A stretch of 63,966 nt of DNA, filler included, from a bacterium (GTDB taxonomy: Bacteria > UBA9089 > CG2-30-40-21 > SBAY01): the NCBI GenBank assembly GCA_040757115.1. It is 7 parts of 7 records of this genome, joined end to end, with 100 filler letters (N's around TTAATTAATTAA, not from the genome) between each part and the next. Parts side by side here need not be neighbours in the genome. Positions count along the whole stretch, not along the records: positions 1 to 29,334 come from JBFLYA010000023.1; 6 more parts are not named here. One strand, written 5' to 3'. Numbering within the stretch: position 1 is the first letter of the stretch; every line of letters starts with the position of its first letter. A program made the position numbers and the translations under genes. This document shows, one piece after another, positions 1-63,966 of the stretch. Under the pieces are notes generated by a model. That model did no database searches and was not told where the DNA came from. It worked only from the letters and a program-made list of their open reading frames with translations.

Positions 1-97
1 TGCATTGTAATTTTGATATTTGCATTTTGATATTTACATTAAAGTTCTTCTTGCTATCGCTCTCCCCAAAAGAGGAACCTATTTATGAAAAAGCAAT
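1..97. mobile_element. End of an IS630-type MITE inserted in a REP hairpin loop (window edge)
   Basis: Terminal 30 nt match the IS630 end near 21899-21928 at about 24/30. Reverse complement of 52974-53070. Directly followed by the half hairpin AAGGTTCGCACTAC. Confidence 0.6.
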
Positions 98-203
98 AAG
101 GTTCGCACTACATTTATCGAATGTCACGGGTTAATTCGTGTCCTTATGTGGTTAATTCCCCTAATTCTCTGTGAACTCTGTGCCTCTGTGGCTGAACGCT
201 TAC
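98..203. repeat. Right part of family-B IS66-type MITE
   Basis: Matches the reverse complement of about 6100-6205; ends CTGAACGCTTAC. Confidence 0.75.
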
Positions 204-269
204 GAGTAATGCACCTTGAACAGTTACGAATTTTGAATTTTGGTCATTTTCACAAGGAACAAATTAAGG

Positions 270-1791
<1,522 letters not shown>

Positions 1792-1815
1792 ATTATCCTT
1801 ATTCCTGCTCCTATT

Positions 1816-2454
1816 CTAAATTGGAAAGAGTTCGCGGGCATCTTTTAGCAAATCAACTCGCTTTCTCTCAAAACCTGATGGTTGTTTTGAAGGGAGTTGG
1901 GCTAACATATCTGTCAATTTAGCCAGAGGCAAACCAATAACATTTGTATAGCACCCGTTTATCTTCTCAATAAATTGAGCCCCACGACCTTGAATACACA
2001 ATCCGCCTGCTTTATCTAAAGGCTCTTTGGTAATTACATACCCGGCAATCTGTGGTTCAGAGAGTTTTTTCATTGTTACCTCAGTTGTTACGCTTTCAAC
2101 TAAGGTATTTTTGGTAAAGGTATCAATAAGGGCTATGCCAGTTATAACCCTATGAGTCGTGCCTGATAATTCGCCTAACATCTTTTTTGCTTCTTCATCA
2201 TTTCTTGGTTTACCAAATATTTTATCGCCTAAAGCCACAACTGTGTCTGCACCAAGGACTATTCCGGCTTTAAACTTTTTAGCTACATTTTCAGCCTTGG
2301 CTAAAGCTAATTTACAGACCCAGGCCTCAATGGCCATACCTTCGTCCCTGACCTCAGATATCTCTGGCGGGATTACTGTTACCTCAATCCCAATCTGTTC
2401 TAATAGTTTTTTCCGTTGAGGTGAAGAAGAGGCTAAAATTAAGTGATGATACAT
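1816..2454 (-). CDS. maf: Maf-family nucleoside triphosphate pyrophosphatase
   Basis: LILASSSPQRKKLL, GADTVV, KAGG, NVIGLP motifs; start placed at the ATG after the GAGGGAG SD. Confidence 0.93.
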   Translation of the reverse strand: MYHHLILASSSPQRKKLLEQIGIEVTVIPPEISEVRDEGMAIEAWVCKLALAKAENVAKKFKAGIVLGADTVVALGDKIFGKPRNDEEAKKMLGELSGTTHRVITGIALIDTFTKNTLVESVTTEVTMKKLSEPQIAGYVITKEPLDKAGGLCIQGRGAQFIEKINGCYTNVIGLPLAKLTDMLAQLPSKQPSGFERKRVDLLKDARELFPI

Positions 2455-2518
2455 ATTACAACTCCCTCTCATTGTAGATGGTTAGCGTCTGTCTTCAAGG
2501 ATTCTTGTCCTATTATTT

Positions 2519-2861
2519 GGTGGTGTCTGAAAATAACTCTAATAGTGAAATCTATGCAGATTTGGTGTCCAAAAGGGATTTCCTCCAAAGAGCAAAATGC
2601 AAAAAGCAAATATAAAAATTACATATCAAAATGTAAAATTATCTCTTTCCTTTCAGCGTTAAAATACTTGAAGCAAAGATATTACCAAATTCCTCCAACT
2701 CTTTGAGAAACCCTGTTACTTCCTCTTTGAAATTTGATTTGTAATTTTGCATTTTGATATTTAATATTTGATATTTGATATTTATTTGTTGTCTCCCTCA
2801 AATCCTATTTTGCAGAACCCTATACACTATTTTAACCTTTATGCTAGATTAAGACACCACC
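2519..2861. mobile_element. IS1-type MITE with composite cargo
   Basis: GGTGGTGTCT...AGACACCACC TIRs, as in the IS1 at 43841; same ~40-bp ends as 29822-30021 but a different interior. Confidence 0.75.
2639..2752 (-). pseudogene. Internally deleted four-helix-bundle gene remnant (37 codons)
   Basis: MQNYKSNFKEEVTGFLKELEEFGNIFASSILTLKGKR*; the C-terminus resembles four-helix-bundle proteins; the same tail occurs at 47253-47310. Confidence 0.5.
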
Positions 2862-2986
2862 CACTTTTACAGGACGGATAGATTTGTGATTTGGAATTTT
2901 GCAATTTACTCCGTTCTCCACCATAACCATATTTGTCCAGTAAAACTTGTGGGACAAACTTGCTGATACCTGACCGCACAACGCCT

Positions 2987-3889
2987 TCAATAATCTGTTA
3001 ATTGATAATTATCCTCTTCCTCCCATTCTCTTATCTTTTTCTTGACCTGATGTCGCTTTATCATATAAACCACAAGACATAAAACAGGAAATATAAGCCA
3101 GAGTAAATAACTACTCGTAACAACAGAAACCCAGTTAAATCTTTTCTTCAAAGACGCATACCAGTTAGTTTCTAACTTCCCAAAATCCATCCCGAATGAT
3201 TTGTTAAAGGCTGAATTAAATTCAGTGCCATAACTTAATTCTTTTATTAACTTAATAACCTTTTCTTTACCATACCGATTTATCATAAACAAAACAATAT
3301 CAAAACTTTGTGCATAAGCTAATTGTGTTTGGAAGTCATCCCGGGGAAAGGTATAAGTGAGACTTGAAAAAGGGAGTAATTTGTCAGTCAGATATGCCTG
3401 ACCGAGGTACATATTATTTACTAATTGCCATTCTTTCGCCTCATACATAGCCAGCCCTTCATTTAACCATCGTGGTAAATAGCCTTTTTTGAACACCGCA
3501 CCTAAGACAATATGAGTAAGTTCATGCCTGATTGTTTTTTCAAGGGTAATATTTAGATTACTTTTAGGTGATTGAATGACAATAATGTTATCTTTACCAA
3601 CACAGGCTTGTCCCACAATTTGTTTTTGGACACCTTTATTGGCTAACTCAAACTCTTTTCGAGAAGGAAAAATAAAGATAAAAGTCCGTTGGTCCACAGT
3701 AAATCCAATATCGGCAGTAATTGTTTGATAAGATTCTTCGGCGATTTGAATAGTTCTAAGTGCTACCTTTTTATCAGATTGCGTGAAATGTATCATAAAA
3801 TGTTGACTTTGTAGAGATTGCCATTGTTGTGAGCAAAGAGAGAAAGGGAAAAAGAGAAAACATACGATGATAATAATTTTATTTACCAT
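2987..3889 (-). CDS. Peptidase MA-like metalloprotease, signal peptide and C-terminal TM helix
   Basis: HELTH (HExxH) followed by PRWLNEGLA. Confidence 0.85.
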   Translation of the reverse strand: MVNKIIIIVCFLFFPFSLCSQQWQSLQSQHFMIHFTQSDKKVALRTIQIAEESYQTITADIGFTVDQRTFIFIFPSRKEFELANKGVQKQIVGQACVGKDNIIVIQSPKSNLNITLEKTIRHELTHIVLGAVFKKGYLPRWLNEGLAMYEAKEWQLVNNMYLGQAYLTDKLLPFSSLTYTFPRDDFQTQLAYAQSFDIVLFMINRYGKEKVIKLIKELSYGTEFNSAFNKSFGMDFGKLETNWYASLKKRFNWVSVVTSSYLLWLIFPVLCLVVYMIKRHQVKKKIREWEEEDNYQLTDY

Positions 3890-4050
3890 TTTAATCTTAT
3901 CTCAATTATTCCGTTTTTTACCCCTTTAAGTGATGAAACCATAGCCAGAAGGGTATTATACATAAAATCAGCCACAAAATGACCAAGTGGTATTTTTTTA
4001 CCATTTATTTTTATTTCTATTTTTGGCTCATTAACTTTATTTTCCATCAT
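3883..4050 (-). CDS. Small hypothetical protein
   Basis: ORF overlapping the peptidase start; SD supplied by the ATTTTCAGGAG repeat half-site. Confidence 0.55.
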   Translation of the reverse strand: MMENKVNEPKIEIKINGKKIPLGHFVADFMYNTLLAMVSSLKGVKNGIIEIRLKW

Positions 4051-4210
4051 TCTCCTGAAAATAGTTTTTTCACGCAAAGGACGCAAAGGTAATTTTTTCC
4101 CTTATTTCCCTTTGGGTTCTTTGCGTGCTTGGCGTGAAACTTCCTTTTCCCTGAAAATAGGGGTTCGGGGATTCTTTTATTCCCGAATCCCTTTATTTTC
4201 ATCCTCCTTC
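4051..4210. repeat. Family-D repeat array remnant
   Basis: CTCCTGAAAAT...CCCTGAAAAT...ATTTTCATCCTCC with palindromic cargo between sites. Confidence 0.6.
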
Positions 4211-4275
4211 TTCTCCAAAGAGCAAAATGCAAAAAGCAAATATAAAAATTACATATCAAAATGTAAAATTATCTC

Positions 4276-4502
4276 GTAACTATTCAGCCACAGATGGACA
4301 CGGATGAAACACTGAAAATTCGTAATCCGTGTCCGTTTTCCGTGTCCGTAATTAGGCTGATGGCTGATGGCTGAAAATTCAGGTATAGTGCCTCGTGTCT
4401 CCTCTCCTTCTCCGTTTCTCCCTTTCTTCGTTTCCCCGTTTCCCCTCTGCCCTCTGCTATTTATCCGTGCTAATCCGTGTTAATTAGTGGCTGAATAGTT
4501 AC
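4276..4502. mobile_element. Family-E IS66-type MITE
   Basis: Perfect TIR GTAACTATTCAGCCAC / GTGGCTGAATAGTTAC; related copies at 16521, 35423 and 57871. Confidence 0.75.
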
Positions 4503-4504
4503 AG

Positions 4505-5986
4505 TTATTCTTCATGAAAGATTAAGCCTGTAAAGATATAGATTTCTGTCTCTTTTTCTTTCCAGGCGTTTGGCGGGAGGCCCGCTTTATAACAGGTATG
4601 GGTAAGGAATTGTTCACGATTCCAACCTTGCTCGGTGGCTACCTGAGGAAGAAGTAAGCCTGAATTATACCCTTTGACCATATAAAGTCCATGTTTGCCT
4701 ATTTCAATTTGCTCAATATCATTTATTCGTGTTAATTCTGAGAGAACCGTAATTTCAATCTTTATCTGGTCTAATTCATCTTTGGTTACAGGTGAAAATC
4801 TTGGGTCTTCTGTTGCGGCGGCAATAGCCATTTTACTCACAGCTTGAGCTACTGGGGCAATAGCCTTGATGTAACCAATACAACCACGCAATTGCTTATT
4901 TTTGGTAAGGGTAACAAATGCACCCGCCGGCTCTTGAAGCTCGGGATAATCATCTACCTCTACTGGTGGAATGTGCCTGTTTTTAATATAATCTTCTATC
5001 GTCCTTCTGGCAATTTTAAGCAATACCCCTTGTTCTTCCTTATCTAACATCATAGCTTTTTCCTCCTTTTGTGCAAAGATAACTGCTCCATAGCCAACTA
5101 CTTTTGATTTATCACCAATTATTGGCACATCACCCGAATTAGCATAATTTAAAACAGTTGCCTGGTGGATTCCAAGTTCTTTGGTGACCAACATTAATGT
5201 CAAAACCGCCCCAACTCCACAAAGCAAGGTGCTACATTTCTCATGGGGTTCATTGAGCCAGGCAACTAATTCATTAATATTCATCTCTTTGATTAAAGAG
5301 AGGGTTTTTTTATCTACCTTGTTGGCTATTTCATAAGGTGGATAATGAGTCATATCGGATGAGGCAATGAATAAAATATTTTTGCCTTTACTATTTAAAA
5401 TAAGACTTCTGGCTAAAACTTGAGCGTCATTTGGATTACTCATAAGTATTGGAACAATTTTAAATTCTTTCAATACCCGTTGAAGAAAAGGGATTTCAAC
5501 TTCTAACGAATGCTCTTTCTCATGGACTTGAGGTAAAGATTTAATTTTTGGGTCTGACTTGATTAATGCAGAGGTCAGCTCAGTGTCTATCTTTACCAAT
5601 CCAAATGGTGTCTGATAAGCATCAGATGTATCAACGGCAATACCATCAAAATGGGCAAAATGGCTCATTCCTATTATCACTACGGTATCAAATGAAAGTC
5701 CTTCGAGTTGTTTAAAACAATGAGCCGCGACCTCTCCTGAATAATCATACCCGGCGTGAGGCACCATTAAACCAATTATTCTACCCTCAATCTTTTCTTT
5801 TTGGACATTATTTAAGAAGCCGTTGATTTGATTTTTTAACTCTGTTGGGTCAGCGGGATAAAAACCACCAGCCACTGCTGGCTGACGAATATTTTGAGGA
5901 ATGTCTTTGCTCGGAGTTTGTGTTTGTGAACATCCCTGAACAGGTAATAATAGGCTTAAACTGATAATAAGTAATTTGTGCCACAT
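4505..5986 (-). CDS. AmmeMemoRadiSam protein B (Memo) - protein A (AMMECR1) fusion with signal-like N-terminus
   Basis: RQPAVAGGFYP, PHAGY, EHSLEV, SSDMTHY, then GAFVTL..LRGCIG, GLLLPQV. The upstream ORF extension is repeat-derived. Confidence 0.9.
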   Translation of the reverse strand: MWHKLLIISLSLLLPVQGCSQTQTPSKDIPQNIRQPAVAGGFYPADPTELKNQINGFLNNVQKEKIEGRIIGLMVPHAGYDYSGEVAAHCFKQLEGLSFDTVVIIGMSHFAHFDGIAVDTSDAYQTPFGLVKIDTELTSALIKSDPKIKSLPQVHEKEHSLEVEIPFLQRVLKEFKIVPILMSNPNDAQVLARSLILNSKGKNILFIASSDMTHYPPYEIANKVDKKTLSLIKEMNINELVAWLNEPHEKCSTLLCGVGAVLTLMLVTKELGIHQATVLNYANSGDVPIIGDKSKVVGYGAVIFAQKEEKAMMLDKEEQGVLLKIARRTIEDYIKNRHIPPVEVDDYPELQEPAGAFVTLTKNKQLRGCIGYIKAIAPVAQAVSKMAIAAATEDPRFSPVTKDELDQIKIEITVLSELTRINDIEQIEIGKHGLYMVKGYNSGLLLPQVATEQGWNREQFLTHTCYKAGLPPNAWKEKETEIYIFTGLIFHEE

Positions 5987-6099
5987 TTTAATATATCCAT
6001 AGGAAGTAGAGAGTAGAAAGTAGAGAGTAGAGAGAAAATCTTTCCTCCACCTATGTTTCCCTATTTTCATTCTTCTCGGTTCATGTCCGTTCTCCTGAA

Positions 6100-6341
6100 G
6101 TAACCGTTCAGCCACAGAGGCACAGAGTTCACAGAGAATTAGAGAAATTAGCCACAAATGGACACGAATTAACCTGTGACATTCGATAAATGTAGTGCGA
6201 ACCTTTAGGTTCGCTTTCCTGCTTGCCAGAAGCGAGGCTAAAGCCTCGCACTACAAATCTTTTTATTATTCGTGTTCATTCGTGGTTATATATTCCCTCT
6301 GTGTTCTCTGTGACTCTGTGGCTATATCCCTGAACGGTTAC
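6100..6341. mobile_element. Family-B IS66-type MITE containing a REPIN-like doublet
   Basis: TIR GTAACCGTTCAG; 8-bp TSD CTCCTGAA (6092-6099 / 6342-6349); inserted into a family-D repeat; internal GTAG-hairpin...hairpin-CTAC. Confidence 0.85.
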
Positions 6342-6362
6342 CTCCTGAAAATATCCGCAAGA

Positions 6363-7154
6363 TTATTTTCCTTCAGCCTCAGCTTTGAGTGGCCACTCTT
6401 CTTTATTAAAGAATGCCTTTAATTTTTCCTCAACGATTCTGGGGTTATCACCGGCTTGAATAGATAAAACACCTGTAACAATCAGGTCTTTTACAAAAAC
6501 CTCATTTTCATTTAATCTTTTTAATTTCATAGCAATAGGAATAAGAACCAGGTTAGCCAGAGCAACACCATAGAAAGAGGCAATAAACGCAATTGCCAGC
6601 GAGTGAACCGTGGTCATAATGTCTCCACCCCCCATTTTCCCCAGGGCACCGGTTAGCCCCATAATCGCGCCTAAAATTCCCATAGTTGGGGCAATACCTC
6701 CGGCAGACATAAAAATATCCTCGCCTAATTTATGTCTATGTTTCATATGGGTTAAATCTATATCAAGGATTTCCTCAATCAATTCGGGGTCTACGCCATC
6801 CACCACTAACTGAATGCCTTTTTGAAAATATGGGTCTTTAATATTTTCGATATCTGCTTCTAAAGCTAATAATCCTTCGCGTCGAGCCTTCTGAGCAAAA
6901 GCAATCATTGTTTCAATAATCTCTTTTGGTTCTTCTTCCTTATTAAAAAACATAATTTTTAGGAAGGTTGGCGTCTTCATTAATTCCTTCATCGTGAACA
7001 TCGCCCCGGTCGCCAGCACTGAGCCTGAACCAATGATGACCGCACCAGGGATGTTCAAATATCCCTGACCAACTATTCCTATCTCTTCAAGTAACACACA
7101 ACCAACACAAGCGGCAATACCACCTATGATTCCAAAGACACTAACTATATCCAT
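6363..7154 (-). CDS. motA: Flagellar stator protein MotA/PomA
   Basis: ARREGLLALE, GIQLVVDG, APTMGILG, SIQAGDNPR. Confidence 0.92.
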   Translation of the reverse strand: MDIVSVFGIIGGIAACVGCVLLEEIGIVGQGYLNIPGAVIIGSGSVLATGAMFTMKELMKTPTFLKIMFFNKEEEPKEIIETMIAFAQKARREGLLALEADIENIKDPYFQKGIQLVVDGVDPELIEEILDIDLTHMKHRHKLGEDIFMSAGGIAPTMGILGAIMGLTGALGKMGGGDIMTTVHSLAIAFIASFYGVALANLVLIPIAMKLKRLNENEVFVKDLIVTGVLSIQAGDNPRIVEEKLKAFFNKEEWPLKAEAEGK

Positions 7155-7163
7155 TTTTGTCTT

Positions 7164-7744
7164 CTCCTGAAAATAAGGAAGTAGAAAGTAGAGAGTAGAA
7201 AGTAGAAAGTAAAGAAAACATCACTCCTCACGCCTATCTCCTTACCTCCCATCTTCTATCTCCTACCACTATTTTCATTCTCATTTGTGAACCAACGGTT
7301 CATGACCGTTTCCCCTGAAAATCGGGACTCGGGACTCGGGGTTCGGGAAGAAAGAAACTCTCAGCAATTCCCCCTTAATAAAGGGGGTTAGGGGGTTGTC
7401 CTTCTCCCATTTTCATTGCCCTTTGTGAGCCCTGGCTCATGTCCGTTTCCCCTGAAAATAAGGAAGTAGAAAGTAGAGAGTAGAAAGTAGAAAGTAAAGA
7501 AAACATCACTCCTCACGCCTATCTCCTTACCTCCCACCTTCTATCTCTTACCACTATTTTCATTCTCATTTGTGAACCAACGGTTCATGAGCGTTTCTCC
7601 TGAAAATCGGGACTCGGGACTCGGGGTTCGGGAAGAAAGAAACTCTCAGCAATTCCCCCTTAATAAAGGGGGTTAGGGGGTTGTCCTTCTCCCATTTTCA
7701 TTGCCCTTTGTGAGCCCTGGCTCATGTCCGTTTCCCCTGAAAAT
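7164..7744. repeat. Family-D array: four ~52-bp structured repeats with alternating cargo (285-bp tandem duplication)
   Basis: Repeats at 7271-7322, 7409-7459, 7556-7607 and 7694-7744; half-site at 7164-7174. Confidence 0.9.
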
Positions 7745-7864
7745 AGTTTTTGCCACAAAGACTCAAAGGCACAAAGTATAAATTTTATGGTGACTCAATT
7801 ATTACATTTATTATAATATATAATTTTATTGATGTCAAGAAAAAATTTGGCAAGATTATGAAAC

Positions 7865-9070
7865 TCAAGTAGTATAATGGGCATTAAGGCGGACATATTC
7901 CATAGATAAATCACTGCCTAAGACCATTATTTCCTGTCTGCCTTGTTTTAAGTCAATCGTAATTAAGATTTCTTTTTGAGATAAGATATTTTTAACTTTA
8001 TCTAAATTAAAAGCTATGCCCTGTCCATTTTTTGCAATTAATTCTCGGTCGAAATAGATATCAATTATGTTCGGATTTATTTTTATCCCGGAATACCCAC
8101 AGGCAGTTATAATTCTTCCCCAATTAGGGTCCTGACCATAAAAGGCACATCTAACGAGTTGTGATTTGGCAACACTCATTGCGACCTGTTTTGCCTCAAG
8201 AAATGATTTTGCTCCTTTAACATTAATTTTTAGAAGTTTAGTTACCCCTTCTCCTTCTTCTACCATCTTTTGGGCTAAATTTGAACATACATAATCTAAT
8301 GACTGTTGGAATTTGTTGAAATCATTCGTGTTAGAAGAAGTTATCACTTCATTTTTTGCAAGACCATTGGCTAAAAGAATAACCATATCATTTGGGCTTG
8401 TATCTCCATCAATGGTGATTAAGTTAAAGGATTTATTCACCGCCGTAGTTAATGCCTTTTTTAATAATCTTTTACTGATAGCGACATCTGTAGTGATAAA
8501 AACTAACATTGTGGCTAAATTTGGGCATATCATTCCGGCGCCCTTTGCCATAGCGCCTATTTTTGCCTTAATTCCACCAGTTAGTTCAAATTCCAGAGCA
8601 ATCTCTTTAGGTTTAGTATCCGTTGTTAGAATAGCCCATGCGGCATCTTCACTTTTTGGACCCAGGAATTTAATTAATTGTTTTATTCCCTTTTCAATCT
8701 TTTCCATTGGTAATGGTTTTCCAATGATACCTGTGGAGGCAACTAAAACCGTCTTTATCGGCACGCCAAGAGAAAGTGCAGTAATTTGTGCCATTTTTTT
8801 AGCATCTTTTAACCCTTGCTTGCCGGTACAGGCATTAGCATTTCCACTATTAATGATGATAGCGTGGATTTTTTTTGAGGTTTGTAGATGTTCTTTTGTT
8901 ACAATTAAAGGAGCAGCCTTAAGTTTATTCCTGGTAAATAGAGCTACAGCCGTAGCGGGTATCGGGGAATAGATAAGCGCTATATCTTTTTTCTCTGGTT
9001 TTATGCCGCAGTGCCCTCCGGCAGTTAAAATGCCATTTATAGATGTAATCCCACCATTTATCTCTTTCAT
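7865..9070 (-). CDS. argJ: Bifunctional ornithine acetyltransferase / N-acetylglutamate synthase
   Basis: NSGNANACTG, STGIIG, TTDT, KGAGMICPNLATML, DPNWGRI. Confidence 0.97.
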   Translation of the reverse strand: MKEINGGITSINGILTAGGHCGIKPEKKDIALIYSPIPATAVALFTRNKLKAAPLIVTKEHLQTSKKIHAIIINSGNANACTGKQGLKDAKKMAQITALSLGVPIKTVLVASTGIIGKPLPMEKIEKGIKQLIKFLGPKSEDAAWAILTTDTKPKEIALEFELTGGIKAKIGAMAKGAGMICPNLATMLVFITTDVAISKRLLKKALTTAVNKSFNLITIDGDTSPNDMVILLANGLAKNEVITSSNTNDFNKFQQSLDYVCSNLAQKMVEEGEGVTKLLKINVKGAKSFLEAKQVAMSVAKSQLVRCAFYGQDPNWGRIITACGYSGIKINPNIIDIYFDRELIAKNGQGIAFNLDKVKNILSQKEILITIDLKQGRQEIMVLGSDLSMEYVRLNAHYTT

Positions 9071-9080
9071 TTAAAACTCT

Positions 9081-9229
9081 TCTCCTGAAAATAAGGAAGT
9101 AGAAAGTAGAGAGTAGAAAGTAAAGAAAACATCACTCCTCACGCTTATCTCCCTATCTCCCACCTTCTATCTCCTACCACTATTTTCATCCTCATTTGTG
9201 AACCAACGGTTCATGAGCGTTTCTCCTGA
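9081..9229. repeat. Family-D unit upstream of argJ
   Basis: Near-identical to 7164-7318; supplies the AGGAG SD of argJ. Confidence 0.8.
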
Positions 9230-9240
9230 TAACTGAAATG

Positions 9241-9474
9241 GTAACCGTTCAGATAGTAATTCACCGCAGAGGGACAGAGAAGACATGGAAATAAATCAGA
9301 TAACAGAAAAGATTAGGTAATACATAAAACATCAAAACCAAATTTGTTAATCAATCATGATATGTCGGTTCTTAAAAGCTTGCCCTGATGAAAATCAGGG
9401 ATGGAATAAAGTGTGTGGTAAATAGTTTTTTATTTTTTTCTCTGCGTCTCTGTGTCTCTGCGGTGAACGGTTAC
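9241..9474. mobile_element. Family-C IS66-type MITE
   Basis: TIR GTAACCGTTCA; 8-bp TSD CTGAAATG; MEINQITEKI remnant at 9285. Confidence 0.8.
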
Positions 9475-9535
9475 CTGAAATGGAGTATTGGAGATAATTC
9501 TATCACTCCCTTACTCCAATTCTCCCTCACTCTAA

Positions 9536-10387
9536 CTAAATTTGCTCTCTAAAATTTTTGACTTCTTCAAATTCTTTTATTAATACTTCTGAATTAGTAT
9601 TTTTAATCAAATCTTCCCATTTCTCAAGGATTTTTTTAAAATTATCAATAGATTTTAAAAGTTCCTCTTGATTGGTCAGGCAAATATCTCGCCACATCAC
9701 CGGATGACTGGCGGCTATTCGGGTTGTATCTTTAAATCCAGAGGCTAATAGCGATATGATTTTTTTATCCTGCATTTTTATTAAATCAACTAAGGCTGTG
9801 GCGATGATATGAGGTAGATGACTTGAGTAAGCAATTAATTCATCGTGTAGTTCTGGGGACATTTCTACTACCTTTGCTCCAATACCTTCCCATAACAAGC
9901 GAACAGTTGATATTGCCTTACCATTAGTTTGAGGAATAGGAGTGATGACACAGGTTGCTCCTTCAAATAAGTCAGGTTTTGCGACCTCAATTCCAGACTC
10001 CTCTGAGCCGGCTAAAGGATGTGCACCAACAAAATGTATCTCACCAGAACTAAAGGACGGGGTAAGTTTTCTTACAATTTTTTGCTTGGTGCTCCCAACA
10101 TCCATAACAATAGTTCCCATCTTTAAATAAGGCACCATCTGGTTAGCGATGTCCATAATCGAATTAACCGGGACGGCTAAAATAACTAAATCTACCTTTT
10201 TTACCCCAAAGTAAATATCAGTTACAATTGAGTCAACGGCGCCTAATTTTAATGCCTGTTGTAATTTTTCTTCTCGGCGGCCAATACCAATTATATTTTG
10301 AACTAAATTAGCCTTTTTTAAAGCCAATCCTAATGAGCCGCCAATTAATCCGACGCCAATTATGGCTATTGATTTTATCCCTTCCAT
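9536..10387 (-). CDS. tyrA: Prephenate/arogenate dehydrogenase
   Basis: GVGLIGGS, DVGSTK, HPLAGSE, SHLPH, DTTRIA. Confidence 0.95.
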   Translation of the reverse strand: MEGIKSIAIIGVGLIGGSLGLALKKANLVQNIIGIGRREEKLQQALKLGAVDSIVTDIYFGVKKVDLVILAVPVNSIMDIANQMVPYLKMGTIVMDVGSTKQKIVRKLTPSFSSGEIHFVGAHPLAGSEESGIEVAKPDLFEGATCVITPIPQTNGKAISTVRLLWEGIGAKVVEMSPELHDELIAYSSHLPHIIATALVDLIKMQDKKIISLLASGFKDTTRIAASHPVMWRDICLTNQEELLKSIDNFKKILEKWEDLIKNTNSEVLIKEFEEVKNFREQI

Positions 10388-10410
10388 CTCACTATCCCCT
10401 GTTCTTTCTC

Positions 10411-12120
10411 TCATAGAGCTTCAAACACCTCAATATTAAATAAACCTATGTTACTACCAATTGCCTCATCAACGGTAAATATTACCCAGGTAATATTGCG
10501 TGGTTTAAAAGTAAAGGCATTTCCCGTCCCATTATTTGATAAAGCACTTATGGGAATAGAACTACCATCACTAAAACTCATAGTTCCTTTTATTATCCTT
10601 TCACTATAGTCCTGTCTATCATATAAAATCACCCGATTTACCAAATGAGGTTCTTTCCAGATTAATTTAAGATATGGTCTTGAAACTGAACCCGTTGATA
10701 CCCATTTATCACGGTTGCCTTCATCCTTTGTTTGCCCATTGCGAACAATTCCTGATGAGACTGAAATACTTGCATATTGAGCAATGTTAGCTGGATAAAC
10801 CTCAAATTCTGCTAAACCACTATTCAACCCCTTGCAGGAGTCTATTACAAATTTGACCCATGAAATTCTTCTTGGTGGAAAAGTAATAACCGTTTCTGCA
10901 CTATTGTTTGGAAGTGCCCCAACCTTTATTTTTAATGTCTTATCGCTAAAAATAAGAGTCCCTCCAGTTATCCAGTCATCCAGATTCATTCTATCACGCA
11001 AAATTATTTTATCTATCAAATATGGCTTATCCCAATCTAACTTAATCCATGCACCCGTTCCTTCTGAATTACTTACCCATTCATGGAGATAGTTTTCAGG
11101 GTTGTAAAAAACATCAACCATTCCATCAACGGCTTTAGTCCCTAATTGGGTAGTAGAGGTATTTTCTGATGAAACAGTAACAGTAGATAGAAAAGCAATA
11201 TTTGAAAAATCACGCAGCCAAAAGATTTCATCAGATTTAACAAATGAATAATGATAGTCGTTGACTTTAGATGTATGACAATGAATTGCCTTATACTTTA
11301 AATTTACCGTTGGGTCATTAAGGGGAGTTTTAAGCATAGCAGGTGGAACAGATATATGATGAATATCAGACCATTTTCGAGGTGTCAGTATCCCAAGCGT
11401 AGTTGGACAGGTAAATGGGACAACTTGATGGACATCTAAATTTCTCGCAGGCCATTTGTCATCTCCACTCACTGAATGCACAATAGCCGCATAAACTTTT
11501 GGAGAATAGGAAGGCATTTGCCTTTTTATCGACACTATTGATTCCACAACAAATTGATGAACTCCCTGATGGTCACGATGTAAATCATGTAATCTTGTAG
11601 TATAGATAGTTTCTGGTAATTCTTCTTTTAATATTGATTTAATAGCTTTTTTAAGGTTCTTTTTGGTAAGTAATGCTGGTTCGCCAAACTTAGTTGTAAA
11701 GTAATCAGGATGGTCAGGTAATCCATAAGTATAATTCCAATTTTCTCTATGAGGTAAGTAAATTAGCGTATTTTCATTAGATTTATCAAATAAATCTCGT
11801 ATGGTAGCCGCTCTATATCCTAAAAAATAAATATCATTTGGATTTAACCCTAAAGTAGCCAGACCGTTAATTGATTCCTGTAAGGCAATACGACCTTGCT
11901 CTTTTGTATCAGGGTCACCATTGGTAACTATTACCACTTTAATACGGTCACCGTCGTTGACGGCACAATTTATAATACCAGCCGTCATTAAAACTTCATC
12001 ATCAGGATGAGGTGAAAATACGACAATGTTTTTGGAAAGACAGTTACCGGTAATTAAAAGAAACCAACATAGAAAAAAAGTTCTTATCTTTACCATTTTG
12101 TAATCAAAAGAAAGAAACAT
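10411..12120 (-). CDS. Secreted PIG-L/LmbE deacetylase with two C-terminal discoidin-like domains
   Basis: PHPDDE, HRDH, and repeated W..L.W.....I..I.L.DR modules. Confidence 0.8.
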   Translation of the reverse strand: MFLSFDYKMVKIRTFFLCWFLLITGNCLSKNIVVFSPHPDDEVLMTAGIINCAVNDGDRIKVVIVTNGDPDTKEQGRIALQESINGLATLGLNPNDIYFLGYRAATIRDLFDKSNENTLIYLPHRENWNYTYGLPDHPDYFTTKFGEPALLTKKNLKKAIKSILKEELPETIYTTRLHDLHRDHQGVHQFVVESIVSIKRQMPSYSPKVYAAIVHSVSGDDKWPARNLDVHQVVPFTCPTTLGILTPRKWSDIHHISVPPAMLKTPLNDPTVNLKYKAIHCHTSKVNDYHYSFVKSDEIFWLRDFSNIAFLSTVTVSSENTSTTQLGTKAVDGMVDVFYNPENYLHEWVSNSEGTGAWIKLDWDKPYLIDKIILRDRMNLDDWITGGTLIFSDKTLKIKVGALPNNSAETVITFPPRRISWVKFVIDSCKGLNSGLAEFEVYPANIAQYASISVSSGIVRNGQTKDEGNRDKWVSTGSVSRPYLKLIWKEPHLVNRVILYDRQDYSERIIKGTMSFSDGSSIPISALSNNGTGNAFTFKPRNITWVIFTVDEAIGSNIGLFNIEVFEAL

Positions 12121-12183
12121 AGATTTATCTTCCTCGGAACATATTTTAACACATAAAAAAACTTTTGGCAAGAAAAATTTTTC

Positions 12184-12419
12184 GTAAGCGTTCAGGTGGT
12201 GTAACAAAAGGAGATGTGGAGATTAAGGAGATAGGGAGATATTATAAAAAAATTGAAATTAATAGAAACTAATAGAAATTTATGGAAATTTGTTGTTTTC
12301 CACAATCAATTTCTACCTATTTCTATAAATTTCAATCTATTTCTATTATCTTATCTCCATATCACTCTTATCTCCTTATCCCCTTTCTTACACTTTTGAT
12401 ATATAGCCTGAACGGTTAC
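12184..12419 (+). mobile_element. Family-A IS66-type MITE (236 bp)
   Basis: GTAAGCGTTCAG...CTGAACGGTTAC; near-identical to five other copies. Confidence 0.9.
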
Positions 12420-12428
12420 ATTTTTTTC

Positions 12429-12456
12429 TTGACAATTCCAAAAATATATGTAAAAT
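12429..12456 (+). promoter_or_regulatory. Sigma70-type promoter, probably a leaderless transcript
   Basis: TTGACA-16-TAAAAT, 6 nt before ATG 12463. Confidence 0.5.
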
Positions 12457-12462
12457 GGAACT

Positions 12463-13599
12463 ATGTATTCCAGATTACTAAAACCGCCCGAAGATAAGAG
12501 TTTTTTTTTATTTGGTCCGCGTGGAACAGGAAAGACGACATGGGTCAAGTCAACCTTTGGCAATGCCCTTTATTTAGACCTACTGGAATCTGAATTATTT
12601 AATGACCTTATGGCTAATCCTAAAAGGCTTGAAAATTTTATCCCCAAAGATTTTAAAGACTGGATTATCGTAGATGAAGTCCAAAGGGTTCCTGAACTTC
12701 TAAATGAGATTCATCGACTGATTGAGAAATACAGGTATAAATTTATTTTGACAGGTTCAAGTGCGAGGAAATTGAGGAGAAAAGGACCAAATCTACTTGC
12801 TGGTAGAGCTTTACGATATTCTTTCCATCCCCTTACAGTCGCCGAACTCGGCAATGATTTTAATCTAAGCCATTCTTTAGTATATGGACAACTGCCTTGT
12901 GCTTATACGGAATCTGCTCCCCAAAAATATTTGGAAAGCTATGTTAAAACCTATTTGCAGGAAGAAATAGAACAGGAAGGATTAACCAGGAATTTAGGAG
13001 CATTTTATAGGTTTTTGGAATCTGCCAGTTTTTCACAAGCCTCTGTTTTAAATACCTCCTCAATAAGTCGTGATTGTGCGGTTGACCGTAAAGTAGTTGA
13101 AAATTATTTTACGATATTAGAAGATTTACTTATCGCCTATAAGGTGTTTGTTTTCACTAAAAGGGCAAAAAGGCGGCTTGTTTCTCATCCTAAATTTTAT
13201 TTTTTTGATGTTGGGGTCTATCGCACATTAAGGCCAAAAGGGCCTTTTGATATGCCAGAGGAAATTGAAGGACATGCGATGGAAACCTTACTGTTTCAAG
13301 AATTGAAGGCTATAAATGACTACCTTGATTTGGGCTATCAGATATTTTATTGGAGGACTTCCAACAATATTGAGGTAGATTTTGTCTTATATGGCGATAA
13401 GGGACTCAAGGCATTTGAAATAAAACGAACCAGAAAAATTACTCCCTCTTTGATTAGAGGACTAAAGGCATTTCTAAAAGATTATCCCCTCGCTAAAGCC
13501 TACTTTCTTTATGGTGGAGAACGCCGACTTTATGAAGGTGATATTGAAATCATTCCTATAGAAGAGGCAATGAAAAACCTTCCTTTGCTTCTTGGCTAA
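12463..13599 (+). CDS. AAA+ ATPase with DUF4143 domain
   Basis: GPRGTGKT, IIVDEVQ, LTGSS, KFYFFDVG, EVDFV..EIK. Confidence 0.9.
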   Translation: MYSRLLKPPEDKSFFLFGPRGTGKTTWVKSTFGNALYLDLLESELFNDLMANPKRLENFIPKDFKDWIIVDEVQRVPELLNEIHRLIEKYRYKFILTGSSARKLRRKGPNLLAGRALRYSFHPLTVAELGNDFNLSHSLVYGQLPCAYTESAPQKYLESYVKTYLQEEIEQEGLTRNLGAFYRFLESASFSQASVLNTSSISRDCAVDRKVVENYFTILEDLLIAYKVFVFTKRAKRRLVSHPKFYFFDVGVYRTLRPKGPFDMPEEIEGHAMETLLFQELKAINDYLDLGYQIFYWRTSNNIEVDFVLYGDKGLKAFEIKRTRKITPSLIRGLKAFLKDYPLAKAYFLYGGERRLYEGDIEIIPIEEAMKNLPLLLG

Positions 13600-13614
13600 T
13601 TATACAGGTTTTGG

Positions 13615-14961
13615 TTAATAAGTGTAAGAAAAGGATTCACAATAATATCTAATCAGTTCATCTAATCTCTTTACCTGTTTTTCCCTCGAGAAATTGCTGA
13701 TAAAATCATCATCAGGAGAAATCCTTACCTCATCTTTAATTATAGCATTTATGCTTTGTTCTATTAGCCTCGTATTATCACCGCAAAAAATGCCTAAACC
13801 AGTTTTTTGCAATATACCTCCTACATAAGAAGAAGGACTTATTCCCAGACAAAGAATAGGTTTTCTTAATGCCATATACTCAAATAATTTTGCGGTCAGA
13901 ACACCGTCGTTTTCTTTATCTCTTTCAATAAAAAGCAAAACATCCGCCTTCTTCTGCTCAGAGAGGGCATCTTTAGTAGAAAGAAACCCTTTATATTTTA
14001 TAATATCTTTTGTGTTAGGATATTTATCAAAAAACTTATCAAGAATAACCTTTGTCTCATAAGCACCATAAAATGATATCTCTACTTTATCTTTTAAATA
14101 GGTATAATTTTTATCTATGACCTCAAACAGTCTTTTGGGATTACTTCTCCTCTCATAAAGAGTCCCTGTATAAATAATAGTCTTCTTTGATTCAGGAAAA
14201 TCATCTACCCTTATCTCTCTTAACAATTCCTCATCATAACCATTTTCTATAACGAATATATCTTTTGTCTTTTGTGGATATTTTTCTTGTAGCCACTGCT
14301 TCAATATCTCCGAAACGACAATAATTACATCTGAATGATTAATACATTTTCGTTCTAAAAAACCTTCCGTAAGAGTAAATGGAAACAATCCAGAATGGAC
14401 AGGATTTTGTGTCCATAAATCACGGAAATCTTGAATCCAAAGAATATCCTTAAATCTTTTTTTTAAAGCCAAGCCCACCAAATTGCCTACAGGAGGAGGG
14501 GAGTTGGTGATAATAATCTTTATATCATGTTCTTGAATTAGCATTTTAGCCTTTTTATAAGCTTGAAAAAACCATAAATCAGAGAAAGTAGGCATCCGGG
14601 TAGTACCAAACAAAATACCTCTACTTGATAAATACCTATTAAGTATTCTTAATCCTTTATCCAGCAATAACTCAATTAATCGTTTTTTATGGGAACCACC
14701 AAATTCATTACTTATCGGTCCCTGCACCTTAAATATCCTTTTAATCAAACTTCTGGGATCAAAGTATCTCAATCTATATGACTGAAAAGCAGAGCAATCA
14801 ACCACAAAATTTTTCGTTCTTTCATCATCAGGAGTATCGGCAGTAAGGATACTAACTTTATGCCCAAGTCTTTTGAGATATTTAGCCCAGGTATATACCC
14901 GTCTACAACCCGTTGAATTCAAAGGTGGAAAGATGTAACTAATAATAAGAATATTTGCCAT
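13615..14961 (-). CDS. Glycosyltransferase family 4
   Basis: SYIFPP, DFRDLW, NGYD, KLFEYM..RKPI. Confidence 0.88.
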   Translation of the reverse strand: MANILIISYIFPPLNSTGCRRVYTWAKYLKRLGHKVSILTADTPDDERTKNFVVDCSAFQSYRLRYFDPRSLIKRIFKVQGPISNEFGGSHKKRLIELLLDKGLRILNRYLSSRGILFGTTRMPTFSDLWFFQAYKKAKMLIQEHDIKIIITNSPPPVGNLVGLALKKRFKDILWIQDFRDLWTQNPVHSGLFPFTLTEGFLERKCINHSDVIIVVSEILKQWLQEKYPQKTKDIFVIENGYDEELLREIRVDDFPESKKTIIYTGTLYERRSNPKRLFEVIDKNYTYLKDKVEISFYGAYETKVILDKFFDKYPNTKDIIKYKGFLSTKDALSEQKKADVLLFIERDKENDGVLTAKLFEYMALRKPILCLGISPSSYVGGILQKTGLGIFCGDNTRLIEQSINAIIKDEVRISPDDDFISNFSREKQVKRLDELIRYYCESFSYTY

Positions 14962-14965
14962 TTCT

Positions 14966-16123
14966 TTAGTTGCTCCTTTTTGTAAATAATTCTAAAAGTG
15001 TCTTAGCGGTCTTTTCCCAGGAAAATAACTGCACTCGTTCTAATCCCTTTTGGATAAGATTTTCTTTTAGGTTGATGTCAGTTAAACCTCTATATATTCC
15101 TTCACTTATTTCTTGAATATTTAACGGCTCTACAAAAATAGCCGCATCATTTAAAATCTCTTTAAAAATAGGAATATTAGAGACTAAAACAGGACATCCA
15201 CAAGCCATTGCCTCTAAGGGTGGAAAGCCAAATCCTTCATACAGAGAAGGAAAAATAAATAACTCAGCCCCATTATATAACTTAACCAAATCCTCTTGAG
15301 GAACATAATTTAAAAATTTAACTTCTGCAGGAGAAAATTTTAGTTTTTTATAAATTCTATAAATTGACGAATTTTGCCAACCTTTTCCTCCAGCAATAAG
15401 AAGGGGATAGTTTAGTTGTGGATAATTTCTTCTAAATAAGGCATAGGCTTTAAGTAAATTCTCAATATTTTTCCTTGGCTCTATAGTCGATACTGTCAAG
15501 AGATAATCTGTAGAGGTATGAAATTTGTCAGCAATATATTGTTTGGTCTGGGTTTTAGGAAGAGGACGAAATTCTTTTTGACAAATACCAGGATAAGCAT
15601 ATTTGATTTTATTTCGAAGTTTTGGAAATTTATCTTTTATTTCTAATGCCACAGATTCCGAAATGGTAATAATTTGATGTGCCTTTAAAAGAGAGGTTTT
15701 AAAAAACAAAGGAAAGATAATACGATTATCCCATTTTAGTGTTGATGGATAATAATAATAGGTTAAATCATAAACAGTTAATATTGTCTTGACACGAGAA
15801 GGAAGGTTTATAGGTAAAATAGATTCAGTTGCCCAGAAGATGTCAATAGCATCTTTTCTTAAGTCATTGTTGGCGTTAAACTGCATCCAGCAGGTAGCCA
15901 TAGTGTTTAACCTGCCCTTTTTTATTCGCAAATGCCAGGAGGAAGGAACCTCTTCAAAAGGAATTTGTAAGGAATTGGGTGCATATAAAAAATATTGATT
16001 CTCATCATCTATCTTATGTAACTGTTTAATGATATTGTATAAATAAACACTTGTTCCTGTAAATTTTCTGGCTAAAGGATATGCAGATATACCGATTTTC
16101 ATTAGACCTCCCCCCATAAGCAT
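14966..16123 (-). CDS. Glycosyltransferase family 4
   Basis: TIEPRKN, PSLYEGFGFPPLEAMACG. Confidence 0.93.
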   Translation of the reverse strand: MLMGGGLMKIGISAYPLARKFTGTSVYLYNIIKQLHKIDDENQYFLYAPNSLQIPFEEVPSSWHLRIKKGRLNTMATCWMQFNANNDLRKDAIDIFWATESILPINLPSRVKTILTVYDLTYYYYPSTLKWDNRIIFPLFFKTSLLKAHQIITISESVALEIKDKFPKLRNKIKYAYPGICQKEFRPLPKTQTKQYIADKFHTSTDYLLTVSTIEPRKNIENLLKAYALFRRNYPQLNYPLLIAGGKGWQNSSIYRIYKKLKFSPAEVKFLNYVPQEDLVKLYNGAELFIFPSLYEGFGFPPLEAMACGCPVLVSNIPIFKEILNDAAIFVEPLNIQEISEGIYRGLTDINLKENLIQKGLERVQLFSWEKTAKTLLELFTKRSN

Positions 16124-16157
16124 CTTTTGTAAGCGTTCAGTTGATATAAGAAAAGGA

Positions 16158-16394
16158 GTAACCGTTCAGGCTATATATCAAAAGTGTAAGAAAGGGGATA
16201 AGGAGATAAGAGTGATATGGAGATAAGATAATAGAAATAGATTGAAATTTATAGAAATAGGTAGAAATTGATTGTGGAAAACAACAAATTTCCATAAATT
16301 TCTATTAGTTTCTATTAATTTCAATTTTTTTAATAATATCTCCCTATCTCCTTAATCTCCACATCTCCTTTTGTTACACCACCTGAACGCTTAC
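16158..16394 (-). mobile_element. Family-A IS66-type MITE nested in an older element
   Basis: 8-bp TSD GAAAAGGA; a second GTAAGCGTTCAG TIR lies at about 16129. Confidence 0.9.
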
Positions 16395-16520
16395 GAAAAG
16401 GAGATGGGAAGATTACGAAAAGGAGATTAAGAGATTAGGGAAAAAGATTAATATAATTCCACTTTACTTAACTTCTCAATATCTCCATATATCTCTCTCT
16501 TTATCTCCTTATCCCCTTTT

Positions 16521-17005
16521 GTAACTATTCAGCCACAGATGGGCACGGATGAAACACTGAAAAATTCGTAATCCGTGTCCGTAATCAGGTTGAAGGCTGA
16601 AGGATTTTTCTCTTTCTGACTTTTGTTTTCTATCCTTCTTGATTCTCTGCCAGTGGAGGAAGATTCCACCCCCTTAATCCCCCGCCAGCGGGGGAGAATC
16701 CACCCCCTAACCCCCGCCCTTATCGTTACCCATAAGTTTTACTGGACAATGTTACATTCATTCACAATTCGCAATTCACCATTCACAATTCACAATTTCT
16801 TCCCTAAATCTTCTTAAAATGGTGAATGGTGAATTGTCAATTGTGAATTGTGAATTATTACTCTTCACGGTGTCCAGTAAAAATTGTGGGACATGCTAAG
16901 AACCCCCGCCAGCGGGGGACAACCCGCCTCTGCCCTCTGCCCTCTGCCCTCTGCCCTCTGTATTTATCCGTGTTTATCCGTATCAATCAGTGGCTGAATA
17001 GTTAC
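16521..17005. mobile_element. Family-E IS66-type MITE with nested insertions
   Basis: TIR GTAACTATTCAGCCAC; contains CCCCCGCCAGCGGGGG palindromes; supplies the last codons of the R-M gene. Confidence 0.75.
16719..16900. mobile_element. 182-bp MITE with 10-bp TSD
   Basis: Imperfect 30-bp TIR (CTTA...TTTTACTGGACA); direct repeat AACCCCCGCC at 16709-16718 and 16901-16910; inverted heptamer cargo. Confidence 0.7.
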
Positions 17006-20000
17006 CAATTATTTTTATCTCCTCCTCCCCTAAATTATACAACTTATAAATCAAACTGTCAATTTGGTCATCTATCCTTTCTATTTCCATGTCAATTTTA
17101 GTTAGATGGGGATTGGACACTTTTGCCCTGAATTCATTCATCATCAGATTAATCCTATCAAGGTTATATTCTACTGAATGAAGTTTGGCAGAGGTTTTAT
17201 AGACTAAAGTGATAAGGTTAGTTAAGATAATATCAACCACTATGCCATCTCCCCACTTTTTCTTTTTCCTTTTTTCCTTTAAGAATTTATTGATGGTATA
17301 GAAAATGAATAATCTCAAATTTTCGTCTTTAATGATTAATTCTAAAACAGGGGTATGGATTTTCGGTTCACTATCAACCTTAAATATAATTGACTCATTC
17401 TCTTCATAAATCTTTATGCCAGTAATTTGAGCTTCTGTTTGGGCAGAGATACCCGCTTTCTTCTCAATATATTTACTATACCCAGCCTTACTATAATAGG
17501 CATCTTTTAAAGATAGTGCTTCATAATCCGGATAATTGTTGATTAATTGGTCAAATCTCTTTAGCGTCAGATTTCTTTGCTTATGAAGATTAAGTATCTC
17601 ATCAACTAACTTAACCAACTCATCATACACCGCCTTTGAGTCCTGATTATCAAAGTCAATTTTATAGATAGGTATTTGTTCAATACTTTCGGGATAGACA
17701 TTTAGTTCATAACCAAGCATCAAATAGAAATAGAAGTTAATTAATTTTGAATTGATAAATCCTAATAGATACTTCAGGTCATAGTTTTTAGATGTTTGTA
17801 TTTCATCTTCTTTAATATAAATCTTATGTTTTCGTAATACACTCTGCTCAATGGCACATAATTTATGTTTTAGGACACAACAAGAAAGGGAATGGTCAGT
17901 ATAAAACCTTTCATTATCAAAACAAGCAATAAGCCCTTTCTTCCCTGTTACTTCACTTATGACTAATTTTTCATTTTCAAACAATTCCGGCAATGATGGG
18001 CGGTAGAGTTTTTCCTTATCATACAAAAACCATTTGCCTGCCGAATCTATCAAGTATCTGCTGACATTTTCTCCTTTAATCATTTTTTTACAATGTTTAT
18101 TGATTGGTTCATTTAAGTGAAATTTCTCTATGGGCACACCTCTTACGCCCCAGGAAACGGCGGCTATATCGCCAAGATAAAGGCTTTTGGCTTTAATCTT
18201 ATCAATAATGCCCAAAGTCTTTCCATTTAATTCCAATCTAAACATATTGTCAGGGGTATGTTCATAAACAGATTGTTTAACTTCAAGCACCCCATCAGTT
18301 ATTTCGTTCTCTATTTTAGGGTCTTTTTGAGGGAGAATAATCTGGATAGTATGGTCAGGCATCTTTCCTTTTTGACAAATGATAATGATATTTCGCACCA
18401 CTGCATCCTGGAATATACGATATTTTTTTAAATCAACAATGGTCAGGATTGAGGTATTTTCCAGTAAATATTTTCGCAAGTGCTGAGCATAATTTTGAGT
18501 TAAAAATGGATATGGAATGATAAAGCCCAATTTGCCACCTTCTTTAAGTAAATTTATTCCTCGTTCCATCATCCCAATGTAGATATCAAATCTTTTGACA
18601 GCGGTGGTATAATTTTTCATATAAAACATTCGCTCATCGGTTGGCAGGTTTTCTACATTGACATAAGGTGGATTGCCAATAACTATATCAAAACCTTCTA
18701 CCTCTGGGAATTCTATTTGCCAGTTAAATATCTTATTGGTCTGGTGATGTTCGAAGTATTTATTTAATGGCTCATTTAGTTTTATATTTAATTCATCACT
18801 AATTTCCTTGATTGAATCAAGGATTTCTTTATTTTCTTGCCCATTTTTAAGTTTTGCCCGCAGGCTAATAAGTGATTGTATTTTATCTTCAGATACATCC
18901 GTAGGTTCTGCCGAAATAAGTGAATTACCGACTTTAATATTTTGATTAAGGAGATAAGGTAATTTTTGTTTTCCAGACATTTTCTCAAAAGCCTTTAAGA
19001 TTAAATTTATAGTTGCTATTTCTGCGGCAGCCGAATCGATGTCCACACCGTATAAATGCTCACAGAGAATCTTGCGAGGATAGTCTAATACCTTTTGAGG
19101 TAATTGTTGTAATTCAAAACCCAGACTACTTTGTCCATGTTTTTTAAAGTATTTCTCCATTGTTTCTACCTGGAGTTTCTCTATTCGCTCATTTTCCTCT
19201 TCATAAAACTTACTTAAGATATCAAAGGCACAAATCAGAAATGACCCGGAGCCACAGGCAGGGTCTAAAATTTTAAGGTCTTTTATTTCATCAATCGTCT
19301 TACCTTGTAAATATTTTCCTAATGTCTGGTGAACAATATAATGGACGATAAATGGTGGTGTATAATAAACCCCTGCAGACCGACGCACTTCTGACTTTAT
19401 CTCTGCCTTTATCTTACCATTTTCAAGGGTAAATCTATAACCTAAATAACTTTCATAAGTTGCTCCTAAAATATCAGAGGTAAATTTACGAAAGCTGATA
19501 CGACAAAGTTCACAGATTATATCGGCTAATGTTTGGTTTGAGATAAATACTTGCTCACAAAGATGTCCTGGGGCAAAGATAGAGGTATTATGATGTTTAT
19601 CCATCATCATTGATAAATCAATCAAGGCATCAAAAAGAGAGGTTTCTTTCGCATAGGCTCCCTTTTGCAAAAACTCATTTAACATTGATTCTAAAAGGCT
19701 ATGCTGAAGAAGGACCTCTTTGTCATCTGCACATTGAATAACTAAAAGCCGACTCAATATCCGCTGAACAACATCCATCAGTATTTCAAAGTCAAAACTT
19801 CCATCTGATTTTACCAGGGCAGGATTATTCTTATTGTGGTCATAAATATTTTGGGCTAATCTAAGTCTCCAGGAGTGTAGAAATTTTAAGAATGAATAAT
19901 CTATTTCTTCTCTATGTAATTGAGCCTCCCACCATTCCAAGGATTTTGTCTTAACCTTATCTTTAGATAAAAGTAATAATTCATCTAATCTCTCAAGGTA

Positions 20001-20471
20001 TTCAGAAGGTGAATCAAAGGAAAGGATTAATTGCTCTTTATCAACATTAAAAAGATAAAGTCGTTGGAAATTGGTCAGGATAGCCCAGGGAATTTTACAA
20101 GTCCGGGCATATCGAAAGGCTTGTTTTTCATCTGAGGTTCTATCGATATATTTTTCCTGGCGGTCTGATTTAGACAGGATTTTATCAAATCTTTTCGTTT
20201 CAATAAAAATAATCGGTTCTGTCTCCAGTTCTAACCCAATATCCACAAATCCTGCTTTATCAAACGGCGTTGTTGGTCGAATATATTTTTCTCGATTATA
20301 TCTATTATCCTGACCTAAAGTATTATAGACATTCCAGCCAAGTATTAAGAATAACTTATCAACATAATTTGCCCGGACATCTGCTTCAGAAATATCTTTA
20401 TTTCCCTGTGAGTAGTATTGTGAGTAATATTTAGAAATTAGCGCTTTCAGTTCTTTTTTTATCTCTTCCAT
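16983..20471 (-). CDS. Type IIG (Eco57I-like) restriction-modification enzyme
   Basis: N-terminal D..IETK nuclease motif, GVYYTP, ILDPACGSGSF, GNPPY, and a C-terminal TaqI-like specificity region. Confidence 0.9.
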   Translation of the reverse strand: MEEIKKELKALISKYYSQYYSQGNKDISEADVRANYVDKLFLILGWNVYNTLGQDNRYNREKYIRPTTPFDKAGFVDIGLELETEPIIFIETKRFDKILSKSDRQEKYIDRTSDEKQAFRYARTCKIPWAILTNFQRLYLFNVDKEQLILSFDSPSEYLERLDELLLLSKDKVKTKSLEWWEAQLHREEIDYSFLKFLHSWRLRLAQNIYDHNKNNPALVKSDGSFDFEILMDVVQRILSRLLVIQCADDKEVLLQHSLLESMLNEFLQKGAYAKETSLFDALIDLSMMMDKHHNTSIFAPGHLCEQVFISNQTLADIICELCRISFRKFTSDILGATYESYLGYRFTLENGKIKAEIKSEVRRSAGVYYTPPFIVHYIVHQTLGKYLQGKTIDEIKDLKILDPACGSGSFLICAFDILSKFYEEENERIEKLQVETMEKYFKKHGQSSLGFELQQLPQKVLDYPRKILCEHLYGVDIDSAAAEIATINLILKAFEKMSGKQKLPYLLNQNIKVGNSLISAEPTDVSEDKIQSLISLRAKLKNGQENKEILDSIKEISDELNIKLNEPLNKYFEHHQTNKIFNWQIEFPEVEGFDIVIGNPPYVNVENLPTDERMFYMKNYTTAVKRFDIYIGMMERGINLLKEGGKLGFIIPYPFLTQNYAQHLRKYLLENTSILTIVDLKKYRIFQDAVVRNIIIICQKGKMPDHTIQIILPQKDPKIENEITDGVLEVKQSVYEHTPDNMFRLELNGKTLGIIDKIKAKSLYLGDIAAVSWGVRGVPIEKFHLNEPINKHCKKMIKGENVSRYLIDSAGKWFLYDKEKLYRPSLPELFENEKLVISEVTGKKGLIACFDNERFYTDHSLSCCVLKHKLCAIEQSVLRKHKIYIKEDEIQTSKNYDLKYLLGFINSKLINFYFYLMLGYELNVYPESIEQIPIYKIDFDNQDSKAVYDELVKLVDEILNLHKQRNLTLKRFDQLINNYPDYEALSLKDAYYSKAGYSKYIEKKAGISAQTEAQITGIKIYEENESIIFKVDSEPKIHTPVLELIIKDENLRLFIFYTINKFLKEKRKKKKWGDGIVVDIILTNLITLVYKTSAKLHSVEYNLDRINLMMNEFRAKVSNPHLTKIDMEIERIDDQIDSLIYKLYNLGEEEIKIIGNYSATD

Positions 20472-20748
20472 AGTAGGAAGTATTATATCAAACAATCCCT
20501 TCAAATGCAAGCAAAAAATTGCGACCTGTGCGGTTAGAAAATTAAGTGGTGTCTGAAAATAACTCTAATAGTGAAATCTATGCAGATTTGGTGTCCAAAA
20601 GGGATTTCCTCCAAAGAGCAAAATGCAAAAAGCAAATATAAAAATTAGTAACCATTCAGGGATATAGCCACAGAGTCACAAAGAACACAGAGGGAATATA
20701 TAACCACGAATGAACACGAATAATAAAAAGATTTGTAGTGCGAGGCTT

Positions 20749-21928
20749 ATGGTTTTTGCAAAAGTAAGTTCCACTTTTTTAACCTGGTTTTATAAGAACA
20801 GGTTTTAGTCCAAGAGAAGTGAATACTTGCTCTCTTTGATCTTTGACATCTTCAAGAAAGTCTTGAGCTCCTTGGATGACTTCTTGTATTTCGGTCCAAG
20901 GGTGATTATGGGTAACACAGCGGCGCATCCATCTCCATAATCGTTCCATAGGGTTTAACCATGGAGCATATGTCGGTAAGGGTAACAACTCGATACGGGA
21001 ATGTTTCTTTAGCCAATCTTCAACTGAGTTGCTAAAATGAACTCCCCAATTGTCCAAAACAATCGTAATTCGTTTAGCCCACCAATATGTTTGCTCGACT
21101 TGCTCTAAGAATGTAATGAAAGAAGTAGATGCTCCTGTGAGACTAATTAGGTAAAGGATTTTTCCATATACCGCGTTGACTGCTCCAAAAATACAGCGTG
21201 TACTCTCTGAGGTGCCCTTACCAACCTGAGGAGGTTTACTCCCTTTGGGAAAGTAACATTTGCTTAATGTAGGTCGACGTCCCAGGTGACATTCGTCCTC
21301 ATAAAGAAATACATTCTCATCAGAGCAAACTTGTGCTTTTTGACGACGTTCTTCTATCAATGCAACTTTGTTTAGATATTTAGGATCTGGGCTCCAACAT
21401 CGATGAACTGCGCATTTGAAACGGATTCCTGCGCGGCGAAGTGTCCTCCATACAGTAGCTTGAGAAACCTGAATGTTTTTTAGAATTATCTCTTTCAACA
21501 GAACTAATGTCCAGGTAGAGTGAGGTTCTCCATAAGCTCTTGGATTACTTCGGGCTGCTTGCACTAATTGTTGTGTTTGTTCTGGGTTTATTTTTTAATG
21601 CCGTCCCTGTCGAGGACGGCTATATAACCCTGAAATTCCCTCTTTCTCATAGCGACGTATCCAGTAGCGGACTTTTTTCTTAGACATCTGCAAAGCATCA
21701 GCAATGTTTGGTACAGAAACCTTCTTAGCTGATAACTGAATTATTCTAACGCGCCGCCAGAGACATGCAGAGGGAGGCCTTCGAGAGAGAAGAGTCAATT
21801 CTTCTTGCTCTTCTTCAGTTAATATTTTGACAAAGATCATTTTTTCCCTCCTTTGTCGATAGATTTTTCTCTACTATATTTATCGGCAAGAGAGGCAAAA
21901 AAGTGTAACTTATTTATGAAAAAATCAT
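20749..21928 (-). mobile_element. IS630-family insertion sequence
   Basis: Imperfect ~30-bp TIRs; HTH ORF plus DDE ORF; ends uncertain by 1-2 nt. Confidence 0.9.
20779..21840 (-). CDS. IS630 transposase, frameshifted near 21595 (ORFs 21595-21840 and 20779-21564)
   Basis: YEDE, VLDN, LPTYAPWLNPMERLW; the upstream HTH ORF ends GRH* next to an A7 run. Confidence 0.88.
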
Positions 21929-22069
21929 TAGCCTCGCTTCTGGCAAGCCAAAAGGCGAACCTAAAGATTCGCACTACATTTATGGGATGTCAGAGGTTAA
22001 TTCGTGTGCATTTGTGGTTAATTTCCTTAATTCTCTGTGAACTCTGTGCCTCTGTGGCTGAACGGTTAC

Positions 22070-22569
22070 CCAATTTCTTTATTGGCATAAATGAACTTAA
22101 ATCTATCCTTAAGGATAAAACAAGTGTTTTTTCTGTTTCTCCTCAAGGTATTTCAAAGGTTTGTTTCTTTAAAGACCATTTTTATAAGTTAGTTCCAACT
22201 GAAGGCTATCCGACTATTGAGATTAATGGAATACGGATGCATCAAACTAAGAATATGACCCCTGACCAGGATACAAAACTAAAGATAGAACTCCTGCATA
22301 TATTTAAAAACGCAACGATATTAGACATTTGCACCGGGCCTGGCTATACAGCCATTGAGGCTTATAAAAAAGGTGCAGAGGTAACTACTATTGAAAAAGA
22401 TATCTGTGTTCTCGAAATAGATAAAATTAATCCATATTCTAAGGAATTATTTGAAGGAGGGATAAAAATTATTATTGCTGATGCCTTTAATGAGGTAAAA
22501 AGGTTTTCTGTCTCGTATTTTGATTTTATTGTTCATGACCCGCCAAGATTTGCTTTATCTCCAGGTTGA
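22070..22569 (+). pseudogene. Truncated SAM-dependent methyltransferase (archaeal COG2521-like)
   Basis: YKLVPT..PTIEINGIRMH, LDICTGPGYTA, HDPPRF. The 5' end is replaced by a MITE and the gene stops at a heptamer repeat tract. Confidence 0.7.
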
Positions 22570-22628
22570 TAGTTGATAGTTTCATAGACTATCAACCATC
22601 AACCATCAACTATCAACTATCAACAATA

Positions 22629-23306
22629 CTATGGGGATTTTGATAGAGAAATGAGTGGGCAATTGGGACAATCAGGTTTTGTCTTACATATCTCTTTTCC
22701 CAGTTGAACAATCAAGGCGTGGAATTCATTAAATACCTGCACATCATGAGGTAAGTTGAGCATAAATAGGTTTTGAATCTGGGAATATGAGGCTTTTTCA
22801 TTAATGAGATTATGTCGGGTTAAAATTCTTCTTGTATAGGCATCAACGACAAAAACAGGTTTATTCCCGGCATATAACAAGATAGAATCTGCGGTTTCTA
22901 ATCCAATCCCATTTACCGTTAAAAGTTCAGCCCGTAGTTCCCACATTTCTCCTTTAAACATCTGGTCTAAATTACCCAAATAGCGGGCAAACAGGAATTC
23001 AATAAACGCCTTTAGTCTTTTAGCCTTGAGTTGGTAATATCCCGCTGGTTTAATTAATGTGGATAGTTCGTCTTGAGGGATTTCTTTTAATTTTTCAGGT
23101 TCTAATAAGTTATGTTCTTTCAGGTTGTTAATTGCTTTTTCGACATTTGTCCAAGCAGTATTTTGGGTTAGAATAGCCCCAATGATTATCTCAAAAGGTG
23201 TGTCTCCAGGCCACCAGTGTCGTGGTCCAAAAGCCTTAAAAAGCCGCTCATAAATCCAATTAAGAACTTGCTCTTTTTGACTACCTTGTTTTTTATTAAT
23301 TGACAT
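22629..23306 (-). CDS. Endonuclease III-related HhH-GPD protein
   Basis: GAILTQNT, GIGLETAD, VVDAY, C-terminal Cys cluster. Confidence 0.9.
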   Translation of the reverse strand: MSINKKQGSQKEQVLNWIYERLFKAFGPRHWWPGDTPFEIIIGAILTQNTAWTNVEKAINNLKEHNLLEPEKLKEIPQDELSTLIKPAGYYQLKAKRLKAFIEFLFARYLGNLDQMFKGEMWELRAELLTVNGIGLETADSILLYAGNKPVFVVDAYTRRILTRHNLINEKASYSQIQNLFMLNLPHDVQVFNEFHALIVQLGKEICKTKPDCPNCPLISLSKSP

Positions 23307-23347
23307 TTTTACCCCCTTTTTTTTACATACCCCCTTTTTGATAATTC

Positions 23348-23653
23348 GTAACCGTTGAGGTGGTAATTTACCGCAGAGACGCAGAGGACACACCCCTAAC
23401 CCCTCTCAAGAGGGGACAGAGAAGACATAGAAATAAATCAGATAACAGAAAAGAGAGTAGAAAGTAGAGAGTAGAAAAGCACAAGGTTTTCTGACTACTA
23501 ACTATTGACTACTGACTACTGATTTAATGTTGCTGGACTCAAGAGTTTGCTCTGATGAAAATCAGGGATGTTAAGCGTCTCGTCCATAGATTTTCCCCTC
23601 TTAAGAGGGGTTAAGGGTGTGTTTTTCTCTGCGTCTCTGCGGTGAACGGTTAC
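23348..23653. mobile_element. Family-C IS66-type MITE
   Basis: GTAACCGTT TIRs; EINQITEK, FNVAGLK and VKRLVHRF GxxExxY remnants. Confidence 0.7.
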
Positions 23654-23707
23654 AGAAGTTCAAATAAGTAAGTAAAATTTAGTAGCAGATAGGTTATAAT
23701 TAAAAGG

Positions 23708-24931
23708 TTATGATTTTTTATTTTTTCTCGTCTGGATAAATGTCTCTATGAGGTTTGGGTCATGTTGATACCCGGCATTTTTAACTAATTCATCTATTGC
23801 CTGTTCTTCAGTCATTGCCTCACGATATGCCCTTTTAGAGGTCATTGCATCAAATGCATCCGCAACTGCAATTATCCTTGCCATTAATGGGATTTCCTCT
23901 CCCTGTAATCCATCAGGATAGCCTTTACCATCATATCTTTCATGATGGTGTTTAATTCCCGGAACAATCTTTACCATATCTTCTTTTGGAATAAGTAACC
24001 GTGCTTCTCTAACTGCGGCTAATGTTCTTTTCATATCTTCAGCTGGCTGAAGGATTTTAACTCCCTTTAGCGGATGTTCCTTCATTATTCTCCATTCGTC
24101 ATCATTTAACTTGCCAGGTTTATCTAAGATAGCTTCCGAGATACCAATTTTACCCACATCATGTAATCTGGCAGTTAATTCCAGAATATTTTTATCCTTT
24201 TCAGACATCTTTAATGCCCGAGCAATATCCAGTGAAAATTCAGTCACTCGTTGCGAATGACCTTCTGTATAGGTATCTTTCTCGTCAATAGCTGATGAGA
24301 GAGAACTTACTGTGGTGATAAACAAATCTTGAAGTTGACAAAAAAGACGGGCATTTTGAATAGTAGAGGAGACTAAAGTTCCTAAAGCAAAAAGAAGTTT
24401 GGCATCCGGGGTAAAAAAAGGTTCACCTGAAATCTTATCGCCTAAAACTATCACTCCAATTGGCTCATCCTTATATTTTAGTGGCACACATAAAAGATTA
24501 TTAATTCCTAAAATATGTTCATGAATATTTTTAGAAGATTGGATATTACTATGGATAATATATCTTCCCTCTCTTATTGCCTGGCCCGAAACACCTTCTT
24601 CAGCAATAAATTCAGTTTTAAACCTGTTTAATTTCTCTGGTGAAAAACCTATCTCGGCTCGGATCTTTAGTTTATAGTCTTCTTCATCAAATAACATTAA
24701 ATAGCCATATTTAGTTTCTAAAACATTCATCGCTTTAATCAGAATTTCTACAGGTAACCTATCGACATTGAGCATTGTTCCAAGACTATTGGTAACATCA
24801 TATAATAGAGATAATTCTTCATAAGCCGTGGATAATGCTTCGGTAACATTATCTAATTCCTTTTCTAATTCTTTAATTCTTGAAATGAGTTTTTCATCTT
24901 TAGTCATTTTCTCTCCATTTTTTTCTTTCAT
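23708..24931 (-). CDS. GAF + HD-GYP cyclic dinucleotide phosphodiesterase
   Basis: GHSQRV, LHDVGK, HHERYDGKGYP, RIIAVADAFDAM. Confidence 0.93.
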   Translation of the reverse strand: MKEKNGEKMTKDEKLISRIKELEKELDNVTEALSTAYEELSLLYDVTNSLGTMLNVDRLPVEILIKAMNVLETKYGYLMLFDEEDYKLKIRAEIGFSPEKLNRFKTEFIAEEGVSGQAIREGRYIIHSNIQSSKNIHEHILGINNLLCVPLKYKDEPIGVIVLGDKISGEPFFTPDAKLLFALGTLVSSTIQNARLFCQLQDLFITTVSSLSSAIDEKDTYTEGHSQRVTEFSLDIARALKMSEKDKNILELTARLHDVGKIGISEAILDKPGKLNDDEWRIMKEHPLKGVKILQPAEDMKRTLAAVREARLLIPKEDMVKIVPGIKHHHERYDGKGYPDGLQGEEIPLMARIIAVADAFDAMTSKRAYREAMTEEQAIDELVKNAGYQHDPNLIETFIQTRKNKKS

Positions 24932-24973
24932 TAAGAATACAGAGATGAAATTAGGAGTTAGATTTTTGCACTC

Positions 24974-25492
24974 CTATTCCTTTTCCTCATGCCCATAATT
25001 TGAATAATATATCTTTTCCCGGCTATCTAAGTCATTACAATTAACTCTGATCTCGCCGGTAGTTGAACTGTATATCCAGCCGCCGATATTACTATCTGCT
25101 ATATCTTGAGCCGTCATCAGTTCTTTTTGTGTATCAATAACCTTAACATTGTTAGAATTGGGATTAGCACCACTGGGGGGATGAGACCTTAATCTCGCCT
25201 TTGGGATTTCTAGCATATAATTTGGGACAAAAGCAGGCACATCCTGCCCACCAATATTATGCGGAGTATTATCAAGGCTTTTTGGGAAAATTCCCGGATT
25301 GGTACTATAATAGTTATTAATTGCTACCCGTAGATTAGCCAGATGGTCCTTTGTTTTTGCCTCCCTTGACCGTGTCAGAACTTGAGGTATTCTTGCCACG
25401 ATAATTAAGAGTAAAATGGCTAAGATGAGCACTACTATCATCAACTCCACTAAAGTAAATCCCTTTTTATTTTTTAACATTTTTTTTAACAT
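24974..25492 (-). CDS. Type IV pilin / type II secretion pseudopilin-like protein
   Basis: KKGFTLVELMIVV prepilin cleavage motif. Confidence 0.9.
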   Translation of the reverse strand: MLKKMLKNKKGFTLVELMIVVLILAILLLIIVARIPQVLTRSREAKTKDHLANLRVAINNYYSTNPGIFPKSLDNTPHNIGGQDVPAFVPNYMLEIPKARLRSHPPSGANPNSNNVKVIDTQKELMTAQDIADSNIGGWIYSSTTGEIRVNCNDLDSREKIYYSNYGHEEKE

Positions 25493-25511
25493 TTTTTTCC
25501 CTCCTTTATTT

Positions 25512-25748
25512 GTAAGCGTTCAGGTGGTGTAACAAAAGGAGATGTGGAGATTAAGGAGATAGGGAGATATTATTAAAAAAATTGAAATTAATAGAAACTA
25601 ATAGAAATTTATGGAAATTTGTTGTTTTCCACAATCAATTTCTACCTATTTCTATAAATTTCAATCTATTTCTATTATCTTATCTCCATATCTCCCTTAT
25701 CTCCTTATCCCCCTTCTTACACTTTTGATGCATAGCCTGAACGGTTAC
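25512..25748 (+). mobile_element. Family-A IS66-type MITE
   Basis: 237 bp; 8-bp TSD CTTTATTT. Confidence 0.9.
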
Positions 25749-25979
25749 CTTTATTTTTTTGAATTTCAGTAACTATTTACCACAAAGACACGAAGAAAGG
25801 GATTCGGGAATAAAACAATCTCTTCCTTCCCTAACTCCAAACCCCGATTTTTCCTTTGTGCCTTCGGGCCCTGGTAACTGATTCATATTTAATATACCAT
25901 AATTTTGATAAAAAGTCAACATAAATTTACACAAATGATGAAAAATTTGTTTTATTTGTGCTATTCTATGGTATTTTTT

Positions 25980-26067
25980 TGGTGCCGGAAGCGGGATTTG
26001 AACCCGCACACCCATTCGGGCACATGGCCCTCAACCATGCGTGTCTACCATATTCCACCATCCCGGC
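25980..26067 (-). tRNA. tRNA-Leu (GAG)
   Basis: Acceptor stem GCCGGGA/TTCCGGC plus ACCA, anticodon arm CATGG-TTGAGGG-CCATG, long variable arm, GGTTCAAATCC T-loop. Confidence 0.96.
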
Positions 26068-26128
26068 AATATCAGAGAGTAAACAATGGTCAGTAGTAAA
26101 CTGTTCACCGTTCAGTTTGGACTCTTCA

Positions 26129-26524
26129 TTAATAATAAATATATATCTCCAGATCAGGTCTTGTATTTCGATGGAGCTGACGGAAATCACGGTCAAAATT
26201 TATTTCACTCGTATAACTCAGGACAAGTCTTTTGTTTTTCCCGGTTCCCATTTTGTCTATTAATGAAGTAGGATATTTTAACACTGGCTGTTCTTCTAAA
26301 TCTACATCTTCATTAACTAACCGAAATCCCGGAATTAATCTACCCTTACTTTTTATATAGTCTTCTTTTACTTCCTTAACTAAATAAGTTCGTTCCTTTC
26401 GCTCAAAATAGACATTTGATTTGATTAATACTTTTTTATCCGTAAGTTCTTGTTGAAGAATCTGTAAATTATCCTTTCTTAACTTAGCCCATGGGTCTAT
26501 TTCTCTATCTTTTTGATAAATCAT
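26129..26524 (-). CDS. Hypothetical protein
   Basis: 131-aa ORF with AAGGAAGG SD, between sepS and the tRNA. Confidence 0.7.
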   Translation of the reverse strand: MIYQKDREIDPWAKLRKDNLQILQQELTDKKVLIKSNVYFERKERTYLVKEVKEDYIKSKGRLIPGFRLVNEDVDLEEQPVLKYPTSLIDKMGTGKNKRLVLSYTSEINFDRDFRQLHRNTRPDLEIYIYY

Positions 26525-26569
26525 AAATAACCTTCCTTAATAATTATTATACCCAAAAATCTCATAATG

Positions 26570-28138
26570 TCAACAATTTTTTATTTGTGCTTTTAGTCCA
26601 AAAAACAATGGTCCACCTACCTCTATTTTTTTGTTATTAGCTGTAATATATCGATTTACAAAATCAGGGATAAAAAGGTTAATCTCACTGGGGCGTTTAG
26701 CCATTTTGTAGCGTTCATCAATGGTATTTTTACCTTCTTTAATTGCCTTTTCTAATTTAGCCACAAAGCCATTGACAATATTATTCAAATAGATTAAGTT
26801 AGTCTTAATTCCATCTACTCGAGCTAAATTAGCCAGATTGCTTAATTTCCCTTTTTGTAATTGGCTCGATAATCCTATGATATTGCCTTCATAGACATAT
26901 ATTTCATTAAAAGCGGCAAAAGAAAGCATTGGTTTTCCCACATCCCAATTATAGACCCAAACTTTTATCTGTTCATCTTGATATGCTAAAATTTCTACAG
27001 GTCCAATATCATCCTTATGCAAAGTTGCAGTTTCAATTAACGATTGAGCTAATTTTTCCCCCATAGCCGTTGTTGGAAATCCTTCTACGGTTAGTTCTTG
27101 AGTAATATCTTCATCAGTTAATTTTTGTTCTTCCCCATAGACTAAAGTTCGTATATCAGATACCTTTTGTTCAAGCATGGCTAATCTTTCTACCCCAAAA
27201 CCTAAGTTAAATACAGGGTATTTAATATCATAATTTGCCAATGCCACCGGGGAATAAAATCCAATATTAGCCACTTCAATCTGTTGAGTTCCTATTTGCG
27301 AATAGACCTCATATTCTGAACCTGGTGTGTAGTATTTACTCGTAACCTTCTTTTTAATAAATTCGGGTTTGCCAAACCCCAGTTCAAATAAGACCATTTT
27401 AGTAAATTCAATTCCATCTTCTGCGGTTATTTCATCATTCATAATTACGACTGAGGCAGATGTGCTTTCGTATAAATGATGCGGGTCAAGTCTTTGTTCC
27501 CGTCTAAATCGTGAACCAATGGAAAAAAGTTTCACCGGAATTTTAGTTTGATTTTTAGATAAATAATTAAACCATGCCGCGGTCATATGTGAGCGTAAGG
27601 TAAATTTAGTTGGAATTGGTTTTAACGCCTTAAATTCTGGAAAAACCCGGTCAATGATTAAAGTCGCTATTTCTTCTTTAATATCAAGATTTTTGACTAA
27701 TTCCTCAATCAAGTCATCACTTTCTATTGTTCCTTTTTTAAAGGCACGGAATACCTCTTCTATGTTTTTTTCTTTTTTAAAATCAGGTATAATCTTTTTT
27801 ATTTCCTCAATCTTACGATTACTAATGCCAATATCAGGTCTTGGTAAGCCTGCCAGGTAAAATATCCTATCTAAAATCACCGGTGCCTCTGGTCCATACT
27901 GACGATATACCTCGCCTTCCTCAATAATCGCTGGATTTATTATTTCATCTAATCCAAGTCGTAAGAATACCTCACGGAATTTTAGATTAAGTGAAATAAT
28001 CGGATGTTCTTTACCTCGAGTGGGTTGTTCCCAGAGCATTTTTCGTCCGCTTAAATTAACTAATTTTGCTGTTTCTAACCATGTTTGTTCAAAATCCTTT
28101 TTAGCCTTTTCCTTAATTTTTCTTATATTATATTCCAT
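26570..28138 (-). CDS. sepS: O-phosphoseryl-tRNA(Cys) synthetase (SepRS)
   Basis: QYGPEAPVILDR.FYLAGLPRPDIG, TLRSHMT..WF, KLFSI..FRREQ..D, NLGFGVERLAM; PheRS-related class II fold with a SepRS-type C-terminus. Confidence 0.92.
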   Translation of the reverse strand: MEYNIRKIKEKAKKDFEQTWLETAKLVNLSGRKMLWEQPTRGKEHPIISLNLKFREVFLRLGLDEIINPAIIEEGEVYRQYGPEAPVILDRIFYLAGLPRPDIGISNRKIEEIKKIIPDFKKEKNIEEVFRAFKKGTIESDDLIEELVKNLDIKEEIATLIIDRVFPEFKALKPIPTKFTLRSHMTAAWFNYLSKNQTKIPVKLFSIGSRFRREQRLDPHHLYESTSASVVIMNDEITAEDGIEFTKMVLFELGFGKPEFIKKKVTSKYYTPGSEYEVYSQIGTQQIEVANIGFYSPVALANYDIKYPVFNLGFGVERLAMLEQKVSDIRTLVYGEEQKLTDEDITQELTVEGFPTTAMGEKLAQSLIETATLHKDDIGPVEILAYQDEQIKVWVYNWDVGKPMLSFAAFNEIYVYEGNIIGLSSQLQKGKLSNLANLARVDGIKTNLIYLNNIVNGFVAKLEKAIKEGKNTIDERYKMAKRPSEINLFIPDFVNRYITANNKKIEVGGPLFFGLKAQIKNC

Positions 28139-28147
28139 TATGTTGTA

Positions 28148-28176
28148 ACTATACCATTTATTTATCTCTTTGTCAA
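28148..28176 (-). promoter_or_regulatory. sepS promoter, near-leaderless
   Basis: TTGACA-17-TATAGT, 9 nt before the ATG; no SD. Confidence 0.6.
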
Positions 28177-28569
28177 ATAGTTTTTTTCTTGTACAGTTCT
28201 GAAGAGTAAATTTTCATGATTTTTATTTTTAAGATACAATTTGGGGACAAGATGGTAGGGGACATTAGAAAGGACAGTTCTCTCCTGTGTCTCCTGATAT
28301 ATCAAAATATCGGAGTCAAAAAAAAGATTGTCAATATGATAAAAATATGATATGATATGGATTAAAGAGGGAAAAAGAGGGGTTGCTGGAACAAAATAAG
28401 GTAGCAGTTCTAAGAAGAATTCAGGCGGATTTGGTAAGGTTGAGACAGGTTTTTCAGGATATTATCTACCTCAATCAGTTGTCTGGTAAAGGCAAACAAT
28501 AATCCCCTGGTGAAGTTCTTAAAACTACCAAAAACCTTGACAATGTTTAAGTCCATTGCCTTTGCTCAT

Positions 28570-28790
28570 TATAGCACTTATTAATCGAAATTTGACATAG
28601 ATATGGCTATGAAATTCCAAATCACAAATTCCAAATTCCAAATAAATTCAAATAACCAAAATTCAAAACATTACCCCCATAGTTTGTATTTAGGATTTGA
28701 AATTTGGTGTTTATTTGAGATTTGGTGCTTGGGATTTGGGATTTTTTTTACTTATCCACTCTGAGTAAAGTTTTGACTAATAACTGCTAT
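28570..28790. repeat. MITE-like element with inverted heptamer tracts
   Basis: ATAGCACTTATTA / TAATAACTGCTAT ends; AAATTCC versus GGGATTT tracts. Confidence 0.55.
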
Positions 28791-28894
28791 ACTTCTGCTG
28801 GAAGAGTTGAAAGAGTAGAAAGAGTTGGAAGTGTTGGATGAGTTGAAGGAGTTTCTTCACTTAGACTTACACTGTCACTTACACTGTCACTGAC

Positions 28895-29018
28895 ATAGGT
28901 AAGACTTAGGAAAAATTCAGGGAGTGAAGTTTTGAGGATGGTTTCCCAAAATGTCACTAATTTCCTGCATAAATAGAGTCTATAGTCTTGTGTCTGATGT
29001 CCAGTGTCTGAATCACAG
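28895..29018. repeat. Repeat shared (inverted) with 36871-36990
   Basis: Near-identical reverse complement ending CTGAATCACAG. Confidence 0.75.
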
Positions 29019-29334
29019 TAAAAGATTAATAAACAACGAAACACCCGAAATGCACAAAAAAAAGGAAATTTCTGTCTCTGGTGAATAGATTTTAATTTTT
29101 TCTCTGCGTCTCTGTGTCTGTGCGGTGAACGGTTACCAAATAGGATACCGGTGCGAAATATTCCACAAGTAGTTTAATGCAAATATCAAAATGTCCAAAT
29201 CAAAAGGACAAAGCAAAATGCAAAAATACTTGTAAGGCAATAAAAAAAATCAAATATTAAATATTAAAAATCAAAAATAAGAATAAAAGAATTCCTTAAT
29301 TTTGATATTTGCTCTTTGATTTTTGATATGATAT

Positions 29335-29434
29335 NNNNNNNNNNNNNNNNNNNNNNNNNNNNNNNNNNNNNNNNNNNNTTAATTAATTAANNNNNNNNNN
29401 NNNNNNNNNNNNNNNNNNNNNNNNNNNNNNNNNN
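29335..29434. other. Artificial contig spacer (also 35276-35375, 41216-41315, 47153-47252, 53085-53184, 59014-59113)
   Basis: N44-TTAATTAATTAA-N44, identical at every gap. Confidence 0.98.
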
Positions 29435-29436
29435 TT

Positions 29437-29646
29437 ATGAAATACAAAGTTAATCTTAAAAAAACTGATGAGGGTTATTCTGTGTGGGTACCTGGTTTGC
29501 CAGGTTGTTGGTCACAAGGACAAACTGAAAAAGAATCTTTGGAAAATATTAAGGATGCTATTCAATCATATCTAGCGACCGTTGAAGATATAATCAAGGA
29601 TAAAGAATTACGGTTAGTAGAGGTGAAAGAGATAAGTTATGCCTAA
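29437..29646 (+). CDS. hicB: HicB-family antitoxin
   Basis: VPGLPGCWSQGQT..E..ENI.DAI. Confidence 0.88.
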   Translation: MKYKVNLKKTDEGYSVWVPGLPGCWSQGQTEKESLENIKDAIQSYLATVEDIIKDKELRLVEVKEISYA

Positions 29647-29839
29647 TCTACCTGGGGTAAGCCATCAACGAGCTGTGAAAGCTTTTGAAAAGGTTGGCTT
29701 TTGGATTGCAAGACAAGGGAAACATATAACAATGACAAATGGGGAGCGGATAATTACCATTCCCAGAGCAAATCCAGTTGACGCTTTTACAATGGCAGGT
29801 CTTGTAAGAGATGCCGGTTTGGGTGGTGTCTTAATCTAG
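29639..29839 (+). CDS. hicA: HicA-family toxin, C-terminus replaced by a MITE
   Basis: GF....QGKHITM..TIP; after DAGL the sequence is the GGTGGTGTC MITE end. Confidence 0.8.
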   Translation: MPNLPGVSHQRAVKAFEKVGFWIARQGKHITMTNGERIITIPRANPVDAFTMAGLVRDAGLGGVLI

Positions 29840-30021
29840 CATAAAGGTTGAAATAGTGTAAGAAAAGGAGATATGGGGATTATGGAGATTAGGAGATAAA
29901 TTCATTCTAAAATTTTGGAAAGGACAATGAATAATCTCCATATCTCCCTTTATCTCCTTATCCCCTTTTGGACACCAAATCTGCATAGATTTCACTATTA
30001 GCGTTATTTTCAGACACCACC
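29822..30021. mobile_element. IS1-type MITE
   Basis: GGTGGTGTCT / AGACACCACC TIRs; ends shared with 2519-2861 in inverted orientation. Confidence 0.78.
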
Positions 30022-30264
30022 CAATTTTACACCATAAACAAGGAATTCAAACTTAAAACTTACTCCTAAGTCTCAATGGGGTAAGTATTTAACCGCAGAG
30101 ACGCAGAGGAAAAACAGGAGATAGATTAAATTAAATTCCTGAAAAGGCAGAAGAAACTTTCAGATTTCTCGCAAAGGCGCAAAGGACGCTAAGATGAAAG
30201 TCTATATTTTTCTCCGCGACTCTGCGTCTGGGCGGTGTCTATTCCCTCAAGGAGAGAAAAAGTT

Positions 30265-30999
30265 ATGCAAACACAAACAATATTTAGGATAACAGAACCA
30301 ATAAGGAAACAAATAATAAAGATAGTTGATGAGCGAATAAGAGAAGACTATGTAACAAAGGGAGATTTTTCTGAACTCAGGTCAATAGTGTGGAGTATTG
30401 GGGTTGAAGTAGAGAAATTAGCTGAGGCACAAAAGAAGACAGAGATAAAAGTAGAAGAATTAGCTGAGGCACAAAAGAAAACAGAGACAAAGGTAGAAGA
30501 ATTAGCTGAGGCACAAAAGAAGACAGAGGAAGAGATACGGACACTTGCAATGGAATTAAAAGAAACAAGGAGAGAACTTAAACAAGATATTAAAGATACC
30601 AGGATACAACTGGGTGGTTTAGAAAAGAGTGTCAGCTACGGATTTGAAAATGAGGCTTATCGAATGCTTCCATTAGTACTAAAAGAAAGATATAACATCC
30701 AGATAGACAAGAAATTGATTAGGGTAAAGATGGGAGAAAAAGAAATAAATATATTTGGAAAAGGGAAGATGAATGGAAAAGAGATATTGATAGTTGGTGA
30801 GGCACAACTTAGACTTGATGAGATGCGAAAGGGGGATAAGGAAAGGATATTTCAGGATTTGGAGAATAAAGTAGAGATAGTGAAGAAGGAATACAAACAA
30901 GAGATTGTCCGGTTGTTAATTGCTCATTTTGCTACACCTGGATTTATAAAAGAGGCAGAAGGAAGAGGCATAATCGTCATCCAAAGCTTTGAGTGGTAG
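30265..30999 (+). CDS. Coiled-coil repeat protein with a PD-(D/E)XK-like C-terminal domain
   Basis: Three 14-aa ELAEAQKKTE repeats (42-bp tandem, about 30409-30528); EINIFG..IVGE. Confidence 0.8.
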   Translation: MQTQTIFRITEPIRKQIIKIVDERIREDYVTKGDFSELRSIVWSIGVEVEKLAEAQKKTEIKVEELAEAQKKTETKVEELAEAQKKTEEEIRTLAMELKETRRELKQDIKDTRIQLGGLEKSVSYGFENEAYRMLPLVLKERYNIQIDKKLIRVKMGEKEINIFGKGKMNGKEILIVGEAQLRLDEMRKGDKERIFQDLENKVEIVKKEYKQEIVRLLIAHFATPGFIKEAEGRGIIVIQSFEW

Positions 31000-31036
31000 T
31001 TATAGAGGGATACTTAACCGTCTTCTCTGGAGTACG

Positions 31037-31294
31037 GTAATCGTTCAGGTGGTAATTCACCGCAAGATGCCACAGAGATGCAGAGAAAAAATTAAAATCT
31101 ATTCACCAGAGACAGAAATTTCCTTTTTTTGTGCATTTGGGGTCTTTCGTTGTTTATTAATCTTTTAATACTTACTTTTGACTAACTGTTTTTAAGCCTT
31201 TTTAAACACCAAAAAACGCGAAAAACACGAAAAAAAGATATTTTCCTCTCTGTTTCTCTGCGTCTCTGCGGTAAAGGATTACCTGAACGATTAC
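31037..31294. mobile_element. IS66-type MITE (family-C-like shell)
   Basis: TIR GTAATCGTTCAGGT / ACCTGAACGATTAC; related to 33380-33568 and 29020-29136. Confidence 0.7.
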
Positions 31295-31428
31295 TTTTAT
31301 ATTTTGCTTTTTGCATTTTGAGATTTGGAGGAAATTGATAAAAATAAAGGTTTTAAATACCCGCTTAAAAACTACAGTTTCCTGGTTTTGCAGAACTCTA
31401 ATGGATAATTAATAAAAGGAGAAAAAGT

Positions 31429-32091
31429 ATGGCTGTTTCATTACTAAAAACAGAAGAGGAACATATTCTTAGAGTCTTACCTACCTTGTTAAAAAGGGAT
31501 GAACAATTCAAGGGTTCTCTCTATACCATCTTAGGAGAAACCTTTATTAAAAGGGATGACTTCTCTGAACTTAAGGGTATTGTAAAGGAACTTGCACTTG
31601 CACAGAAAAAGACAGAGGAGGAACTTAGATTACTGGCATCAGAAGTAAAGATTACCAGAAAAGAACTTAAGGATGATATTAAGGATACCAGAATAAACTT
31701 AAGTGGATTAGGTAAAAGTATGAGCTACGCCTTAGAAAATGAAGCATTTCGAATGATTCCTGGCGTATTGAAGGAAAAATATGGCATTCAGCTAAAAGAA
31801 AAGCTTATCAGGACAAAACTTGGGAAGAAAGAGATAAACATATTCGGTAAAGCTGAAATAAATGGGGAGGAGGTAGTGCTCGTAGGCGAGACACAACTAA
31901 GACTGGATGAGACACGGAAGAAAGACAAAGAAGGTATATTTAAGGACTTAAAAGAAAAAGCAGAGGTAGTAAGTAAGGAATATCAAGGGAAAAGGATAGA
32001 GAAGTTGTTAATTGCCCATTTTGCTACCCCGGGGTTTATAAAAGAGGCAGAAGGAAGAGGCATAATCGTCATCCAAAGCTTTGAGTGGTAG
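31429..32091 (+). CDS. Paralog of the 30265-30999 protein with one coiled-coil repeat
   Basis: High similarity; identical C-terminal LLIAHFATPGFIKEAEGRGIIVIQSFEW. Confidence 0.8.
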   Translation: MAVSLLKTEEEHILRVLPTLLKRDEQFKGSLYTILGETFIKRDDFSELKGIVKELALAQKKTEEELRLLASEVKITRKELKDDIKDTRINLSGLGKSMSYALENEAFRMIPGVLKEKYGIQLKEKLIRTKLGKKEINIFGKAEINGEEVVLVGETQLRLDETRKKDKEGIFKDLKEKAEVVSKEYQGKRIEKLLIAHFATPGFIKEAEGRGIIVIQSFEW

Positions 32092-32211
32092 TTATAGAGG
32101 AATATTTAACCGTCTCCTCTGGAGTACGGTAATCGTTCAGGTGGTAATTCACCGCAAGATGCCAAAATTTCTTCAACACGACACTACGAACGGTTTGTTG
32201 GTTATAATTTT

Positions 32212-33417
32212 ATGATTACTCAAAAACAAATTATTGAACAAGAAAAAAGATTTATGGTTCCTGTCTATAAACGCTTTCCAGTATGTTTTGTCAAAGGGAA
32301 AGGGATTAAAATCTGGGATATTAATGGTAAAGAATACTTAGATTTCTTTGGACAGGGAGTAAATAGTATTGGACATAGCCATCCTCAGTTAGTCAGGGCG
32401 ATTACAGAACAGGCAAATAACCTGATACATTTTTCCAATCTTTATTATACCATTCCACAGATAGAATTAGCTCAGAAATTGGCTTCAATATCCTTTGAAG
32501 GGAAGGTATTTTTTGCCAATAGTGGGGCGGAGGCAAATGAAGCCGCAATTAAACTTGCCAGAATATACGGTCAGGGTAAATATGAAATAATTACAATGAC
32601 CGGCTCATTTCACGGAAGAACATTAGCTACCTTAACAGCTACAGGTCAGGATAAAATACATAAAGGATTTGAGCCATTGGTTGAGGGTTTTAAGTATGCG
32701 CCATTCAATAACCTTGACGAGGTAGAAAAGGCTATCACCCCATCTACCTGTGCCATCCTGATTGAACCAATTCAAGGAGAAGGAGGCGTTAATGTTGCAG
32801 ACGAACAATATTTAAAAGGATTGCGTGCCTTGTGTGATGAACATAAAATATTGCTTATTTTAGACGAAGTCCAGACAGGAATTGGTCGAACAGGCAAGAT
32901 GTTTGGCTACGAGCATTACGGGATTGTCCCGGATATTATCACCCTGGCGAAATGGCTGGGAAGTGGTCTGCCAATTGGGGCAATGGTCGCCAAACCTGAA
33001 TTAGCTGACCTTTTTACACCAGGAACGCATGCCTCTACTTTCGGCGGAAATCCTTTAGTCTGTGCCGGAACATTAGCCGTGATTAATGCCATTATCGAAG
33101 AAAATCTGGTTGAAAATGCAAAAGAGATAGGTAACTATCTCTTTAATCGACTATCTGAATTAAAAGATAAATATAGCTTCATAAAAGAGGTGCGAGGAAA
33201 AGGATTAATGATTGGTCTGGAGCTTGAGTTTCCAGGACAGCCAATTGTTAGTACCTGTCTGGAACAGGGATTAATTATTAATTGCACCGTAGAAAAGGTT
33301 TTGCGGTTACTACCACCATTAATTGTGACCAAACAGGATGTAGATGAAGCCGTAAAAATACTGGATAAAGTGATTTTTTTCACCGCAGAGGCGCAGAGGA
33401 CGCAGAGAAAAAATTAA
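32212..33417 (+). CDS. argD: Acetylornithine aminotransferase
   Basis: NSGAEANEAA, SFHGRT, EPIQGEGG, DEVQTG, HASTFGGNP; the last ~12 aa derive from a repeat. Confidence 0.95.
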   Translation: MITQKQIIEQEKRFMVPVYKRFPVCFVKGKGIKIWDINGKEYLDFFGQGVNSIGHSHPQLVRAITEQANNLIHFSNLYYTIPQIELAQKLASISFEGKVFFANSGAEANEAAIKLARIYGQGKYEIITMTGSFHGRTLATLTATGQDKIHKGFEPLVEGFKYAPFNNLDEVEKAITPSTCAILIEPIQGEGGVNVADEQYLKGLRALCDEHKILLILDEVQTGIGRTGKMFGYEHYGIVPDIITLAKWLGSGLPIGAMVAKPELADLFTPGTHASTFGGNPLVCAGTLAVINAIIEENLVENAKEIGNYLFNRLSELKDKYSFIKEVRGKGLMIGLELEFPGQPIVSTCLEQGLIINCTVEKVLRLLPPLIVTKQDVDEAVKILDKVIFFTAEAQRTQRKN

Positions 33418-33599
33418 AATCTATTCACCAGAAACAGAAATTTCCTTTTTTTGTGCATTTCGTGTCCTTCGTGCTCTTCGTGGTGAATAGTTACGAAAAA
33501 CACAAAAAAAGATATTTTCCTCTCTGTTTCTCTGCGTCTCTGCGGTAAAGGATTACCCGAACGGTTACATTTCTTTGTGGCAAAAAAAGGAGAGTTAAA

Positions 33600-34526
33600 A
33601 TGGGAAAGCGGGATTTATTATCTGTGACTGATTTAGATGTTGCGGATATACGATGGATATTTGAACTAACGGATTCCATATTAAAGAAAGACCAGAGTGG
33701 GGAAAAATATCTTCCGCTGGCTAATAAATCTATTGCCTTAATCTTCCAAAAACCATCCACAAGAACCAGGATTTCTTTTGAAGTTGCCATCCACCAATTA
33801 GGTGGTCAGGCAATATTCTTACGCCAGGATGAAATTCAACTCGGAATAAGAGAACCTATTGAAGATATTAGCAAAACACTCTCACAATATGTCCAGTTAA
33901 TTACTGCCAGAACTTACGCTCATAAAGATGTTGAACTCCTGGCTAAATATGCCTATGTCCCGGTAATTAATGCTTTATCAGACCAATTTCATCCCTGCCA
34001 GGCATTATCTGATGTCTATACTATCTGGAAAAAGAAAGGGAAGATTACGGGGTTAAATTTAACTTTTATTGGTGATGGTGCAAATAATATTTCTAACAGT
34101 TTAATTTTAATCTCAGCAATGATGGGAATGAATATCACGGTGGCGACTCCAGCCAAATATATGCCTGAACAAGAAATAATTTCCAGGGCAAAGGAAATTT
34201 CCGCAAACTCAAAAAGTCAAATAAAAATCATCCACGACCCATTAGAGGCGGCTCGTGAGGCAGATATAATTTATACGGATGTCTGGACAAGTATGGGGCA
34301 AGAGGAAGAAGAAGAAACAAGGAAAAAGATTTTTGCACCGTATCAAGTAAATAGTGCTATGCTTAATTCTGCAAAAGATGATTGTCTGTTAATGCACTGT
34401 CTTCCCGCTCACCGTGGAGAAGAAGTTACCGCAGAGGTTTTAGATAGTCAACATTCTATTGTTTTTGAACAGGCAAAAAATAAACTTCTTGTGCAAAAAG
34501 GGATTTTGGTATTTTTAATAGTATAG
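33600..34526 (+). CDS. argF: Ornithine carbamoyltransferase
   Basis: STRTR, HPCQ, WTSMG, HCLP. Confidence 0.97.
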   Translation: MGKRDLLSVTDLDVADIRWIFELTDSILKKDQSGEKYLPLANKSIALIFQKPSTRTRISFEVAIHQLGGQAIFLRQDEIQLGIREPIEDISKTLSQYVQLITARTYAHKDVELLAKYAYVPVINALSDQFHPCQALSDVYTIWKKKGKITGLNLTFIGDGANNISNSLILISAMMGMNITVATPAKYMPEQEIISRAKEISANSKSQIKIIHDPLEAAREADIIYTDVWTSMGQEEEEETRKKIFAPYQVNSAMLNSAKDDCLLMHCLPAHRGEEVTAEVLDSQHSIVFEQAKNKLLVQKGILVFLIV

Positions 34527-34578
34527 GAATTTCTTTTTTGGGACGCAGATGAACGCAGATTTTCAAGATTTTAAAATA

Positions 34579-35020
34579 AAGAATTGACCGAGAAGATCAT
34601 AAAGGCATTCTACAAAGTTTATAATACCCTTGTATATGGTTTTCTGGAGAAACGCTCATGCCCACAGGGAGTGGGCACAAAGGAGGATGAAAATCGGGCA
34701 TAGAGATTAGAGATTGGAGATTAGAGATTAGCAAGAGTGCAGGTTCTAATTCACTAATTCTCTAATCTCTAATTAACTATTTTCAGGGGAAACGACCATG
34801 TCCACAGGGTGGACACAAAGGAGGATGAAAATAGTGGTAGGAGATAGAAGGTAGGAGGTAAGGAGATAGGCGTGAGGAGTGATGTTTTCTTTACTTTCTA
34901 CTTTCTACTCTCTACTTTCTACTTCCTTATTTTCAGGAGAAACCTACAGATATTGAAGTTGGACTATTACTTAATTTTGGACCTAAACCCGAAGTCAAAC
35001 GAAAGGCTTTTGATAATATG
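34579..35020 (+). pseudogene. GxxExxY gene whose middle is replaced by a family-D array
   Basis: KELTEKIIKAFYKVYNTLVYGFLEK | array 34640-34943 | TDIEVGLLLNFGPKPEVKRKAFDN. Confidence 0.8.
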
Positions 35021-35375
35021 GGAAAATAATTATACTCACCAACGGCACAAATTAAGATTTTTTAATAGGGACTCGATAGCCAGGTGATATAGGGTTTGTA
35101 AGATATATTACCATAAGTAAGTGTTAAAAAATGTCAACAATTATTGTTTTGAACCTTCAATTCAGACATAAAAAAGAAGATATAAGGGGTAATAAAAAAA
35201 AGATTATTATTTTGGATAAGGAAGATAGGGTTGATAAAAATGAGATATGTTAGTTTCTCTGATGGTGAGATTGTANNNNNNNNNNNNNNNNNNNNNNNNN
35301 NNNNNNNNNNNNNNNNNNNTTAATTAATTAANNNNNNNNNNNNNNNNNNNNNNNNNNNNNNNNNNNNNNNNNNNN

Positions 35376-35426
35376 GTCTGTAAAGATGGACCGGTATTTA
35401 GTGCTTTGGAGATAGTGTTATGCTAA
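35376..35426 (+). CDS. C-terminal fragment of a PyrK-like electron transfer subunit (contig edge)
   Basis: VCKDGPVF motif. Confidence 0.6.
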   Translation, partial: VCKDGPVFSALEIVLC

Positions 35427-35778
35427 CTATTCAGCCACTGATTAACACGGATTAGCACGGATAAATAGCAGAAGGCAGAGAGCAGAGGGCAGAAGGCAGA
35501 GGACAGAAAGCAGAAGGCAGAGGCAGGTTGTCCCCCGCTGGCGGGGGATTAAGGGGGTGGAAATTTCCTCCACTGGCACAGATGAAATCAGGCTCGGGGC
35601 ACCCATGCAGAGCATGGGTCGTGTGGCTACCAGCCTTCCCGAGTCCCGAACTCCGAGTCCCGAGTCCCGATTTTCAGAAGAACCCTTCAGCCTTCAGCCT
35701 AATTACGGACACGGAAAACGGACACGATTCACGAATTTTCAGTGTTTCATCTGTGTCCATCTGTGGCTGAATAGTTAC
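35423..35778. mobile_element. Family-E IS66-type MITE
   Basis: TAACTATTCAGCCAC / GTGGCTGAATAGTTAC; GCAGAGG heptamers and CCCCCGCTGGCGGGGG palindrome. Confidence 0.72.
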
Positions 35779-35932
35779 CCTGGATTAAAGCGGACTATAG
35801 AAGTCTCAAAAATAGATAACTAAACCTACCAAATACAAAATAGCCTTTTATTCAAATTCCAAATAATACTCCATTGCGTTAGTTCAACCCAGAATTGTGT
35901 GTCGGCGTTGCTCCACACAAATTCTTAATTCG

Positions 35933-36157
35933 TTAGGCATATTGTTTTTGTCTCTTAATAATATCAATTAATGATCTTAATGCTTGATTTACAGATTCAT
36001 GGTCAGGGAAAAATTTGATAACATCAGGATCAACAACTACAACATTTGTTCCTTCACAGTATTTTTTTGCGTATTTTCCCTGAATACCTTTACTGAAATC
36101 ATATTCTTCAAGCATATCTCGATCTTTTTGCATTCTCTTCATATTGTTTCCTTTCAT
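35933..36157 (-). CDS. BrnA-like antitoxin
   Basis: EYDFSKG..GKY, V.VDPDV..FF, VNQALR; its stop codon lies within a GCCTAAC inverse core site. Confidence 0.8.
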   Translation of the reverse strand: MKGNNMKRMQKDRDMLEEYDFSKGIQGKYAKKYCEGTNVVVVDPDVIKFFPDHESVNQALRSLIDIIKRQKQYA

Positions 36158-36404
36158 TTTTTGTTGCCTTTCTTGAGCTTATTATTCTAATTTTATCCTC
36201 TCTTCCTGTATGAACAGTTACTAACACACGATGTTTAACTGAATTCCCAATTAAAATAAATCTGTCTTCTTGCTCAGAATGTAGAGGATCATAGATTGTT
36301 AATGATAGTGTATCGCTAAAAGTTGTGCTGGCTTCATCAAAAGATATCCCATGGACATTTATATTCTTAATTGCTTTTCTTGGATCCCACTCAAATAATA
36401 ACAT
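36108..36404 (-). CDS. brnT: BrnT-family toxin
   Basis: FEWD..K...N...HGISF, EDRF..IG, IRIIS.RKA. Confidence 0.9.
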   Translation of the reverse strand: MLLFEWDPRKAIKNINVHGISFDEASTTFSDTLSLTIYDPLHSEQEDRFILIGNSVKHRVLVTVHTGREDKIRIISSRKATKNERKQYEENAKRSRYA

Positions 36405-36446
36405 ATTTCATTTTACCAATTCATCTTGAGTGTTAATATTTTATTT

Positions 36447-36576
36447 GTCTAACGATAGAGCTCACCTGCCGCCAACAGGCTGGGCACAAAACTTTGAAAA
36501 ACCACTAACCTTTGATGGAGCACAGAATTTCGAAAAACCGCACGCTGTTGGCGGTCAGGTGCAGCGAATGATAATA
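36447..36576 (-). other. attC site (degenerate R'')
   Basis: Minus strand GCTGCACC...GGTGAGC-6nt-GTTAGAC; homologous to 39560-39692. Confidence 0.8.
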
Positions 36577-36824
36577 ATTAAAAGGCACTTGAAATCGATC
36601 GTACAGTATGATATAATACCAATGAGTTTATCGCTTTAACCACACCTGGATATATATATGAAAACATTAATTGCTTAACCTTCTCCTCTGAGAGGTCAGA
36701 TGATCTTCTTCAGAGGCATACATATCCAGTATGTGGTCTGGAAGGCGCTCGGGTCGCTCTCCAGCGTTGCCCTATCCTCCTCCCAGGGGAGAAAGCTAAA
36801 AAATTAGCTACTATATATTATAAT

Positions 36825-36853
36825 ATTATAGCCTTTTCTTTGGCTTGCGTCAA
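36825..36853 (-). promoter_or_regulatory. Strong sigma70-type promoter inside the cassette array
   Basis: TTGACG-17-TATAAT. Confidence 0.65.
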
Positions 36854-36870
36854 GTATTATTTTGATAAGC

Positions 36871-37094
36871 CTGTGATTCAGACACTGGACATCAGACACA
36901 AAACTATAGACTCTATTTATGCAGGAAATTAGTGACATTTGGGAAACCATCCTCAAAACTTCACTCCCTGAATTTTTCCTAAGTATTACCTACAGAAGTA
37001 TAGGCAGGTCTCTCAAGCCTTCATTCTTCTGCAATTTCTGCCCGCTTTAGTCTGAGGTCTGATGTCTATAGTCTACTGTCTGAATCACAGTTAC
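36871..37094. mobile_element. MITE truncating an attC site
   Basis: CTGTGATTCAGACA / TGTCTGAATCACAG(TTAC) inverted ends. Confidence 0.65.
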
Positions 37095-37167
37095 TAAACC
37101 TGATAAAATACCAGAAATTTAAGTTCATCGGACAGCTCTGGCTGTTAGGTGCACGCAATGGTTAGGC
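37095..37167 (-). other. Partial attC downstream of the RT
   Basis: Minus strand GCCTAAC-CATT-GCGTGCACC; the distal half is lost. Confidence 0.65.
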
Positions 37168-37225
37168 GGAATATTTCGAGTTTCGGGATTAATTCCAGAT
37201 ATTTATTTTAATTAATGGTATAAAT

Positions 37226-38722
37226 TTAATACATCATTGCTTTTTTCTTGAATATTTCAATTTCCTCGGGCTGAACAACTTCTGATGCATCATATACCGA
37301 ACCAACAACTATTTTTGACACATTTAATGCAGATTTTAATTTTTCGCTTGAGATCCAATCATTTACCCAAAGTTTAGGATTTTCACCATTTACAATTTTG
37401 CATATTACTTCATTGCTAGAAAAGGATATTCCAACTGACTTTGGTTGTGTTATTCTTTGCAACCAGATTTCAAGATAGCCGTTATAGGGAACACGTGACA
37501 TCTTATTATGTACTTTCGTCCATAATTTTGTTTTATCTCTTTGGGGAGCAAGTGCGATAAGATGGCTTAGAATACCAGCAATAGCAGGAAATGTATCTGG
37601 AGAAATAAAACCAATATCAACTGCAATTGCAACTTGTACTTCAAGATCATCTGGTGCTTCTGTTTGTTTTGTAATTTTTGTATGGAATTCACTCACTAAA
37701 CGCCGTAACGTTCCACTATTCGGGAATTGCTGTCCAAATTTATGCAATCGTAAAAGTTGCTTCTGAATTGTCTTTGCATTATCAAGTCCTAAATCTTGTA
37801 AATCAATACCGGCCAATTTATCAGGTTTGATAGCCCCCTCAATGACATTTTTAGTAAGATACGTTTTTGAAACACCTACTTTCATCCCAACTGGTCTTAA
37901 ATTGTCACTAATTATTTTAAGTATCTCTTCTGCACGTTCATCACTATTTGTAAATATCCTATAATCATCACGATATCGTAATATGCGAAAATCTGTCGAA
38001 CCACATAAAGAGTCATTAATTTGTTTGTCTATAAAACCAAGGACGATCTCTGCCACAAAGTCCATTAAAACAGGGCCCTGTGAAATACCATTTGTTTGAC
38101 CATATCGGCCCGCCCTTATATGTGAGTCAATTATATTCCCCAAAAGTGAATTATCATTTTTCTTCGCCTTAGCGGTTTTTATACCATGTAACGCCCATGA
38201 AATACTGTGGGTATAAAGAGATGCGTAGCAGTCAATTACGTCTGTATGAAGTAAGTGACTAAACTCCAAAGAATATATTAAAGATTGTTGCTCAACGCAT
38301 TGCCACCAACTTGTAATTTGTTTAGCTACATCTTTTTGATCATCAAGTGACATGACAGGAGCGCTACAACAATAAACGACACCATCTTCAAATTCTGCTA
38401 TCCTATTAGTGATAAACTTCCAATTATCTGGATCACATATAACATTTACCAATGAAACATAAATTACTGGATGTATAAGCTCAAGTGGCCTCCAAGCAAA
38501 TTTGCCATCTTTGTTTGAGATGAAGCTATAGTTTACACCTGAATAATCATTGGGATTGGCAACTTTAAATTCTAAATAATGACGCCCATTTAGTATAGTA
38601 TCAACATCAGATAAAATTTGATCAAAGCTAATGTAGTCTGGTATATCTGCGTTAAAATAACTACTTCCTTTTAAAAAGTGTTTTTTTGCTTCTTCATTTG
38701 TTAGGTCAATTAATCTTTTCAT
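37226..38722 (-). CDS. Reverse transcriptase, UG/Abi class (Abi-P2/DRT4-like), putative anti-phage
   Basis: KDGKFAWRPLELIHP, TDVIDCY.S.YTHS, NGISQG, RYRDDY, then a helical C-terminus; no maturase or retron VTG motif seen. Confidence 0.85.
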   Translation of the reverse strand: MKRLIDLTNEEAKKHFLKGSSYFNADIPDYISFDQILSDVDTILNGRHYLEFKVANPNDYSGVNYSFISNKDGKFAWRPLELIHPVIYVSLVNVICDPDNWKFITNRIAEFEDGVVYCCSAPVMSLDDQKDVAKQITSWWQCVEQQSLIYSLEFSHLLHTDVIDCYASLYTHSISWALHGIKTAKAKKNDNSLLGNIIDSHIRAGRYGQTNGISQGPVLMDFVAEIVLGFIDKQINDSLCGSTDFRILRYRDDYRIFTNSDERAEEILKIISDNLRPVGMKVGVSKTYLTKNVIEGAIKPDKLAGIDLQDLGLDNAKTIQKQLLRLHKFGQQFPNSGTLRRLVSEFHTKITKQTEAPDDLEVQVAIAVDIGFISPDTFPAIAGILSHLIALAPQRDKTKLWTKVHNKMSRVPYNGYLEIWLQRITQPKSVGISFSSNEVICKIVNGENPKLWVNDWISSEKLKSALNVSKIVVGSVYDASEVVQPEEIEIFKKKAMMY

Positions 38723-38795
38723 CTTAATTCCTTTTATTACATTTGGGGATCTTATTAGATATGATATTAAACTTTAAAATATGATGATATTTACC

Positions 38796-38928
38796 GCCTA
38801 ACGATAAAGCTCACCTGCAGCAGGGAGAATTACTACTAAACTTTATAAGCACAATTACCCCTTTGAGATACTACAAAACTTTCAATCACGGCACAGCCCC
38901 CGCCGTCCGCTGCAACGATTTGTTAGAC
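38796..38928 (-). other. attC site (133 bp)
   Basis: Minus strand GTCTAAC-5nt-GTTGCAGC...GGTGAGC-6nt-GTTAGGC. Confidence 0.88.
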
Positions 38929-38936
38929 AAAATACT

Positions 38937-39323
38937 TCATACCTCCAATGTACCCTCACTAAAATCTATCTTTAATTTAAGTTCAACCAACGATTTTATC
39001 CCCAGCAACCCATCTACATAGCTTTTTGGCGGAAGATCATGAACAACAACCTCAACCTCTTTTATCCTCTTTCCCAGAACAACTATAGACTCCAGGGTAG
39101 CCAAAGGAGCTTTTTCCACTCCACTGGCAGTGATTATTTCTATTCTTTCTTTGGATAACTCTGGTTCTAACCCTAAAATTTCAGCAGTTTTCCAGGGAAT
39201 CATAGTATAAGTTGCTCCTGTATCAAGAGCCATCCTTATCTTCTGCTTGGAGTTACTTTTACCCTCCAATAGGATAGATAGTATAATTACTGGTGCTTTG
39301 GTATTAAATCTAAATTTTGGCAT
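38937..39323 (-). CDS. Clan AA (retropepsin-like) aspartyl protease
   Basis: ALDTGAT and DGLLG motifs. Confidence 0.88.
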   Translation of the reverse strand: MPKFRFNTKAPVIILSILLEGKSNSKQKIRMALDTGATYTMIPWKTAEILGLEPELSKERIEIITASGVEKAPLATLESIVVLGKRIKEVEVVVHDLPPKSYVDGLLGIKSLVELKLKIDFSEGTLEV

Positions 39324-39540
39324 AGAATACAACCGCATATCCTTTAGTAGGAATTTTTCCTGTATAGAAATGGTAGGAGTACTTACCTTTTACTTTTTTC
39401 ATTGCGTCATAGGTCTCATCTCTATCTTTAGAATGTGTTATTACCTTCAGTTCTGTAGGCTCTCCCAGTTCGTCTTCCTTCAATACTTCGGCTAATACCC
39501 ACTCATCTGTGTATTTTTCTTTTACCTCTTTCAATTTCAT
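39310..39540 (-). CDS. Small protein coupled to the aspartyl protease
   Basis: KEKY.DEWVL..V..HS.DR; GGAGGA SD; overlaps the protease start. Confidence 0.78.
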   Translation of the reverse strand: MKLKEVKEKYTDEWVLAEVLKEDELGEPTELKVITHSKDRDETYDAMKKVKGKYSYHFYTGKIPTKGYAVVFYAKI

Positions 39541-39559
39541 TTCTCATCCTCCTATCATG

Positions 39560-39692
39560 GTCTAACGGCAAAGCTCACCTGCCGCCAACAGTATACACCA
39601 CAAAAATTTGAAAAACAACTAAACTTTTATAGGGCACATAACTTTGAAAAAACCACCAGCGGTTGGCTCTCAGGTGCAGCGATGGGTTAGGC
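39560..39692 (-). other. attC site (133 bp)
   Basis: Minus strand GCCTAAC-CCATC-GCTGCACC...GGTGAGC-TTTGCC-GTTAGAC, with the extra L'' base. Confidence 0.92.
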
Positions 39693-40571
39693 TTTTTTAA
39701 TTTCCTGTTCAAATTGCTTAAACTTCTCACGACATTTTTTCAATGATAATCTGCGTAGTTTTTTCACTCGCTCAGCAAGGTATTCAAGTTCTTGTTTTGT
39801 TATTTTATAATTCTTGCTGTATCTTGCATCAACATAAGCCTTCTTAAGAAGTTCAAATAATCGCTTTTCTTCACCCTCTTTTCTTGGAAAGATCTTACAG
39901 AAATCCTCGTCAATCTTCTCTATCCGCTTGGTCAGTTTCTCTAAATCATGGGTTCTGGGTTTGTAGGAGGTAAGAACAAGGGAAGTGCCAGTGTATAGGT
40001 GTTCTGTGGTCTGGTGCAGGCTGAATGCAGCCTCGTTGTTCCAATCTCTTTCAAGCTGAAGCTTGTAAGTTCCAAACAGCCTCTTCGCCTTTGGAAACCA
40101 AAGAGCAAGATCCTCTTCCGCTAACTTCTTCTTTATCCCAGGAGTAAGCTTCCTTGCCCGGGCTAATTGGAACCTCTTTGAGTCATAGAGTAAGATGCCT
40201 TCTTTTTTGATGTCAGCATAGAAGTATCTGCCAACCGAGAGTTGCTCATTGACATGCTCAATATCTTCAATGATTAAGCTTACAGGGGTAGGGATTTTAC
40301 GGCTGATCTGATTCTCTATCTTTCCCCAAATCTTAAAATCCTCAGGCTTTTTCTCATCCTTTACGATCACCATAATGTCAAAGTCAGACTCATAGCTGGT
40401 AAAGTGCCCCTCTTCTTTATCATAGCGAAAGTCAGAGTCAACAAAGTCTCCCCTGGCATAGCTGCCAAACAGAATAATCATCTCTACCTTGGTGGCATGA
40501 GAGATGAGATTGACAATAGTCTCTAACTCCCTCTGTTTTCGAAAAGGAAGATGGTCTAAAGTTGTTTTCAT
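39687..40571 (-). CDS. Nucleotidyltransferase (MNT)-HEPN fusion protein
   Basis: ILFGSYARG, SDFD, AAF.LHQ..E, THDL, AYVDARY; stop codon lies within attC R''. Confidence 0.9.
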   Translation of the reverse strand: MKTTLDHLPFRKQRELETIVNLISHATKVEMIILFGSYARGDFVDSDFRYDKEEGHFTSYESDFDIMVIVKDEKKPEDFKIWGKIENQISRKIPTPVSLIIEDIEHVNEQLSVGRYFYADIKKEGILLYDSKRFQLARARKLTPGIKKKLAEEDLALWFPKAKRLFGTYKLQLERDWNNEAAFSLHQTTEHLYTGTSLVLTSYKPRTHDLEKLTKRIEKIDEDFCKIFPRKEGEEKRLFELLKKAYVDARYSKNYKITKQELEYLAERVKKLRRLSLKKCREKFKQFEQEIKKA

Positions 40572-40593
40572 GATAATCCTCAATAATTCAGTA

Positions 40594-40651
40594 GCCTAAC
40601 AAGTTATTATATAGTTTTCTTTACTTTAACACAATAGCCTCAAAAAGTCAA
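40594..40651 (-). promoter_or_regulatory. attI-like core site with an upstream Pc-like promoter
   Basis: GTTAGGC at 40594-40600 with no attC arm; TTGACT-17-TAAAGT with extended -10 at 40623-40651. Confidence 0.55.
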
Positions 40652-41548
40652 GAAAAAATTCGACAAAAACCAATAAATTCTCTATAACTCTAACTGGTTA
40701 TCATTAACTTTTTACATGATATACAGAAAATAGGATAATTCTGCATGATTAATATACCAATCCATATTCCGCACTCATCCACTAAGGAAATAATATTTTT
40801 AGGACTGATAGGAAATTGCTTTTTTGAGTGTTTTGGGTATTATATCCATTTGTGCCCATTGTGAGGATATTTTACCTCAAATTTTATCCTATGTCAACAA
40901 AAAATTCGGCTCTTTTGAAAAAATCCAAAAATTAGTATCAAAAATCTGCTCGATTAGATTAGGACAAAATCATAAAAATGGACATTGTCAATGACGATTT
41001 TGGACACACTTATCCTGCATGGTATGCTGATGGGAGAAAACTAGTACTGTGTTAAGTAAATTTTTTCACAGTTTTTTCTAAAGTTTTACTGATAAAATGA
41101 CGATAATTCCACGTGGGCATAGAAATTTTAAGGAGGAAAGAATTATGCAAAAAAGATATCCACGTGGTCCAAAACCAAATTCATTTGATTTATCAGGAGA
41201 AATTCTCAAAACTATNNNNNNNNNNNNNNNNNNNNNNNNNNNNNNNNNNNNNNNNNNNNTTAATTAATTAANNNNNNNNNNNNNNNNNNNNNNNNNNNNN
41301 NNNNNNNNNNNNNNNAATAAATTATCAAAGAGCAGATTATGTTAACAAGATTTATCTCAATTTTTAGTTTTTTTAAATTTAGTTATATCTTGCTGGGGGA
41401 TAGTCTGTCTTTTTTTACTTGACATTATACCGCACATCTTTATCGTCAGGAAATGTCAAAAACTTTCGACCTGGATGATTAGAATTAGGCTGAGAGTTTA
41501 AACTCTATATCACCTTCATCAAACCATTTTTTAGCCTCATTGTTTCTA

Positions 41549-42948
41549 GAGGATGTCCTAATCTCTGTTGAAATTCTCTGAGCGGCCCCCTCATATTTTA
41601 AGCCACCTTCTTCTCAAGAGATGGCAATTTTGTTTTTAAGAGTCTGGATGAGAAAAGGTATCCTTTTGAATCATTTTTCTGCCTCTATTAAAACCCTACC
41701 ACTGCCCATCTGAGAACCATTGAATCATTTCTCCAACATTTTACATTCCCAGTTATATCTCTTATTCCAGAGAGAGTGCTTTCAATCACATTAGTTGTCT
41801 GTAGAGATTGGCGAAGCCTCTTTGGAAGTATAAGTTCAATTACCGTAAAAGTCTCCTCTAATCCTTCACGAAGACTTGTATCCGCTCCCGGGTAATCTTG
41901 CTCAAGACGCAAAGCAAGATTGCTAATAATTTTCTTTGCTGTATCCAAACTCTCACTTTGATAAGATTAACGCATACTCATCTCTACAGAGATCTGTAAG
42001 CCTTTTGGCAGATGACTCTTTACATTCTCTATTTTATGGCGTTGGCATTTCTGAATACGAACATCACCAAAAGATTCTCTCACTGCTTTATAGAGTGCCT
42101 TGGAACCATCAATTACTACAAGAGTAAATTCTTTATTCACCCTCACATCACGCTCAACCAGATTGTTATCAAGGACTGGACTACCTGGGCATTCTCTGGT
42201 GAACCTTCATATACTCCTAAAACATGCTTTATATCCTCTTTGATTCACTCCTACCGCTACAACAATAGTATGTTTCCCAAAGATAACTCCATCTATGTAG
42301 AGAATACAAATATCTAACTCTTTTAGTGGTCTGCTAAGCCATTCTATAAATCTTTTGGTAGTCATAGCTACAAAACAGCCACTTATGGTACTCTTACTTG
42401 TTGCCCTTGAAACTATTGAATGAATATTGGTCTCTAAAGAATCCCCATATCTTCTGGTACTTACCCTTATCAATATCTGATTTAGTACCCTCTCCTTAAG
42501 TGGGTCTTTATCTTTTAGATGTTCATAGGAAAGAAGAGAAAGTTCTTGTTTATTTTTTTCCCTTACTCGTGGCCTCTCTATTTGTACTTTTTGGCCTCCA
42601 AGGATTATCTCTCCTTTTGTATTACCCCAATGAAAGGCATTCCTAACTTCTTGGTGTTGATAACAAGGACCACATAAAGTATCTACATCCTCTTCAAAGA
42701 GAGCTCTTATAACCCGGAATCCTGAAGATATAGCTAACTCTAAAAACTCTGCCTTAACATCTATCGATATCTCTAATGGTATTTTTCTCTTTCCTCCTTC
42801 ATAAACTTCTTGCAATTTCTTCTGGTTTATGGTATTATTTTTCATAAGCGGTTCCTCCTTTTAAAGATTTTTTATCGACCCCTGATTATTATAATATATC
42901 AGAGGAGGTAACCGCTACTAAAATTTCAACAGTCAACGGGACAATTTC
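41549..42948 (-). mobile_element. IS256-family element with a fragmented transposase (42207-42845, 41688-41948)
   Basis: Imperfect 27-bp TIRs; RPRVR, VSTR, YIDG, TTNVIES motifs; frameshifts and a deletion. Confidence 0.85.
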
Positions 42949-42949
42949 A

Positions 42950-43160
42950 AACAGAGGGACAATGTTTTTCGCTTTACGCACTTCCCAAAGAAAAAGTCAT
43001 AGAAGTGCTCCAACGTTTAGTTGAAGGTAATGGTATTAGAGCTCCAGAGCGTATCACTGGGTTGAGTAAAGATACGGTCAACTCGTTATTAGATAAGGTA
43101 GCACAACATATAGAGAAGGTTTCTGAGTTAATTCTCAAAGACATTGAAGCTAAAGAATCC
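42950..43160 (+). pseudogene. IS1-family transposase remnant
   Basis: RGTMFF..LVEGNGIRA.ERITGLSKDTV, resembling the HTH of the 44616-44975 ORF. Confidence 0.6.
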
Positions 43161-43214
43161 TCATTAGTTTTGGTGTTTTTACAAATAAATTACTTACCTA
43201 TTATACCATAGATA

Positions 43215-43840
43215 GATCAAGGGGTTCTCCAGTCATCAAGAAAGTTCTTGGTAAAGTATTTGGGAGTGTTTTGATCTGTGATTTTTTCAGTGCCGATGGG
43301 AAGATAGTCGCCTGGGCTAAACAGAGGTATATTGTGCATTTATTTGGTGATTTAGAAGAGATATCCACCAAGAATAAAAGAATCCTGAATGGTTTAAGTT
43401 TAGAAAGAAACTTAAACCATTACTAAAGGATGCTCTGCGTCTTTCTAATAAGCAGAAAGAAATAGAACCCAATGTTTATATGTCAAAGAGCAATAACTTG
43501 CATAAGCGACTTGAGATAATATACAACCAAGAATATAATGATGCTGACTGCAAGCGTTTGGCTAAACGACTCATGAGATACAAAGATGAAATATTCACCT
43601 TTGTAGATCATCCTCAAGTAAGTGCCCACAACAACCATGCTGAAAGACAGATAAGACCCGCAGTCATTATGAGAAAAAACTCTTATTGTAACCGTTCTCA
43701 CCAAAGTGCTGATACCCAAGCAATATTAATGTCAATATTTAGGACATTACATCCTCGCCAGATTGGTCCTATTTCTGCATTAAGTAATTCACTTTCTGAA
43801 TGGATCAAAACAGGGAATGTTATCCCATTGTCCAATATTT
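43215..43840 (+). pseudogene. IS66-family transposase remnant; its right end resumes at 45111-45142
   Basis: VLICDFFS, FTFVDHP.V..NNHAERQIRPAV.MRK; terminal GGTTAAATCGTTAC. Confidence 0.82.
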
Positions 43841-45110
43841 GGTGGTGTCTGAAAATAGCTAGTCTCCTCTAACTGAATAGGTAAGCCATTCCTCTATACT
43901 CCAAACATGGTCAGTTAGTCCAGCAGCCATGGCCGGAGTTCGCTTCTGCCAGTATCCCTCTATGTCCTTTATTCGTAATGTTCGCACTACCCAACAAAAA
44001 TTGTAGCTGAATCCAATGAAGTAAGAGATTGCATTATGTAGATTCCAGTCCTTCGAAAAGCAATAAGTCTTACGCTTCTTTCGTGAGTTCTTCCCACGAT
44101 CCGTACCATTGTTTCGTTCCACAAATGAGGTATTAATTGTAGTACTAACCCTAAACCGTGCAAGCAATCTCTCCAACAATTTCACTGTGCCAAATACAAT
44201 CGTTTTCACCACTTTGACTACACGACCTTTCTCCCGCTTTTTGCTCACTGTAGCATAACACAAATCCTCTGGCATTTTTTTCTCAGGCTTTGAGGAATTT
44301 CCCAAATCACCATCTTCAAATGGCTCTATTTCATAACTATAACTTTGTTCAATGGCGCAAGTGTATGCTGAATAATCATCACTGGTAATTAACAAATCTG
44401 TTCGTCCACCTGTCCGCTTTTTGACATCTTCAACCACCTGACACCAGTTTTCTTTTGTCCGCTTCCCAGACACCAGACTTAACAAAAGACGATGTTCAGG
44501 GTCTACGGCAGTATGGTCTCCCTCATCACCTCGAAAATAATCCAGAGGATCTTCCTGATTACAATTAGTTTCCTTTTTTGATACAAATCCCCACTTCTCA
44601 TCAAGTTGTATCTCTTTAGTCTGAGGGGGAAAAAGCCACTAATTCATCATGCACCTTCTTAGCATAATCTCCAGCTAATCGTGCATATCGAGTTACTGTG
44701 TTTTTGTCCACTCCCACCAACCGGCTGGTGGCACGCGTCCCACAACCCTCCTGAATATGTTTCATTACCGATATTACCACTTCTGCTGGCAATCGTGCAT
44801 AATTCAACATTGTTCCTTTTCGCTCCGAAAAATGAGCACCGCAACTCGGACAATAAATCAGCCGAATCCGTTTCCCTTTTCCACTCCATCCAGAGAAAGA
44901 AAGATTTTCTTTACCGCGAATATTGTAATTCGGACAAGAAAAATTCTGACAACAAAAATGTTCTATTGGATGCATCGTTTTCTCTCCTTTGTAAAATTTC
45001 GGTACCCCAAACCTCGCTCCTGATAGACCCACAAGTTAGTCTTGAATACTTACCTTATTATAATTATCGAGACGATGCATCCTAAACTTTAGCTTGTTTC
45101 AGACACCACC
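43841..45110 (-). mobile_element. Apparently complete IS1-family element (ORFs 44616-44975 and 43859 to about 44630)
   Basis: 14-bp TIR GGTGGTGTCTGAAA; 8-bp TSD CAATATTT; zinc finger + HTH ORF, TTTTTCCCCC slippery site, DDE ORF with NTSFVERNN and RTPAMAAGL. Confidence 0.92.
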
Positions 45111-45130
45111 CAATATTTCACTTCAGATGG

Positions 45131-46663
45131 TTAAATCGTTACTTTTATTTTAATTGGATTAGAATAAAACCATTTATCTGTCGAAGACTTACCTCGAATC
45201 CTTACATAAAAATCATTGTCAAAATTTGTAATTTTGTAGTTCATGATAAGATAACCATCTTTTTCTATCCAGTCTTTTGAAGTAAATACTTTTGTCAATT
45301 TTGGTTTCCCAGAAATATTTGAGATGAGTTCAATTTTAGTTATTTCTTCATTAAATCTTACTTTAATAGATACCACAACAGGATCTCTATTTTTAATCTG
45401 TAACACTTCACCCATCATAACTCCACTCATCATCTCAGAGGAAACTGTAAACTCTAAATCTGTAATTATATCTCCATGGACACAATACATACAACCACGT
45501 CGCAATCCTTTTATTACACCTTCATAACTCTTTGTCGGACAAAAGACATATGTCTTTGAATATTCACCCGGATAATAATTAAAAAAAGGATTATGGAAAT
45601 CACTTTCAACACGAATCCAGAAATTTCTCTCCTCACTTAAGAGAATATCCCAAGTACCACCAATTTCACCCACCATTGGATCATAACCATCAATTAAATC
45701 ATATCCTGGAATATGAATCTTCTGATAGCCTGGTGCCCCTGCAAATCCTATAAATACATCCCCCACCTTATCATACGCTCTTAATTCTTCAATCGTGTAA
45801 AGGCCAATTCTACTAGGATGGTTTAGACTACAAATTGGTAATACTCCATTAGCCCTTTGAGAATTAAGCCATCTTAATCCTTCTATTGCATCATTAAGTT
45901 CTGTTTTACCAGAAACAAGACTATCATAGTTAAGCCTAAATTTTTTTATTATTTCATGTTCATTAGGGACATTGGTCACAAGTATAGTAGCATGTTCACC
46001 AGCAGGAATGTTCCATTCCATCCCATCAAAGATTACTATGTCAGGACAGGTAAATCTTGCATTTTTTATTGCTTGATAATAACTTAAAGTCCCAATTTCA
46101 GCCTCTCCATGAGGTGTAATTGCGATAAAGTCACAGCCAAAAAATTTTGCTTTTTTAACAATTTCTGTTTCAGGATAATCTCCCTCACTCATAACTGTAT
46201 GCACATGTATATCTCCCATTAACCATACTCCTTTATCATACCAAGGTAATTTACTTTCTCCTCTTTGCCAATGCCTAATAAATAATTTTCCAGAGGCATA
46301 AGTGCAGACTGGAGGATTAATTCCATCATCAATTATACCATAAATATAGTAGTTTCCTTCTGAAATATCTGAAGTATTCCAAAGATAAATATTAGTATTT
46401 TCATCTTCGTCTATATTTTTGACTATTAAGGTTGCATTAAAGGTTCCGGTATTATCTTTGTTAAAGTAAAGGGCAATTTTTGCATTATTATCTGGATCAC
46501 TATCATCCCAACTAATGATATAGGATTCATCTGCTTCTCCTCCTGGAGCAAAAGGAGTAATAATAGTCATAGATGGTTGGATGTTGGTTCCCATTACTTT
46601 TGTTACAAAAAGTATTCCCCCAATAATGATTATTATACTTAATAAATATCTACTTATTTTCAT
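45131..46663 (-). CDS. Secreted PHP-domain (CehA/McbA-like) metallohydrolase with an Ig-like N-terminal domain
   Basis: Signal peptide, GDIHVHT, MEWN..EH, NHP, ESDFH, YSNPI. Confidence 0.82.
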   Translation of the reverse strand: MKISRYLLSIIIIIGGILFVTKVMGTNIQPSMTIITPFAPGGEADESYIISWDDSDPDNNAKIALYFNKDNTGTFNATLIVKNIDEDENTNIYLWNTSDISEGNYYIYGIIDDGINPPVCTYASGKLFIRHWQRGESKLPWYDKGVWLMGDIHVHTVMSEGDYPETEIVKKAKFFGCDFIAITPHGEAEIGTLSYYQAIKNARFTCPDIVIFDGMEWNIPAGEHATILVTNVPNEHEIIKKFRLNYDSLVSGKTELNDAIEGLRWLNSQRANGVLPICSLNHPSRIGLYTIEELRAYDKVGDVFIGFAGAPGYQKIHIPGYDLIDGYDPMVGEIGGTWDILLSEERNFWIRVESDFHNPFFNYYPGEYSKTYVFCPTKSYEGVIKGLRRGCMYCVHGDIITDLEFTVSSEMMSGVMMGEVLQIKNRDPVVVSIKVRFNEEITKIELISNISGKPKLTKVFTSKDWIEKDGYLIMNYKITNFDNDFYVRIRGKSSTDKWFYSNPIKIKVTI

Positions 46664-46714
46664 TTTATTTTCATTGAAAGTCTCTAAAGTTATAAAGTTA
46701 TTATGTACATTCTA

Positions 46715-47015
46715 CTAGTGCTCTGTCGCCATTCAAATGATTGATTGGCCGTTGTCCCCGCTGGCGGGGGTAGGGGGGTGGATTCTTCTATTTCAGATTT
46801 CATATTCCACCCCCTTAATCCCCCCGCCAGCGGGGCACATCAATTGAGTAGCGACAGAGCACTAGTGCACTCTCACATAAGTTTTTAATAGTCTGCTTCC
46901 TCTCCGACTCTCTGTTCTTGCTTCAGTGGCAGCCGCAACCTTTAGGTTGCGAAATGATCGCAGGCTGAAACCTGCGGCTACCAATCTATTAGAAATTTCT
47001 GTGACAGAGCACTAG
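46715..47015. mobile_element. Two tandem IS630-type MITEs at CTAG sites
   Basis: CTAG at 46715, 46862 and 47012; ends TGCTCTGTC / GACAGAGCA; cargo is a GC palindrome pair and a REPIN-like doublet. Confidence 0.75.
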
Positions 47016-47152
47016 TGCTCTGTCACTACTTAATTGATGGATAAAGTCGTTTCAGTTTAATCCTTGCATCTGGGGTCGTAAATTGCCAATCCACTTTAGC
47101 CCCTGCATCATTTCTTTCTGATTCCCAAGCCGCTACTTCTCTTTTCATCTCA
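47016..47152 (-). mobile_element. IS630-family transposase C-terminus and end (contig edge)
   Basis: AAWESERN...VDWQFTTPDARIKLKRLYPSIK*. Confidence 0.8.
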
Positions 47153-47438
47153 NNNNNNNNNNNNNNNNNNNNNNNNNNNNNNNNNNNNNNNNNNNNTTAA
47201 TTAATTAANNNNNNNNNNNNNNNNNNNNNNNNNNNNNNNNNNNNNNNNNNNNGGAGGAATTTGGTAATATCTTTGCTTCAAGTATTTTAACGCTGAAAGG
47301 AAAGAGATAATTTTACATTTTGATATGTAATTTTTATATTTGCTTTTTGCATTTTGATTTTTGGAGAATACCCGCTTAAAAACTACAGTTTCTTAATTTT
47401 GCAGAACTCTACAATTATCAGGCAAAGGAGGAAGAGAT

Positions 47439-47954
47439 ATGGAAGGTCACGGTGAGGTTATCAGTATTAGCTGGCAGATATTATTAGTCGAATTAGGTAG
47501 TTTCTTAATCTTGTTATTTTTTCTGGCAAAATTCCTTTTCAAACCGATTACTAATTTTTTAGAAAATCGCTCAAATCAGATAAAAACTACATTAGAAACC
47601 ATAGAAACAGAAAAGCAAGATATTGAAAAGATAAAGCAAAATTATCAAAATGAAATAACTGAATTAAACAAAAAGACAAGCCAGATAATTCAAGAGGCAA
47701 CTAAAGAAGGCGAAATTCAAAGGCAGAAAATAATTGCCCACTCTCAAAAAGAAGCAAATAAAATGGTAGAAAAGGCGGAACAATCCATTGAAAAAGAAAA
47801 GGAAAAAGCGATTAGTGAGATTAAAGCACAAGTAGCGGACATATCGATTCTCGCCGCCTCAAAAATCCTGGAACGCAGTATTGATGAATCAATAGCTCAT
47901 CAGTTAATAGACGAGTTTATAGAAGAAATAGACCAGGAGAAGATACCTCAATGA
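47439..47954 (+). CDS. atpF: ATP synthase F0 subunit b
   Basis: N-terminal TM, FKPI..FLE.R, coiled coil; upstream of atpH. Confidence 0.92.
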   Translation: MEGHGEVISISWQILLVELGSFLILLFFLAKFLFKPITNFLENRSNQIKTTLETIETEKQDIEKIKQNYQNEITELNKKTSQIIQEATKEGEIQRQKIIAHSQKEANKMVEKAEQSIEKEKEKAISEIKAQVADISILAASKILERSIDESIAHQLIDEFIEEIDQEKIPQ

Positions 47955-48499
47955 AAAAACCCAATATTGTAGCAACTAAATATGCTGAGGCATTAATTAA
48001 AATTGCCAAACAGAAAGATGCCCTTAAAACCCAGGCAGAACAATTAGAACTAATGGTTAAGGTGCTTTTCTCCAATGAGAATCTGATGAAAATACTTGCT
48101 CATCCTGCTCTTACTTTAAAAAATAAGGAATCGTTATTAAAAGAGCTCTTCAGTCAATATTCTTTATCCAGTGACAGTCTAAATCTTCTTCTCCTTTTGC
48201 TCAAAAAAAATAGACTTCAATTACTCGAAGATATATCTTCAAAATACCAGCAATTCATTGATAGACTGCAAAATATATACCAGGTGGAGATTATCAGTGC
48301 AGTCCCTATGAAAAAAGCACAAGAGGAGCGGTTAATCGCAAAGTTATCAAATCTCTTACAGGCAAAGATAAAATTAAAGATTTCTATCAATCCAGAGATT
48401 TTAGGTGGACTTGTTTTACAAATAGGTGATAAAATAATTGATGGAAGTATCAGCAGACGGTTATTCATGTTACGAAGGGAATTAATTGGAAGAAGGTAG
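47951..48499 (+). CDS. atpH: ATP synthase F1 subunit delta
   Basis: VATKYAEAL, SAVP, ILGGL...GDK.IDGS. Confidence 0.94.
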   Translation: MKKPNIVATKYAEALIKIAKQKDALKTQAEQLELMVKVLFSNENLMKILAHPALTLKNKESLLKELFSQYSLSSDSLNLLLLLLKKNRLQLLEDISSKYQQFIDRLQNIYQVEIISAVPMKKAQEERLIAKLSNLLQAKIKLKISINPEILGGLVLQIGDKIIDGSISRRLFMLRRELIGRR

Positions 48500-48538
48500 T
48501 ATTAACGAATTTTACCACCATGGTAGAGGAGGATTAAA

Positions 48539-48859
48539 ATGGCGGTATCACTAAAAAGAGGTAATCTGGCGAGAGATTTGGATATTCCGGAAACTATATC
48601 AGCCGCTACGGCAAGACAGATGTTTTACACCCTGCTTAAGAATGTAGAATATTCAAATCGTAGCTATATCTTGACCAGGGCAGGAAAACCTGTAGCTCGG
48701 ATAGTCAATCTTAATGAATGGAAAGAGATTATGACTACCTTAGAAATTATGGTTGAGCCAGAGCACCAGGCAGAGTTAGATAAGGCCATCAGAGAGGTAA
48801 AAGAAGGTAAAATTCATTCCTTTGAGGAGGTATTTGGCCATAAACAATCAAATCTATAA
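48539..48859 (+). CDS. Phd/YefM-family antitoxin
   Basis: ISA..AR..F..LL..V....ILTR.GKPVA. Confidence 0.85.
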   Translation: MAVSLKRGNLARDLDIPETISAATARQMFYTLLKNVEYSNRSYILTRAGKPVARIVNLNEWKEIMTTLEIMVEPEHQAELDKAIREVKEGKIHSFEEVFGHKQSNL

Positions 48860-49109
48860 GATAGAGTTCTCCTCTTTAGCCAGAAATGATATAAAAAAAA
48901 TTCCAGGAGAGATTAAGGATAGATTGGAGAATCATTTGATAGATTTATCGTTCAATCCTTATCAAGGTTATAAACTATTGGGCAAATATAAAGGAAAAAT
49001 GGCTTATGATTTCAGTTTCAGATATAGAGTCATCTATGGTATTGATAAGAAAGAAAAGGTTTTAACAGTCTATGAAGTATGGCATAGACAGAAGGATTAT
49101 AAGAAATAA
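48822..49109 (+). CDS. RelE/ParE-family toxin
   Basis: YKIEFS..A..D.KK, NP..G..L.G, YRVIY, V.HR..Y. Confidence 0.85.
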   Translation: MRRYLAINNQIYKIEFSSLARNDIKKIPGEIKDRLENHLIDLSFNPYQGYKLLGKYKGKMAYDFSFRYRVIYGIDKKEKVLTVYEVWHRQKDYKK

Positions 49110-49120
49110 GGGGGAGATAA

Positions 49121-50680
<1,560 letters not shown>

Positions 50681-50695
50681 ACTTGAGACTCTATT

Positions 50696-52885
50696 ATGCC
50701 CAGGATAGAAATAACTGAAAAAATAATTAAATCACATGGTTTGACGATGGAAGAATATGATAGAATCTGTCAGATTCTCGGGCGTCAACCTAATTATACG
50801 GAGTTAGGTATATATTCGGTGATGTGGAGTGAACACTGTAGTTATAAAAGCTCGCGGGTAGTTTTAAAATCATTCCCAACACAAGCACCCTGGATTTTGC
50901 AAGGTCCTGGTGAAAATGCGGGAATAATTGATATTGGCGAAAATCTTGCTGTAGTGATGAAAATTGAAAGTCATAATCATCCCTCGGCTGTCGAACCTTA
51001 TCAGGGTGCGGCAACCGGTGTCGGCGGCATCATTCGTGATATATTCACAATGGGCGCTCGACCACTTGCCCTTCTGGATTCACTTAGATTTGGTGAATTA
51101 AATCATCCCAGATGCCGATATTTGCTAAATGGGGTTGTTGCCGGAATTGCTGGCTATGGAAATTGTATTGGCATCCCAACGGTTGCTGGTGAGGTCTATT
51201 TTGAGGATACTTACAAAGAGAATCCATTAGTTAATGCGATGTGTGTTGGAATAATAAACCATAATGAGATTATTAAAGGAATAGCAACTGGTGAGGGAAA
51301 TCCAATTATTTATGTTGGTTCTGCCACAGGTAGAGATGGACTGCATGGCGTAACCTTTGCCTCGCGTGAATTGACAGAGGAATCCTATGAAGATAGACCA
51401 TCAGTTCAGGTGGGCGACCCATTTATGGAAAAACTATTGCTTGAAGCCTGCCTTGAACTGGCAAAAACAGGCTGTATCGTAGGTATGCAAGATATGGGTG
51501 GGGCAGGACTTACCTGCTCAACCTGCGAAATGGCTTCAAAAGGCAATAGCGGGATGGAAATAGAATTAAACAATGTTCCAAGACGAGAACAGGGAATGAT
51601 TCCTTATGAAGTTATGCTTTCGGAATCTCAAGAAAGAATGCTTCTCTGTATCAAAAAAGGCACTGAAGATAAGGTTAAAGAGATATTTGAAAAATGGGAC
51701 TTGCATGCCGTAGTCATTGGCAAGGTAACCGCAGATGGAATATTAAGGGTAAAAGATAATGGTCGGGTAGTGGCTGAGATTCCTGCGAAATCATTAGCCG
51801 AAGATGCCCCTATCTATCGCCGTCCACAACAAAAACCTGCTTATCTTGACAAAGTCCAAAATTTTGATACCGATAATCTCCCAAAATTAGATAATTATAA
51901 TGAAATTTTACTTAAATTAATTACCTCACCAAATATTGGACTAAAAGAAAAGGTCTATGAACAATATGACCATATGGTCAGGACAAATACAGAGGTTTTA
52001 CCCGGTAAAGGCGATGCGGCAGTCTTGAATATCAAAGGCACACAAAAGGCTATTGCTGTAACTTGCGATGGAAACGGTAGATATTGCTATCTTGACCCTT
52101 ATGTGGGTGGGATGATTGCGGTGGCAGAGGCGGCAAGAAATGTTGTTTGTGTCGGCGCCAAACCTTTAGCCATTACAAATTGCCTCAATTTCGGTAACCC
52201 GGAAAAACCAGAGGTGATGTGGCAATTCCAGAAGGTTGTCGAAGGAATGATTCAAGCCTGCAATATACTTAATACCCCGGTCACAGGTGGCAATGTTAGC
52301 TTTTATAATGAAAGTGAAGATGTGGCTATTTATCCAACTCCAGTTATTGGGATGTTAGGAATTATTGATGGTTATCGTGGCTCAGGTATAGGATTTAAGG
52401 ATGAAGATGATATTATTGTTTTATTAGGAGAAACTAAAGAAGAGTTAGGTGGCTCTGAGTATCTCAAGGTCCTTCATCATCAGGTCGCAGGCAAACCTCC
52501 AATGATAGATTTAGAATGGGAAAATAATATCCAGTCCACCTGCCTTGCCGCAATTCAACAGGGAATTATCAAATCTGCTCATGACTGTGCTGAGGGAGGA
52601 TTAGCCATTGCCTTAGCTGAATGCTGTATCGTGGGTAATATTGGGGCTGAGATTACCCTGGATTCAGAATTCATTGAACCACATTATTTACTTTTTGCCG
52701 AATCTCAGTCCCGAATTATTCTCAGTTTAAAAAAGGAAAATTTAGATGACCTGGAAAAACTTGCCTCTTTATATCAGGTTACCTTTTCTATTCTGGGTAA
52801 GGTTAAACAAGGTCACTTGCGAATTAATAACTGGATAGATATTCGGCCATCTTTATTAGAATCGTCTTGGAAGAACTGGTTATAA
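50696..52885 (+). CDS. purL: Phosphoribosylformylglycinamidine synthase subunit PurL
   Basis: WSEHCSYK, ESHNHPS, DMGGAG, SESQERM. Confidence 0.98.
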   Translation: MPRIEITEKIIKSHGLTMEEYDRICQILGRQPNYTELGIYSVMWSEHCSYKSSRVVLKSFPTQAPWILQGPGENAGIIDIGENLAVVMKIESHNHPSAVEPYQGAATGVGGIIRDIFTMGARPLALLDSLRFGELNHPRCRYLLNGVVAGIAGYGNCIGIPTVAGEVYFEDTYKENPLVNAMCVGIINHNEIIKGIATGEGNPIIYVGSATGRDGLHGVTFASRELTEESYEDRPSVQVGDPFMEKLLLEACLELAKTGCIVGMQDMGGAGLTCSTCEMASKGNSGMEIELNNVPRREQGMIPYEVMLSESQERMLLCIKKGTEDKVKEIFEKWDLHAVVIGKVTADGILRVKDNGRVVAEIPAKSLAEDAPIYRRPQQKPAYLDKVQNFDTDNLPKLDNYNEILLKLITSPNIGLKEKVYEQYDHMVRTNTEVLPGKGDAAVLNIKGTQKAIAVTCDGNGRYCYLDPYVGGMIAVAEAARNVVCVGAKPLAITNCLNFGNPEKPEVMWQFQKVVEGMIQACNILNTPVTGGNVSFYNESEDVAIYPTPVIGMLGIIDGYRGSGIGFKDEDDIIVLLGETKEELGGSEYLKVLHHQVAGKPPMIDLEWENNIQSTCLAAIQQGIIKSAHDCAEGGLAIALAECCIVGNIGAEITLDSEFIEPHYLLFAESQSRIILSLKKENLDDLEKLASLYQVTFSILGKVKQGHLRINNWIDIRPSLLESSWKNWL

Positions 52886-52973
52886 GACTGGTAATTGGTA
52901 ACTAATTAAGCGGTCAGCCATCAGTGGTCAGCATTTAACCACCTTTGTTAGTGAACAGCCAGAAGCGAGGCTA

Positions 52974-53084
52974 ATTGCTTTTTCATAAATAGGTTCCTCT
53001 TTTGGGGAGAGCGATAGCAAGAAGAACTTTAATGTAAATATCAAAATGCAAATATCAAAATTACAATGCAAAATGCAAAAATAC
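52974..53084. mobile_element. IS630-type MITE end inserted in a REP loop (contig edge)
   Basis: Follows GCGAGGCTA; reverse complement of 1-97. Confidence 0.6.
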
Positions 53085-53184
53085 NNNNNNNNNNNNNNNN
53101 NNNNNNNNNNNNNNNNNNNNNNNNNNNNTTAATTAATTAANNNNNNNNNNNNNNNNNNNNNNNNNNNNNNNNNNNNNNNNNNNN

Positions 53185-53316
53185 ATTTGTTGTTTTCCAC
53201 AATCAATTTCTACCTATTTCTATAAATTTCAATCTATTTCTATTATCTTATCTCCATATCACTCTTATCTCCTTATCCCCTTTCTTACACTTTTGATATA
53301 TAGCCTGAACAGTTAC
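53185..53316 (+). mobile_element. Partial family-A MITE (contig edge)
   Basis: Matches the right half of 54124-54360. Confidence 0.85.
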
Positions 53317-53354
53317 AAAAAACCCAACCTTCGCAATGATAAGATTGGGTTTTA
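53317..53354 (-). terminator. Intrinsic terminator downstream of the riboswitch
   Basis: AAAACCCAATCTT...AAGGTTGGGTTTTTT hairpin with T run. Confidence 0.65.
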
Positions 53355-53391
53355 ATTTTTTCTTTCTTTCCCGCGAAAGTAATGCTCCATA

Positions 53392-53480
53392 ATAGGTAAT
53401 CGACCGGACTCATCATTTTTTAAATGATATTACCGTTGCGGGGCAGTGCCTTGAATCTCACAAGGACTTCCTTTACCTAT
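53392..53480 (-). ncRNA. Cobalamin riboswitch (short form)
   Basis: ATAGGTAA / TTACCTAT closing stem, AAGGAAGT-CCTTGTGAGATTCAAGG-CACTGCCCCGCAACGGTAA, B12-box-like GAGTCCGG; promoter TTGACA-17-TATAAA at about 53498-53526. Confidence 0.8.
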
Positions 53481-53546
53481 CTGACTATTTTCTATTATTT
53501 ATAGCATATCACTCATTGTTTGTCAACTAAAATTTTTAAATTTTTG

Positions 53547-53627
53547 TTGACAAGTTAGTTTATTTATGTTACCATTTGGTCGAAGTAAAATAAAACTGCT
53601 AATAGGCAAGATAATCTAAGGTTAGGC
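53547..53627 (+). promoter_or_regulatory. Promoter plus attI-like GTTAGGC core
   Basis: TTGACA-17-TACCAT (53547-53575); GTTAGGC at 53621-53627. Confidence 0.55.
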
Positions 53628-53640
53628 AAAAGGATAGAAA

Positions 53641-53838
53641 ATGCCAAGGAAGATTAGGGAGCTCATAAGAGATTTACAAAAAGCAGGTTTTGTTGACAGA
53701 GGTGGCAAAGGAGATCATCGTAACTTTACTCATCCAAATGTCACGAAGCCGATTACTATTTCAGGGAAAGAAGGCGATGACGCAAAGCACTATCAAGAAA
53801 AAGCTGTCCGCCTTGCCATAGAGGAGGCTAAGAAATGA
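53641..53838 (+). CDS. hicA: HicA-family toxin
   Basis: L..AGF...GKGDHR.F.HP. Confidence 0.9.
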   Translation: MPRKIRELIRDLQKAGFVDRGGKGDHRNFTHPNVTKPITISGKEGDDAKHYQEKAVRLAIEEAKK

Positions 53839-54074
53839 ATGAAGAATCTAGATATGTAAAGATTGTGGAGTGGTCTGATGAAGATGGGTGCTTCATAGGC
53901 AGTTGTCCAGAGCTTTTCTACGGAGGGTGCCATGGAGATAATGAATACAGGGTTTTCGACGAGTTATGCCAGATTGTAGCAGAAACGATAAGAATTTATC
54001 GACAGGATGGTAAACCGCTACCTTCTCCACTTTCTGGTAGAGAGTTGGTGAATACACTCCAGAAGGTTGCCTAA
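53835..54074 (+). CDS. hicB: HicB-family antitoxin
   Basis: WSDEDGCFIG.CPEL..CHGD; stop codon lies within GCCTAAC. Confidence 0.88.
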   Translation: MNEESRYVKIVEWSDEDGCFIGSCPELFYGGCHGDNEYRVFDELCQIVAETIRIYRQDGKPLPSPLSGRELVNTLQKVA

Positions 54075-54417
54075 CCAGGCGTTGCAGTGGACAGCGGGGA
54101 ACTGTGCCCTGATTGAAAGTTTTGTAAGCGTTCAGGTGGTGTAACAAAAGGAGATGTGGAGATTAAGGAGATAGGGAGATATTATTAAAAAAATTGAAAT
54201 TAATAGAAACTAATAGAAATTTATGGAAATTTGTTGTTTTCCACAATCAATTTCTACCTATTTCTATAAATTTCAATCTATTTCTATTATCTTATCTCCA
54301 TATCACTCTTATCTCCTTATCCCCTTTCTTACACTTTTGATATATAGCCTGAACGGTTACAAAGTTTTGTAGTATTTCAATGGGTAATTATGCTTACAAA
54401 GTTTATTGGATTATCAC
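54069..54417 (+). other. attC remnant interrupted by a family-A MITE
   Basis: 54069-54123 plus 54369-54410 align with the reverse complement of attC 38796-38928; R' is missing. Confidence 0.8.
54124..54360 (+). mobile_element. Family-A IS66-type MITE
   Basis: 237 bp; 8-bp TSD AAAGTTTT. Confidence 0.92.
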
Positions 54418-54989
54418 AGCCTACATTGCCAGAAGGCTGGCGGAAAGAGAAATCAATACGAAAAGATTTGTTTGAACTACCGCTCAAGGCAGATATGCAT
54501 CTTGTGGGTCATAACCCATAATTGATCGTTAAGATAAGAATCTCAGGCAGGAAAGAGTCTATAGAGATGGCTCTGGCGCGTTGTATCAGCTGTTTCATGT
54601 GAGGCAGGATTGCACGCAGGAGCCATTTGGACAAGATATTGTAGTGTTGAGTAAGTTTTGCACGGCGTATCATCAGATTTCATAACCTGCAAACGGATAA
54701 TTGGTAACTGGTAATTGGTTAAATAGTTTCGTCCTGAGCTCAGCCGGTAATTCCTCAGTTATCAGTGATAAAAACTAAATAGAAATTTTCTCTCGCAAAG
54801 ACGCAAAGTTCGCAAAGATTATAATTTATTCCTTTGCGTTCTTTGCGCCTTAGCGAGAAATTTAATCTTTATGCCTTTCTCCCATCAATAACTGTCCGAT
54901 TACCTCAGCCGAACGGTATTTAATTACCAGTTACCAATTACCAGTTACCAATCACCAGTTACCAGAATCGAATTCCGTGCGTTATTTGT

Positions 54990-55312
54990 TCAACACGACA
55001 TTAGGACCTGGTTTTCTGGAGAGCATCTATCACAATGCCTTGAAGGTTGAGTTTGCAAGACAGAACATCATCTTTGAATCAGAAAAAGAAGTCAAGATAT
55101 TCTATCAAGGTGTTGAGGTTGGGGTTCATAGACTTGATCTTTTTGTTGAAGATGAGATTGTGGTAGAGATTAAAACTGTTGAGGAGATAAGTGGGAAGTA
55201 TTATAATCAGGTTAGAGCATACATTAGAGCAGTGGATAAAGAAATAGGGTTACTGGTAAATTTCGCAGACTCTAGGATTGATGTCCGAAGGCTAGAGCAA
55301 GAAAAAGTTTGA
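54990..55312 (+). pseudogene. GxxExxY protein, N-terminally truncated
   Basis: LGPGFLESIY, RLDLFVE...VEIK, GLLVNF; the first ~20 codons are replaced by a repeat. Confidence 0.85.
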
Positions 55313-55480
55313 GCCATTTCTCCAATTCTCCTTTTTCCCCATTTCTCCTTGTTTACACTTCTAATGTATAGCCCTGAACGGTTACCAGGTTGAATTATTA
55401 CAAAGGATTAAAAATCAGTGTTTCATCCGTGTTTATCTGTGGCTGAATAATTACGCGTAGTTTCACTGGACATTGAACAA

Positions 55481-57811
55481 ATGACTCCATTAACCCAACT
55501 TACTTGCTTCTATATCCTGGGCATAATAATTGGGAACTTCATCGATATTCCTCTTTTTATTATTTTTATCGGGATAACTATCACTTTTCTCCTCACTTCC
55601 ATCTTCTTTATAAAAAAATTCCATTTCCCAACCAATATCTTTCTCCTTTTAAGCATAATATCGATAGGAGTATTGCTTCATGAGGGACATTCAAGATTTT
55701 TGTATTCTAACTCCCTGAATAAGTATGTTGGACATAAAGTAGTTTTAATTGGCGATGTTGCACAACCAGTAGAAATAACCGAAGATAGGATAAATTTAAT
55801 TATCCATACAGAAAAAGTTATAACGGATAAGGTGCTAAAAGTCAATGGGCTTGTTTTAGTAAATATTAAAAAAGAAAAGAAATGTAAATTTGAGTATGGC
55901 GATAAAGTCCAATTCAGGGGTAAATTAAAATTGTCCACTGGACTGCGAAATCCTTGTGGATTTGATTACCAGAAATATTTAGCCCGAAAGAAAATACACA
56001 TAGTTGTCTGGATTTATGAGCAGAAAGAGATTGTCAAATTAGGGCGAGGGAAATTTAATCCTATTTTTATGTTTGCCTACAAAATCAGAGATAAGGCAAG
56101 CAGTGTCATTTATAAAATTTTACCTGATAAACCGTTTGCCTGCGCCTCTCTTTTAGATGGTGTTTTATTAGGAAAACGCTCCCAGTTACCTGATGAAGTT
56201 GAAGGTTGGTTCAGGGATACAGGAACAATTCATATCTTAGCCATATCTGGTTTCAATGTGGGATTAATTGGATTAATATTCTTTTTTATTTTTCATCGGT
56301 TGATTTGTTTGCCAAAACGCACATCGTCAATTTTTACGCTCTTTGTGCTCATTATTTTTGCTATTGTGACCGGGGCAAGTCCCTCGGTTGTCCGCGCCGT
56401 GATTATGGCTGGAACAATCATCATTGGTTTAATTATCGACCGGGAAACAAATATTTACCATAACCTCGCTTTAGCGGCATTACTTGTTTTATTACATAAT
56501 CCCTTGACATTATTTGACATAGGATTCCAATTGTCTTTTGTTGCAGTTTTTAGTTTATTCTATTTTACCCCTTTTATTGAGCCAAAATTATGGTTTCTGC
56601 CAAAATATTTAGCCAAACTTATCGCTACCTCTGTTGCCGTCCAGATTGGTCTATCTCCTATCCTTATATTTTATTTTAATAAACTATCATTAATCACTGT
56701 TTTAGCCAACATAATTGTTGTCCCGTTAGTCAGCATCATATTAATTCTTGGTCTGGCAATAGCCTTTATCGGAATGATATTCATTCCGCTGGCTAATTTG
56801 ATTGGCATAGCTACTTCCTACATCATTACAAGTTTGTTGGTCTGTGTCTTTTTCTTTGCCCGGATACCCTATGCTTATATTTATCTTGCTACCCCAACCT
56901 TTTTCGATATTGGTAGTTATTACCTTATCTTATGGGCAATAACCAGGCATAAAAGGATTGGGACAACAAAGGTTATTATTGGGATTTTAATCTTAATTAA
57001 CATATTTTTATGGACCGGCGGGGTAGTAAAAAACTCATCCAGGATAATGAAGGTTACATTTCTGGATGTAGGTCAAGGAGATGCGATTTTCCTGGAGTTT
57101 CCTGAAGGCAGTAATATGCTCATAGATGGAGGACCATCGGGATTTTTTGATGCAGGCGAAAGGATTATTTTACCTTTCCTCACAAGTAAAGGGATATTAA
57201 ATTTAGATGTCGTCATTGTCAGTCATAATGACATTGACCATTATGGTGGCTTATTGTCGGTACTCAAGAATTTTAAAGTCAGAAAGTTTGTTCTGAGTAA
57301 TGGCATTGAAAACCAGGAATTATCCCGGATAATTAAAGAAAAAGGCATTTGTCATAAAGTGGTTAAAAGAGGTGACAAAATTAGCGGTTATCCAGGAATA
57401 GAAATTTATATCCTGCATCCTTCGGACATTATGGCTGAAAGTTCAGATAATAATAATTCAGTAGTAGTAAAAATATTGTTCAATAAAATAAGTTTTTTGT
57501 TTGCAGGAGATATTGAAAAAGAAGCACAAAAAAAATTATTGCCTTTTAAAGAAATGCTTTCTGCAATGGTATTGAAAATACCTCATCATGGAAGCAGAAA
57601 TGCTTATTACTCAGAATTTATCACGGAAGTCAATCCAGAAATAGGCATAATACAGGTAGGTAGAGATAATAGATTTAATTTTCCCCATAAAGAAGTTATA
57701 GCAGGTTATGAAAAAATAGGAACTAAAATTTATCAAACAGATATTCATGGGGCGGTAACTGTTAAGACCGATGGGGAAAAAATTTGGGTAAAAACAATAT
57801 ATTTCCAGTAA
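55481..57811 (+). CDS. comEC: Competence protein ComEC/Rec2
   Basis: NP.GFDY, HILAISG, GFQLSF, DVGQGD, SHNDIDH, PHHGS. Confidence 0.96.
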   Translation: MTPLTQLTCFYILGIIIGNFIDIPLFIIFIGITITFLLTSIFFIKKFHFPTNIFLLLSIISIGVLLHEGHSRFLYSNSLNKYVGHKVVLIGDVAQPVEITEDRINLIIHTEKVITDKVLKVNGLVLVNIKKEKKCKFEYGDKVQFRGKLKLSTGLRNPCGFDYQKYLARKKIHIVVWIYEQKEIVKLGRGKFNPIFMFAYKIRDKASSVIYKILPDKPFACASLLDGVLLGKRSQLPDEVEGWFRDTGTIHILAISGFNVGLIGLIFFFIFHRLICLPKRTSSIFTLFVLIIFAIVTGASPSVVRAVIMAGTIIIGLIIDRETNIYHNLALAALLVLLHNPLTLFDIGFQLSFVAVFSLFYFTPFIEPKLWFLPKYLAKLIATSVAVQIGLSPILIFYFNKLSLITVLANIIVVPLVSIILILGLAIAFIGMIFIPLANLIGIATSYIITSLLVCVFFFARIPYAYIYLATPTFFDIGSYYLILWAITRHKRIGTTKVIIGILILINIFLWTGGVVKNSSRIMKVTFLDVGQGDAIFLEFPEGSNMLIDGGPSGFFDAGERIILPFLTSKGILNLDVVIVSHNDIDHYGGLLSVLKNFKVRKFVLSNGIENQELSRIIKEKGICHKVVKRGDKISGYPGIEIYILHPSDIMAESSDNNNSVVVKILFNKISFLFAGDIEKEAQKKLLPFKEMLSAMVLKIPHHGSRNAYYSEFITEVNPEIGIIQVGRDNRFNFPHKEVIAGYEKIGTKIYQTDIHGAVTVKTDGEKIWVKTIYFQ

Positions 57812-58016
57812 CCGTTCAGGTGGTAACTTACCGCAGAGACGCAGAGGAACAGAGAAGACATAGAAATAAAGTAACTATTCAGCCACTGATTAACACGGAT
57901 TAGCACGGATAAAAAATAAAATCAGTGTTTCATCTGTGTCCATCTGTGGCTGAATAGTTATCAATAAATTTTAATTTTCTTCTCTGCGTCTCTGTGTCTC
58001 TGCGGTGAACGGTTAC
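57808..58016. mobile_element. Family-C MITE with a nested family-E MITE (57871-57960)
   Basis: GTAACCGTTCA TIRs; the comEC stop codon lies within the TIR. Confidence 0.75.
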
Positions 58017-58036
58017 CACTTATTAATCGAAATTTG

Positions 58037-58273
58037 GTAACCGTTCAGGCTATATATCAAAAGTGTAAGAAAGGGGATAAGGAGATAAGAGTGATATGGA
58101 GATAAGATAATAGAAATAGATTGAAATTTATAGAAATAGGTAGAAATTGATTGTGGAAAACAACAAATTTCCATAAATTTCTATTAGTTTCTATTAATTT
58201 CAATTTTTTTAATAATATCTCCCTATCTCCTTAATCTCCACATCTCCTTTTGTTACACCACCTGAACGCTTAC
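58037..58273 (-). mobile_element. Family-A IS66-type MITE
   Basis: 237-bp copy; no TSD seen. Confidence 0.9.
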
Positions 58274-58281
58274 CTTTTTTC

Positions 58282-58542
58282 TTACTGGGCTTTGCTAAAC
58301 TTATTGTATAACCAACCACATACCCAGAGGGTAATAAACCCATTTACAAACCCGTAGGCAAGACCAATGAGACTGCCAGGCCAATTAACACAGTATCCAA
58401 TGTAGAACTTGCCTAACAATTCAAGATGGTTACCTCCAGCAGGTGGCGGGGAGATAAGTAAAACCCAGATGGTGGCGATAAAAACTGTTAGTCCCCATAC
58501 GATACCGCCTGCTAATCCTAAGGCTACTTTATTTAGCTTCAT
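58282..58542 (-). CDS. Small two-TM membrane protein
   Basis: ALGLAGGIVWG..Y.GY....GS.IG..YGF..G; AAGGAGG SD. Confidence 0.75.
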   Translation of the reverse strand: MKLNKVALGLAGGIVWGLTVFIATIWVLLISPPPAGGNHLELLGKFYIGYCVNWPGSLIGLAYGFVNGFITLWVCGWLYNKFSKAQ

Positions 58543-58658
58543 TTTTTTCTCACCTCCTTTTTGCGACTGCATCATTTTTACATTACCACAATTCTTCAAT
58601 AATGTCAACTTATTTTTTTCTTGCAATAATTTTATATGTGTGCTATACTACAAAGGAA

Positions 58659-58873
58659 GATGAAAATTAAGGGGCTCGGGACTCGGGAATAAAAGAATCC
58701 CCGAGTCCCGAGTCCCGATTTTCAGGGGAAACGCTCATGAACCGTGGGTTCACAAACGAGGATGAAAATAGTAGGTAGGAGATAGAAGGGGGGAAGGAGA
58801 TAGGCGTGAGGAGTGATGTTTTCTTTACTTTCTACTTTCTACTCTCTACTTTCTACTTCCTTATTTTCAGGAG
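58659..58873. repeat. Family-D array upstream of alaS
   Basis: GATGAAAAT - cargo - full repeat (58718-58769) - cargo - ATTTTCAGGAG. Confidence 0.85.
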
Positions 58874-58880
58874 AGAATAA

Positions 58881-59013
58881 ATGACTGGAACAGAAATTCG
58901 CACAAAATTCTTAGATTATTTTAGCGCACTTGACCATACGATTAAAACAAGTGCCTCGCTGGTGCCGACTGACCCAACGGTTTTATTTACAATTGCCGGG
59001 ATGGTACCGTTTA
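58881..59013 (+). CDS. alaS: Alanyl-tRNA synthetase N-terminus (contig edge)
   Basis: EIR..FLDYF...H.....SLVP.DPT.LFT.AGM.PF. Confidence 0.9.
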
Positions 59014-59239
59014 NNNNNNNNNNNNNNNNNNNNNNNNNNNNNNNNNNNNNNNNNNNNTTAATTAATTAANNNNNNNNNNNNNNNNNNNNNNNNNNNNNNN
59101 NNNNNNNNNNNNNGAGGATGTTTTTTGAGAAAACAAATTATAATGTTGCAAAGAACGAGATTTTTTAGTATAATTATACTCAATAGATGTTCTTCTGGTG
59201 ATTGAAATAAGAAATTTCGTAACACAAATGCGTTGGGGG

Positions 59240-59336
59240 GGGGTCAATTTTCATTGCCAAATTTGATGGATTATTGGAGCCCCCTGGGTCAATTTTCAAT
59301 TGCCAAAAATGGCTCAGTTTTCAATTGCCATTGACA
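59240..59336. mobile_element. IS21-family end
   Basis: Three GGGTCAATTTTCA(A)TTGCCA-like repeats ending in TGACA. Confidence 0.7.
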
Positions 59337-59931
59337 AGTTGAGACGATAAGGAGATTAATCGCCTTTCTCTTGCATAATGATTTGCTAAGGAAAGGGAGT
59401 TTATTATTTTTTGTGGATGGAGCAAAGGATGGACATTCAGCAATAAAATCAATGTTTGGTTGGATACCATATAGAATTATTCTTGATTGGTATCATTTAG
59501 TTAAGAAGTGTGAAATGCAGTTAAGTCTTGGTTTAAAAAACAAGGGAATTCGGAATGAGATACTTAGGAAGGTAAGGGGTTATTTATGGGTAGGAAAGAT
59601 TGACCATGCGGTTAAGGTCTTGGGAGCGGTTGAAGAAAAGGATATTAAATCACAGGTAGCCATTGATTGCTTAATTAGTTATTTTGAGAGGAATCGAAGC
59701 TATATTCCTTGTTATGGACTCAGGAAAAGACTTGGGTTGCGAATATCCAGCAATAGAGGAGAGAAAGCAAATGATCTTGCTGTAGCGGATCGGCAAAAAC
59801 ATAATGGTATGAGTTGGAGTAAAAAAGGGTCAAGTGCTTTGGCTTCAGTTATTACCTTGCACCAAAACAATGAACAAGATAATTGGATTAAGAAGAGGCA
59901 GATACTCTTTGAGCTAAAAAAGGCTGCATAA
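59337..59931 (+). pseudogene. ISKra4/ISLre2-like transposase C-terminal fragment
   Basis: DGA, ILDWYHL, SS..E, RQKHNGMSWS. Confidence 0.7.
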
Positions 59932-59959
59932 ATAAAAAGGATAGACCTATTTCACAGAT

Positions 59960-60081
59960 TGTAAAATTTTGGTACCCCAAAACCTCGCTTCTGACAGACC
60001 CAGAAGTTAGTCTTGAATACTTACCTTATTATAATTATCGACACGATGCATCCTAAACTTTAGCTTCTTTCAGACACCACC
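59960..60081 (-). mobile_element. IS1 left-end remnant
   Basis: Near-identical to 44990-45110. Confidence 0.85.
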
Positions 60082-60234
60082 AAAAAAGAGGGATTAAAGG
60101 GAAAACAAAGACAGATATAGGCTAAAGAATAGGGTTAACGCAACTTTATACTAAATTGGTCATTTTGTCCTAAAACTTGTCATTTAAAAAAACGAAATAT
60201 CAATAATATCAATGGGTTAGAAAATTAAATATTT

Positions 60235-60532
60235 GTAATTGTTCACCGCAGAGACAAAAGAGTTCGCAGAGAAAAAAATTAAAATCTATGGACGAGACGC
60301 TTAACATCCCTGATTTTCATCAGGGCAATTTTAATGTTGTTGTACTCAAGAGATTACCCTGATGAAAATCAGGGATGGATTAACAAATCTGGCTTGCCTG
60401 CTGAACATTCGGCAAGCAGGTCCTATGTATTTCCATGTCTGTATCAATAATCTTTTATGTGATCTAATTTATTTCTATGTCTTCTCTGCGAACTCTTGCG
60501 TCTCTGCGGTAAAGGATTACCTGAACGGTTAC
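60235..60532. mobile_element. Family-C IS66-type MITE with an internal inversion
   Basis: GTAA..GTTCA TIRs; GxxExxY remnants; the NFNV segment is flipped between two CCCTGAT(TTTC/GAAA)ATCAGGG palindromes. Confidence 0.72.
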
Positions 60533-60629
60533 AAAAAATCCTTAACTTCTATATGGTAGTCTGACCCATTACGCGACAGGAGAAAATTTTATTGACATAA
60601 GATAAATTTTTTGGTAGAATATTTCTATA

Positions 60630-60812
60630 ATGAGCAGTTCTAAAATACTTCCAGTCAGAGATTCAAATACTCAAGGCGTAGAATATCTTGAAATAATAAT
60701 CACTAACGAAGGTAATCTACAAATTTTGCCAATGAGTAAAAATACACTTCCTTTTTTAGAAAACCTCCTTTTTCCGCAAGAGGTTAAAAATAAAAATATT
60801 TTGTGTGGGTAA
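60630..60812 (+). CDS. Small hypothetical protein
   Basis: Follows TTGACA-17-TAGAAT; ends ILCG*; directly precedes the ATPase. Confidence 0.55.
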   Translation: MSSSKILPVRDSNTQGVEYLEIIITNEGNLQILPMSKNTLPFLENLLFPQEVKNKNILCG

Positions 60813-60816
60813 AAAA

Positions 60817-62358
60817 ATGTTTCGCACTCTATGTGAAAAAGAGATTGATATTTTAATTCGTGCTCGTTACCCGGTGATTTATATTGTCAGTTATGAAGAA
60901 ACAAGGGTAATGAACTGTCTTAAGGAAATGGCAGAGCAGAGGAAAAAGCAGTTTTTTATCTGGTCCTGCACCCAGGGAATTCATAAATTAGAAACCCCGG
61001 TAAAAATCGATGAAGCCACCCGCGACCCCATCAATGCCTTAAATTATATCGAGCGTCAAACCTCTCCCGCCGTATTTATCCTCTTAGATTTTCACCACTA
61101 TTTAAATGACCACACGATTGTCCGCAAAATCAGAGACATGGTAGAAAATATGAAACATACCTACGAGAGTTTGATTATCCTTTCTCCAATTTTAAATCTT
61201 CCAGTAGAATTAGAAAAGGATATAGCCGTAGTTGATTTCGATTTACCAGATGAGAAGGATTTAAATAAATTACTGGATGAAATTATTGAAGTCATTAGCA
61301 AGTCTGGAGAGGTTAAGATTAATCTTATCTCTGAGGTAAAGGAAAAACTCATTAATGCCGCACTTGGGCTTACTTTAAATGAGGCAGAAAATGCCTTTGC
61401 CAGGGTGATTGTCGTTGACCAAACATTAGGGGCTGAAGATATTGAGCGGATTCTTGAAGAGAAAAAACAGGTTATCCGAAAATCAGGTTTGTTAGAATAT
61501 TATCATTCAACAGAGGTTATGGGAGATATTGGTGGATTAGAAAATCTTAAAGACTGGCTTGTAAAACGCTCGGTGGCTTTTACCTCCAATGCCAAAGAAT
61601 TTGGTTTGCCTCAGCCAAAAGGAATTTTATTAATCGGAGTTCAAGGTTGTGGCAAAAGTCTTACGGCTAAGGCAGTTGCCGGGCTCTGGAAATTGCCGCT
61701 TCTTCGCTTTGATGTTGGCAGGGTATTCTCCGGTATTGTGGGTTCATCTGAAGATAATATGCGCCGAGCAATCAGAACCGCAGAATCAATTGCTCCGGTA
61801 ATCCTCTGGATAGATGAAATAGAAAAAGCCCTTTCTGGTGTGCAAAGCTCCTCCTTTTCGGATGCAGGCACTTCAGCCAGAGTATTTAGTACCTTTCTCA
61901 CCTGGCTACAAGAAAAAACTAAACCGGTATTTGTTATTGCTACGGCTAACAATATCAGCCTTCTTCCACCTGAATTGTTACGAAAAGGACGCTTTGATGA
62001 AATATTCTTTGTTGATTTACCAACCTATGAAGAAAGGCAGGATATTTTTGCCATTCATATTAAAAAGAGAAACCGTAAAGTAGAAACCTTTGATTTTGAA
62101 CTCCTCGCAAAAGAATCAGAAGGATATAGTGGAGCAGAAATTGAACAGGCGGTAATTTCGGGTCTTTTTGATGCCTTTGTCTTAAAAAGAGACCTGATTA
62201 CGGAAGATATTTTAAAGAGTATTAAAGAGACAATACCGCTTTCTCAAACGATGCGTGAGGCAATTGAAGACTTAAGAAACTGGGCAAAAACAAGAACACG
62301 ATTTTCAAGTATTCAAAAACAACCATTAGAATCTAAAGGAAGAAGGATAGAATTGTGA
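60817..62358 (+). CDS. Ycf46-like AAA ATPase
   Basis: [43 protein letters not shown]. Confidence 0.9.
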
Positions 62359-63038
62359 ATGATAACACCTCTCGGTTTCAAAAATTAGAACACGGAACAA
62401 TAACTGGTGTTTTCAAAAAGGCAATTCAAAAGTTAAAACGGTTTGAACGCCTTGAAGTTAATGGACATAAGATTAAAATAGAAAATGAAGAAATAAGTAA
62501 CCTTATCTTTTGTCCAAAGTGTCAGAGAAATAATCCCAAAGATAGATTATACTGTTTGTATTGCGGACATGTTTTTGAAAAGATAGCAGAAAAGACTACC
62601 GCGGATGACCTTAAACCATACCAGATAAGATGTCCAGGGTGTAGTAGAATCTGTGTTTATACCCAGACAAATTGTATTTACTGTGGGTTTAATTTTAGAC
62701 CAGAACAAGAAGAAAAAAGGCGTGGAAGGGAAAAAGAGCCCTCATCAGAAAATAAGGTTATCACAGTCAATATTGATGGTAAAGTCTATCGTTCTACCGA
62801 TGAAATCATTCCATCGGATGTAAAACAATTAATGGGTAGGATTAAAAATGAAGGCTATTCACAAGAATTAATTGATAGATGGATTAGGGAAAAAAAAGAG
62901 GCGAGATTAGAAAAAAGAAGGTCTTTAGAAAAAAGGGTATTTGAGTTAAAGCAACAAATTGTTTGGCGAACAATCATAGCCATTGGTTTTATTTTGTTTC
63001 TCATAATTAGTATCATTTTAAGGCTTGGAAATTATTAA
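62355..63038 (+). CDS. Double zinc-ribbon protein with a C-terminal TM helix
   Basis: Four CxxC motifs; hydrophobic C-terminus. Confidence 0.75.
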   Translation: MNDNTSRFQKLEHGTITGVFKKAIQKLKRFERLEVNGHKIKIENEEISNLIFCPKCQRNNPKDRLYCLYCGHVFEKIAEKTTADDLKPYQIRCPGCSRICVYTQTNCIYCGFNFRPEQEEKRRGREKEPSSENKVITVNIDGKVYRSTDEIIPSDVKQLMGRIKNEGYSQELIDRWIREKKEARLEKRRSLEKRVFELKQQIVWRTIIAIGFILFLIISIILRLGNY

Positions 63039-63122
63039 TAAAGGCTAACTATTCAATCACTGATTGACACAGATTAGCACGGATAAAGATAGAGGTCAGA
63101 GGATAGAGGTCAAAGGACAGAT

Positions 63123-63349
63123 TAGGATTCTGCAAAATAGGATTTGGGGGAGACAATAAATAAATATCAAATATCAAAGGCAAAGATAGTAGATAGTAGA
63201 TAGTTGATAGTTGAAGGACTATAGACTATAGACTATAGACTATAAACTATAAACCATAAACTATAAACCATAAACTATAAACTATAAACCATAAACTATA
63301 AACTATAAACCATAAACTATAAACTATAAACGAGTTTTGCAGAACTCTA
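63123..63349. repeat. MITE-like shell with a long heptamer tandem repeat
   Basis: TTCTGCAAAA / TTTTGCAGAA ends; about 16 CTATA(G/A)A / CCATAAA units facing GATAGT(A/T) units. Confidence 0.75.
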
Positions 63350-63368
63350 ACAATAAGGAGAGATAAAT

Positions 63369-63767
63369 ATGTCATCACATGGAGGAATAATTGTTTATTT
63401 TATTAGAAATGTTGCCCAGTTAATAGAAACAATTAAGGATTTACAACTAACTTATCAACAGATGGAGAATCTAAAAATGCAGACTACTGACGGCAAGATT
63501 CATAATGTTGAGGTCATTGTCAAGGACGAAAATAATCGCCAGATTGGTTTTCAGAAACAAAATGACGGCACTTATAAAATTATTGCTGATTCTACTGGTT
63601 TGACCGCGGAACAATTAAAAAAACAACAGATGTGCATTAACAAAATAAAACAACACTATGCCTACAATGTGGTCATTCAGGAGTTAAAAAAACAAGGCTA
63701 TCAATTAGTTGAAGAAAAAAAGGTTGAAAAGAATACTCTTAAACTTATCGCCAGAAGGTGGATATAA
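63369..63767 (+). CDS. DUF1257-family protein
   Basis: IGF.KQ.DGTY..IAD, IKQ.YAY..V...K.QGY...EE; near a Ycf46-like ATPase. Confidence 0.8.
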   Translation: MSSHGGIIVYFIRNVAQLIETIKDLQLTYQQMENLKMQTTDGKIHNVEVIVKDENNRQIGFQKQNDGTYKIIADSTGLTAEQLKKQQMCINKIKQHYAYNVVIQELKKQGYQLVEEKKVEKNTLKLIARRWI

Positions 63768-63966
63768 AGTAACTCAACCATCCCTGGTGTACATGTTTAG
63801 CGTGGTCAGAGAGCACAAATGAATGGTACTGACTTAGTGCGAAACCACTTCAAACACAACAAGTTGTGTAATACAAAATCAAAATTTAAATATTAAAATG
63901 CAAAATGACATATCAAATATCATATCAAAAATCAAAGAGCAAATATCAAAATTAAGGAATTCTTTT

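Follow-up and report, generated by a model that had tools for sequence, protein, structure and literature searches.

The 52-base repeat that punctuates many intergenic regions of this DNA is probably (at about two chances in three) the end-to-end junction of small mobile elements derived from an insertion sequence of the IS110 family. The window, i.e. the whole stretch of 63,966 nucleotides that was analysed, is a concatenation of contigs joined by runs of N, and its host is an uncultured candidate-phylum groundwater bacterium. The observation of the repeat itself, originally described as a structured site building cassette-like arrays of non-coding cargo, is confirmed. Its two halves are found, separately, at the opposite ends of IS110-family elements in other organisms.

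The repeat and its arrays in the window

A covariance model, R1, detects exactly eight full copies of the 52-base repeat in the window (E 2e-14 to 7.5e-10), at all eight positions of the original prediction, the next best match having an E value of 0.054. The 16-mer head of the repeat has 11 matches in the window at two mismatches or fewer, where 0.14 are expected and the maximum in 100 shuffles is 2. The features are collected in Table 1. The 52-base junction is referred to as S. The order of parts within one unit of site and cargo is AG, GRGAAAC-NN-CATG, the covarying hairpin, CACAAA..TGAAAAT, any cargo, ATTTTC and AG.

Table 1. Junction units (S), cargos, terminal junctions and a further array in the window
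Feature	Position	Strand	R1 E value	Remarks
Junction unit S	7271..7322	-	2.2e-14	Right-end arm ATTTTC, AG, left-end head GGGAAACG, covarying hairpin, TGAAAAT
Junction unit S	7409..7459	-	6.7e-13	51-nt variant, AGCC/GGCT stem
Junction unit S	7556..7607	-	2.2e-14	
Junction unit S	7694..7744	-	6.7e-13	Opens its array
Solitary S	9182..9233	-	1.2e-11	Left boundary of a one-unit insertion
Array-initial S	34639..34694	+	7.5e-10	
Junction unit S	34779..34832	+	1.8e-12	TCCAC/GTGGA stem
Junction unit S	58718..58769	+	4.9e-14	
Cargo A	7175..7270	-		Purine-rich arm and AGTAGAA-type heptamer arm
Cargo A	7460..7555	-		
Cargo A	9093..9181	-		
Cargo A	34833..34928	+		
Cargo A	58770..58862	+		
Cargo B	7323..7408	-		CCCCC/GGGGG hairpin and CGGGACT heptamer tail
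Cargo B	7608..7693	-		Second copy
Other cargo	34695..34778	+		Hairpin and GAGATTA heptamer arms
S 3' part, then cargo	58650..58717	+		S 3' part without hairpin (58650-67), then hairpin cargo with CGGGACT arms
Terminal junction	7162..7174	-		ATTTTC-AG-GAGAAG; Shine-Dalgarno of gene 6363..7154(-), ATG at 7154
Terminal junction	9080..9092	-		Shine-Dalgarno of gene 7865..9070(-)
Terminal junction	58863..58875	+		Shine-Dalgarno of gene starting at 58881(+)
Terminal junction	34929..34943	+		Runs into C-terminal codons of GxxExxY-like remnant
Further array	4050..4216	-		Same punctuation; precedes a 55-codon ORF
S 3' part, then cargo	4195..4216	-		Part of further array; S 3' part without hairpin at these positions, then hairpin cargo
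Non-S module	4063..4158	-		Part of further array; opens ATTTTCAGGGAAAAGG
Terminal junction	4050..4062	-		Part of further array

The cargos are interchangeable between sites, as first noticed, and cargo A, which had been noted at four or more loci, occurs five times at four loci. The half-sites said to end the arrays are the five terminal junctions of Table 1. The last junction of an array, ATTTTC-AG-GAGAA, provides the gene that lies downstream with its Shine-Dalgarno sequence. Two such genes, 7865..9070 and the one starting at 58881, we take to be argJ-like and alanyl-tRNA synthetase-like, respectively. The array at the latter opens with an S 3' part that begins directly after a -10-like TATACT, and the unit at 7694..7744 is preceded by a different repeat module ending in ...AAAAACT. 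Units always follow each other head to tail: none of the 65 adjacent core pairs is on opposite strands, and arrays contain up to 7 units.

The outer 7-bp arms, held to be nearly invariant, are so in the collected copies, but the pattern that collected the copies itself demanded the arms. In both window copies that abut non-repeat DNA (at 9233 and at 34639) the left arm is degenerate. In the solitary copy it reads GTTATCA, which is probably the native left flank; in the array-initial copy it reads GTTTTCT and is supplied by GFLEK codons of a GxxExxY-like gene remnant. The array lies inside this gene because these codons mimic the site. At the corresponding locus of G001, the nearest genome, gene and array are both absent. 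No sign was found of the GxxExxY nuclease as a mobiliser.

Covariation of the inner stem was examined in 65 distinct copies, gathered by the pattern that includes the outer arms; unrelated matches of the pattern scan, such as a stretch of 61 nt that is conserved across ten Chryseobacterium records, were excluded from the alignment. Four of the seven pairs change on both sides, which bears out the compensatory substitutions first noticed in the window, and 94.7% of the cells are paired. Pair 25-37 is found as GC in 20 copies, AU in 19 and CG in 19. The covariation score is reached by none of 500 shuffles, a count that is not a probability because the copies are related sequences, and it falls from 0.244 to at most 0.078 in slid controls. 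Among the mismatches in this stem, 17 cells hold A.C or C.A and 6 hold G.T or T.G; since they are not independent events, they permit no inference on the folding strand. A CRISPR-like reading was rejected on visual inspection, since changes in the repeats are compensated and the same "spacers" come back.

IS110-family elements with the same ends

IS110-family elements with the hairpin and TGAAAAT at the left end and ATTTTC at the right end are present on three metagenome contigs and in three other genomes. A second model, R2, trained on the copies of the window and of G001 only, matches the left ends of such elements at L058 (1e-12), L064 (1.8e-12) and L062 (2.4e-10), and all nine copies in G101 (1.8e-8 to 0.018). 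The transposases carry the domains PF01548 (DEDD_Tnp_IS110; 1.4e-28 in L064, 9.3e-31 in L058) and PF02371 (Transposase_20; 8.2e-16 and 3.2e-10, respectively), and the only match in the PDB is the IS621 transposase (E 1e-6). At the nine G101 loci the hairpin part lies about 75 nt upstream of the transposase start codon in every case, the left flanks are unrelated to each other and lack ATTTTCA, and the right end, where located, stops at TTAATTTTCAG in 8/8 loci. The same left end occurs in two further genomes (L137 and L139).

Because its halves are opposite ends of the element, the complete 52-mer arises solely through the joining of a right end to a left end, whether in a tandem array or in a circle. 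L064 carries such a junction: a right end is followed by the complete 52-mer, the transposase, the right end again with a half-site, and unrelated flank. Of the two possibilities considered originally, it is the junction of a circularising mini-element that finds support, and IS110, then named among the enzymes to look for, is the family at whose ends the halves of the repeat stand. The repeat is in kind an insertion sequence end, which had been put forward as an outcome against a new family, but no named member was identified.

The parent family has an IS1111-like architecture, with a DEDD transposase, a short left end (about 120 nt in full elements) and a long right end (about 215 nt) with a non-coding segment that is conserved among L064, L058, L051 and G101. 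The ends, GAAAC... and ...ATTTTC, are not inverted copies of each other. AG or GR is found at both junctions in most full-element copies, L117 being an exception. The subterminal repeat TGAAAAT/ATTTTCA is 7 bp long; 0-2 nt separate its right copy, and about 38 nt its left copy, from the respective end of the element. The left end proper, a stretch of about 45 nt from GRGAAAC to TGAAAAT, appears comparable to the A box of ISPpu9. In the right-end segment a variable patch equals the right junction at both variable positions in 8 of 10 copies, with three states (AA, GG and AG) in four independent lineages; L112 and L051 do not show the match. When the putative right-end RNA is folded as a consensus, 2 of 30 pairs have compensatory changes, the diversity being too small to support a structure, and a search of Rfam with thresholds as loose as E 0.1 gives no match for it. 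Nothing resembling the segment was found in the window cargos.

Judged from both ends, which they have in common with full elements, the site-plus-cargo units of the window, which carry no transposase, are probably MITE-like derivatives. Transposase-less units also exist outside the lineage (L057/L058, L138, L140 and L142), and L124 holds a unit of the hairpin only, about 51 nt long. The autonomous partner that a MITE-like derivative should have in its genome or lineage was found neither in G001-G005 nor in 40 relatives. The window holds no transposase, as originally noted, and a transposase of the L064 type was detected neither in the five family genomes G001-G005, all of them fragmented bins, nor among the 40 relatives of G001, which are fragmented short-read bins. 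Bins of this kind tend to lose multi-copy elements. Four IS110-family genes in three family genomes (G001:C586, G001:C212, G004:C12 and G003:C271) have no such end adjoining them. G001:C586, an element of the IS110 group, has a 5' non-coding region of 410 nt in which R2 finds no unit; the site-like purine- and pyrimidine-rich words there were judged indistinguishable from chance. In G004 at least 15 copies of the unit are followed by the same leader, at least 146 nt long, and the start of an ORF; this multi-copy element could be followed for 198 nt, its interior being absent from the bin, and the first 13 residues of the ORF align weakly, by eye, with the N-terminus of the L064 transposase. 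Since the window's own lineage yielded no transposase that matches, mobilisation there is something that we infer.

Related genomes and competing explanations

G001, in which 38% of sampled words are common with the window, contains at least 58-73 copies. Among 100 relatives the repeat is confined to the family, other than two single matches. No Rfam family, which would have spoken against an unrecognised element, matches the repeat: in the window the gathering threshold is reached only by AdoCbl and a tRNA, both elsewhere, and a search of 7100-7800 at E of 1 or less gives nothing but rows that fall 40-80 bits short of gathering. Eleven array-initial copies in G001 (the eleventh at L009) lack the left arm, and each, by eye, bears AG at the AG position of the site. 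A half-site closes 28 arrays. In 15 of them an ORF of at least 60 codons starts on the same strand within 6-19 nt downstream, and the other 13 do not end at a gene start; the arrays at gene starts are all in the sense orientation. In G003 the orthologous genes have a plain ribosome-binding site and lack units.

Flanks in G001 are 97-100% identical to those of the window, yet the modules between them differ, and the divergence stops exactly at ATTTTCAGGAGA. Before the gene starting at 58881 the difference begins at TGAAAAT, inside the unit and not at AG, which fits homologous exchange better than site-specific exchange. The arrays, for which a cargo order invariant throughout the genome would have meant simple duplication, differ between near-identical strains. 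Region 7162-7731 is itself a plain tandem duplication (285 bp, two units, 98% identity). The window stretch was also recovered in contigs from three runs of one groundwater study, where the depth summed over modules exceeds the unique depth 20- to 300-fold, a ratio not to be read as copy number, and where the joints have short sides and resemble other copies of the repeat. These contigs gave no usable sign of circles or empty sites.

Several of these observations could also be produced by dead relics of insertion sequence ends, whose arrays would change only through host slippage, unequal crossing-over and gene conversion on the 13-50-nt repeats, with no dedicated enzyme in this lineage. The cognate transposase not found in the family, the duplication at 7162-7731, the breakpoint within a unit and the chimeric cargos joined at short shared words (e.g. 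in L001) all agree with this. Such processes do not, however, account for the strict co-orientation of units or for dozens of separate loci with hybrid left and perfect right junctions; siting at ribosome-binding sites requires an insertion step, the compensatory changes that keep the hairpin paired point to selection on the copies, and modules have turned over between strains that are otherwise 97-100% identical. Relics are for these reasons an unlikely explanation. The units might instead be kept, or have been recruited, as structured 5' leader modules that tune translation or stability in the mRNA. Each contains a ribosome-binding-like GGRG followed after 8 nt by ATG, CATG is nearly invariant across the copies, long hairpins precede the real ribosome-binding site, one array starts right after a -10-like box, and cargo A folds at -32.9 kcal/mol as sense RNA, against -14.9 for the antisense and -4.3 as DNA. 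The sense bias at gene starts is, however, explained by orientation-specific insertion alone, and the asymmetry of folding is largely compositional, sense-strand shuffles averaging -25 kcal/mol. A coding role for the unit was rejected, because variants of 51, 52 and 53 nt shift the frame and the peptides after the ATG are not conserved. Orthologues in G001 and G003 manage without these modules, and the same hairpin stands at insertion sequence ends unrelated to host genes; a leader function as the reason for the units is quite improbable.

The other possibility in the original prediction was a recombination site of attC-like logic, folded from single-stranded DNA, for which the enzyme would be a tyrosine recombinase or of the HUH class, and the two layers of inverted repeat around an unpaired spacer, the cassette-like arrays and the presence in G001 of 11 tyrosine-recombinase (PF00589) and 9 Y1/HUH (PF01797) matches are in keeping with it. 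The outer arms, however, come from two distinct element ends, and the unit folds weakly as single-stranded DNA (z only -1.2 to -2.1). None of the 11 recombinase matches in G001 is on a repeat-bearing contig, a single one of the 9 HUH matches is on a unit-bearing contig, 11 kb away, and the arrays, at more than 30 loci, have no single platform. Such a site is very hard to reconcile with these findings and has only a minute probability.

Proposed mobilisation and known systems

If the repeat is a junction of IS110-derived elements, a DEDD recombinase, guided by a bridge or seek RNA that reads ATTTTC-AG-GRGAAAC, would have moved the units as circles and may move them still. The preferred chromosomal target would be (A/T-rich)-AG-GAGAA, i.e. 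the Shine-Dalgarno sequence, with the exact crossover presumably within AGGR. Insertion would be orientation-specific and AGGAGAA would be regenerated at the right junction, so that the gene would keep its ribosome-binding site and more units could dock. Docking at either boundary would give cassette-like arrays in 5' untranslated regions, and general recombination between the many copies would reshuffle them further. A tentative extension, which we consider rather doubtful, is that a bridge-RNA-type (DEDD) system with near-identical donor and target acts like an integron without an integrase, excising, inserting and reordering units of about 51 nt and more, docking them without destroying the Shine-Dalgarno sequence and so rewriting, again and again, the 5' leaders of several dozen genes. 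The covarying hairpin of the left end would in that case be a cis signal for this reaction, new for IS110/IS1111 elements.

The closest precedent is ISPpu9/MITEPpu9 of Pseudomonas putida, the sole natural case of transposase-less modules on such elements in the literature examined. ISPpu9, an IS110-family element, recombines at AG (PMC12288879), and modules bounded by its end boxes form circles of their own and occur in tandem, also without the transposase; eight copies of the module lie in REP sequences, adjoining or apart from seven full elements. The present system is alike in having an element with a DEDD transposase, probable recombination at AG and non-coding modules that are flanked by end boxes and occur in tandem and without the transposase, with a left-end box (about 43 bp in ISPpu9) that contains an inverted repeat, a short right-end box and no need of a junction promoter. 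It differs, the comparison being one of descriptions and not of sequences, in its number of units (at least 58-73 per genome), its head-to-tail arrays of up to 7, its location on ribosome-binding sites, its many unrelated cargos and the full element not found in the lineage.

In classic IS1111 elements the subterminal repeats usually measure 11-13 bp, the left one being set 7 nt and the right one 3 nt inside the element (PMC11187229). L064 and G101 resemble them in the short left and long right ends and the conserved non-coding segment, and apparently also in subterminal inverted repeats, in site- and orientation-specific insertion and in variable non-coding patches that track the junctions (PMC11208160, PMC11187229). 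The inverted repeat of the present elements is, by contrast, 7 bp long, about 38 nt separate its left copy from the end of the element, and this stretch holds the covarying hairpin. Also unlike IS1111, the present elements stack on one another, because donor and target sequences are nearly the same. With integron attC sites they have in common exchangeable modules set apart by a conserved recombination site whose inverted repeats are imperfect, and the half-site at an array end behaves like a hybrid site; they differ in the lack of an integrase and attI platform, in dozens of arrays per genome, in non-coding cargo, in two element ends instead of one folded strand, and in a candidate enzyme that is a DEDD transposase and not a tyrosine recombinase. 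REP/BIME/REPIN, BOX and cyanobacterial STRR sequences are likewise short, hairpin-prone mosaic intergenic repeats, similar to the heptamer-armed cargos, whereas S units are co-oriented, share their ends with a transposase element and lie 5' of genes. Unlike REP/BIME with RAYT, the units have no adjoining Y1/RAYT gene and never alternate in orientation (0/65).

IS110-family recombinases and their guide RNAs are intensely studied as programmable genome-writing tools. If the proposed origin is true, the left end of about 45 nt with its structurally conserved hairpin, the 6-nt right end and the full elements in G101, L064, L137 and L139 with their putative right-end RNA form a set of parts that could serve to ask what an enzyme of this group requires in cis. 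The principle known from ISPpu9 would here be taken much further, with units as short as about 50 nt, copy numbers per genome that run from dozens to above 70 and strict head-to-tail arrays. The unit accounts for one part of the mosaic intergenic repeats at which assemblies of such genomes break, and because the target would coincide with the ribosome-binding site, insertions would be tolerated and would change the leaders of genes.

Units, modules and array boundaries

The repeat unit (ATTTTC-AG-GRGAAAC-hairpin-TGAAAAT) is organised into arrays. Reading of the minus strand between 6900 and 9500 gives four successive alternations of a unit of 51-54 nt with a cargo of 80-96 nt, and this run closes with a half-unit, ATTTTCAGGAGAAG; the ATG of the gene at 6363-7154 follows 7 nt later. 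At no more than two mismatches the window has 11 occurrences of the unit's 16-nt head, the expected number being 0.14 and the maximum in 100 shuffles 2. A covariance model made from 65 distinct copies recovers precisely those eight copies that the original prediction lists (E values from 2e-14 to 7.5e-10), and its next-best match in the window has an E value of 0.054. The compensatory change noted earlier for the inner stem is also seen. Four of its pairs covary, each with three or four Watson-Crick pair types, 94.7% of the cells are paired, and the covariation score is reached by none of 500 shuffles, a count which is not a probability since the copies are related. This score is 0.244, and no more than 0.078 once the stem partners are slid. 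The outer arms are invariant because the pattern used to collect the copies demanded it. The unit had been said to belong to no recognised family, and the Rfam search of the window returned none for it; the riboswitch and the tRNA in the table are the sole matches above the gathering threshold.

The arrays of the window and of 30 loci in G001, the nearest genome and a strain with 97-100% identity to the window in shared genes, were surveyed after overlapping loci had been de-duplicated by context. Every module, with or without the hairpin, is bounded by ATTTTCAGGRGA, and all 65 adjacent boundary pairs are co-oriented. The cargo is interchangeable, as claimed earlier, and its order is not fixed: the hairpin variants AGTCT and CCCCT each precede five or more cargo kinds. 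Variant AACCG is followed by the AGTAGAA-type cargo A in 11 of 11 cases.

Array-initial hairpin copies without the left arm were found in G001, ten by an expression search (six further matches are not units and were excluded) and an eleventh at locus L009. All 11 are the first of their own array, and by eye their variable flank is followed by AG at the position of the site's AG, one copy requiring a 1-nt gap. In the window, degenerate left arms are confined to the two copies that border on non-repeat DNA (9233 and 34639). The right-most junction of an array is always a perfect ATTTTC-AG, followed by a GAGAA-like sequence and then by unique DNA. The hybrid left junction, the perfect right junction and the strict co-orientation are together the signature of orientation- and site-specific insertion.

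Fifteen of the 28 arrays that end in a half-site precede the start of a same-strand ORF (at least 60 codons) by 6-19 nt, and GGAGAA of the half-site serves there as the ribosome-binding site. Where the half-site has GGGG, a second purine run resembling a ribosome-binding site often comes next, by eye (e.g. L001, L013, L014 and L026). All 12 occurrences of TTTCAGGRG in the window lie in units, at array ends or in another repeat; it is thus no general context of ribosome-binding sites in this organism.

Features of the window and of its construction
Position (strand)	Feature	Observations
6077-6343	Palindromic repeat, ~243 bp	Missing from the orthologous G001 site (C65:6872/6878); more than 40 other G001 copies, 91-100% identity, matches on both strands; looks like a separate MITE family with insertion polymorphism
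6363-7154 (-)	Gene	Array directly 5'
7175-7270	Cargo A (four other copies)	Sense RNA forms a ~33-bp G.U-rich hairpin, -32.9 kcal/mol (z -2.4); antisense -14.9, DNA -4.3 kcal/mol, composition explaining much of the difference
9235-9480	Element with inverted ends (GGTAACCGTTCA...)	Subterminal CACCGCAGAGA-type repeats; summed contig depth peaks in the right arm (87,000 vs ~300 for unique DNA), which is not a copy number
25983-26067 (-)	tRNA	51.5 bits
29335-59113	Six pairs of 44-N runs	Each pair around a TTAATTAATTAA linker; the window is one ~29-kb contig and several ~5.8-kb pieces with artificial joins, so distances across joins are meaningless
34540-35030	GxxExxY gene remnant, presumably PD-(D/E)XK-like	Preceded by heptamers of GACGCAGAT type; an array, entered at the GFLEK codons, replaces its middle; in G001 the gene is lacking and the locus has only a ~75-nt hairpin with this heptamer arm
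53352-53496 (-)	AdoCbl riboswitch	54.4 bits
58881 (+)	Gene start	Array directly 5'

The unit as joined ends of an insertion sequence

Three contigs from the public collections, L058, L062 and L064, have the unit 70-90 nt 5' of a gene. The two products scanned, those of L058 and L064, contain the DEDD_Tnp_IS110 and Transposase_20 domains, and the L062 protein is 71% identical to that of L064. Many copies of the transposase, with 72-83% identity to L064, are present in G101, a genome of large contigs from outside the lineage of the window, which also holds L051. At nine of nine loci in this genome the hairpin part, from (A)GAAAC through TGAAAAT, is found about 75 nt upstream of the start codon, and the left flank is different at each locus and free of ATTTTCA. 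The right end was located at eight loci, and in all of them the element stops at TTAATTTTCAG with different DNA beyond. Two further genomes (L137 and L139) have the same left end on full-length genes with 77% and 82% identity to L064. To avoid circularity, a second model, R2, was made from window and G001 copies only. It matches the left ends of L058, L064 and L062 at 1e-12 to 2.4e-10 and the nine G101 copies, which have no left arm, at 1.8e-8 to 0.018, and it has no match at unrelated IS110-family genes of the window's own family. The anatomy of these elements and the R2 matches establish the hairpin with TGAAAAT as the left end, and ATTTTC as the right end, of an insertion sequence. Only the joining of a right end to a left end produces the complete 52-mer. 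One of the two readings offered in the original prediction was an attC-like folded-strand site; this reading fails because the two outer arms come from different element ends, and neither enzyme linkage nor folding support was found for it.

The order at L064 is right end, 52-mer, transposase, right end, half-site and unrelated flank, which a tandem and an assembled circle would both give. In full elements the left end is about 120 nt long and the right end, which contains a conserved segment, about 215 nt. Units of the same build that have no transposase occur in other lineages. The hairpin end is followed by 55 nt and ATTTTC in L057/L058, and by a palindromic cargo and ATTTTC in L138, L140 and L142; L125 and L127 combine it with the non-coding segment of the right end, and in L124, a unit of about 51 nt, there is almost nothing between the two ends. 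Most G101 transposase copies (L113-L123) are split at one place into overlapping parts, residues 1-126/139 and 119-405; this shared split may be a frameshift, programmed or inherited.

The conserved right-end segment of the full elements has two variable patches. In 8 of 10 copies, which span four independent lineages and three states, the second patch (CAG and 7 nt) has the right-junction sequence at both of its variable positions; the exceptions are L112 and L051. The first patch agrees with the left junction at 9 of 9 positions in L113 and is close to it in L117, L118 and L120; there is no match in L114-L116. This is the appearance expected of guide segments. The consensus fold of the segment is without covariation support.

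A model of insertion and its alternatives

According to parts of PMC11208160 and PMC11187229, DEDD transposases of the IS110 family excise the element as a circle and insert it at a sequence picked by a bridge or seek RNA, which recognises both target and joined ends about a 2-nt core; elements of the IS1111 group have this RNA within their long right end, and subterminal inverted repeats on both sides of the donor. For ISPpu9, sections of PMC12288879 describe an AG core, a 43-bp left-end box with an inverted repeat, and modules, flanked by end-box copies, which circularise by themselves, can lack the transposase and are found in tandem. These properties fit the picture of the unit obtained here.

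One unit begins at AG, continues with GRGAAAC, the hairpin, TGAAAAT and the cargo, and ends with ATTTTC. The inserting circle would carry ATTTTC-AG-GRGAAAC, the chromosomal site would resemble the same sequence, and a DEDD-type recombinase with a putative RNA reading it probably moved the units of the window as circles. The likeness of GRGAA, the right half of the donor, to a Shine-Dalgarno sequence would direct them to AG-GAGAA sites before genes, and insertion would keep AGGAGAA intact beside the gene. Each inserted unit would create two new docking sites, which would explain the arrays, and DNA trapped between two sites, e.g. the abundant heptamer-armed hairpins of the genome, would be carried along as cargo. 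A 285-bp duplication, a breakpoint inside a unit and chimeric cargos indicate that homologous exchange among the many copies must play a part as well.

Host recombination acting on dead relics would suffice for this reshuffling of modules, but accounts neither for the maintained hairpin nor for the hybrid junctions with which the units have spread to dozens of ribosome-binding sites. A function of the arrays in mRNA, to which their position in leaders and the long G.U-rich hairpin of the cargo A sense strand point, is possible as a secondary effect; against it, orthologues do without arrays, the short frames show no conservation, and this hairpin also stands at the head of insertion sequences elsewhere.

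No transposase of the L064 type was found in the five family genomes or in 40 relatives of G001 (bins of 250-770 contigs), and the IS110-type genes of the family (G001:C586, G001:C212, G004:C12 and G003:C271) have no such ends. The family genomes are short-read bins of this size, in which repeats break assembly and many units are no more than about 130 nt away from a contig end. In G004, at least 15 contig ends (L093-L104) consist of a unit, the same leader of at least 146 nt and an ORF start, the interior being outside the bin. Since no such transposase was found in bins so fragmented, we can only infer mobilisation by such an enzyme in the window's lineage and its continuation today. The G004 leader has a promoter-like pair, TTGCAG..TATAAT, the ORF begins with MTMDTTVGNG, and the genome has about 24 further solo units. 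The stand-alone 1712-nt contig G001:C586 (L108) has a 420-codon IS110-family gene and, 5' of it, about 410 nt of non-coding DNA including a promoter-like TTGACT..TATTAT. This contig, which is unrelated to the unit, probably represents a multi-copy element of the IS110 group whose bridge RNA lies upstream. G001 (4.7 Mb; other family members 2.4-2.9 Mb) has 9 Y1/HUH (PF01797) matches, G002 has 0 and G003 has 1; these G001 genes are candidate mobilisers of the other repeat families with hairpins and heptamers.

Occurrence and turnover

The pattern of the unit has 37 strict and 73 looser matches in G001 and none in the reversed-pattern control, and all 58 candidates scored by the model search are matches. 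Among 100 relatives of G001, all five family genomes are positive (G001 at least 58, G003 24, G004 10, G002 and G005 1 each); outside the family, G008 and G012 have a single match each and the other 93 have none. Matches are also found in 7 of 121 relatives of G101. Public collections, searched with a pattern in which the two outer parts alone are fixed, yield a few copies outside the family, and these likewise have CATG, the stem-loop and CACAAA at the correct positions. The unit is thus found in two distant lineages, the candidate phylum of the window and the relatives of G101.

Elements of this kind are known already, as IS110/IS1111 elements and one analysed MITE-like derivative. Compared with what parts of PMC12288879, PMC11208160 and PMC11187229 describe, the present case differs in the covarying hairpin within a long left extension, the near likeness of donor and target, the Shine-Dalgarno docking, the scale, the array form and the two distant lineages. 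A literature search found no description of such arrays, which is not proof of their absence.

The orthologue of gene 6363-7154 in G001 has the same ATTTTCAGGAGAAGACAAAAATG upstream, and about 430 nt of other repeat modules replace the four units of the window. Before the gene starting at 58881 the window and G001 are identical through the promoter-like region up to TGAAAAT; the module content after it is wholly different, and identity resumes from ATTTTCAGGAGA onward. In G003, which belongs to another genus of the same family, both tested orthologues are preceded by ordinary ribosome-binding sites and no units. These strain differences and the unit-free orthologues indicate that the arrays are recent. 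Turnover of the arrays is much faster than the accumulation of point substitutions.

Follow-up and report, generated by a model that had tools for sequence, protein, structure and literature searches.

An intact SepRS alongside SepCysS, CysRS and a G37 tRNA-Cys in the genome of an uncultivated groundwater bacterium

The stretch of DNA analysed here (hereafter the window, 63,966 bases) comes from an uncultivated groundwater bacterium and is not one contig: positions 1–29334 correspond to a contig of 29.3 kb (C145), and the rest to six other whole contigs with N spacers between them. As the original prediction had it, a SepRS gene (sepS) shares a real contig with bacterial serS, motA and pilin genes, and is followed by a 131-aa ORF and a tRNA-Leu gene. 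The features of C145 that matter below are these:

270–1544: serS
6363–7154: MotA/ExbB gene
24974–25492: N-methyl pilin-like gene
25980..26067, minus strand: tRNA-Leu(GAG), the sole tRNA gene in the window
26129..26524, minus strand: conserved 131-aa gene adjoining sepS, function unassigned by sequence
26546..26573, minus strand: predicted sigma-70-like promoter of the 131-aa ORF (12/12 consensus matches), overlapping the sepS stop codon
26570..28138, minus strand: sepS (SepRS, 522 aa), assigned by the TIGR00470 profile and by alignment to solved SepRS
28148..28176, minus strand: predicted sigma-70-like promoter of sepS (TTGACA-17-TATAGT, extended TG, 11/12 consensus matches)
28194..29334, no strand: repeat mosaic (dispersed repeats, five or more families), from upstream of sepS to the end of C145

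Both promoters are predicted from consensus match, and the one at sepS agrees with the sigma70 promoter proposed earlier. It ends (28176..28148) 9 nt ahead of the ATG, and a Shine-Dalgarno sequence is absent from the gap, so that the sepS mRNA may be leaderless or nearly so; the other (26573..26546) is followed by AAGGAAGG, the ribosome-binding site of the 131-aa ORF. Sites with at least 11/12 matches number two in 3.8 kb, where 1000 first-order Markov simulations predict 0.24 (P(≥2) = 0.029), and a looser scan of promoter-like sites gave no overall excess (15 sites vs 17.0 ± 4.1). The sequencing runs listed for the genome, three from a single study, are all of DNA. According to blastn, the successive segments of the repeat mosaic have about 2–4, 60–90, 15–28, ~200 and ~22 copies in the genome. 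The order GAF-HD protein/pilin/tRNA-Leu/131-aa ORF/SepRS recurs in a genome of the same genus (95–97% nucleotide identity) and in one of another genus (66–81%), and G+C content along C145 is even (0.32–0.42). Owing to this conserved gene order and even composition, C145 is non-chimeric.

The 131-aa ORF matches no Pfam or NCBIfam family, and a search among 5.8 billion proteins returned only 19 homologues, none of which is named or assigned to Pfam. In our survey of the small candidate phylum to which the bacterium belongs (25 species genomes), it is present in 20 genomes, including 6/6 of a family without SepRS, and mostly on contigs other than that of sepS; conversely, it is missing from three SepRS-bearing genomes, among which both genomes of one family. 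It evolves with a dN/dS of 0.16–0.21, and a tRNA-Leu(GAG) gene adjoins its homologue in three of the 11 related loci scanned, all three in the family of the window. From its distribution, we rejected the idea that it encodes a SepCysE-like accessory of SepRS: the gene is conserved and restricted to the phylum, with no tie to SepRS. Its AlphaFold2 model (pLDDT 79.6, pTM 0.73) had no Foldseek match in the PDB at E ≤ 0.001, and the best VIA-align scores, Z 6.9 for YojF (1njh) and Z 6.6–5.2 for 3fm2, 3na2, 5exv and 2ph0, lie in a range common for unrelated models. Haem-binding is named in the entry titles of 3fm2 and 5exv only, and we take 3na2 and 2ph0 to have the ChuX/HutX fold; structure matches in the ESM Atlas are also ChuX/HutX clusters, with TM values of 0.51–0.53 that are below the acceptance bar of that search. 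A ChuX/HutX-like fold may be followed up as a lead.

Judging from its sequence, the 522-aa ORF is a genuine, intact and full-length SepRS, as was first claimed. Its residues 4–520 cover positions 4–533 of the 533 of TIGR00470 (475.7 bits; cut-off 380.65), while the PheS models reach 78.2 and 75.7 bits, both far under their own cut-offs, which excludes PheRS alpha as the best profile. Residues 1–520 align to 11–549 of Methanocaldococcus jannaschii SepRS (2du7_A, E 2.6e-114), the eight distinct PDB sequences matching at E ≤ 1e-10 are all SepRS, and the domains are a canonical N-terminal extension, a class II core, an insertion domain and an anticodon-binding domain. The Thr of the HMT motif and the serines of Ser-Ala-Ser contribute to the phosphoserine pocket. 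The HMTAAWF motif (residues 184–190) had been singled out as departing from an archaeal HMTSGWF; both readings are right, the latter being the M. jannaschii version, but the motif is no oddity, since the consensus of 23 SepRS is HMTAxWF (H184, T186 and W189 invariant) and the difference is thus ordinary variation. The protein also retains the STSAS, FNLGFGVER, FRREQ and GFGVER motifs, as well as Asn311-Leu-Gly313, of which N311 and G313 are invariant in the same 23 proteins; true SepRS are described as keeping this Asn-X-Gly without exception, and SepRS-like proteins as having it changed (PMC8762117). With a dN/dS of 0.11–0.19 against four orthologues, sepS is under purifying selection.

In the SepRS tree, the protein falls in an all-bacterial clade of 27 rows (SH-aLRT 100), the neighbours of which are the enzymes of Bathyarchaeota, Hadarchaeota and Asgard archaea. 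The label “archaeal-type” given to it at first is therefore only loosely right: the protein groups with bacterial SepRS, within a sister subclade that also holds proteins annotated as Poribacteria and Firestonebacteria. In other families of the phylum, SepRS is fused to a PF08915 editing domain (3/3 long frames tested), a domain absent from the SepRS of the window and from its genome.

The partner enzymes were searched for in the whole genome, which is 99.87% complete with 1.41% contamination, although absence from such an assembly (462 contigs) is not proof. As first noted, the window has no SepCysS: the sole copy in the genome (510.4 bits; cut-off 365.25) lies on a 1.3-kb contig (C385) that begins with one of the dispersed repeats of C145. 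The gene is cut by the end of this contig (model positions 1–355 of 370), so that its 3' end is unseen. Its N-terminus (MNLIRTREE) is without the conserved SepCysSn extension, which was lacking in 13 of the 15 SepCysS loci inspected in the phylum, this genome included. A CysRS of bacterial type is encoded on another contig (C231; 545.9 bits vs 340). On the side of free cysteine, we found no CysK/CysM/CBS at E ≤ 1e-20 in the genome, the best match to the PALP family being threonine synthase (327 bits), no CysE (best 49.7 bits; cut-off 210.65) and, for the Cys/Met PLP (cystathionine) enzymes, partial matches of at most 36.6 bits. Since none of these enzymes was found, SepRS-SepCysS is, as far as the gene content indicates, the only recognisable cysteine-making route in the genome. 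The supply of its substrate would start with SerA/PGDH (699.6 bits), while no canonical SerC was found (TIGR01364, about 50–51 bits at best); that best match, a PhnW/AGXT-like class V aminotransferase, and a class I aspartate-aminotransferase-like gene adjoining serA are both candidates for the SerC role.

Three tRNA-Cys genes are found in the genome, all with a GCA anticodon and U73, one with G37 (contig C278) and two with A37 (C408 and C420). The A37 type is phylum-wide; the G37 gene, a G+C-rich isoacceptor, occurs in 6/6 genomes of the window's family and in 0/19 others (BLAST), and its acceptor stem has compensatory changes (G5:C68 to A5:U68), while positions 19 and 56 covary as a pair. 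sepS, SepCysS and tRNA-Cys are three unlinked loci that form no operon, and scans of 15 SepRS and 14 SepCysS loci in the phylum revealed no tRNA-Cys gene. TrmD requires G36, and tRNA-Cys is without G36. The presence of m1G37 on the G37 tRNA-Cys is unsupported, because the genome has no convincing Trm5 (PF02475, 33 bits in a 186-aa frame, with a model that also matches most control bacteria). In SepRS itself, the anticodon-binding stretch GNIIGLS and the following helix, both deleted in 3/3 Chloroflexota rows of our alignment, are present, a region that Mukai 2017 (PMC5424206) ties to m1G37 recognition. According to the same source, bacterial SepRS accepted G37 as well as A37 tRNAs for charging in vitro and, in our survey, the families without CysRS have A37 tRNA-Cys only; for these two reasons, a strict split of tRNAs between SepRS and CysRS is unproven.

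At the level of the phylum, SepRS is present in 16 of the 25 genomes, SepCysS in 15 and CysRS in 14. CysRS was not found in the other 11, nine of which have SepRS. CysK exceeded the cut-off in five genomes, all from a single family (f2) in which both SepRS and SepCysS are missing (0/6 each), and none of the 25 genomes combines CysK with SepRS. CysRS is intact in all six genomes of the window's family, one of which also has a true CysE (248 bits).

Altogether, we favour with good confidence the explanation that the bacterium runs a working SepRS-SepCysS pathway for de novo cysteine synthesis and uses CysRS for free cysteine. SepRS would charge tRNA-Cys with O-phosphoserine, the unlinked SepCysS would turn Sep-tRNA-Cys into Cys-tRNA-Cys, and CysRS would charge free cysteine, recycled or imported; the likeliest split, possibly with overlap, would assign the G37 tRNA to SepRS and the A37 tRNAs to CysRS. 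The sequences show what the parts are and that they are intact, along with purifying selection, the distribution over the phylum and the lack of genes for tRNA-independent cysteine synthesis; from these, we infer catalytic activity, the tRNA used by each enzyme and physiological role, and the gene inventory suggests that SepRS-SepCysS is most likely the only de novo cysteine route of the organism. At face value, the intact CysRS throughout the family and the CysE kept in one of its genomes might rather speak for SepRS-SepCysS as a second, redundant or condition-dependent, route to Cys-tRNA (e.g., under high sulfide or high demand for Fe-S proteins). CysRS would then charge free cysteine that is taken up or produced by an enzyme so far unrecognised; the coexistence of both routes is discussed in Mukai 2022 (PMC8762117). 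Yet, a nearly complete genome yielded neither CysK/CysM/CBS nor a cystathionine enzyme, CysK and SepRS never co-occur in the 25 genomes, and family f2, having gained CysE and CysK, has lost SepRS and SepCysS, which makes such a redundant role improbable. Less plausible still is that sepS encodes a SepRS-like protein with altered amino-acid specificity, or is a decaying relic of transfer, even though degenerate SepRS-like genes are known in Thermoplasmata and putative Deltaproteobacteria (PMC8762117) and Pfam SepRS_C scores below threshold (19.5 vs 26.9 bits): the equivalog score is 95 bits above its cut-off, the Asn-X-Gly is retained together with the pocket residues of HMT and SAS, the dN/dS is low, and SepCysS and a dedicated tRNA are kept alongside. 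Finally, contamination from an archaeon or a chimeric contig in a fragmented metagenome bin, to which the 462 contigs, the 1.41% contamination and the 45–49% identity to the closest non-bacterial relatives (Bathyarchaeota) might point, is hardly credible given the gene order repeated in two other assemblies, the even G+C, the repeats of C145 that recur tens to hundreds of times on the genome's other contigs, the 16/25 phylum genomes with SepRS and the fully supported bacterial-only clade.

Taking the de novo pathway together with the phylum survey, a broader scenario can be put forward, tentatively and with more doubt than belief: the indirect pathway would be ancestral for Cys-tRNA in the phylum and the sole route to it in the 11 genomes where CysRS was not found, and a second SepRS lineage, unlike the editing-domain type of the sister families, would have arrived or persisted in the window's family with its own G37 tRNA-Cys. 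This family would thereby be two-channel: next to CysRS and tRNA-Cys(A37), SepRS and the G37 tRNA would form a naturally orthogonal channel for cysteine synthesis, and family f2 would represent the end point, with CysE and CysK gained and SepRS and SepCysS lost. If so, the phylum would offer a stepwise, still-living record of bacteria swapping tRNA-dependent cysteine synthesis for a free-cysteine route. Whatever the scenario, sister families of the phylum display three states (SepRS only, both, CysRS and CysK only), so that the switch from one cysteine system to the other can be compared directly.

To our knowledge, only two aminoacyl-tRNA synthetases extend the canonical twenty, and SepRS, the main tool of phosphoserine genetic-code expansion, is one of them. 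The present SepRS and its tRNA make a candidate natural orthogonal pair from a mesophilic bacterium. A SepRS gene alone is not news, bacterial versions being known since 2017. What the genome adds is a well-resolved, nearly complete case, in which an archaeal-like full-length SepRS and a dedicated G37 tRNA-Cys stand beside CysRS and A37 tRNAs, without any free-cysteine synthesis gene having been found in the assembly. Bacterial SepRS, including its coupling to a G37 tRNA-Cys, has already been published (2017, PMC5424206; 2022, PMC8762117).

Among the bacterial SepRS clades of Mukai et al. (PMC8762117), the protein belongs to the same strongly supported clade as the HyVt-268 record (L042); as there, the motif region for anticodon binding is retained and the genome encodes a G37 tRNA-Cys, but the protein lies in a sister subclade and its genes are at three unlinked loci. 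Other families of the phylum carry the editing-domain fusion described in that work, from which the SepRS of the window differs by its canonical N-terminal extension and the lack of PF08915. The SepRS-SepCysS operons of Chloroflexi (Dehalococcoidia) and Ca. Parcubacteria, reported as active in vitro (Mukai 2017, mBio, PMC5424206), represent the same two-enzyme pathway in bacteria, and the Parcubacteria bin DG_74_2 is also described there as having G37 along with a bacterial-type tRNA-Cys. However, these SepRS form clades separate from ours in the tree, those of Chloroflexota are without the motif and helix after GxIY that ours keeps, and their sepS and SepCysS are in an operon, sometimes with tRNA-Cys, instead of on different contigs. 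Compared with M. jannaschii SepRS (PDB 2du7, 5x6c), domain order and catalytic motifs are the same, save for HMTAAWF in place of HMTSGWF. The SepCysS of the genome differs from that of the SepRS-SepCysE-SepCysS transsulfursome by the missing SepCysSn extension, and Mukai et al. state SepCysE to be absent from bacteria. Lastly, in methanogens with SepRS and CysRS (Methanococcus maripaludis, Methanosarcina), both routes coexist as they do here, and the indirect one serves cysteine biosynthesis, the deletion of a transsulfursome component resulting in cysteine auxotrophy (PMC8762117); unlike them, the present host is a bacterium, its CysRS is of bacterial type and its tRNA-Cys are of two structurally distinct kinds.

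The 522-aa protein encoded on contig C145 is a SepRS: it matches the NCBI curated sepS equivalog model end to end at 475.7 bits (cut-off: 380.65), against only 78 and 76 bits for the PheRS-alpha models, which settles the doubt, raised with the original prediction, that PheRS alpha might be the best profile match. Pfam sees a class II ‘F’ core in it, its residues 1–520 align with the solved structure of the M. jannaschii enzyme (2du7_A; E = 2.6e-114), and the PDB matches at E <= 1e-10, 8 distinct sequences, are SepRS without exception. Moreover, H184, T186, W189, N311 and G313 are invariant across 23 aligned SepRS, and the Asn-X-Gly motif, which according to Mukai 2022 (PMC8762117) never varies in true SepRS but is changed in SepRS-like proteins, reads N311-L-G313. 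HMTSGWF, which had been given as the archaeal form of another motif, is indeed that of M. jannaschii, but the HMTAAWF of the window is no anomaly: being a local form of the consensus HMTAxWF, it is ordinary variation. The gene exists in exactly one copy in the genome and has a dN/dS of 0.11–0.19 (against four orthologues). Its -10 hexamer and start codon lie only 9 nt apart (28139–28147), with no Shine-Dalgarno between them, which suggests an mRNA with no leader or almost none.

The window joins several contigs end to end: C145 (1–29334) is followed by six other whole contigs (C147–C151 and C196), with spacers of N44 + TTAATTAATTAA + N44 between contigs. Features past 29334 have no physical linkage to SepRS. 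The features located on C145 are as follows:

26570–28138, minus strand: SepRS ORF, 522 aa
26129–26524, minus strand: ORF131, an ORF of 131 aa
25980–26067, minus strand: tRNA-Leu(GAG)
24974–25492, minus strand: N-methyl pilin-like gene
after the pilin-like gene in minus-strand order, minus strand: GAF/HD-domain protein
270–1544: serS
6363–7154: MotA/ExbB-family gene
elsewhere on C145: argJ, maf and prephenate dehydrogenase, which like serS and the MotA/ExbB-family gene are typical of bacteria

As predicted, sepS shares its contig with bacterial serS, MotA/ExbB-family and pilin-like genes, and is followed in minus-strand order by ORF131 and the tRNA-Leu. A chimeric contig, the other doubt raised at the outset, is ruled out by three observations. 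First, G+C is even along its length (0.32–0.42). Second, the order GAF-HD/pilin/tRNA-Leu/ORF131/SepRS recurs in a same-genus genome at 95–97% nucleotide identity and in a second genus of the family, where identity is 66–81% and an insert of about 1 kb parts ORF131 from sepS. Third, C145 carries dispersed repeats of the genome’s own, which it shares with tens to about 200 other sites. The intergenic region upstream of sepS (28194–29334) is pieced together from at least five such repeat families, each of about 70–380 bp, including a unit of about 70 bp (29064–29140) with about 200 copies in the genome. Dispersed repeats end contigs, among them C145 and the SepCysS contig C385, which begins in one, and they probably explain why an assembly of 4.32 Mb (36.8% G+C, rated 99.87% complete) comes in 462 contigs. 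C145 also carries a Memo-like + AMMECR1 domain fusion (550 aa, 4505–6157) and an Eco57I/MmeI-like fused restriction-modification enzyme (1175 aa, 16983–20510, minus strand) adjoining a DDE_3 transposase (20779–21564, minus strand).

The absence of SepCysS from the window holds, since its sole copy in the genome (510.4 bits; cut-off: 365.25) lies on C385, a separate contig of 1,289 bp that stops about 15 codons before the gene’s end. Inspection of its N-terminus (MNLIRTREE) found no SepCysSn-like extension. The search of the genome for CysRS, likewise proposed with the original prediction, found one, of bacterial type (545.9 bits). As for tRNA identity elements, all three tRNA-Cys(GCA) genes have U73. 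One of them (67.6% G+C) has the anticodon loop UUGCAGG, hence G at position 37, while the loop of the other two is CUGCAAA, hence A37. The G37 gene (C278:24089–24162) and its orthologues in the family (L134–L140) show a T-loop UUUAAAU and GA in place of G18G19; the single paralogue with GG has the T-loop UUCGACU, i.e., an A19:U56/G19:C56 covariation, and the G37 copies display compensatory stem changes. The third gene (A37, C420:10337–10411) departs from the usual in its T-loop, UGCAAAU, and its D-loop lacks GG; its contig is at 42.8% G+C (genome: 36.8%), and similar copies occur in genomes of family f4. A search of the genome for Trm5 found none convincing.

Regarding other routes to cysteine in this genome, no CysK/CysM/CBS-type enzyme was found at E <= 1e-20 (the best PALP-family protein is threonine synthase), the best CysE score is 49.7 bits, below the cut-off of 210.65, and the Cys/Met-metabolism PLP family gives partial matches only, of at most 36.6 bits. 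PGDH (SerA) is present (699.6 bits); canonical SerC was not found, and candidate aminotransferases are present.

Distribution of the genes across the phylum sample (25 species genomes, the window’s own included):
SepRS over cut-off: 16/25
SepCysS at E <= 1e-30: 15/25 (13 over cut-off)
CysRS: 14/25
CysK over cut-off: 5/25
CysE over cut-off: 7/25
f1 (window’s family): CysRS 6/6, SepRS 5/6, SepCysS 5/6, CysK 0/6
f2 (sister of f1, same order): CysRS 6/6, CysE 6/6, CysK 5/6, SepRS 0/6, SepCysS 0/6
f3, f6, f7 and f8 together: CysRS 0/10

CysK and SepRS occur together in none of the 25 genomes. CysRS was not found at E <= 1e-30 in 11 of them (G012–G014 and G017–G024), of which nine have SepRS, while the remaining two, 84% and 87% complete, have SepCysS; these CysRS-less genomes appear to rely on the indirect route alone. 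By BLAST, the G37 tRNA-Cys is found in all six f1 genomes and in none of the 19 others, the 11 CysRS-less ones included. The A37 tRNA-Cys, usually adjoining tRNA-Val(GAC), is ARAGORN-confirmed in 22/25 genomes, including 8 of the 11 devoid of CysRS. Among the 29 SepRS and SepCysS loci scanned, sepS, SepCysS and tRNA-Cys are never adjacent.

The SepRS phylogeny, another check proposed with the original prediction, was a quick IQ-TREE run (LG+C20+F+G4 by PMSF, SH-aLRT support) on 97 rows, six having been left out beforehand as repeats of rows present (L040, L041, L090) or as partial (L054, L094, L095). All SepRS of the phylum, the window’s included, fall within one bacterial clade (27 rows, support 100), nearest to which are Bathyarchaeota, Hadarchaeota and Asgard enzymes; the Dehalococcoidia have a clade of their own (support 100), and the branch leading to the Parcubacteria row is long. 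A first subclade (support 85) unites the window and its family (support 98), two unlabelled metagenome proteins and proteins labelled Poribacteria and Firestonebacteria. The second (support 100) holds f3–f7, a record titled Nitrospirae bacterium HyVt-268 and others; its SepRS lack the first ~40 residues, and the archaeal ThrRS editing domain PF08915 was detected in 3/3 long frames tested. This N-terminal fusion, described by Mukai 2022 (PMC8762117), is common in sister families (L018, L020, L021) and many metagenome proteins (P0020–P0031 and others); PF08915 was found neither in the window SepRS nor in its genome. That the 17 own-phylum rows form one clade is rejected by an AU test (delta lnL 173.3, p = 2.5e-8), although this grouping was chosen once the tree was known and several unlabelled rows may come from the phylum as well. 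What the test shows is that the phylum has two SepRS lineages; it does not tell which way any transfer went. A metagenome protein of 903 aa, P0023, groups with the HyVt-268 SepRS (support 94) and carries both SepRS (PF01409, PF18006) and SepCysS-type (PF05889, PF00266) domains; the two enzymes appear to be fused in it.

ORF131 is a real gene, based on its dN/dS (0.16–0.21), its own 12/12 promoter-like site, its AAGGAAGG ribosome-binding site and its conserved C-terminus (DLEIYIYY). It is restricted to this lineage, with only 19 homologues, all unnamed, among 5.8 billion proteins, and is present in 20/25 genomes of the phylum. Because its distribution does not track SepRS and it adjoins sepS in two genera only, ORF131 was not counted in the pathway. 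By the structure search suggested for it, its fold may be similar to that of ChuX/HutX-type proteins, but with scores within the noise range.

Neither the complementary CysK/SepRS pattern nor the phylum’s CysRS-less families were found described in any paper, though some of these genomes may be covered by the figures and main supplementary table of Mukai 2022. Every single feature of this system has a precedent in print. Mukai 2017 (PMC5424206) reported both SepRS and SepCysS from Chloroflexi and Parcubacteria, with activity shown in vitro, and linked an anticodon-binding stretch of SepRS to m1G37 recognition. This stretch is deleted in all three Chloroflexota SepRS aligned, whereas the window SepRS retains it.

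Follow-up and report, generated by a model that had tools for sequence, protein, structure and literature searches.

An Abi-P2-family polymerase gene, probably acquired as an integron cassette and now in a decayed chromosomal integron

We analysed a 63,966-nucleotide stretch of DNA (the window) and found that its reverse transcriptase (RT)-like gene is a member of the known Abi-P2 family, and not of DRT4/UG15. With a probability of about 0.8, the gene encodes a single-protein Abi-P2 enzyme that arrived as an integron cassette and now resides in a decayed chromosomal integron. The window is made of contigs joined by linkers of the form N...TTAATTAATTAA...N at 35276-35375, 41216-41315 and 47153-47252. 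Since linkers flank the piece that carries the RT, only 35376-41215 (5.8 kb) is contiguous with it, and the features of that piece are collected in Table 1. Over 37064-38892 the window is identical to an independent Logan contig (run X1).

Table 1. Features on the contiguous piece around the RT gene, in window coordinates
Feature	Position	Strand	Remarks
Short attC-like site after the BrnT cassette	35882-35938		read by eye; R1 9.3 bits, E 0.27
BrnT cassette	35933..36404	-	BrnT toxin (36108-36404) and 74-aa downstream partner (35933-36157)
Next attC	36447..36572	-	L'', L' and R' good; R'' replaced by TTATTAT
MITE in the loop of the RT-cassette attC	36871..37090	.	220 bp; 42-nt imperfect terminal inverted repeats
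Truncated attC of the RT cassette	37091..37167	-	R'' GCCTAAC, L'' and part of the loop
Cassette 3: Abi-P2-family RT-like DNA polymerase	37226..38722	-	498 aa
attC of cassette 2	38796..38928	-	complete, 133 bp; R1 68.9, R2 54.7 bits
Cassette 2	38937..39540	-	76-aa ORF (39310-39540) and 133-aa protease (38937-39338)
attC of cassette 1	39560..39692	-	133 bp; R1 64.4, R2 54.4 bits
Cassette 1: fused nucleotidyltransferase-HEPN	39687..40583	-	298 aa; Pfam HEPN 4.2e-12, Polbeta 2e-9
attI-like region	40601..40768	-	ends in GTTAGGC (40600 to 40594)
Start of intI	ATG at 40745	+	8 codons (MINIP...); beside the attI-like region

The open reading frame described in the sequence-only reading, a 498-aa RT with YRDD and GISQGP, is present. 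Its motifs include LRYRDDYRIF, NGISQGP (residues 211-217), Y30, D161 and Y250-R-D-D253. The short flanks given in that reading, ~73 bp upstream and ~58 bp downstream, also hold, with GTTAGGC (38802 to 38796) 73 nt ahead of the ATG and GCCTAAC (37167 to 37161) 58 nt past the stop codon. The protein had been called a UG/Abi-type RT, with its clade left open between Abi-P2 and UG15/DRT4; profile and fold now place it in Abi-P2. The PADLOC AbiP2 profile matched with 621.5 bits (E 2.7e-187, covering 4-487 of 489), against 160.7 bits for the next family, RT_UG14, 156.9 for Drt6 and at most 137 for Drt4, with a weaker match to AbiK too. PDB entry 7r08 matched at E 2.4e-71 (residues 1-491), and by tblastn the prototype RTs of P2-EC30 and P2-EC58 covered 99% of the protein at 30-31% identity (E 2e-71).

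We built an AF2 model of the RT from a 75-sequence alignment (pLDDT 93.3, pTM 0.93); a first model, from 30 close relatives, was dropped at pLDDT 47.6. The model has an RT-like fingers/palm lobe and a C-terminal alpha-helical solenoid (helices at residues 300-471), with no thumb, so that the helical-repeat C-terminus for which a structure prediction had been proposed is indeed there. Foldseek ranked the chains of 7R08 in places 1-6 with TM 0.81-0.87 (rmsd 3.0-3.8 Å to all six chains over ~480-490 residues), followed by DRT6 (TM 0.63), DRT4/UG15 (0.60-0.65) and AbiK (0.54-0.58). The RT thus has much in common with Abi-P2 of P2-EC30 and P2-EC58 (7R08; Figiel et al. 2022, PMC9508834): the ~500-aa length class, alignment over the full length, the fold of an RT-like lobe with a C-terminal helical solenoid, conserved catalytic aspartates and priming tyrosine, and, as in P2-like coliphages, a single gene without a partner. 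It differs from the phage prototypes in overall sequence (28% identity by Foldseek), in motif B (GISQGP here, GIPQGS in the Abi-P2 family and GIPLGS in 7R08) and in its carriage on an integron cassette, whereas phage Abi-P2 is found in P2 prophages.

The catalytic residues D161, D252 and D253 are invariant (75/75 sequences), and position 250 is Y in 69 and F in the other 6. The presumed priming tyrosine, Y30, is Y in all 30 close relatives and in 73/75 of the wider set. In an ungapped alignment it falls on chain residue 61 of 7r08, and it is probably the equivalent of Tyr61 in PMC9508834, both Tyr46 and Tyr61 falling on tyrosines; the Y61F substitution in Abi-P2 is described there as abolishing polymerisation. 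The departure from GIPQGS to GISQGP had been noticed from the sequence and is genuine. S214 is typical of the clade (29/30 close relatives; P in 68/75 of the wider family), while P217 is private to this copy (1/30), the position being S in 29/30 close and 70/75 distant relatives. Because P217 replaces a near-invariant Ser beside the motif-B Q-G, this copy may be impaired. Over 441 codons, dN/dS was 0.22 in comparison with L018, a relative of 90% identity, and against seven further relatives pN was 0.14-0.23 and pS 0.78-0.91.

It is extremely improbable that the RT is instead DRT4/UG15, AbiK or another UG-class enzyme. The weaker profile matches to Drt4, RT_UG14, Drt6 and AbiK and the lesser structural matches to UG15 and DRT4 would be the grounds for such an assignment, but every family other than AbiP2 stays at or below 161 bits against 621, NCBIfam Drt4 gives 123.5 bits, under its curated cut-off of 450, and TM is 0.83-0.87 to 7R08 against at most 0.65 to all others. 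DRT4/UG15 and AbiK, which PMC12783706 and PMC9508834 describe as protein-primed, template-independent class 1 UG/Abi polymerases, have their general architecture and presumed chemistry in common with the RT; its profile and fold scores for them, however, are far below those for Abi-P2. Equally hard to credit is a template-dependent enzyme (retron, group II intron, DGR or DRT2/DRT9-like) with its RNA in the flanks. A strong sigma-70-like promoter (TTGACG-17-TATAAT, 36853 to 36825) and GC-rich, hairpin-prone DNA do lie ~400 bp downstream on the RT strand; that stretch, however, is past the attC and the MITE, in another cassette with its own attC, and its homologue in the nearest genome (G001) stands without an RT. 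An Rfam search of 35376-41215 gave no match at E<=1. Placement among group II intron, retron or DGR RTs, which would have spoken against the sequence-only reading, was not what we found, as group II intron and retron profiles reached at most 36 bits with cut-offs of 235-300 (TIGR04416, 36 against 300; retron St85, 28 against 235). The earlier view that the cassette leaves little room for a template RNA or partner gene is borne out by complete cassettes of relatives, where flanks are 93 bp or less. Inside the RT cassette we found no convincing promoter (23 promoter-like matches against 18.5 expected), so expression would depend on read-through, and the gene is presumably transcribed from upstream promoters.

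We searched for attC sites with two Infernal covariance models, R1 and R2. The attC structure is upheld by covariation: 84% of cells were paired, compared with 27-38% when slid, and there were 68 double-sided changes, compared with 24 when shuffled. Several other detectors were dropped, namely an MFE-fold detector with strict core motifs (only 12 sites found), a looser fold-based one (known sites missed) and two arm-alignment scorers (real sites not separated from ORF and shuffled controls). In the window the models gave three matches, all on the RT strand and within 3.3 kb. The RT cassette is the third after the attI-like site. In cassette 1 the stop codon of the gene falls within R'' of the attC; its protein has a weak match to PADLOC PDC-S09, and at the nucleotide level it is 73% identical to G001:C303. 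The 133-aa protein of cassette 2 is a retropepsin-like aspartyl protease (Pfam Asp_protease_2, 7.3e-15), and the cassette matches the PADLOC candidate system PDC-M08 (PDC-M08A 7.1e-6, PDC-M08B 5.7e-11). R' of its attC, a site with many 75-91% identical copies in G001, forms the 5' boundary of the RT cassette. On the far side of the MITE, the next attC scores 38.3 (R1) and 43.4 (R2) bits with its R'' positions unmatched, and the window is 80% identical to G001:C103 1-351 over 36445-36795. The BrnT toxin beyond it matches Pfam BrnT_toxin (4.5e-27), and its 74-aa partner had no family match.

The attC of the RT cassette itself is incomplete. Its alignment with the three local attC sites holds up to ...GGTTTAGT and is lost after that, and neither R1 nor R2 gave a full attC behind the RT, even with filters off. 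No 3' arm (L' and R') to complement its surviving 5' arm lies anywhere in the window: the sole zero-mismatch match of GCACCTAACAGCC there is that surviving arm itself, and no copy with up to two mismatches occurs on the + strand. The claim that the gene is bounded by attC sites therefore holds for the complete upstream site and is not supported downstream, where L' and R' are missing. A composite site made of R'' at 37167 and R' at 36453 was rejected, because L'' and L' of the site at 36447-36572 already pair well with each other. Joints between attC sites in contigs, with sides of 20-26 letters, were taken as repeat cross-matches, and not as evidence of excision.

In the loop of this attC lies the MITE. 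It is 95% identical to a copy at G001:C220 485-704 that interrupts the intI of that genome. The element has at least 25 matches in G001 (88-99% identity) and a partial copy at window 28896-29019, and MITEs and IS fragments surround the RT locus. At the other end of the array the attI-like stretch matches G001:C220 1174-1345 at 90% identity over 173 bp; this part of C220 lies directly upstream of, and overlaps the start of, an integron-integrase ORF. Homology to C220 ends at 40768, leaving only 8 intI codons on the RT contig; past this stub the contig continues with a repeat (40804-40918), which G001 shares on C122 and C341, before it ends. Integron-integrase fragments occur in G001 with 215, 208 and 125 bits, while a search of that genome with the RT as query gave no Abi-P2 homologue. 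As to the host, heptamer repeats and the load of MITEs had suggested a cyanobacterium. This was rejected, since for OTCase, a housekeeping gene on a neighbouring contig piece, the best named relative is a protein of a Nitrospirota MAG at 77% identity.

With a MITE in the attC loop, the 3' arm missing and intI stopped after 8 codons, the RT copy is probably fixed in place. The description of it as shufflable is thus not supported for this copy, whose own attC is without L' and R'. One could object that the RT cassette is intact and that the loss of the arm is a misassembly joining two copies of the 220-bp MITE, in which case the DNA after 36871 would not truly be next to the RT. We consider this unlikely, though a good deal speaks for it: near-identical copies of the MITE number at least 25 in the nearest genome; word depth is 7,000-11,000 over 36789-37169 against ~293 for the RT; 27 nt into the MITE, at 37064, the independent Logan contig with the RT breaks off; at the other MITE end, 36870, four contigs that differ in their flanks come together; and the DNA past the MITE is a cassette also found alone at the start of G001:C103. 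The RT-MITE junction is nevertheless reproduced without difference in the independent Logan contig, which means that the attC is broken either way. Moreover, unitig depth is alike on both sides (285-305 against 293.5), and among the contigs listed none has the MITE followed by a matching 3' arm.

A more pessimistic possibility is that the RT is a decaying relic, an Abi-P2 homologue inactive in defence and kept in a dead integron. The ORF, however, is not shortened and keeps all catalytic and priming residues, dN/dS against the closest sequenced relative is low enough (0.22) to speak against decay, and the AF2 model is confident across the motif. These observations make a relic quite improbable, even with the private S217P change at a near-invariant position, the interrupted intI, the truncated attC and the mobile-element debris around the locus all pointing that way.

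Whether cassette carriage recurs was surveyed in 80 metagenome loci of RT relatives (65-90% identity). With R2, an attC directly adjoined the RT in 36/80 loci, lying downstream in 24/70, upstream in 20/65 and on both sides in 11/58; these 11 are complete single-gene cassettes of 1613-1795 bp between two attC sites, with 13-89 bp before the start codon and 1-93 bp after the stop. The matches were on the RT strand in 88 of 91 cases, none fell inside an RT ORF, and none of the eight prophage-type viral loci had any R2 attC. The training sites of R2 came from the surveyed loci themselves; R1, for which 13 of the 21 downstream sites were not used as seeds, gave 30/80 adjacent, 21/70 downstream, 17/65 upstream and 10/58 on both sides. 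Near-duplicate loci from different assemblies (for example L022/L023 and L037/L038/L055) are included, so these counts overstate the number of independent lineages. In 37/80 loci R2 found no attC at all, many of these loci being short and several having sites visible by eye that the model missed; part of the RT clade may lie outside integrons. No attC lies near a truncated copy on an Agrobacterium plasmid, which is 68% identical and covers residues 1-434 only. In all, the clade search took in 3200 proteins at E<=1e-3. Named relatives at 71-76% identity come from Chloroflexi, Thermodesulfobacteriota, a betaproteobacterium and an anammox planctomycete. A single-protein query against genome contigs led to one locus, L009, and in a sister branch an RNase_T-type exonuclease is added to the same cassette, giving two-gene cassettes (L037 and L065 types). 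The idea of a single integron cassette whose boundaries define the minimal unit therefore suits the family, with its adjoining attC sites and complete cassettes, better than the copy in the window, where the attC is partial.

How such an enzyme would act can be sketched by analogy. The RT would be a single-protein abortive-infection enzyme of the class 1 UG/Abi group. The first nucleotide would be attached to its own tyrosine, here Y30, after which single-stranded DNA would be made without a template in the channel between the palm/fingers lobe and the C-terminal helical lobe, and neither a partner gene nor a non-coding RNA would be required. Both the polymerase activity and the anti-phage role are suggested by the 30-31% identity to characterised Abi-P2. 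The gene would have reached the genome of an uncultivated groundwater bacterium as a promoterless cassette, third after the attI of a chromosomal integron, and the integron would since have decayed, through insertion of a multi-copy MITE in the attC loop, loss of the 3' arm and interruption of intI after 8 codons.

Abi-P2 of P2 prophages sits at the variable Z/fun locus. A close parallel to the present setting is the set of anti-phage integron cassettes described by Darracq et al. 2024 (10.1101/2024.07.02.601686), which are likewise compact single-gene defences in a sedentary chromosomal integron; like those, the RT cassette has toxin-antitoxin-type and candidate defence cassettes (BrnT, NTase-HEPN, PDC-M08) as neighbours. 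It differs from what is described there in that the host is not Vibrio and that an ORF of 1.5 kb is large by cassette standards. In its main text the study does not use the terms AbiP2, Abi-P2, DRT or retron, and no paper came up in full-text literature searches that combined integron with AbiP2 or Abi-P2. A bolder proposal is that the 498-aa 'GISQGS' clade is an integron-adapted Abi-P2 lineage, passed between phyla as a cassette of 1.6-1.8 kb, whose protein-linked ssDNA feeds back on the integron. Single-stranded DNA made on infection would then act through RecA/SOS to switch the integrase on, so that defence cassettes would be reshuffled by phage attack, and the exonuclease of the sister branch could trim or control the ssDNA. 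We regard this as highly doubtful.

The role of integrons as stores of defence genes has been described before. The RT copy in the window is a decayed example and mainly illustrates how cassettes become immobilised by MITEs. The complete 1.6-1.8-kb cassettes of its relatives are independent evidence from nature that an Abi-P2-type polymerase suffices on its own, without a partner or template RNA, and indicate that integrons, besides P2 prophages and plasmids, spread Abi-P2 across distant bacterial groups.

The RT gene encodes a 498-aa protein on the - strand (37226..38722) with the motifs LRYRDDYRIF and NGISQGP. Pfam gave only a weak RVT_1 match (8.9e-10). The PADLOC AbiP2 profile matched over its full length (positions 4-487 of 489) with 621.5 bits and E 2.7e-187, followed by RT_UG14 (160.7 bits), Drt6 (156.9 bits) and Drt4 (at most 137 bits), and the NCBIfam Drt4 model, which has a cut-off of 450, gave 123.5 bits. 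The sequence-only reading had recognised a UG/Abi-type RT and left its clade between Abi-P2 and UG15/DRT4; by these scores it is Abi-P2. The closest solved structure was that of Abi-P2, 7r08 (E 2.4e-71, residues 1-491); AbiK as a solved relative reached 1.9e-9 only. We discarded an AF2 model built from 30 close relatives (pLDDT 47.6); a model built from 75 diverse relatives, drawn from a 1.84-billion representative library, had a pLDDT of 93.3 and a pTM of 0.93. Foldseek placed six 7R08 chains on top (TM 0.81-0.87, rmsd 3.0-3.8 Å), with lower TM for DRT6 (0.63), DRT4/UG15 (0.60-0.65) and AbiK (0.54-0.58). The protein did not fall among group II intron, retron or DGR RTs (TM ≤0.4). The predicted fold is common to the RT and Abi-P2. 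The prototype phage genes, those of P2-EC30 and P2-EC58, are 30-31% identical to the RT across 99% of the protein.

Residues D161, D252 and D253 were invariant in 75/75 relatives. According to Figiel et al. (PMC9508834), Abi-P2 loses DNA synthesis in Y61F and keeps it in Y46F. Residues 46 and 61 of the 7r08 chain are both tyrosines and correspond, in a gapless N-terminal alignment, to RT positions 15 and 30; Y30 is present in the RT, in 30/30 close and 73/75 distant relatives. By homology to Abi-P2 and AbiK (PMC9508834), the RT would prime on its own Y30, random single-stranded DNA would be extended in the channel between the protein's two lobes, and the enzyme would act as a single-gene abortive-infection system. 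Within GISQGP, S214 is typical of the clade (29/30 close relatives), the wider family having P (68/75). P217 is private to the window copy, with Ser in 29/30 close and 70/75 wider relatives, and this S217P change may weaken the RT. Compared with its 90% identical relative at the metagenome locus L018, the RT had a dN/dS of 0.22 over 441 codons; pN against seven further relatives was 0.14-0.23, with synonymous sites saturated. The gene is under purifying selection.

N runs with TTAATTAATTAA mid-run at 35276-35375, 41216-41315 and 47153-47252 are contig linkers, and the window strings together at least four separate contigs. Gene neighbourhoods are not readable across the linkers, and that of the RT is therefore 35376-41215 only (5,840 bp), where all genes lie on the - strand. 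The next piece (41316-47152) is littered with remains of mobile elements: it contained Mutator-, IS66- and IS1-type transposase gene fragments and a weak TnsD-like ORF, along with a PHP-domain protein.

We built one Infernal attC covariance model, R1, from 15 sites (alignment A3) and another, R2, from 61 hits. In A3, 84.3% of cells were paired versus 27-38% with partners slid, and 68 double-sided changes were counted versus 23.8 in shuffles, 0/500 of which reached the observed score, so the imposed attC structure is supported by covariation. Over the whole 64-kb window, both models found exactly three attC sites, all on the - strand.

Integron features around the RT gene, the array in order from the attI-like site
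Feature	Position	Strand	Remark
attC	39560-39692	-	R1 and R2; site of NTase-HEPN cassette
attC	38796-38928	-	R1 and R2; site of aspartyl-protease cassette
attC	36447-36572	-	R1 and R2; without proper R'' (TTATTAT instead)
Array 1	40768->40601	-	attI-like site
Array 2		-	NTase-HEPN gene and own attC
Array 3	38937-39540	-	76-aa ORF, retropepsin-like aspartyl protease and own attC
Array 4	37226..38722	-	Abi-P2 RT
Array 5		-	further DNA up to attC without proper R''
Array 6		-	BrnT and small partner, short attC-like site

The attI-like stretch (40768->40601) was 90% identical over 173 bp to DNA just 5' of the integron-integrase ORF on contig C220 of G001, the nearest genome compared, and terminated in GTTAGGC, as expected of an attI. 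On the opposite strand, the first eight integrase codons (MINIP...) were found from 40745, after which homology ended. Past the integrase start lay a repeat (40804-40918) that recurs in G001 contigs C122 and C341, and afterwards the contig end. We observed that this repeat, standing on the - strand in place of the integrase gene, contains a near-consensus TTGACA-17-TAAAAT facing the cassettes (40897->40869), which might drive them. Expression of the RT would come from upstream. Promoter-like sites, including this one and another in the attI-like region (40651->40623), were no commoner than in shuffles (23 vs 18.5). The two proteins of the aspartyl-protease cassette matched the PADLOC candidate system PDC-M08, one for each of its two components (A, 7.1e-6; B, 5.7e-11).

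GTTAGGC (38802->38796), at the 5' boundary of the RT cassette, lies 73 nt ahead of the ATG, and GCCTAAC (37167->37161) 58 nt past the stop; the sequence-only measurements of ORF, motifs and flanks were right. Alignment traced the local attC type 3' of the RT from R'' (GCCTAAC) via L'' into the loop, to ...GGTTTAGT (37167->~37091). In the loop sits a 220-bp MITE (37090->36871) whose terminal inverted repeats are imperfect and 42 nt long. It shares 95% identity with a G001 copy (C220 485-704) located inside the integrase gene. At least 25 further matches were found in G001, and a partial copy at window 28896-29019. No L'-R' arm was found after the MITE, and a complement to the L'' of the RT cassette was absent from the whole window. 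Beyond the MITE there is a strong sigma-70-like promoter (36853->36825, 11/12), and the DNA after the element matched the beginning of G001 C103, a contig with three attC sites of its own, at 80% identity. In some MITE copies, homology reached past the element to ~36824, taking in the promoter-like TTGACG-17-TATAAT. Within 36447-36870 (-), the stretch after the promoter is rich in GC and prone to hairpins and contains what may be a 29-codon ORF, which stops at the attC with TTATTAT for R''; Rfam gave no match on this stretch.

An arrangement of this kind could also arise from a chimeric assembly join through the MITE repeat. An independent assembly of a run that contains 94% of the stretch gave one contig covering 37064-38892 without difference, which shows the RT-attC-MITE junction to be real. 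As this contig reaches only 27 nt into the repeat, the DNA that truly follows the MITE may differ from that assembled here; we consider a chimeric join unlikely though far from negligible. With or without such a join, the window copy has an interrupted attC and no intact integrase on its contig. The proposed label 'shufflable' does not fit it. The gene had also been described as bounded by attC sites: the upstream site was found, but downstream only R'', L'' and part of the loop remain.

Of 8000 proteins scored in a word-indexed search with the RT, 3200 reached E≤1e-3. The best 120 of these were all 496-521 aa long and 71-100% identical to the RT, with Chloroflexi, Caldilineaceae, Thermodesulfobacteriota and Aromatoleum as named hosts. 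One genome locus (73%) lies in a Candidatus Anammoxibacter MAG. The best 80 of 189 confirmed metagenome loci (65-90% identity) were examined together with 8 viral loci (36-41%). R2 gave 94 attC hits at E≤0.01 over 89 loci and the window (3 in the window, 91 in loci), with 88/91 locus hits on the RT strand, none inside RT ORFs and none in the 8 viral loci. As R2 was trained on sites from the same metagenome loci that it scored, several loci are duplicates across assemblies, and attC sites visible by eye were missed (e.g. L044, L045, L063, L075), the counts are rough per-locus lower bounds and not independent events: at least one attC in 43/80 metagenome loci and none in 37/80; a start ≤150 bp past the RT stop in 24/70 loci with ≥200 bp of room; an end ≤150 bp ahead of the RT start in 20/65; sites on both sides in 11/58, giving cassettes of 1613-1795 bp; and a site on at least one side in 36/80. 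The corresponding R1 counts were 21/70 (downstream), 17/65 (upstream), 10/58 and 30/80, and 13 of these 21 sites downstream were not among the seeds.

In the complete cassettes of relatives, 13-89 bp lie ahead of the RT start and 1-93 bp past its stop, and Rfam found nothing on the RT piece. This fits an enzyme that needs neither RNA nor partner, and agrees with the earlier view that there is little room for a template ncRNA or partner gene.

In L018, a complete attC lies 40 bp past the stop, and the 3' UTR aligns with that of the window up to R'', then diverges. A marsh-metagenome run contained an RT ~93% identical in DNA with the same attC 5' arm. The L018 attC (1366-1464) differs from that of the window (37091-37167), whose arm resembles its own host's attC type; from the alignment, it looks as though the gene had remained in place and its attC had been swapped or homogenised. 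At L025 (74%), an R''-like GCCTAAC 34 bp past the stop (~5497-5570) is followed at once by an RBS and a new ORF, and the model detected no full attC behind the RT relative; here, too, a cassette may have fused with the DNA that follows it. In 6/80 loci, an RNase_T-type exonuclease gene (231-237 aa) lies 36-43 bp after the RT relative: L037 4458-5171 (= L038, L055), L053 and L065 5223-5918 (= L068). The exonucleases form two lineages with 68% identical proteins (Pfam 3.1e-14 and 1.8e-12), and in L037 the attC (5192-5277) comes only after the exonuclease gene, which may make this a variant of the cassette with two genes.

A preprint (10.1101/2024.07.02.601686) has described how integrons serve as banks of anti-phage cassettes; in its main text the terms AbiP2, Abi-P2, DRT and retron do not occur; full-text search found no literature pairing integron with AbiP2 or Abi-P2. 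Neither the Abi-P2 enzyme nor its vehicle, the integron cassette, is new, and the window copy is decayed. The gene nevertheless classifies cleanly, and the case usefully shows where nature draws the limits of the minimal unit.

Follow-up and report, generated by a model that had tools for sequence, protein, structure and literature searches.

Arrays of family-D units in the window

The window, by which we mean the whole stretch of 63,966 nucleotides analysed here, consists of seven contigs joined by N/TTAATTAATTAA linkers and has a G+C content of 36%. One of these contigs ends within the alaS gene (ATG at 58881, plus strand), which is thereby truncated at 59013. The gene was identified through its orthologue in G001, which matches the Pfam family tRNA-synt_2c (E 3.6e-201). 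G001 is the closest of the genomes compared, belongs to the same species and has 98–99% identity to the window in unique DNA.

The alaS gene is preceded by two units of a repeat family that we refer to as family D. A sigma-70-like promoter candidate (58621–58649, plus strand; TTGCAA, 17 nt, TATACT), recognised by eye and identical in G001, sits directly upstream of the array, which would thus lie in the 5' untranslated region of alaS. The left edge of the array (ACAAAGGAAGATGAAAAT; 58650–58667, plus strand) is the same in G001 and represents only the 3' part of a conserved module, termed L (consensus ..CACAAAGGAGGATGAAAAT), the 5' part and the hairpin being absent. Some arrays begin in mid-L in this way, which is not explained by simple integration. 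The cargo of unit 1 (58668–58717, plus strand) is made of CGAGTCC and GGACTCG heptamers, and its minimum-free-energy fold is a near-perfect hairpin; in G001 another cargo occupies this position. It is followed by a complete L module (ATTTTCAGGG^GAAACGCTCATG-hairpin-CACAAACGAGGATGAAAAT; 58718–58769, plus strand), delimited by alignment of 38 such modules, which constitutes an internal junction where the right end of unit 1 is joined to the left end of unit 2 (here and below, a caret marks a junction or point of insertion). Cargo A (58770–58862, plus strand) consists of a purine-rich arm paired with (TACTTTC)n through many G-U pairs, in the sense strand only. The right end of the element, ATTTTCAGGA, together with a G contributed by the target (58863–58873, plus strand; ATTTTCAGGAG), makes the alaS Shine-Dalgarno (SD) sequence and is separated from the ATG by 7 nt (AGAATAA). 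G001 has the same right end and a spacer to the ATG that is 2 nt shorter. Identical array flanks with different cargos in the two strains fit excision and re-insertion at one target. Folding energy of the whole array is -94.8 kcal/mol in the sense and -80 kcal/mol in the antisense strand (z -6.2).

L is a 52-nt module (ATTTTCAGGGGAAACGCTCATG-hairpin-CACAAACGAGGATGAAAAT) in which GAAAC, CAT(G), CACA(A)A and ATGAAAAT show little or no variation among 38 aligned copies, and the stem of its hairpin varies with compensating changes (AACC with GGTT, AGCC with GGCT, CCCAC with GTGGG, TCCAC with GTGGA, and others). The cargo-A cluster folds in the sense strand only (mean -31.4 versus -16.6 kcal/mol). 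A general sense-strand folding bias due to G-U pairing was rejected, as four of 11 cargo clusters folded better in sense and four in antisense. Searches with Rfam 15 returned no match at the gathering score for the arrays of the window, only chance-level microRNA-like matches with E up to 10, and no match for the elements in 12 loci from other phyla. A hammerhead ribozyme, prompted by GAAAC and GAUGA, was discarded because the order and spacing of the core were wrong by eye and Rfam gave no match.

A four-unit array (7164–7745, minus strand; L at 7694–7744, 7556–7607, 7409–7459 and 7271–7322) that alternates two cargos (tandem-repeat period 285, 2.0 copies, 98% matches) precedes a motA-like gene. 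Its terminal ATTTTCAGGAG (7164–7174, minus strand) lies 9 nt before the ATG of this MotA/ExbB-family open reading frame (ORF), and the corresponding site in G001 holds half a cargo and ATTTTCAGGAG only. The argJ gene is preceded by one unit (9082–9233, minus strand), in which L (9182–9233) is followed by cargo A and the end, with ATTTTCAGGAG (9082–9092, minus strand) 11 nt before the ArgJ ATG; the argJ leader of G002 has a 21-nt spacer with GGAGAG and no element. An array remnant (4052–4204, minus strand), made up of GATGAAAAT, a hairpin, ATTTTCAGGG, a second hairpin and ATTTTCAGGAG, abuts a 52-codon ORF, and here ATTTTCAGGAG (4052–4062, minus strand) ends 1 and 4 nt before two ATGs. This ORF may not be a gene, because it has no Pfam match and is mostly missing at the same place in G001, where other repeats replace the region. 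All these distances agree with the initial annotation, which had also stated that the opposite array end carries AAGGA(G/A)GA; this was seen as ACAAAGGAAGATGAAAAT at alaS and as GAAGAAGGAGGATGAAAAT at the 5' end of the array at 4222.

A two-unit array (34639–34939, plus strand) lies inside the remnant of an ORF that is, judging from its peptide, presumably of the GxxExxY type; its left flank, TTTTCTGGA^GAAAC, is an off-target match in coding sequence. An empty target site, CAGGA^GAAG (47934–47942, plus strand), is present as the SD sequence of an atpH-like gene inside the end of an atpF-like ORF. A degenerate unit (6063–6352, minus strand), with the uninterrupted site in G001 contig C65, follows closely on the stop codon of the motA-like gene and is interrupted by a 243-bp element from a different family (6100–6341) that has terminal inverted repeats (GTAACCGTTCAG) and a target duplication (TTCAGGAG), unlike family D.

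Distribution and relation to gene starts

The assemblies of the window and of G001 are short-read assemblies broken at family-D repeats, and the order of units inside arrays could be mis-assembled; contigs of G001 and Logan contigs end at these repeats. The region is present in three groundwater metagenome runs of one study, for which no RNA run is listed, and in those runs the summed word depth over the repeats exceeds the depth of the unique DNA alongside (about 280) by a factor of tens to hundreds. The internal junction ATTTTCAGGRGAAACG, allowing at most one mismatch, has 112 matches in G001 and none for a reversed-pattern control. Among 60 relatives, only G001 and G003 (13 matches) exceeded the background of 0–4 matches. 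G003 belongs to another genus of the same family; its L, its cargo A and its ends at gene starts are as described above.

Within the window, ATTTTCAGGAG with at most one mismatch occurs 15 times versus 3.18 expected, a number reached in none of 100 shuffles. We scored gene starts in an unselected sample of 80 G001 contigs (849,210 bp), requiring a start codon 1–20 nt downstream, an ORF of at least 80 amino acids and an in-frame stop at most 30 codons upstream. Such a start lay downstream of 8 of 17 non-internal ATTTTCAGG(A/G)G sites, as compared with 337 of 5180 other GGAG motifs (Fisher p 5e-6 versus array ends) and 646 of 33898 random positions (p 4e-10). Parsed arrays ending in the motif had a start within 0–20 nt in 36 of 66 cases (window 3/6, unselected G001 6/10, selected G001 loci 23/44, G003 4/6), mostly at spacings of 4–8 nt; starts were counted if they opened 60 codons or more, or 25 or more where the contig ends. 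The other 30 of the 66 array ends had no recognisable start downstream. The enrichment of half-sites at start codons that the initial annotation had anticipated thus extends over the G001 sample (8/17 versus 646/33898 at random). Its statement that the half-sites are always in gene-sense orientation stands within the window and fails genome-wide: with a rough ORF caller, the downstream gene was co-oriented with the array in 45 cases and opposite in nine, and the upstream gene in 61 and 10 cases, respectively.

Insertion into the Shine-Dalgarno sequence

An empty and a filled allele were compared at the atp locus, the one such site found by local BLAST of the window against the retrieved G001 loci. 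The window has the empty site (...ATAGACCAGGAGAAGATACCTCAATG), at which the end of the atpF-like ORF overlaps the start of the atpH-like gene, and G001 has the filled one (...ATAGACCAG^CAGAACGCTCATG..(about 290 bp, two units)..CTATTTTCAG^GAGAAGATACCACAATG). The native SD sequence of the atpH-like gene contains the insert, whose right junction recreates CAGGAGAAG with the spacing unchanged. At the left junction, CAGCAGAACG stands where CAGGAGAAACG was expected, a difference of one substitution and one missing A.

Array-initial left flanks (n = 31) are conserved only at positions -4 to -1 before GAAAC (A 28, G 29, G 27, A 26) and are variable further upstream of this AGGA. Three related genera without the element have AAAGGAGtaaaATG, AGAGGAGtaaaATG and TGGAGAGtaaaATG at the corresponding place of their alaS leaders, that is, AAAGGAG, AGAGGAG or TGGAGAG followed by taaaATG. 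The proposal that the element recombines at an AGGAG core, and so targets SD sequences and regenerates them, is therefore borne out by the empty and filled atp alleles, the 31 flanks and the element-free alaS leaders, in which an AGGAG-like SD sequence is present at the orthologous empty site. Crossover appears to take place between AGGA and GAA, the element giving AGGA and the target giving the next G. Insertion in leaders may offer the safe haven suggested at the same time.

Insertion of family D is sequence- and orientation-specific and involves neither terminal inverted repeats at the unit ends nor any target duplication beyond the core. The two ends, GAAACG... and ...ATTTTCAGGA, do not form an inverted repeat; a shared GAA core lies within the element consensus.

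Relatives in other phyla and the IS110-type transposase

Species-representative genomes were scanned with an L pattern of 23 specified bases, taken from the invariant positions. The motif was present in at least 120 genome stretches, with organism labels including Bacteroidota, Deltaproteobacteria/Syntrophaceae, Nitrospirae, Pseudomonadota, Spirochaetota, Chlamydiota and others. In these, L begins ATGAAACG and the unit ends ..ATTT(T/A)CGG^ATGAAA, the latter being the start codon of the host gene. In a Nitrospirae example the junctions read ATTTCAAATGAAA^cgctc and ATTTTCAAATGAAA^gtgaagg, and the downstream gene is, judging from its peptide, presumably penicillin-binding-protein-like. Some Bacteroidota units contain, by eye, an ORF from the old ATG to a TGA that overlaps the new ATG. 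A leader peptide or termination-reinitiation was rejected as a general function, as other subtypes have early stops and the frame in the present arrays stops inside L or cargo.

At three loci, in Spirochaetota, Chlamydiota and Bacteroidota metagenome-assembled genomes (MAGs), an IS110-family transposase gene lies immediately after L, between it and the ATTTTC end; that Bacteroidota MAG gives 29 of the 80 rows among the matches listed. Two complete transposases match both PF01548 and PF02371, namely P0003 (E 7e-27 and 9e-16) and P0004 (E 3e-25 and 5e-20). We examined the first 53 of 80 metagenomic loci with relatives of P0004. Among the 25 loci with an identity of at least 50%, 11 carried L upstream of the gene at a distance of 41–90 nt, and eight more had a degenerate L by eye; below 50% identity, L was found at one of 28 loci, 204 nt upstream of the gene.

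Searches of G001, G003 and three other element-bearing genomes with P0004 revealed no close homologue, only distant relatives. The matches are IS110 genes with 34% and 28% identity and without L in G001 and G003, and no full-length cognate transposase gene was found in these two assemblies. As candidates for the cognate gene, the IS110-type genes L324 and L327 of G001 were rejected because they have neither L nor an ATTTTC end. Y1 transposases were likewise rejected as movers of family D, as PF01797 matches do not follow its distribution.

Guide-like segments downstream of the transposase gene

The full element, as present in other genomes, is composed of a GAAAC left end with L, the DEDD transposase gene, a non-coding region of about 150–300 nt with a conserved stem, and a right end of ATTT(T/A)C plus four bases. 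The downstream region has the architecture GGTCG..CTGGTGG..CCCCG-NNNN-GAAACTGAC..stem..AAGAACAAAGGAATG..GCACGC-NNNN-GAAATTTT..stem, with two variable four-base segments that are both followed by GAAA. In 10 of 13 loci, segment 1 is identical to the tetranucleotide that borders GAAAC on the left, and in the other three it agrees in three of four bases (seven tetranucleotides). Segment 2 is identical to the final four bases of the right end in 15 of 17 loci and agrees in three of four in the remaining two (six tetranucleotides). The related elements L339–L342 have a common segment 1, TTAT, at four different sites with the left flanks TTAT, ATAT, GTAT and TTAT, and segment 1 has therefore not been copied locally from the flank. 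The segments lie about 100–250 nt from the element ends in a separate structured region. By direct helix search, a stem enclosing segment 2 was identified in 15 of 15 loci, in 12 sequence versions with compensating changes; the longest helix averaged 9.3 bp with the own partner and 6.5 bp with the partners of other loci. RNAalifold applied to the downstream region did not recover this long-range stem. The co-variation of the segments with flank and end is, as judged from sequence, the same signature as in bridge and seek RNAs (PMC11208160, PMC11187229).

The sequence GCAGGAGAAATTTT, expected beforehand from the model, has exactly one exact match in the 4.7 Mb of G001. This match lies within the conserved downstream architecture, 31 nt after an ORF that ends in NIGYDVVLLKKAA and a stop; the ORFs of relatives end in ..NLGYGVTLQPLAA and ..HLGYEVTLQEAA, each followed by a stop, with a spacing of 25–34 nt. 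The region is situated at a contig edge (contig C572), which retains only the last 13 codons of the gene. Its segments read AAGGA-GAAAC (first segment CCCCGAAGGAGAAACTGAC) and CAGGA-GAAA, and the guide word, AAGGA^GAAAC, coincides with the consensus of the 31 left flanks. At its end, CATTTTCAGG^GGAAAC, the region passes directly into an array of three family-D units that precedes a gene start. The right end of C572 reads AGGG, and segment 2 reads AGGA. We saw by eye no -10 box across the ATTTTCAGGA^GAAAC junction of C572, and no further copy of the downstream region was detected in G001 or in G002–G005.

Proposed mechanism of targeting

Family D probably descends from an IS110/IS1111-type element. 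We consider it quite probable that its units are transposase-less mini-derivatives of an RNA-guided IS110/IS1111-type insertion sequence (IS) that is aimed at SD sequences, often in head-to-tail arrangement; targeting is most likely guided by the RNA of such an element. Segment 1 would match the four bases left of the insertion point (target) and segment 2 the last four bases of the element (donor), with the GAAA after both segments as the shared core for strand exchange. The downstream region would be transcribed and act as guide RNA for the DEDD recombinase, and mini-units, consisting of L, any cargo and a ATTTTCAGGA end, would be moved in trans as circles. The predicted target of a mini-unit is AAGGAGAAA, with oriented insertion at AGGA^GAA. 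Because the G001 segments read as they do (AAGGA-GAAAC and CAGGA-GAAA), the element would be aimed at AAGGA^GAA, an SD sequence. After insertion the old AGGA would remain at the left junction and the right junction would read ..ATTTTCAGGA^GAA.., so that the gene would keep an SD sequence at the same distance to its ATG. Each internal junction would again be a good target, allowing further units to be added and arrays to form. Scarless excision and re-insertion would swap units at one site, and insertion would be harmless as the SD sequence is rebuilt.

We lean, if narrowly, towards a wider reading in which a single RNA-guided IS110/IS1111-type lineage has spread over many phyla, is specialised on the signal for translation initiation and has had its guide re-written to suit the host. 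Bacteroidota and some Nitrospirae and Spirochaetota would then have the target xxAT^GAAA, the ATGAAA start codon, and the present Omnitrophota-like lineage the target AAGGA^GAA, the SD sequence; SD sequences are largely lacking in Bacteroidota. As donor and target words are almost identical, insertion would rebuild the signal and leave new targets, and gene-less mini-copies could accumulate in essential-gene 5' leaders without switching the genes off. Such copies may come to tune translation.

Comparison with known systems

In family D, as opposed to IS621/IS110, donor and target are nearly the same word, so that junctions remain targets; the core appears to be GA(A), unlike that of IS621, which is CT. 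The RNA of IS110/IS1111 elements is reported to derive from a non-coding region, and its loops to pair with 8–14 nt of target and donor around a short core (PMC11208160). The IS621/IS110 bridge RNA resembles the arrangement described here in having two guide regions (for target and donor), a short shared core and 8–14 nt that are recognised, and scarless excision as reported there would explain the exchange of units at one site; the IS110 group has its RNA upstream of the gene (PMC11208160), the present elements their guide-like region downstream.

IS1111 elements with seekRNA, such as ISEc11, share with the present elements a DEDD transposase, a long non-coding region downstream of the gene, short segments that match target and ends, and oriented insertion at one sequence (PMC11187229). 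The same text describes mini IS with intact ends that move when transposase and non-coding region are supplied in trans, to which we liken the mini-units (PMC11187229). It gives attC, a transposon end or REP as IS1111 targets, in place of the translation signal used here, and describes sub-terminal inverted repeats of 11–13 bp, located 6–7 bp inside the left end and 3 bp inside the right one (PMC11187229). Repeats of this type were not seen in our elements, in which the sole inverted pair is 7 bp long (TGAAAAT and ATTTTCA); its right copy has the same 3-bp distance to the end that IS1111 elements show, and its left copy is about 45 nt inside. A further difference from IS1111 is the presence of more than 100 gene-less copies in arrays.

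MITEPpu9/ssr9 of ISPpu9 is likewise reported to be a gene-less module with IS110-type ends; it forms its own circles and has spread in the genome via the transposase of the IS, and ISPpu9 is reported to have no promoter across the joined ends (PMC12288879). That module comprises eight copies, at REP sequences and with one defined sRNA gene (PMC12288879), versus more than 100 junctions at ribosome-binding sites, many hairpin cargos and tandem arrays in family D. Tandem non-coding units reported beside IS110 genes are also arranged head-to-tail with boundaries that keep donor-arm matches; those units adjoin the transposase gene, whereas the present ones are dispersed, gene-less and located at gene starts (10.64898/2026.08.14.744561). 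The TAACTGA heptamers reported from Beggiatoaceae are heptamer repeats in many 5' leaders of an uncultivated bacterium and are similar in cargo make-up only, being direct repeats without an L module or ATTTTC end (PMC4679880). REP/BIME elements with RAYT share the mosaic intergenic hairpin arrays, the high copy number and the role as targets of other IS; family D differs from them in having no Y1 link, no conserved hairpin sequence and a position fixed at the SD sequence. The terminal inverted repeats and fixed-length duplication of a classical (DDE) MITE are both absent from family D.

Alternative explanations

Origin without a dedicated enzyme, by homologous or microhomology recombination and slippage between the 16-nt junctions followed by selection for SD-giving copies, is unlikely in our view. 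The swapping of cargo between strains with identical flanks, the 2-nt difference at the right junction of alaS and an assembly without a complete transposase gene would all suit it. New sites share only 4–5 nt (AGGA) plus GAA with the element, however, which is too little for homologous recombination; these shared bases are those specified by the guide-like segment in the same genome, and the atp insertion is base-precise on the right side. Still less probable are REP/BIME- or PATE-like elements moved single-stranded by a Y1 (HUH) transposase (RAYT or IS200/IS605 TnpA), with the hairpin as recognition structure and a short flanking word as cleavage and target site. Modules that alternate as in BIMEs, conserved hairpin flanks, regeneration of the element's own target word and nine PF01797 matches in G001 speak for such a mover, but G004 also has nine PF01797 matches and no family D, and G003 has family D with fragmentary matches only. 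The stem sequence of a REP is read by its RAYT, whereas the stem of the L hairpin is free to vary from copy to copy in a single genome. An IS110-type gene occupies the space from L to the ATTTTC end in three phyla and at least 11 metagenomic loci, and the co-varying segments do not lie at the foot of a terminal hairpin.

A reading of the arrays as cis-regulatory leaders of the host (thermometer, riboswitch or mRNA stabiliser), not as mobile DNA, is suggested by their location in 5' untranslated regions, in sense orientation and behind promoters, by the strong folding (z -6.2) and by the sense-only folding of cargo A. This we regard as highly improbable, given that presence and absence differ within one species, that more than 100 junctions precede unrelated genes, that one copy lies inside a coding remnant and that the array type is not conserved across genera at alaS or argJ; Rfam provided no match, and the sense preference is not general (four sense and four antisense among 11 cargo clusters). 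An assembly artefact in which repeats were mis-joined to gene starts might be suspected where G001 and Logan contigs break at repeats and the window itself is a chain of short contigs. Two separate assemblies nevertheless agree on both alaS flanks and on the motA-like array end, the same arrangement recurs in a third genome from another genus, and public MAGs of unrelated studies show the element at gene starts, which leaves this explanation scarcely credible.

Implications

The IS110 link and the SD-aimed variant represented by family D are new here. In the literature searched we encountered neither an IS110-type lineage directed at SD sequences or start codons nor dispersed arrays of its mini-derivatives, although supplementary files may contain such cases. 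For annotation, starts and SD motifs behind the arrays can be trusted, and short ORFs within arrays should not be annotated as genes. If family D consists of derivatives of an IS110/IS1111-type element, it provides a natural case of high-copy miniature IS110-type derivatives, together with natural examples of short (about 4+4 nt) re-programmed guides with matched targets. Recombinases guided by bridge or seek RNAs pick repeats, for example REP or attC, as landing sites. A guide that spells the ribosome-binding site or start codon would, if true, be a different strategy, with a target before nearly every gene that is repaired on insertion. The IS110-derivative reading would give one common explanation for the hairpin repeats at start codons in Bacteroidota and would also explain a large part of the repeats that fill gene leaders in this genome.

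Family D arrays and genome assembly

Many contigs of G001, the closest of the genomes compared and of the same species, stop about 110 nt past a family D junction (e.g., C121, C169, C217, C141, and C149), and the ends beyond these junctions often consist of one shared cargo (GATGAAAAT TTTGCTTGAATTTCCAGC...). Family D is a main cause of assembly breaks in G001, and its copy number in this genome is too low as counted.

Insertions and rearrangements at family D sites

A family D junction in the window is the insertion site of a 243-bp element of another family (6100–6341, minus strand), which has GTAACCGTTCAG inverted ends, CACAGAG heptamers, and an 8-bp duplication (TTCAGGAG). On contig C65 of G001, the same junction is uninterrupted and free of the element. 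The G001 matches listed include roughly 40 copies that are nearly full-length. A second copy in the window (approx. 9250–9520) is flanked on both sides by CATTTCAG. The intergenic region at 3909–4502 has a size of 594 bp, compared with 158 bp of unrelated repeats in its G001 counterpart (C65:5140–5299), and the 52-codon ORF behind its family D array is present in the window only and absent in G001. At 34540–35030 (plus strand), an ORF remnant, the translated ends of which resemble a putative GxxExxY-type protein, lacks its middle part and carries a two-unit family D array in its place, which points to a deletion next to the array or to two insertions having recombined with each other.

Other repeats and leader elements

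Further dispersed repeat families (AAGGAGATAGGGAGATT, AATAGAAATT ×4, and AATTTCAACCTATTTCTATA) are located at 57832–58263, 12208–12346, 16231–16370, 25536–25715, and 54148–54287. In the groundwater metagenome run X1, the summed word depth of these families exceeds that of unique sequence (~280) several-hundredfold, so small repeats saturate the genome. An AdoCbl riboswitch was identified at 53352–53496 on the minus strand (Rfam RF01482, 54.4 bits, gathering score 50).

The related genomes G005 (locus L433) and G002 (locus L434) lack family D, and their alaS leaders have other heptamer-armed hairpins approximately 150 nt upstream of alaS, which are likewise preceded by the conserved CTTGACAAGTTT promoter box. 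Several kinds of leader hairpin have been gained and lost at alaS.

Full-length elements at the metagenomic loci L348 and L338 have themselves inserted beside gene-less mini-units of the same family or have such units after them; thus, insertion sequences and mini-units share arrays in other phyla too.
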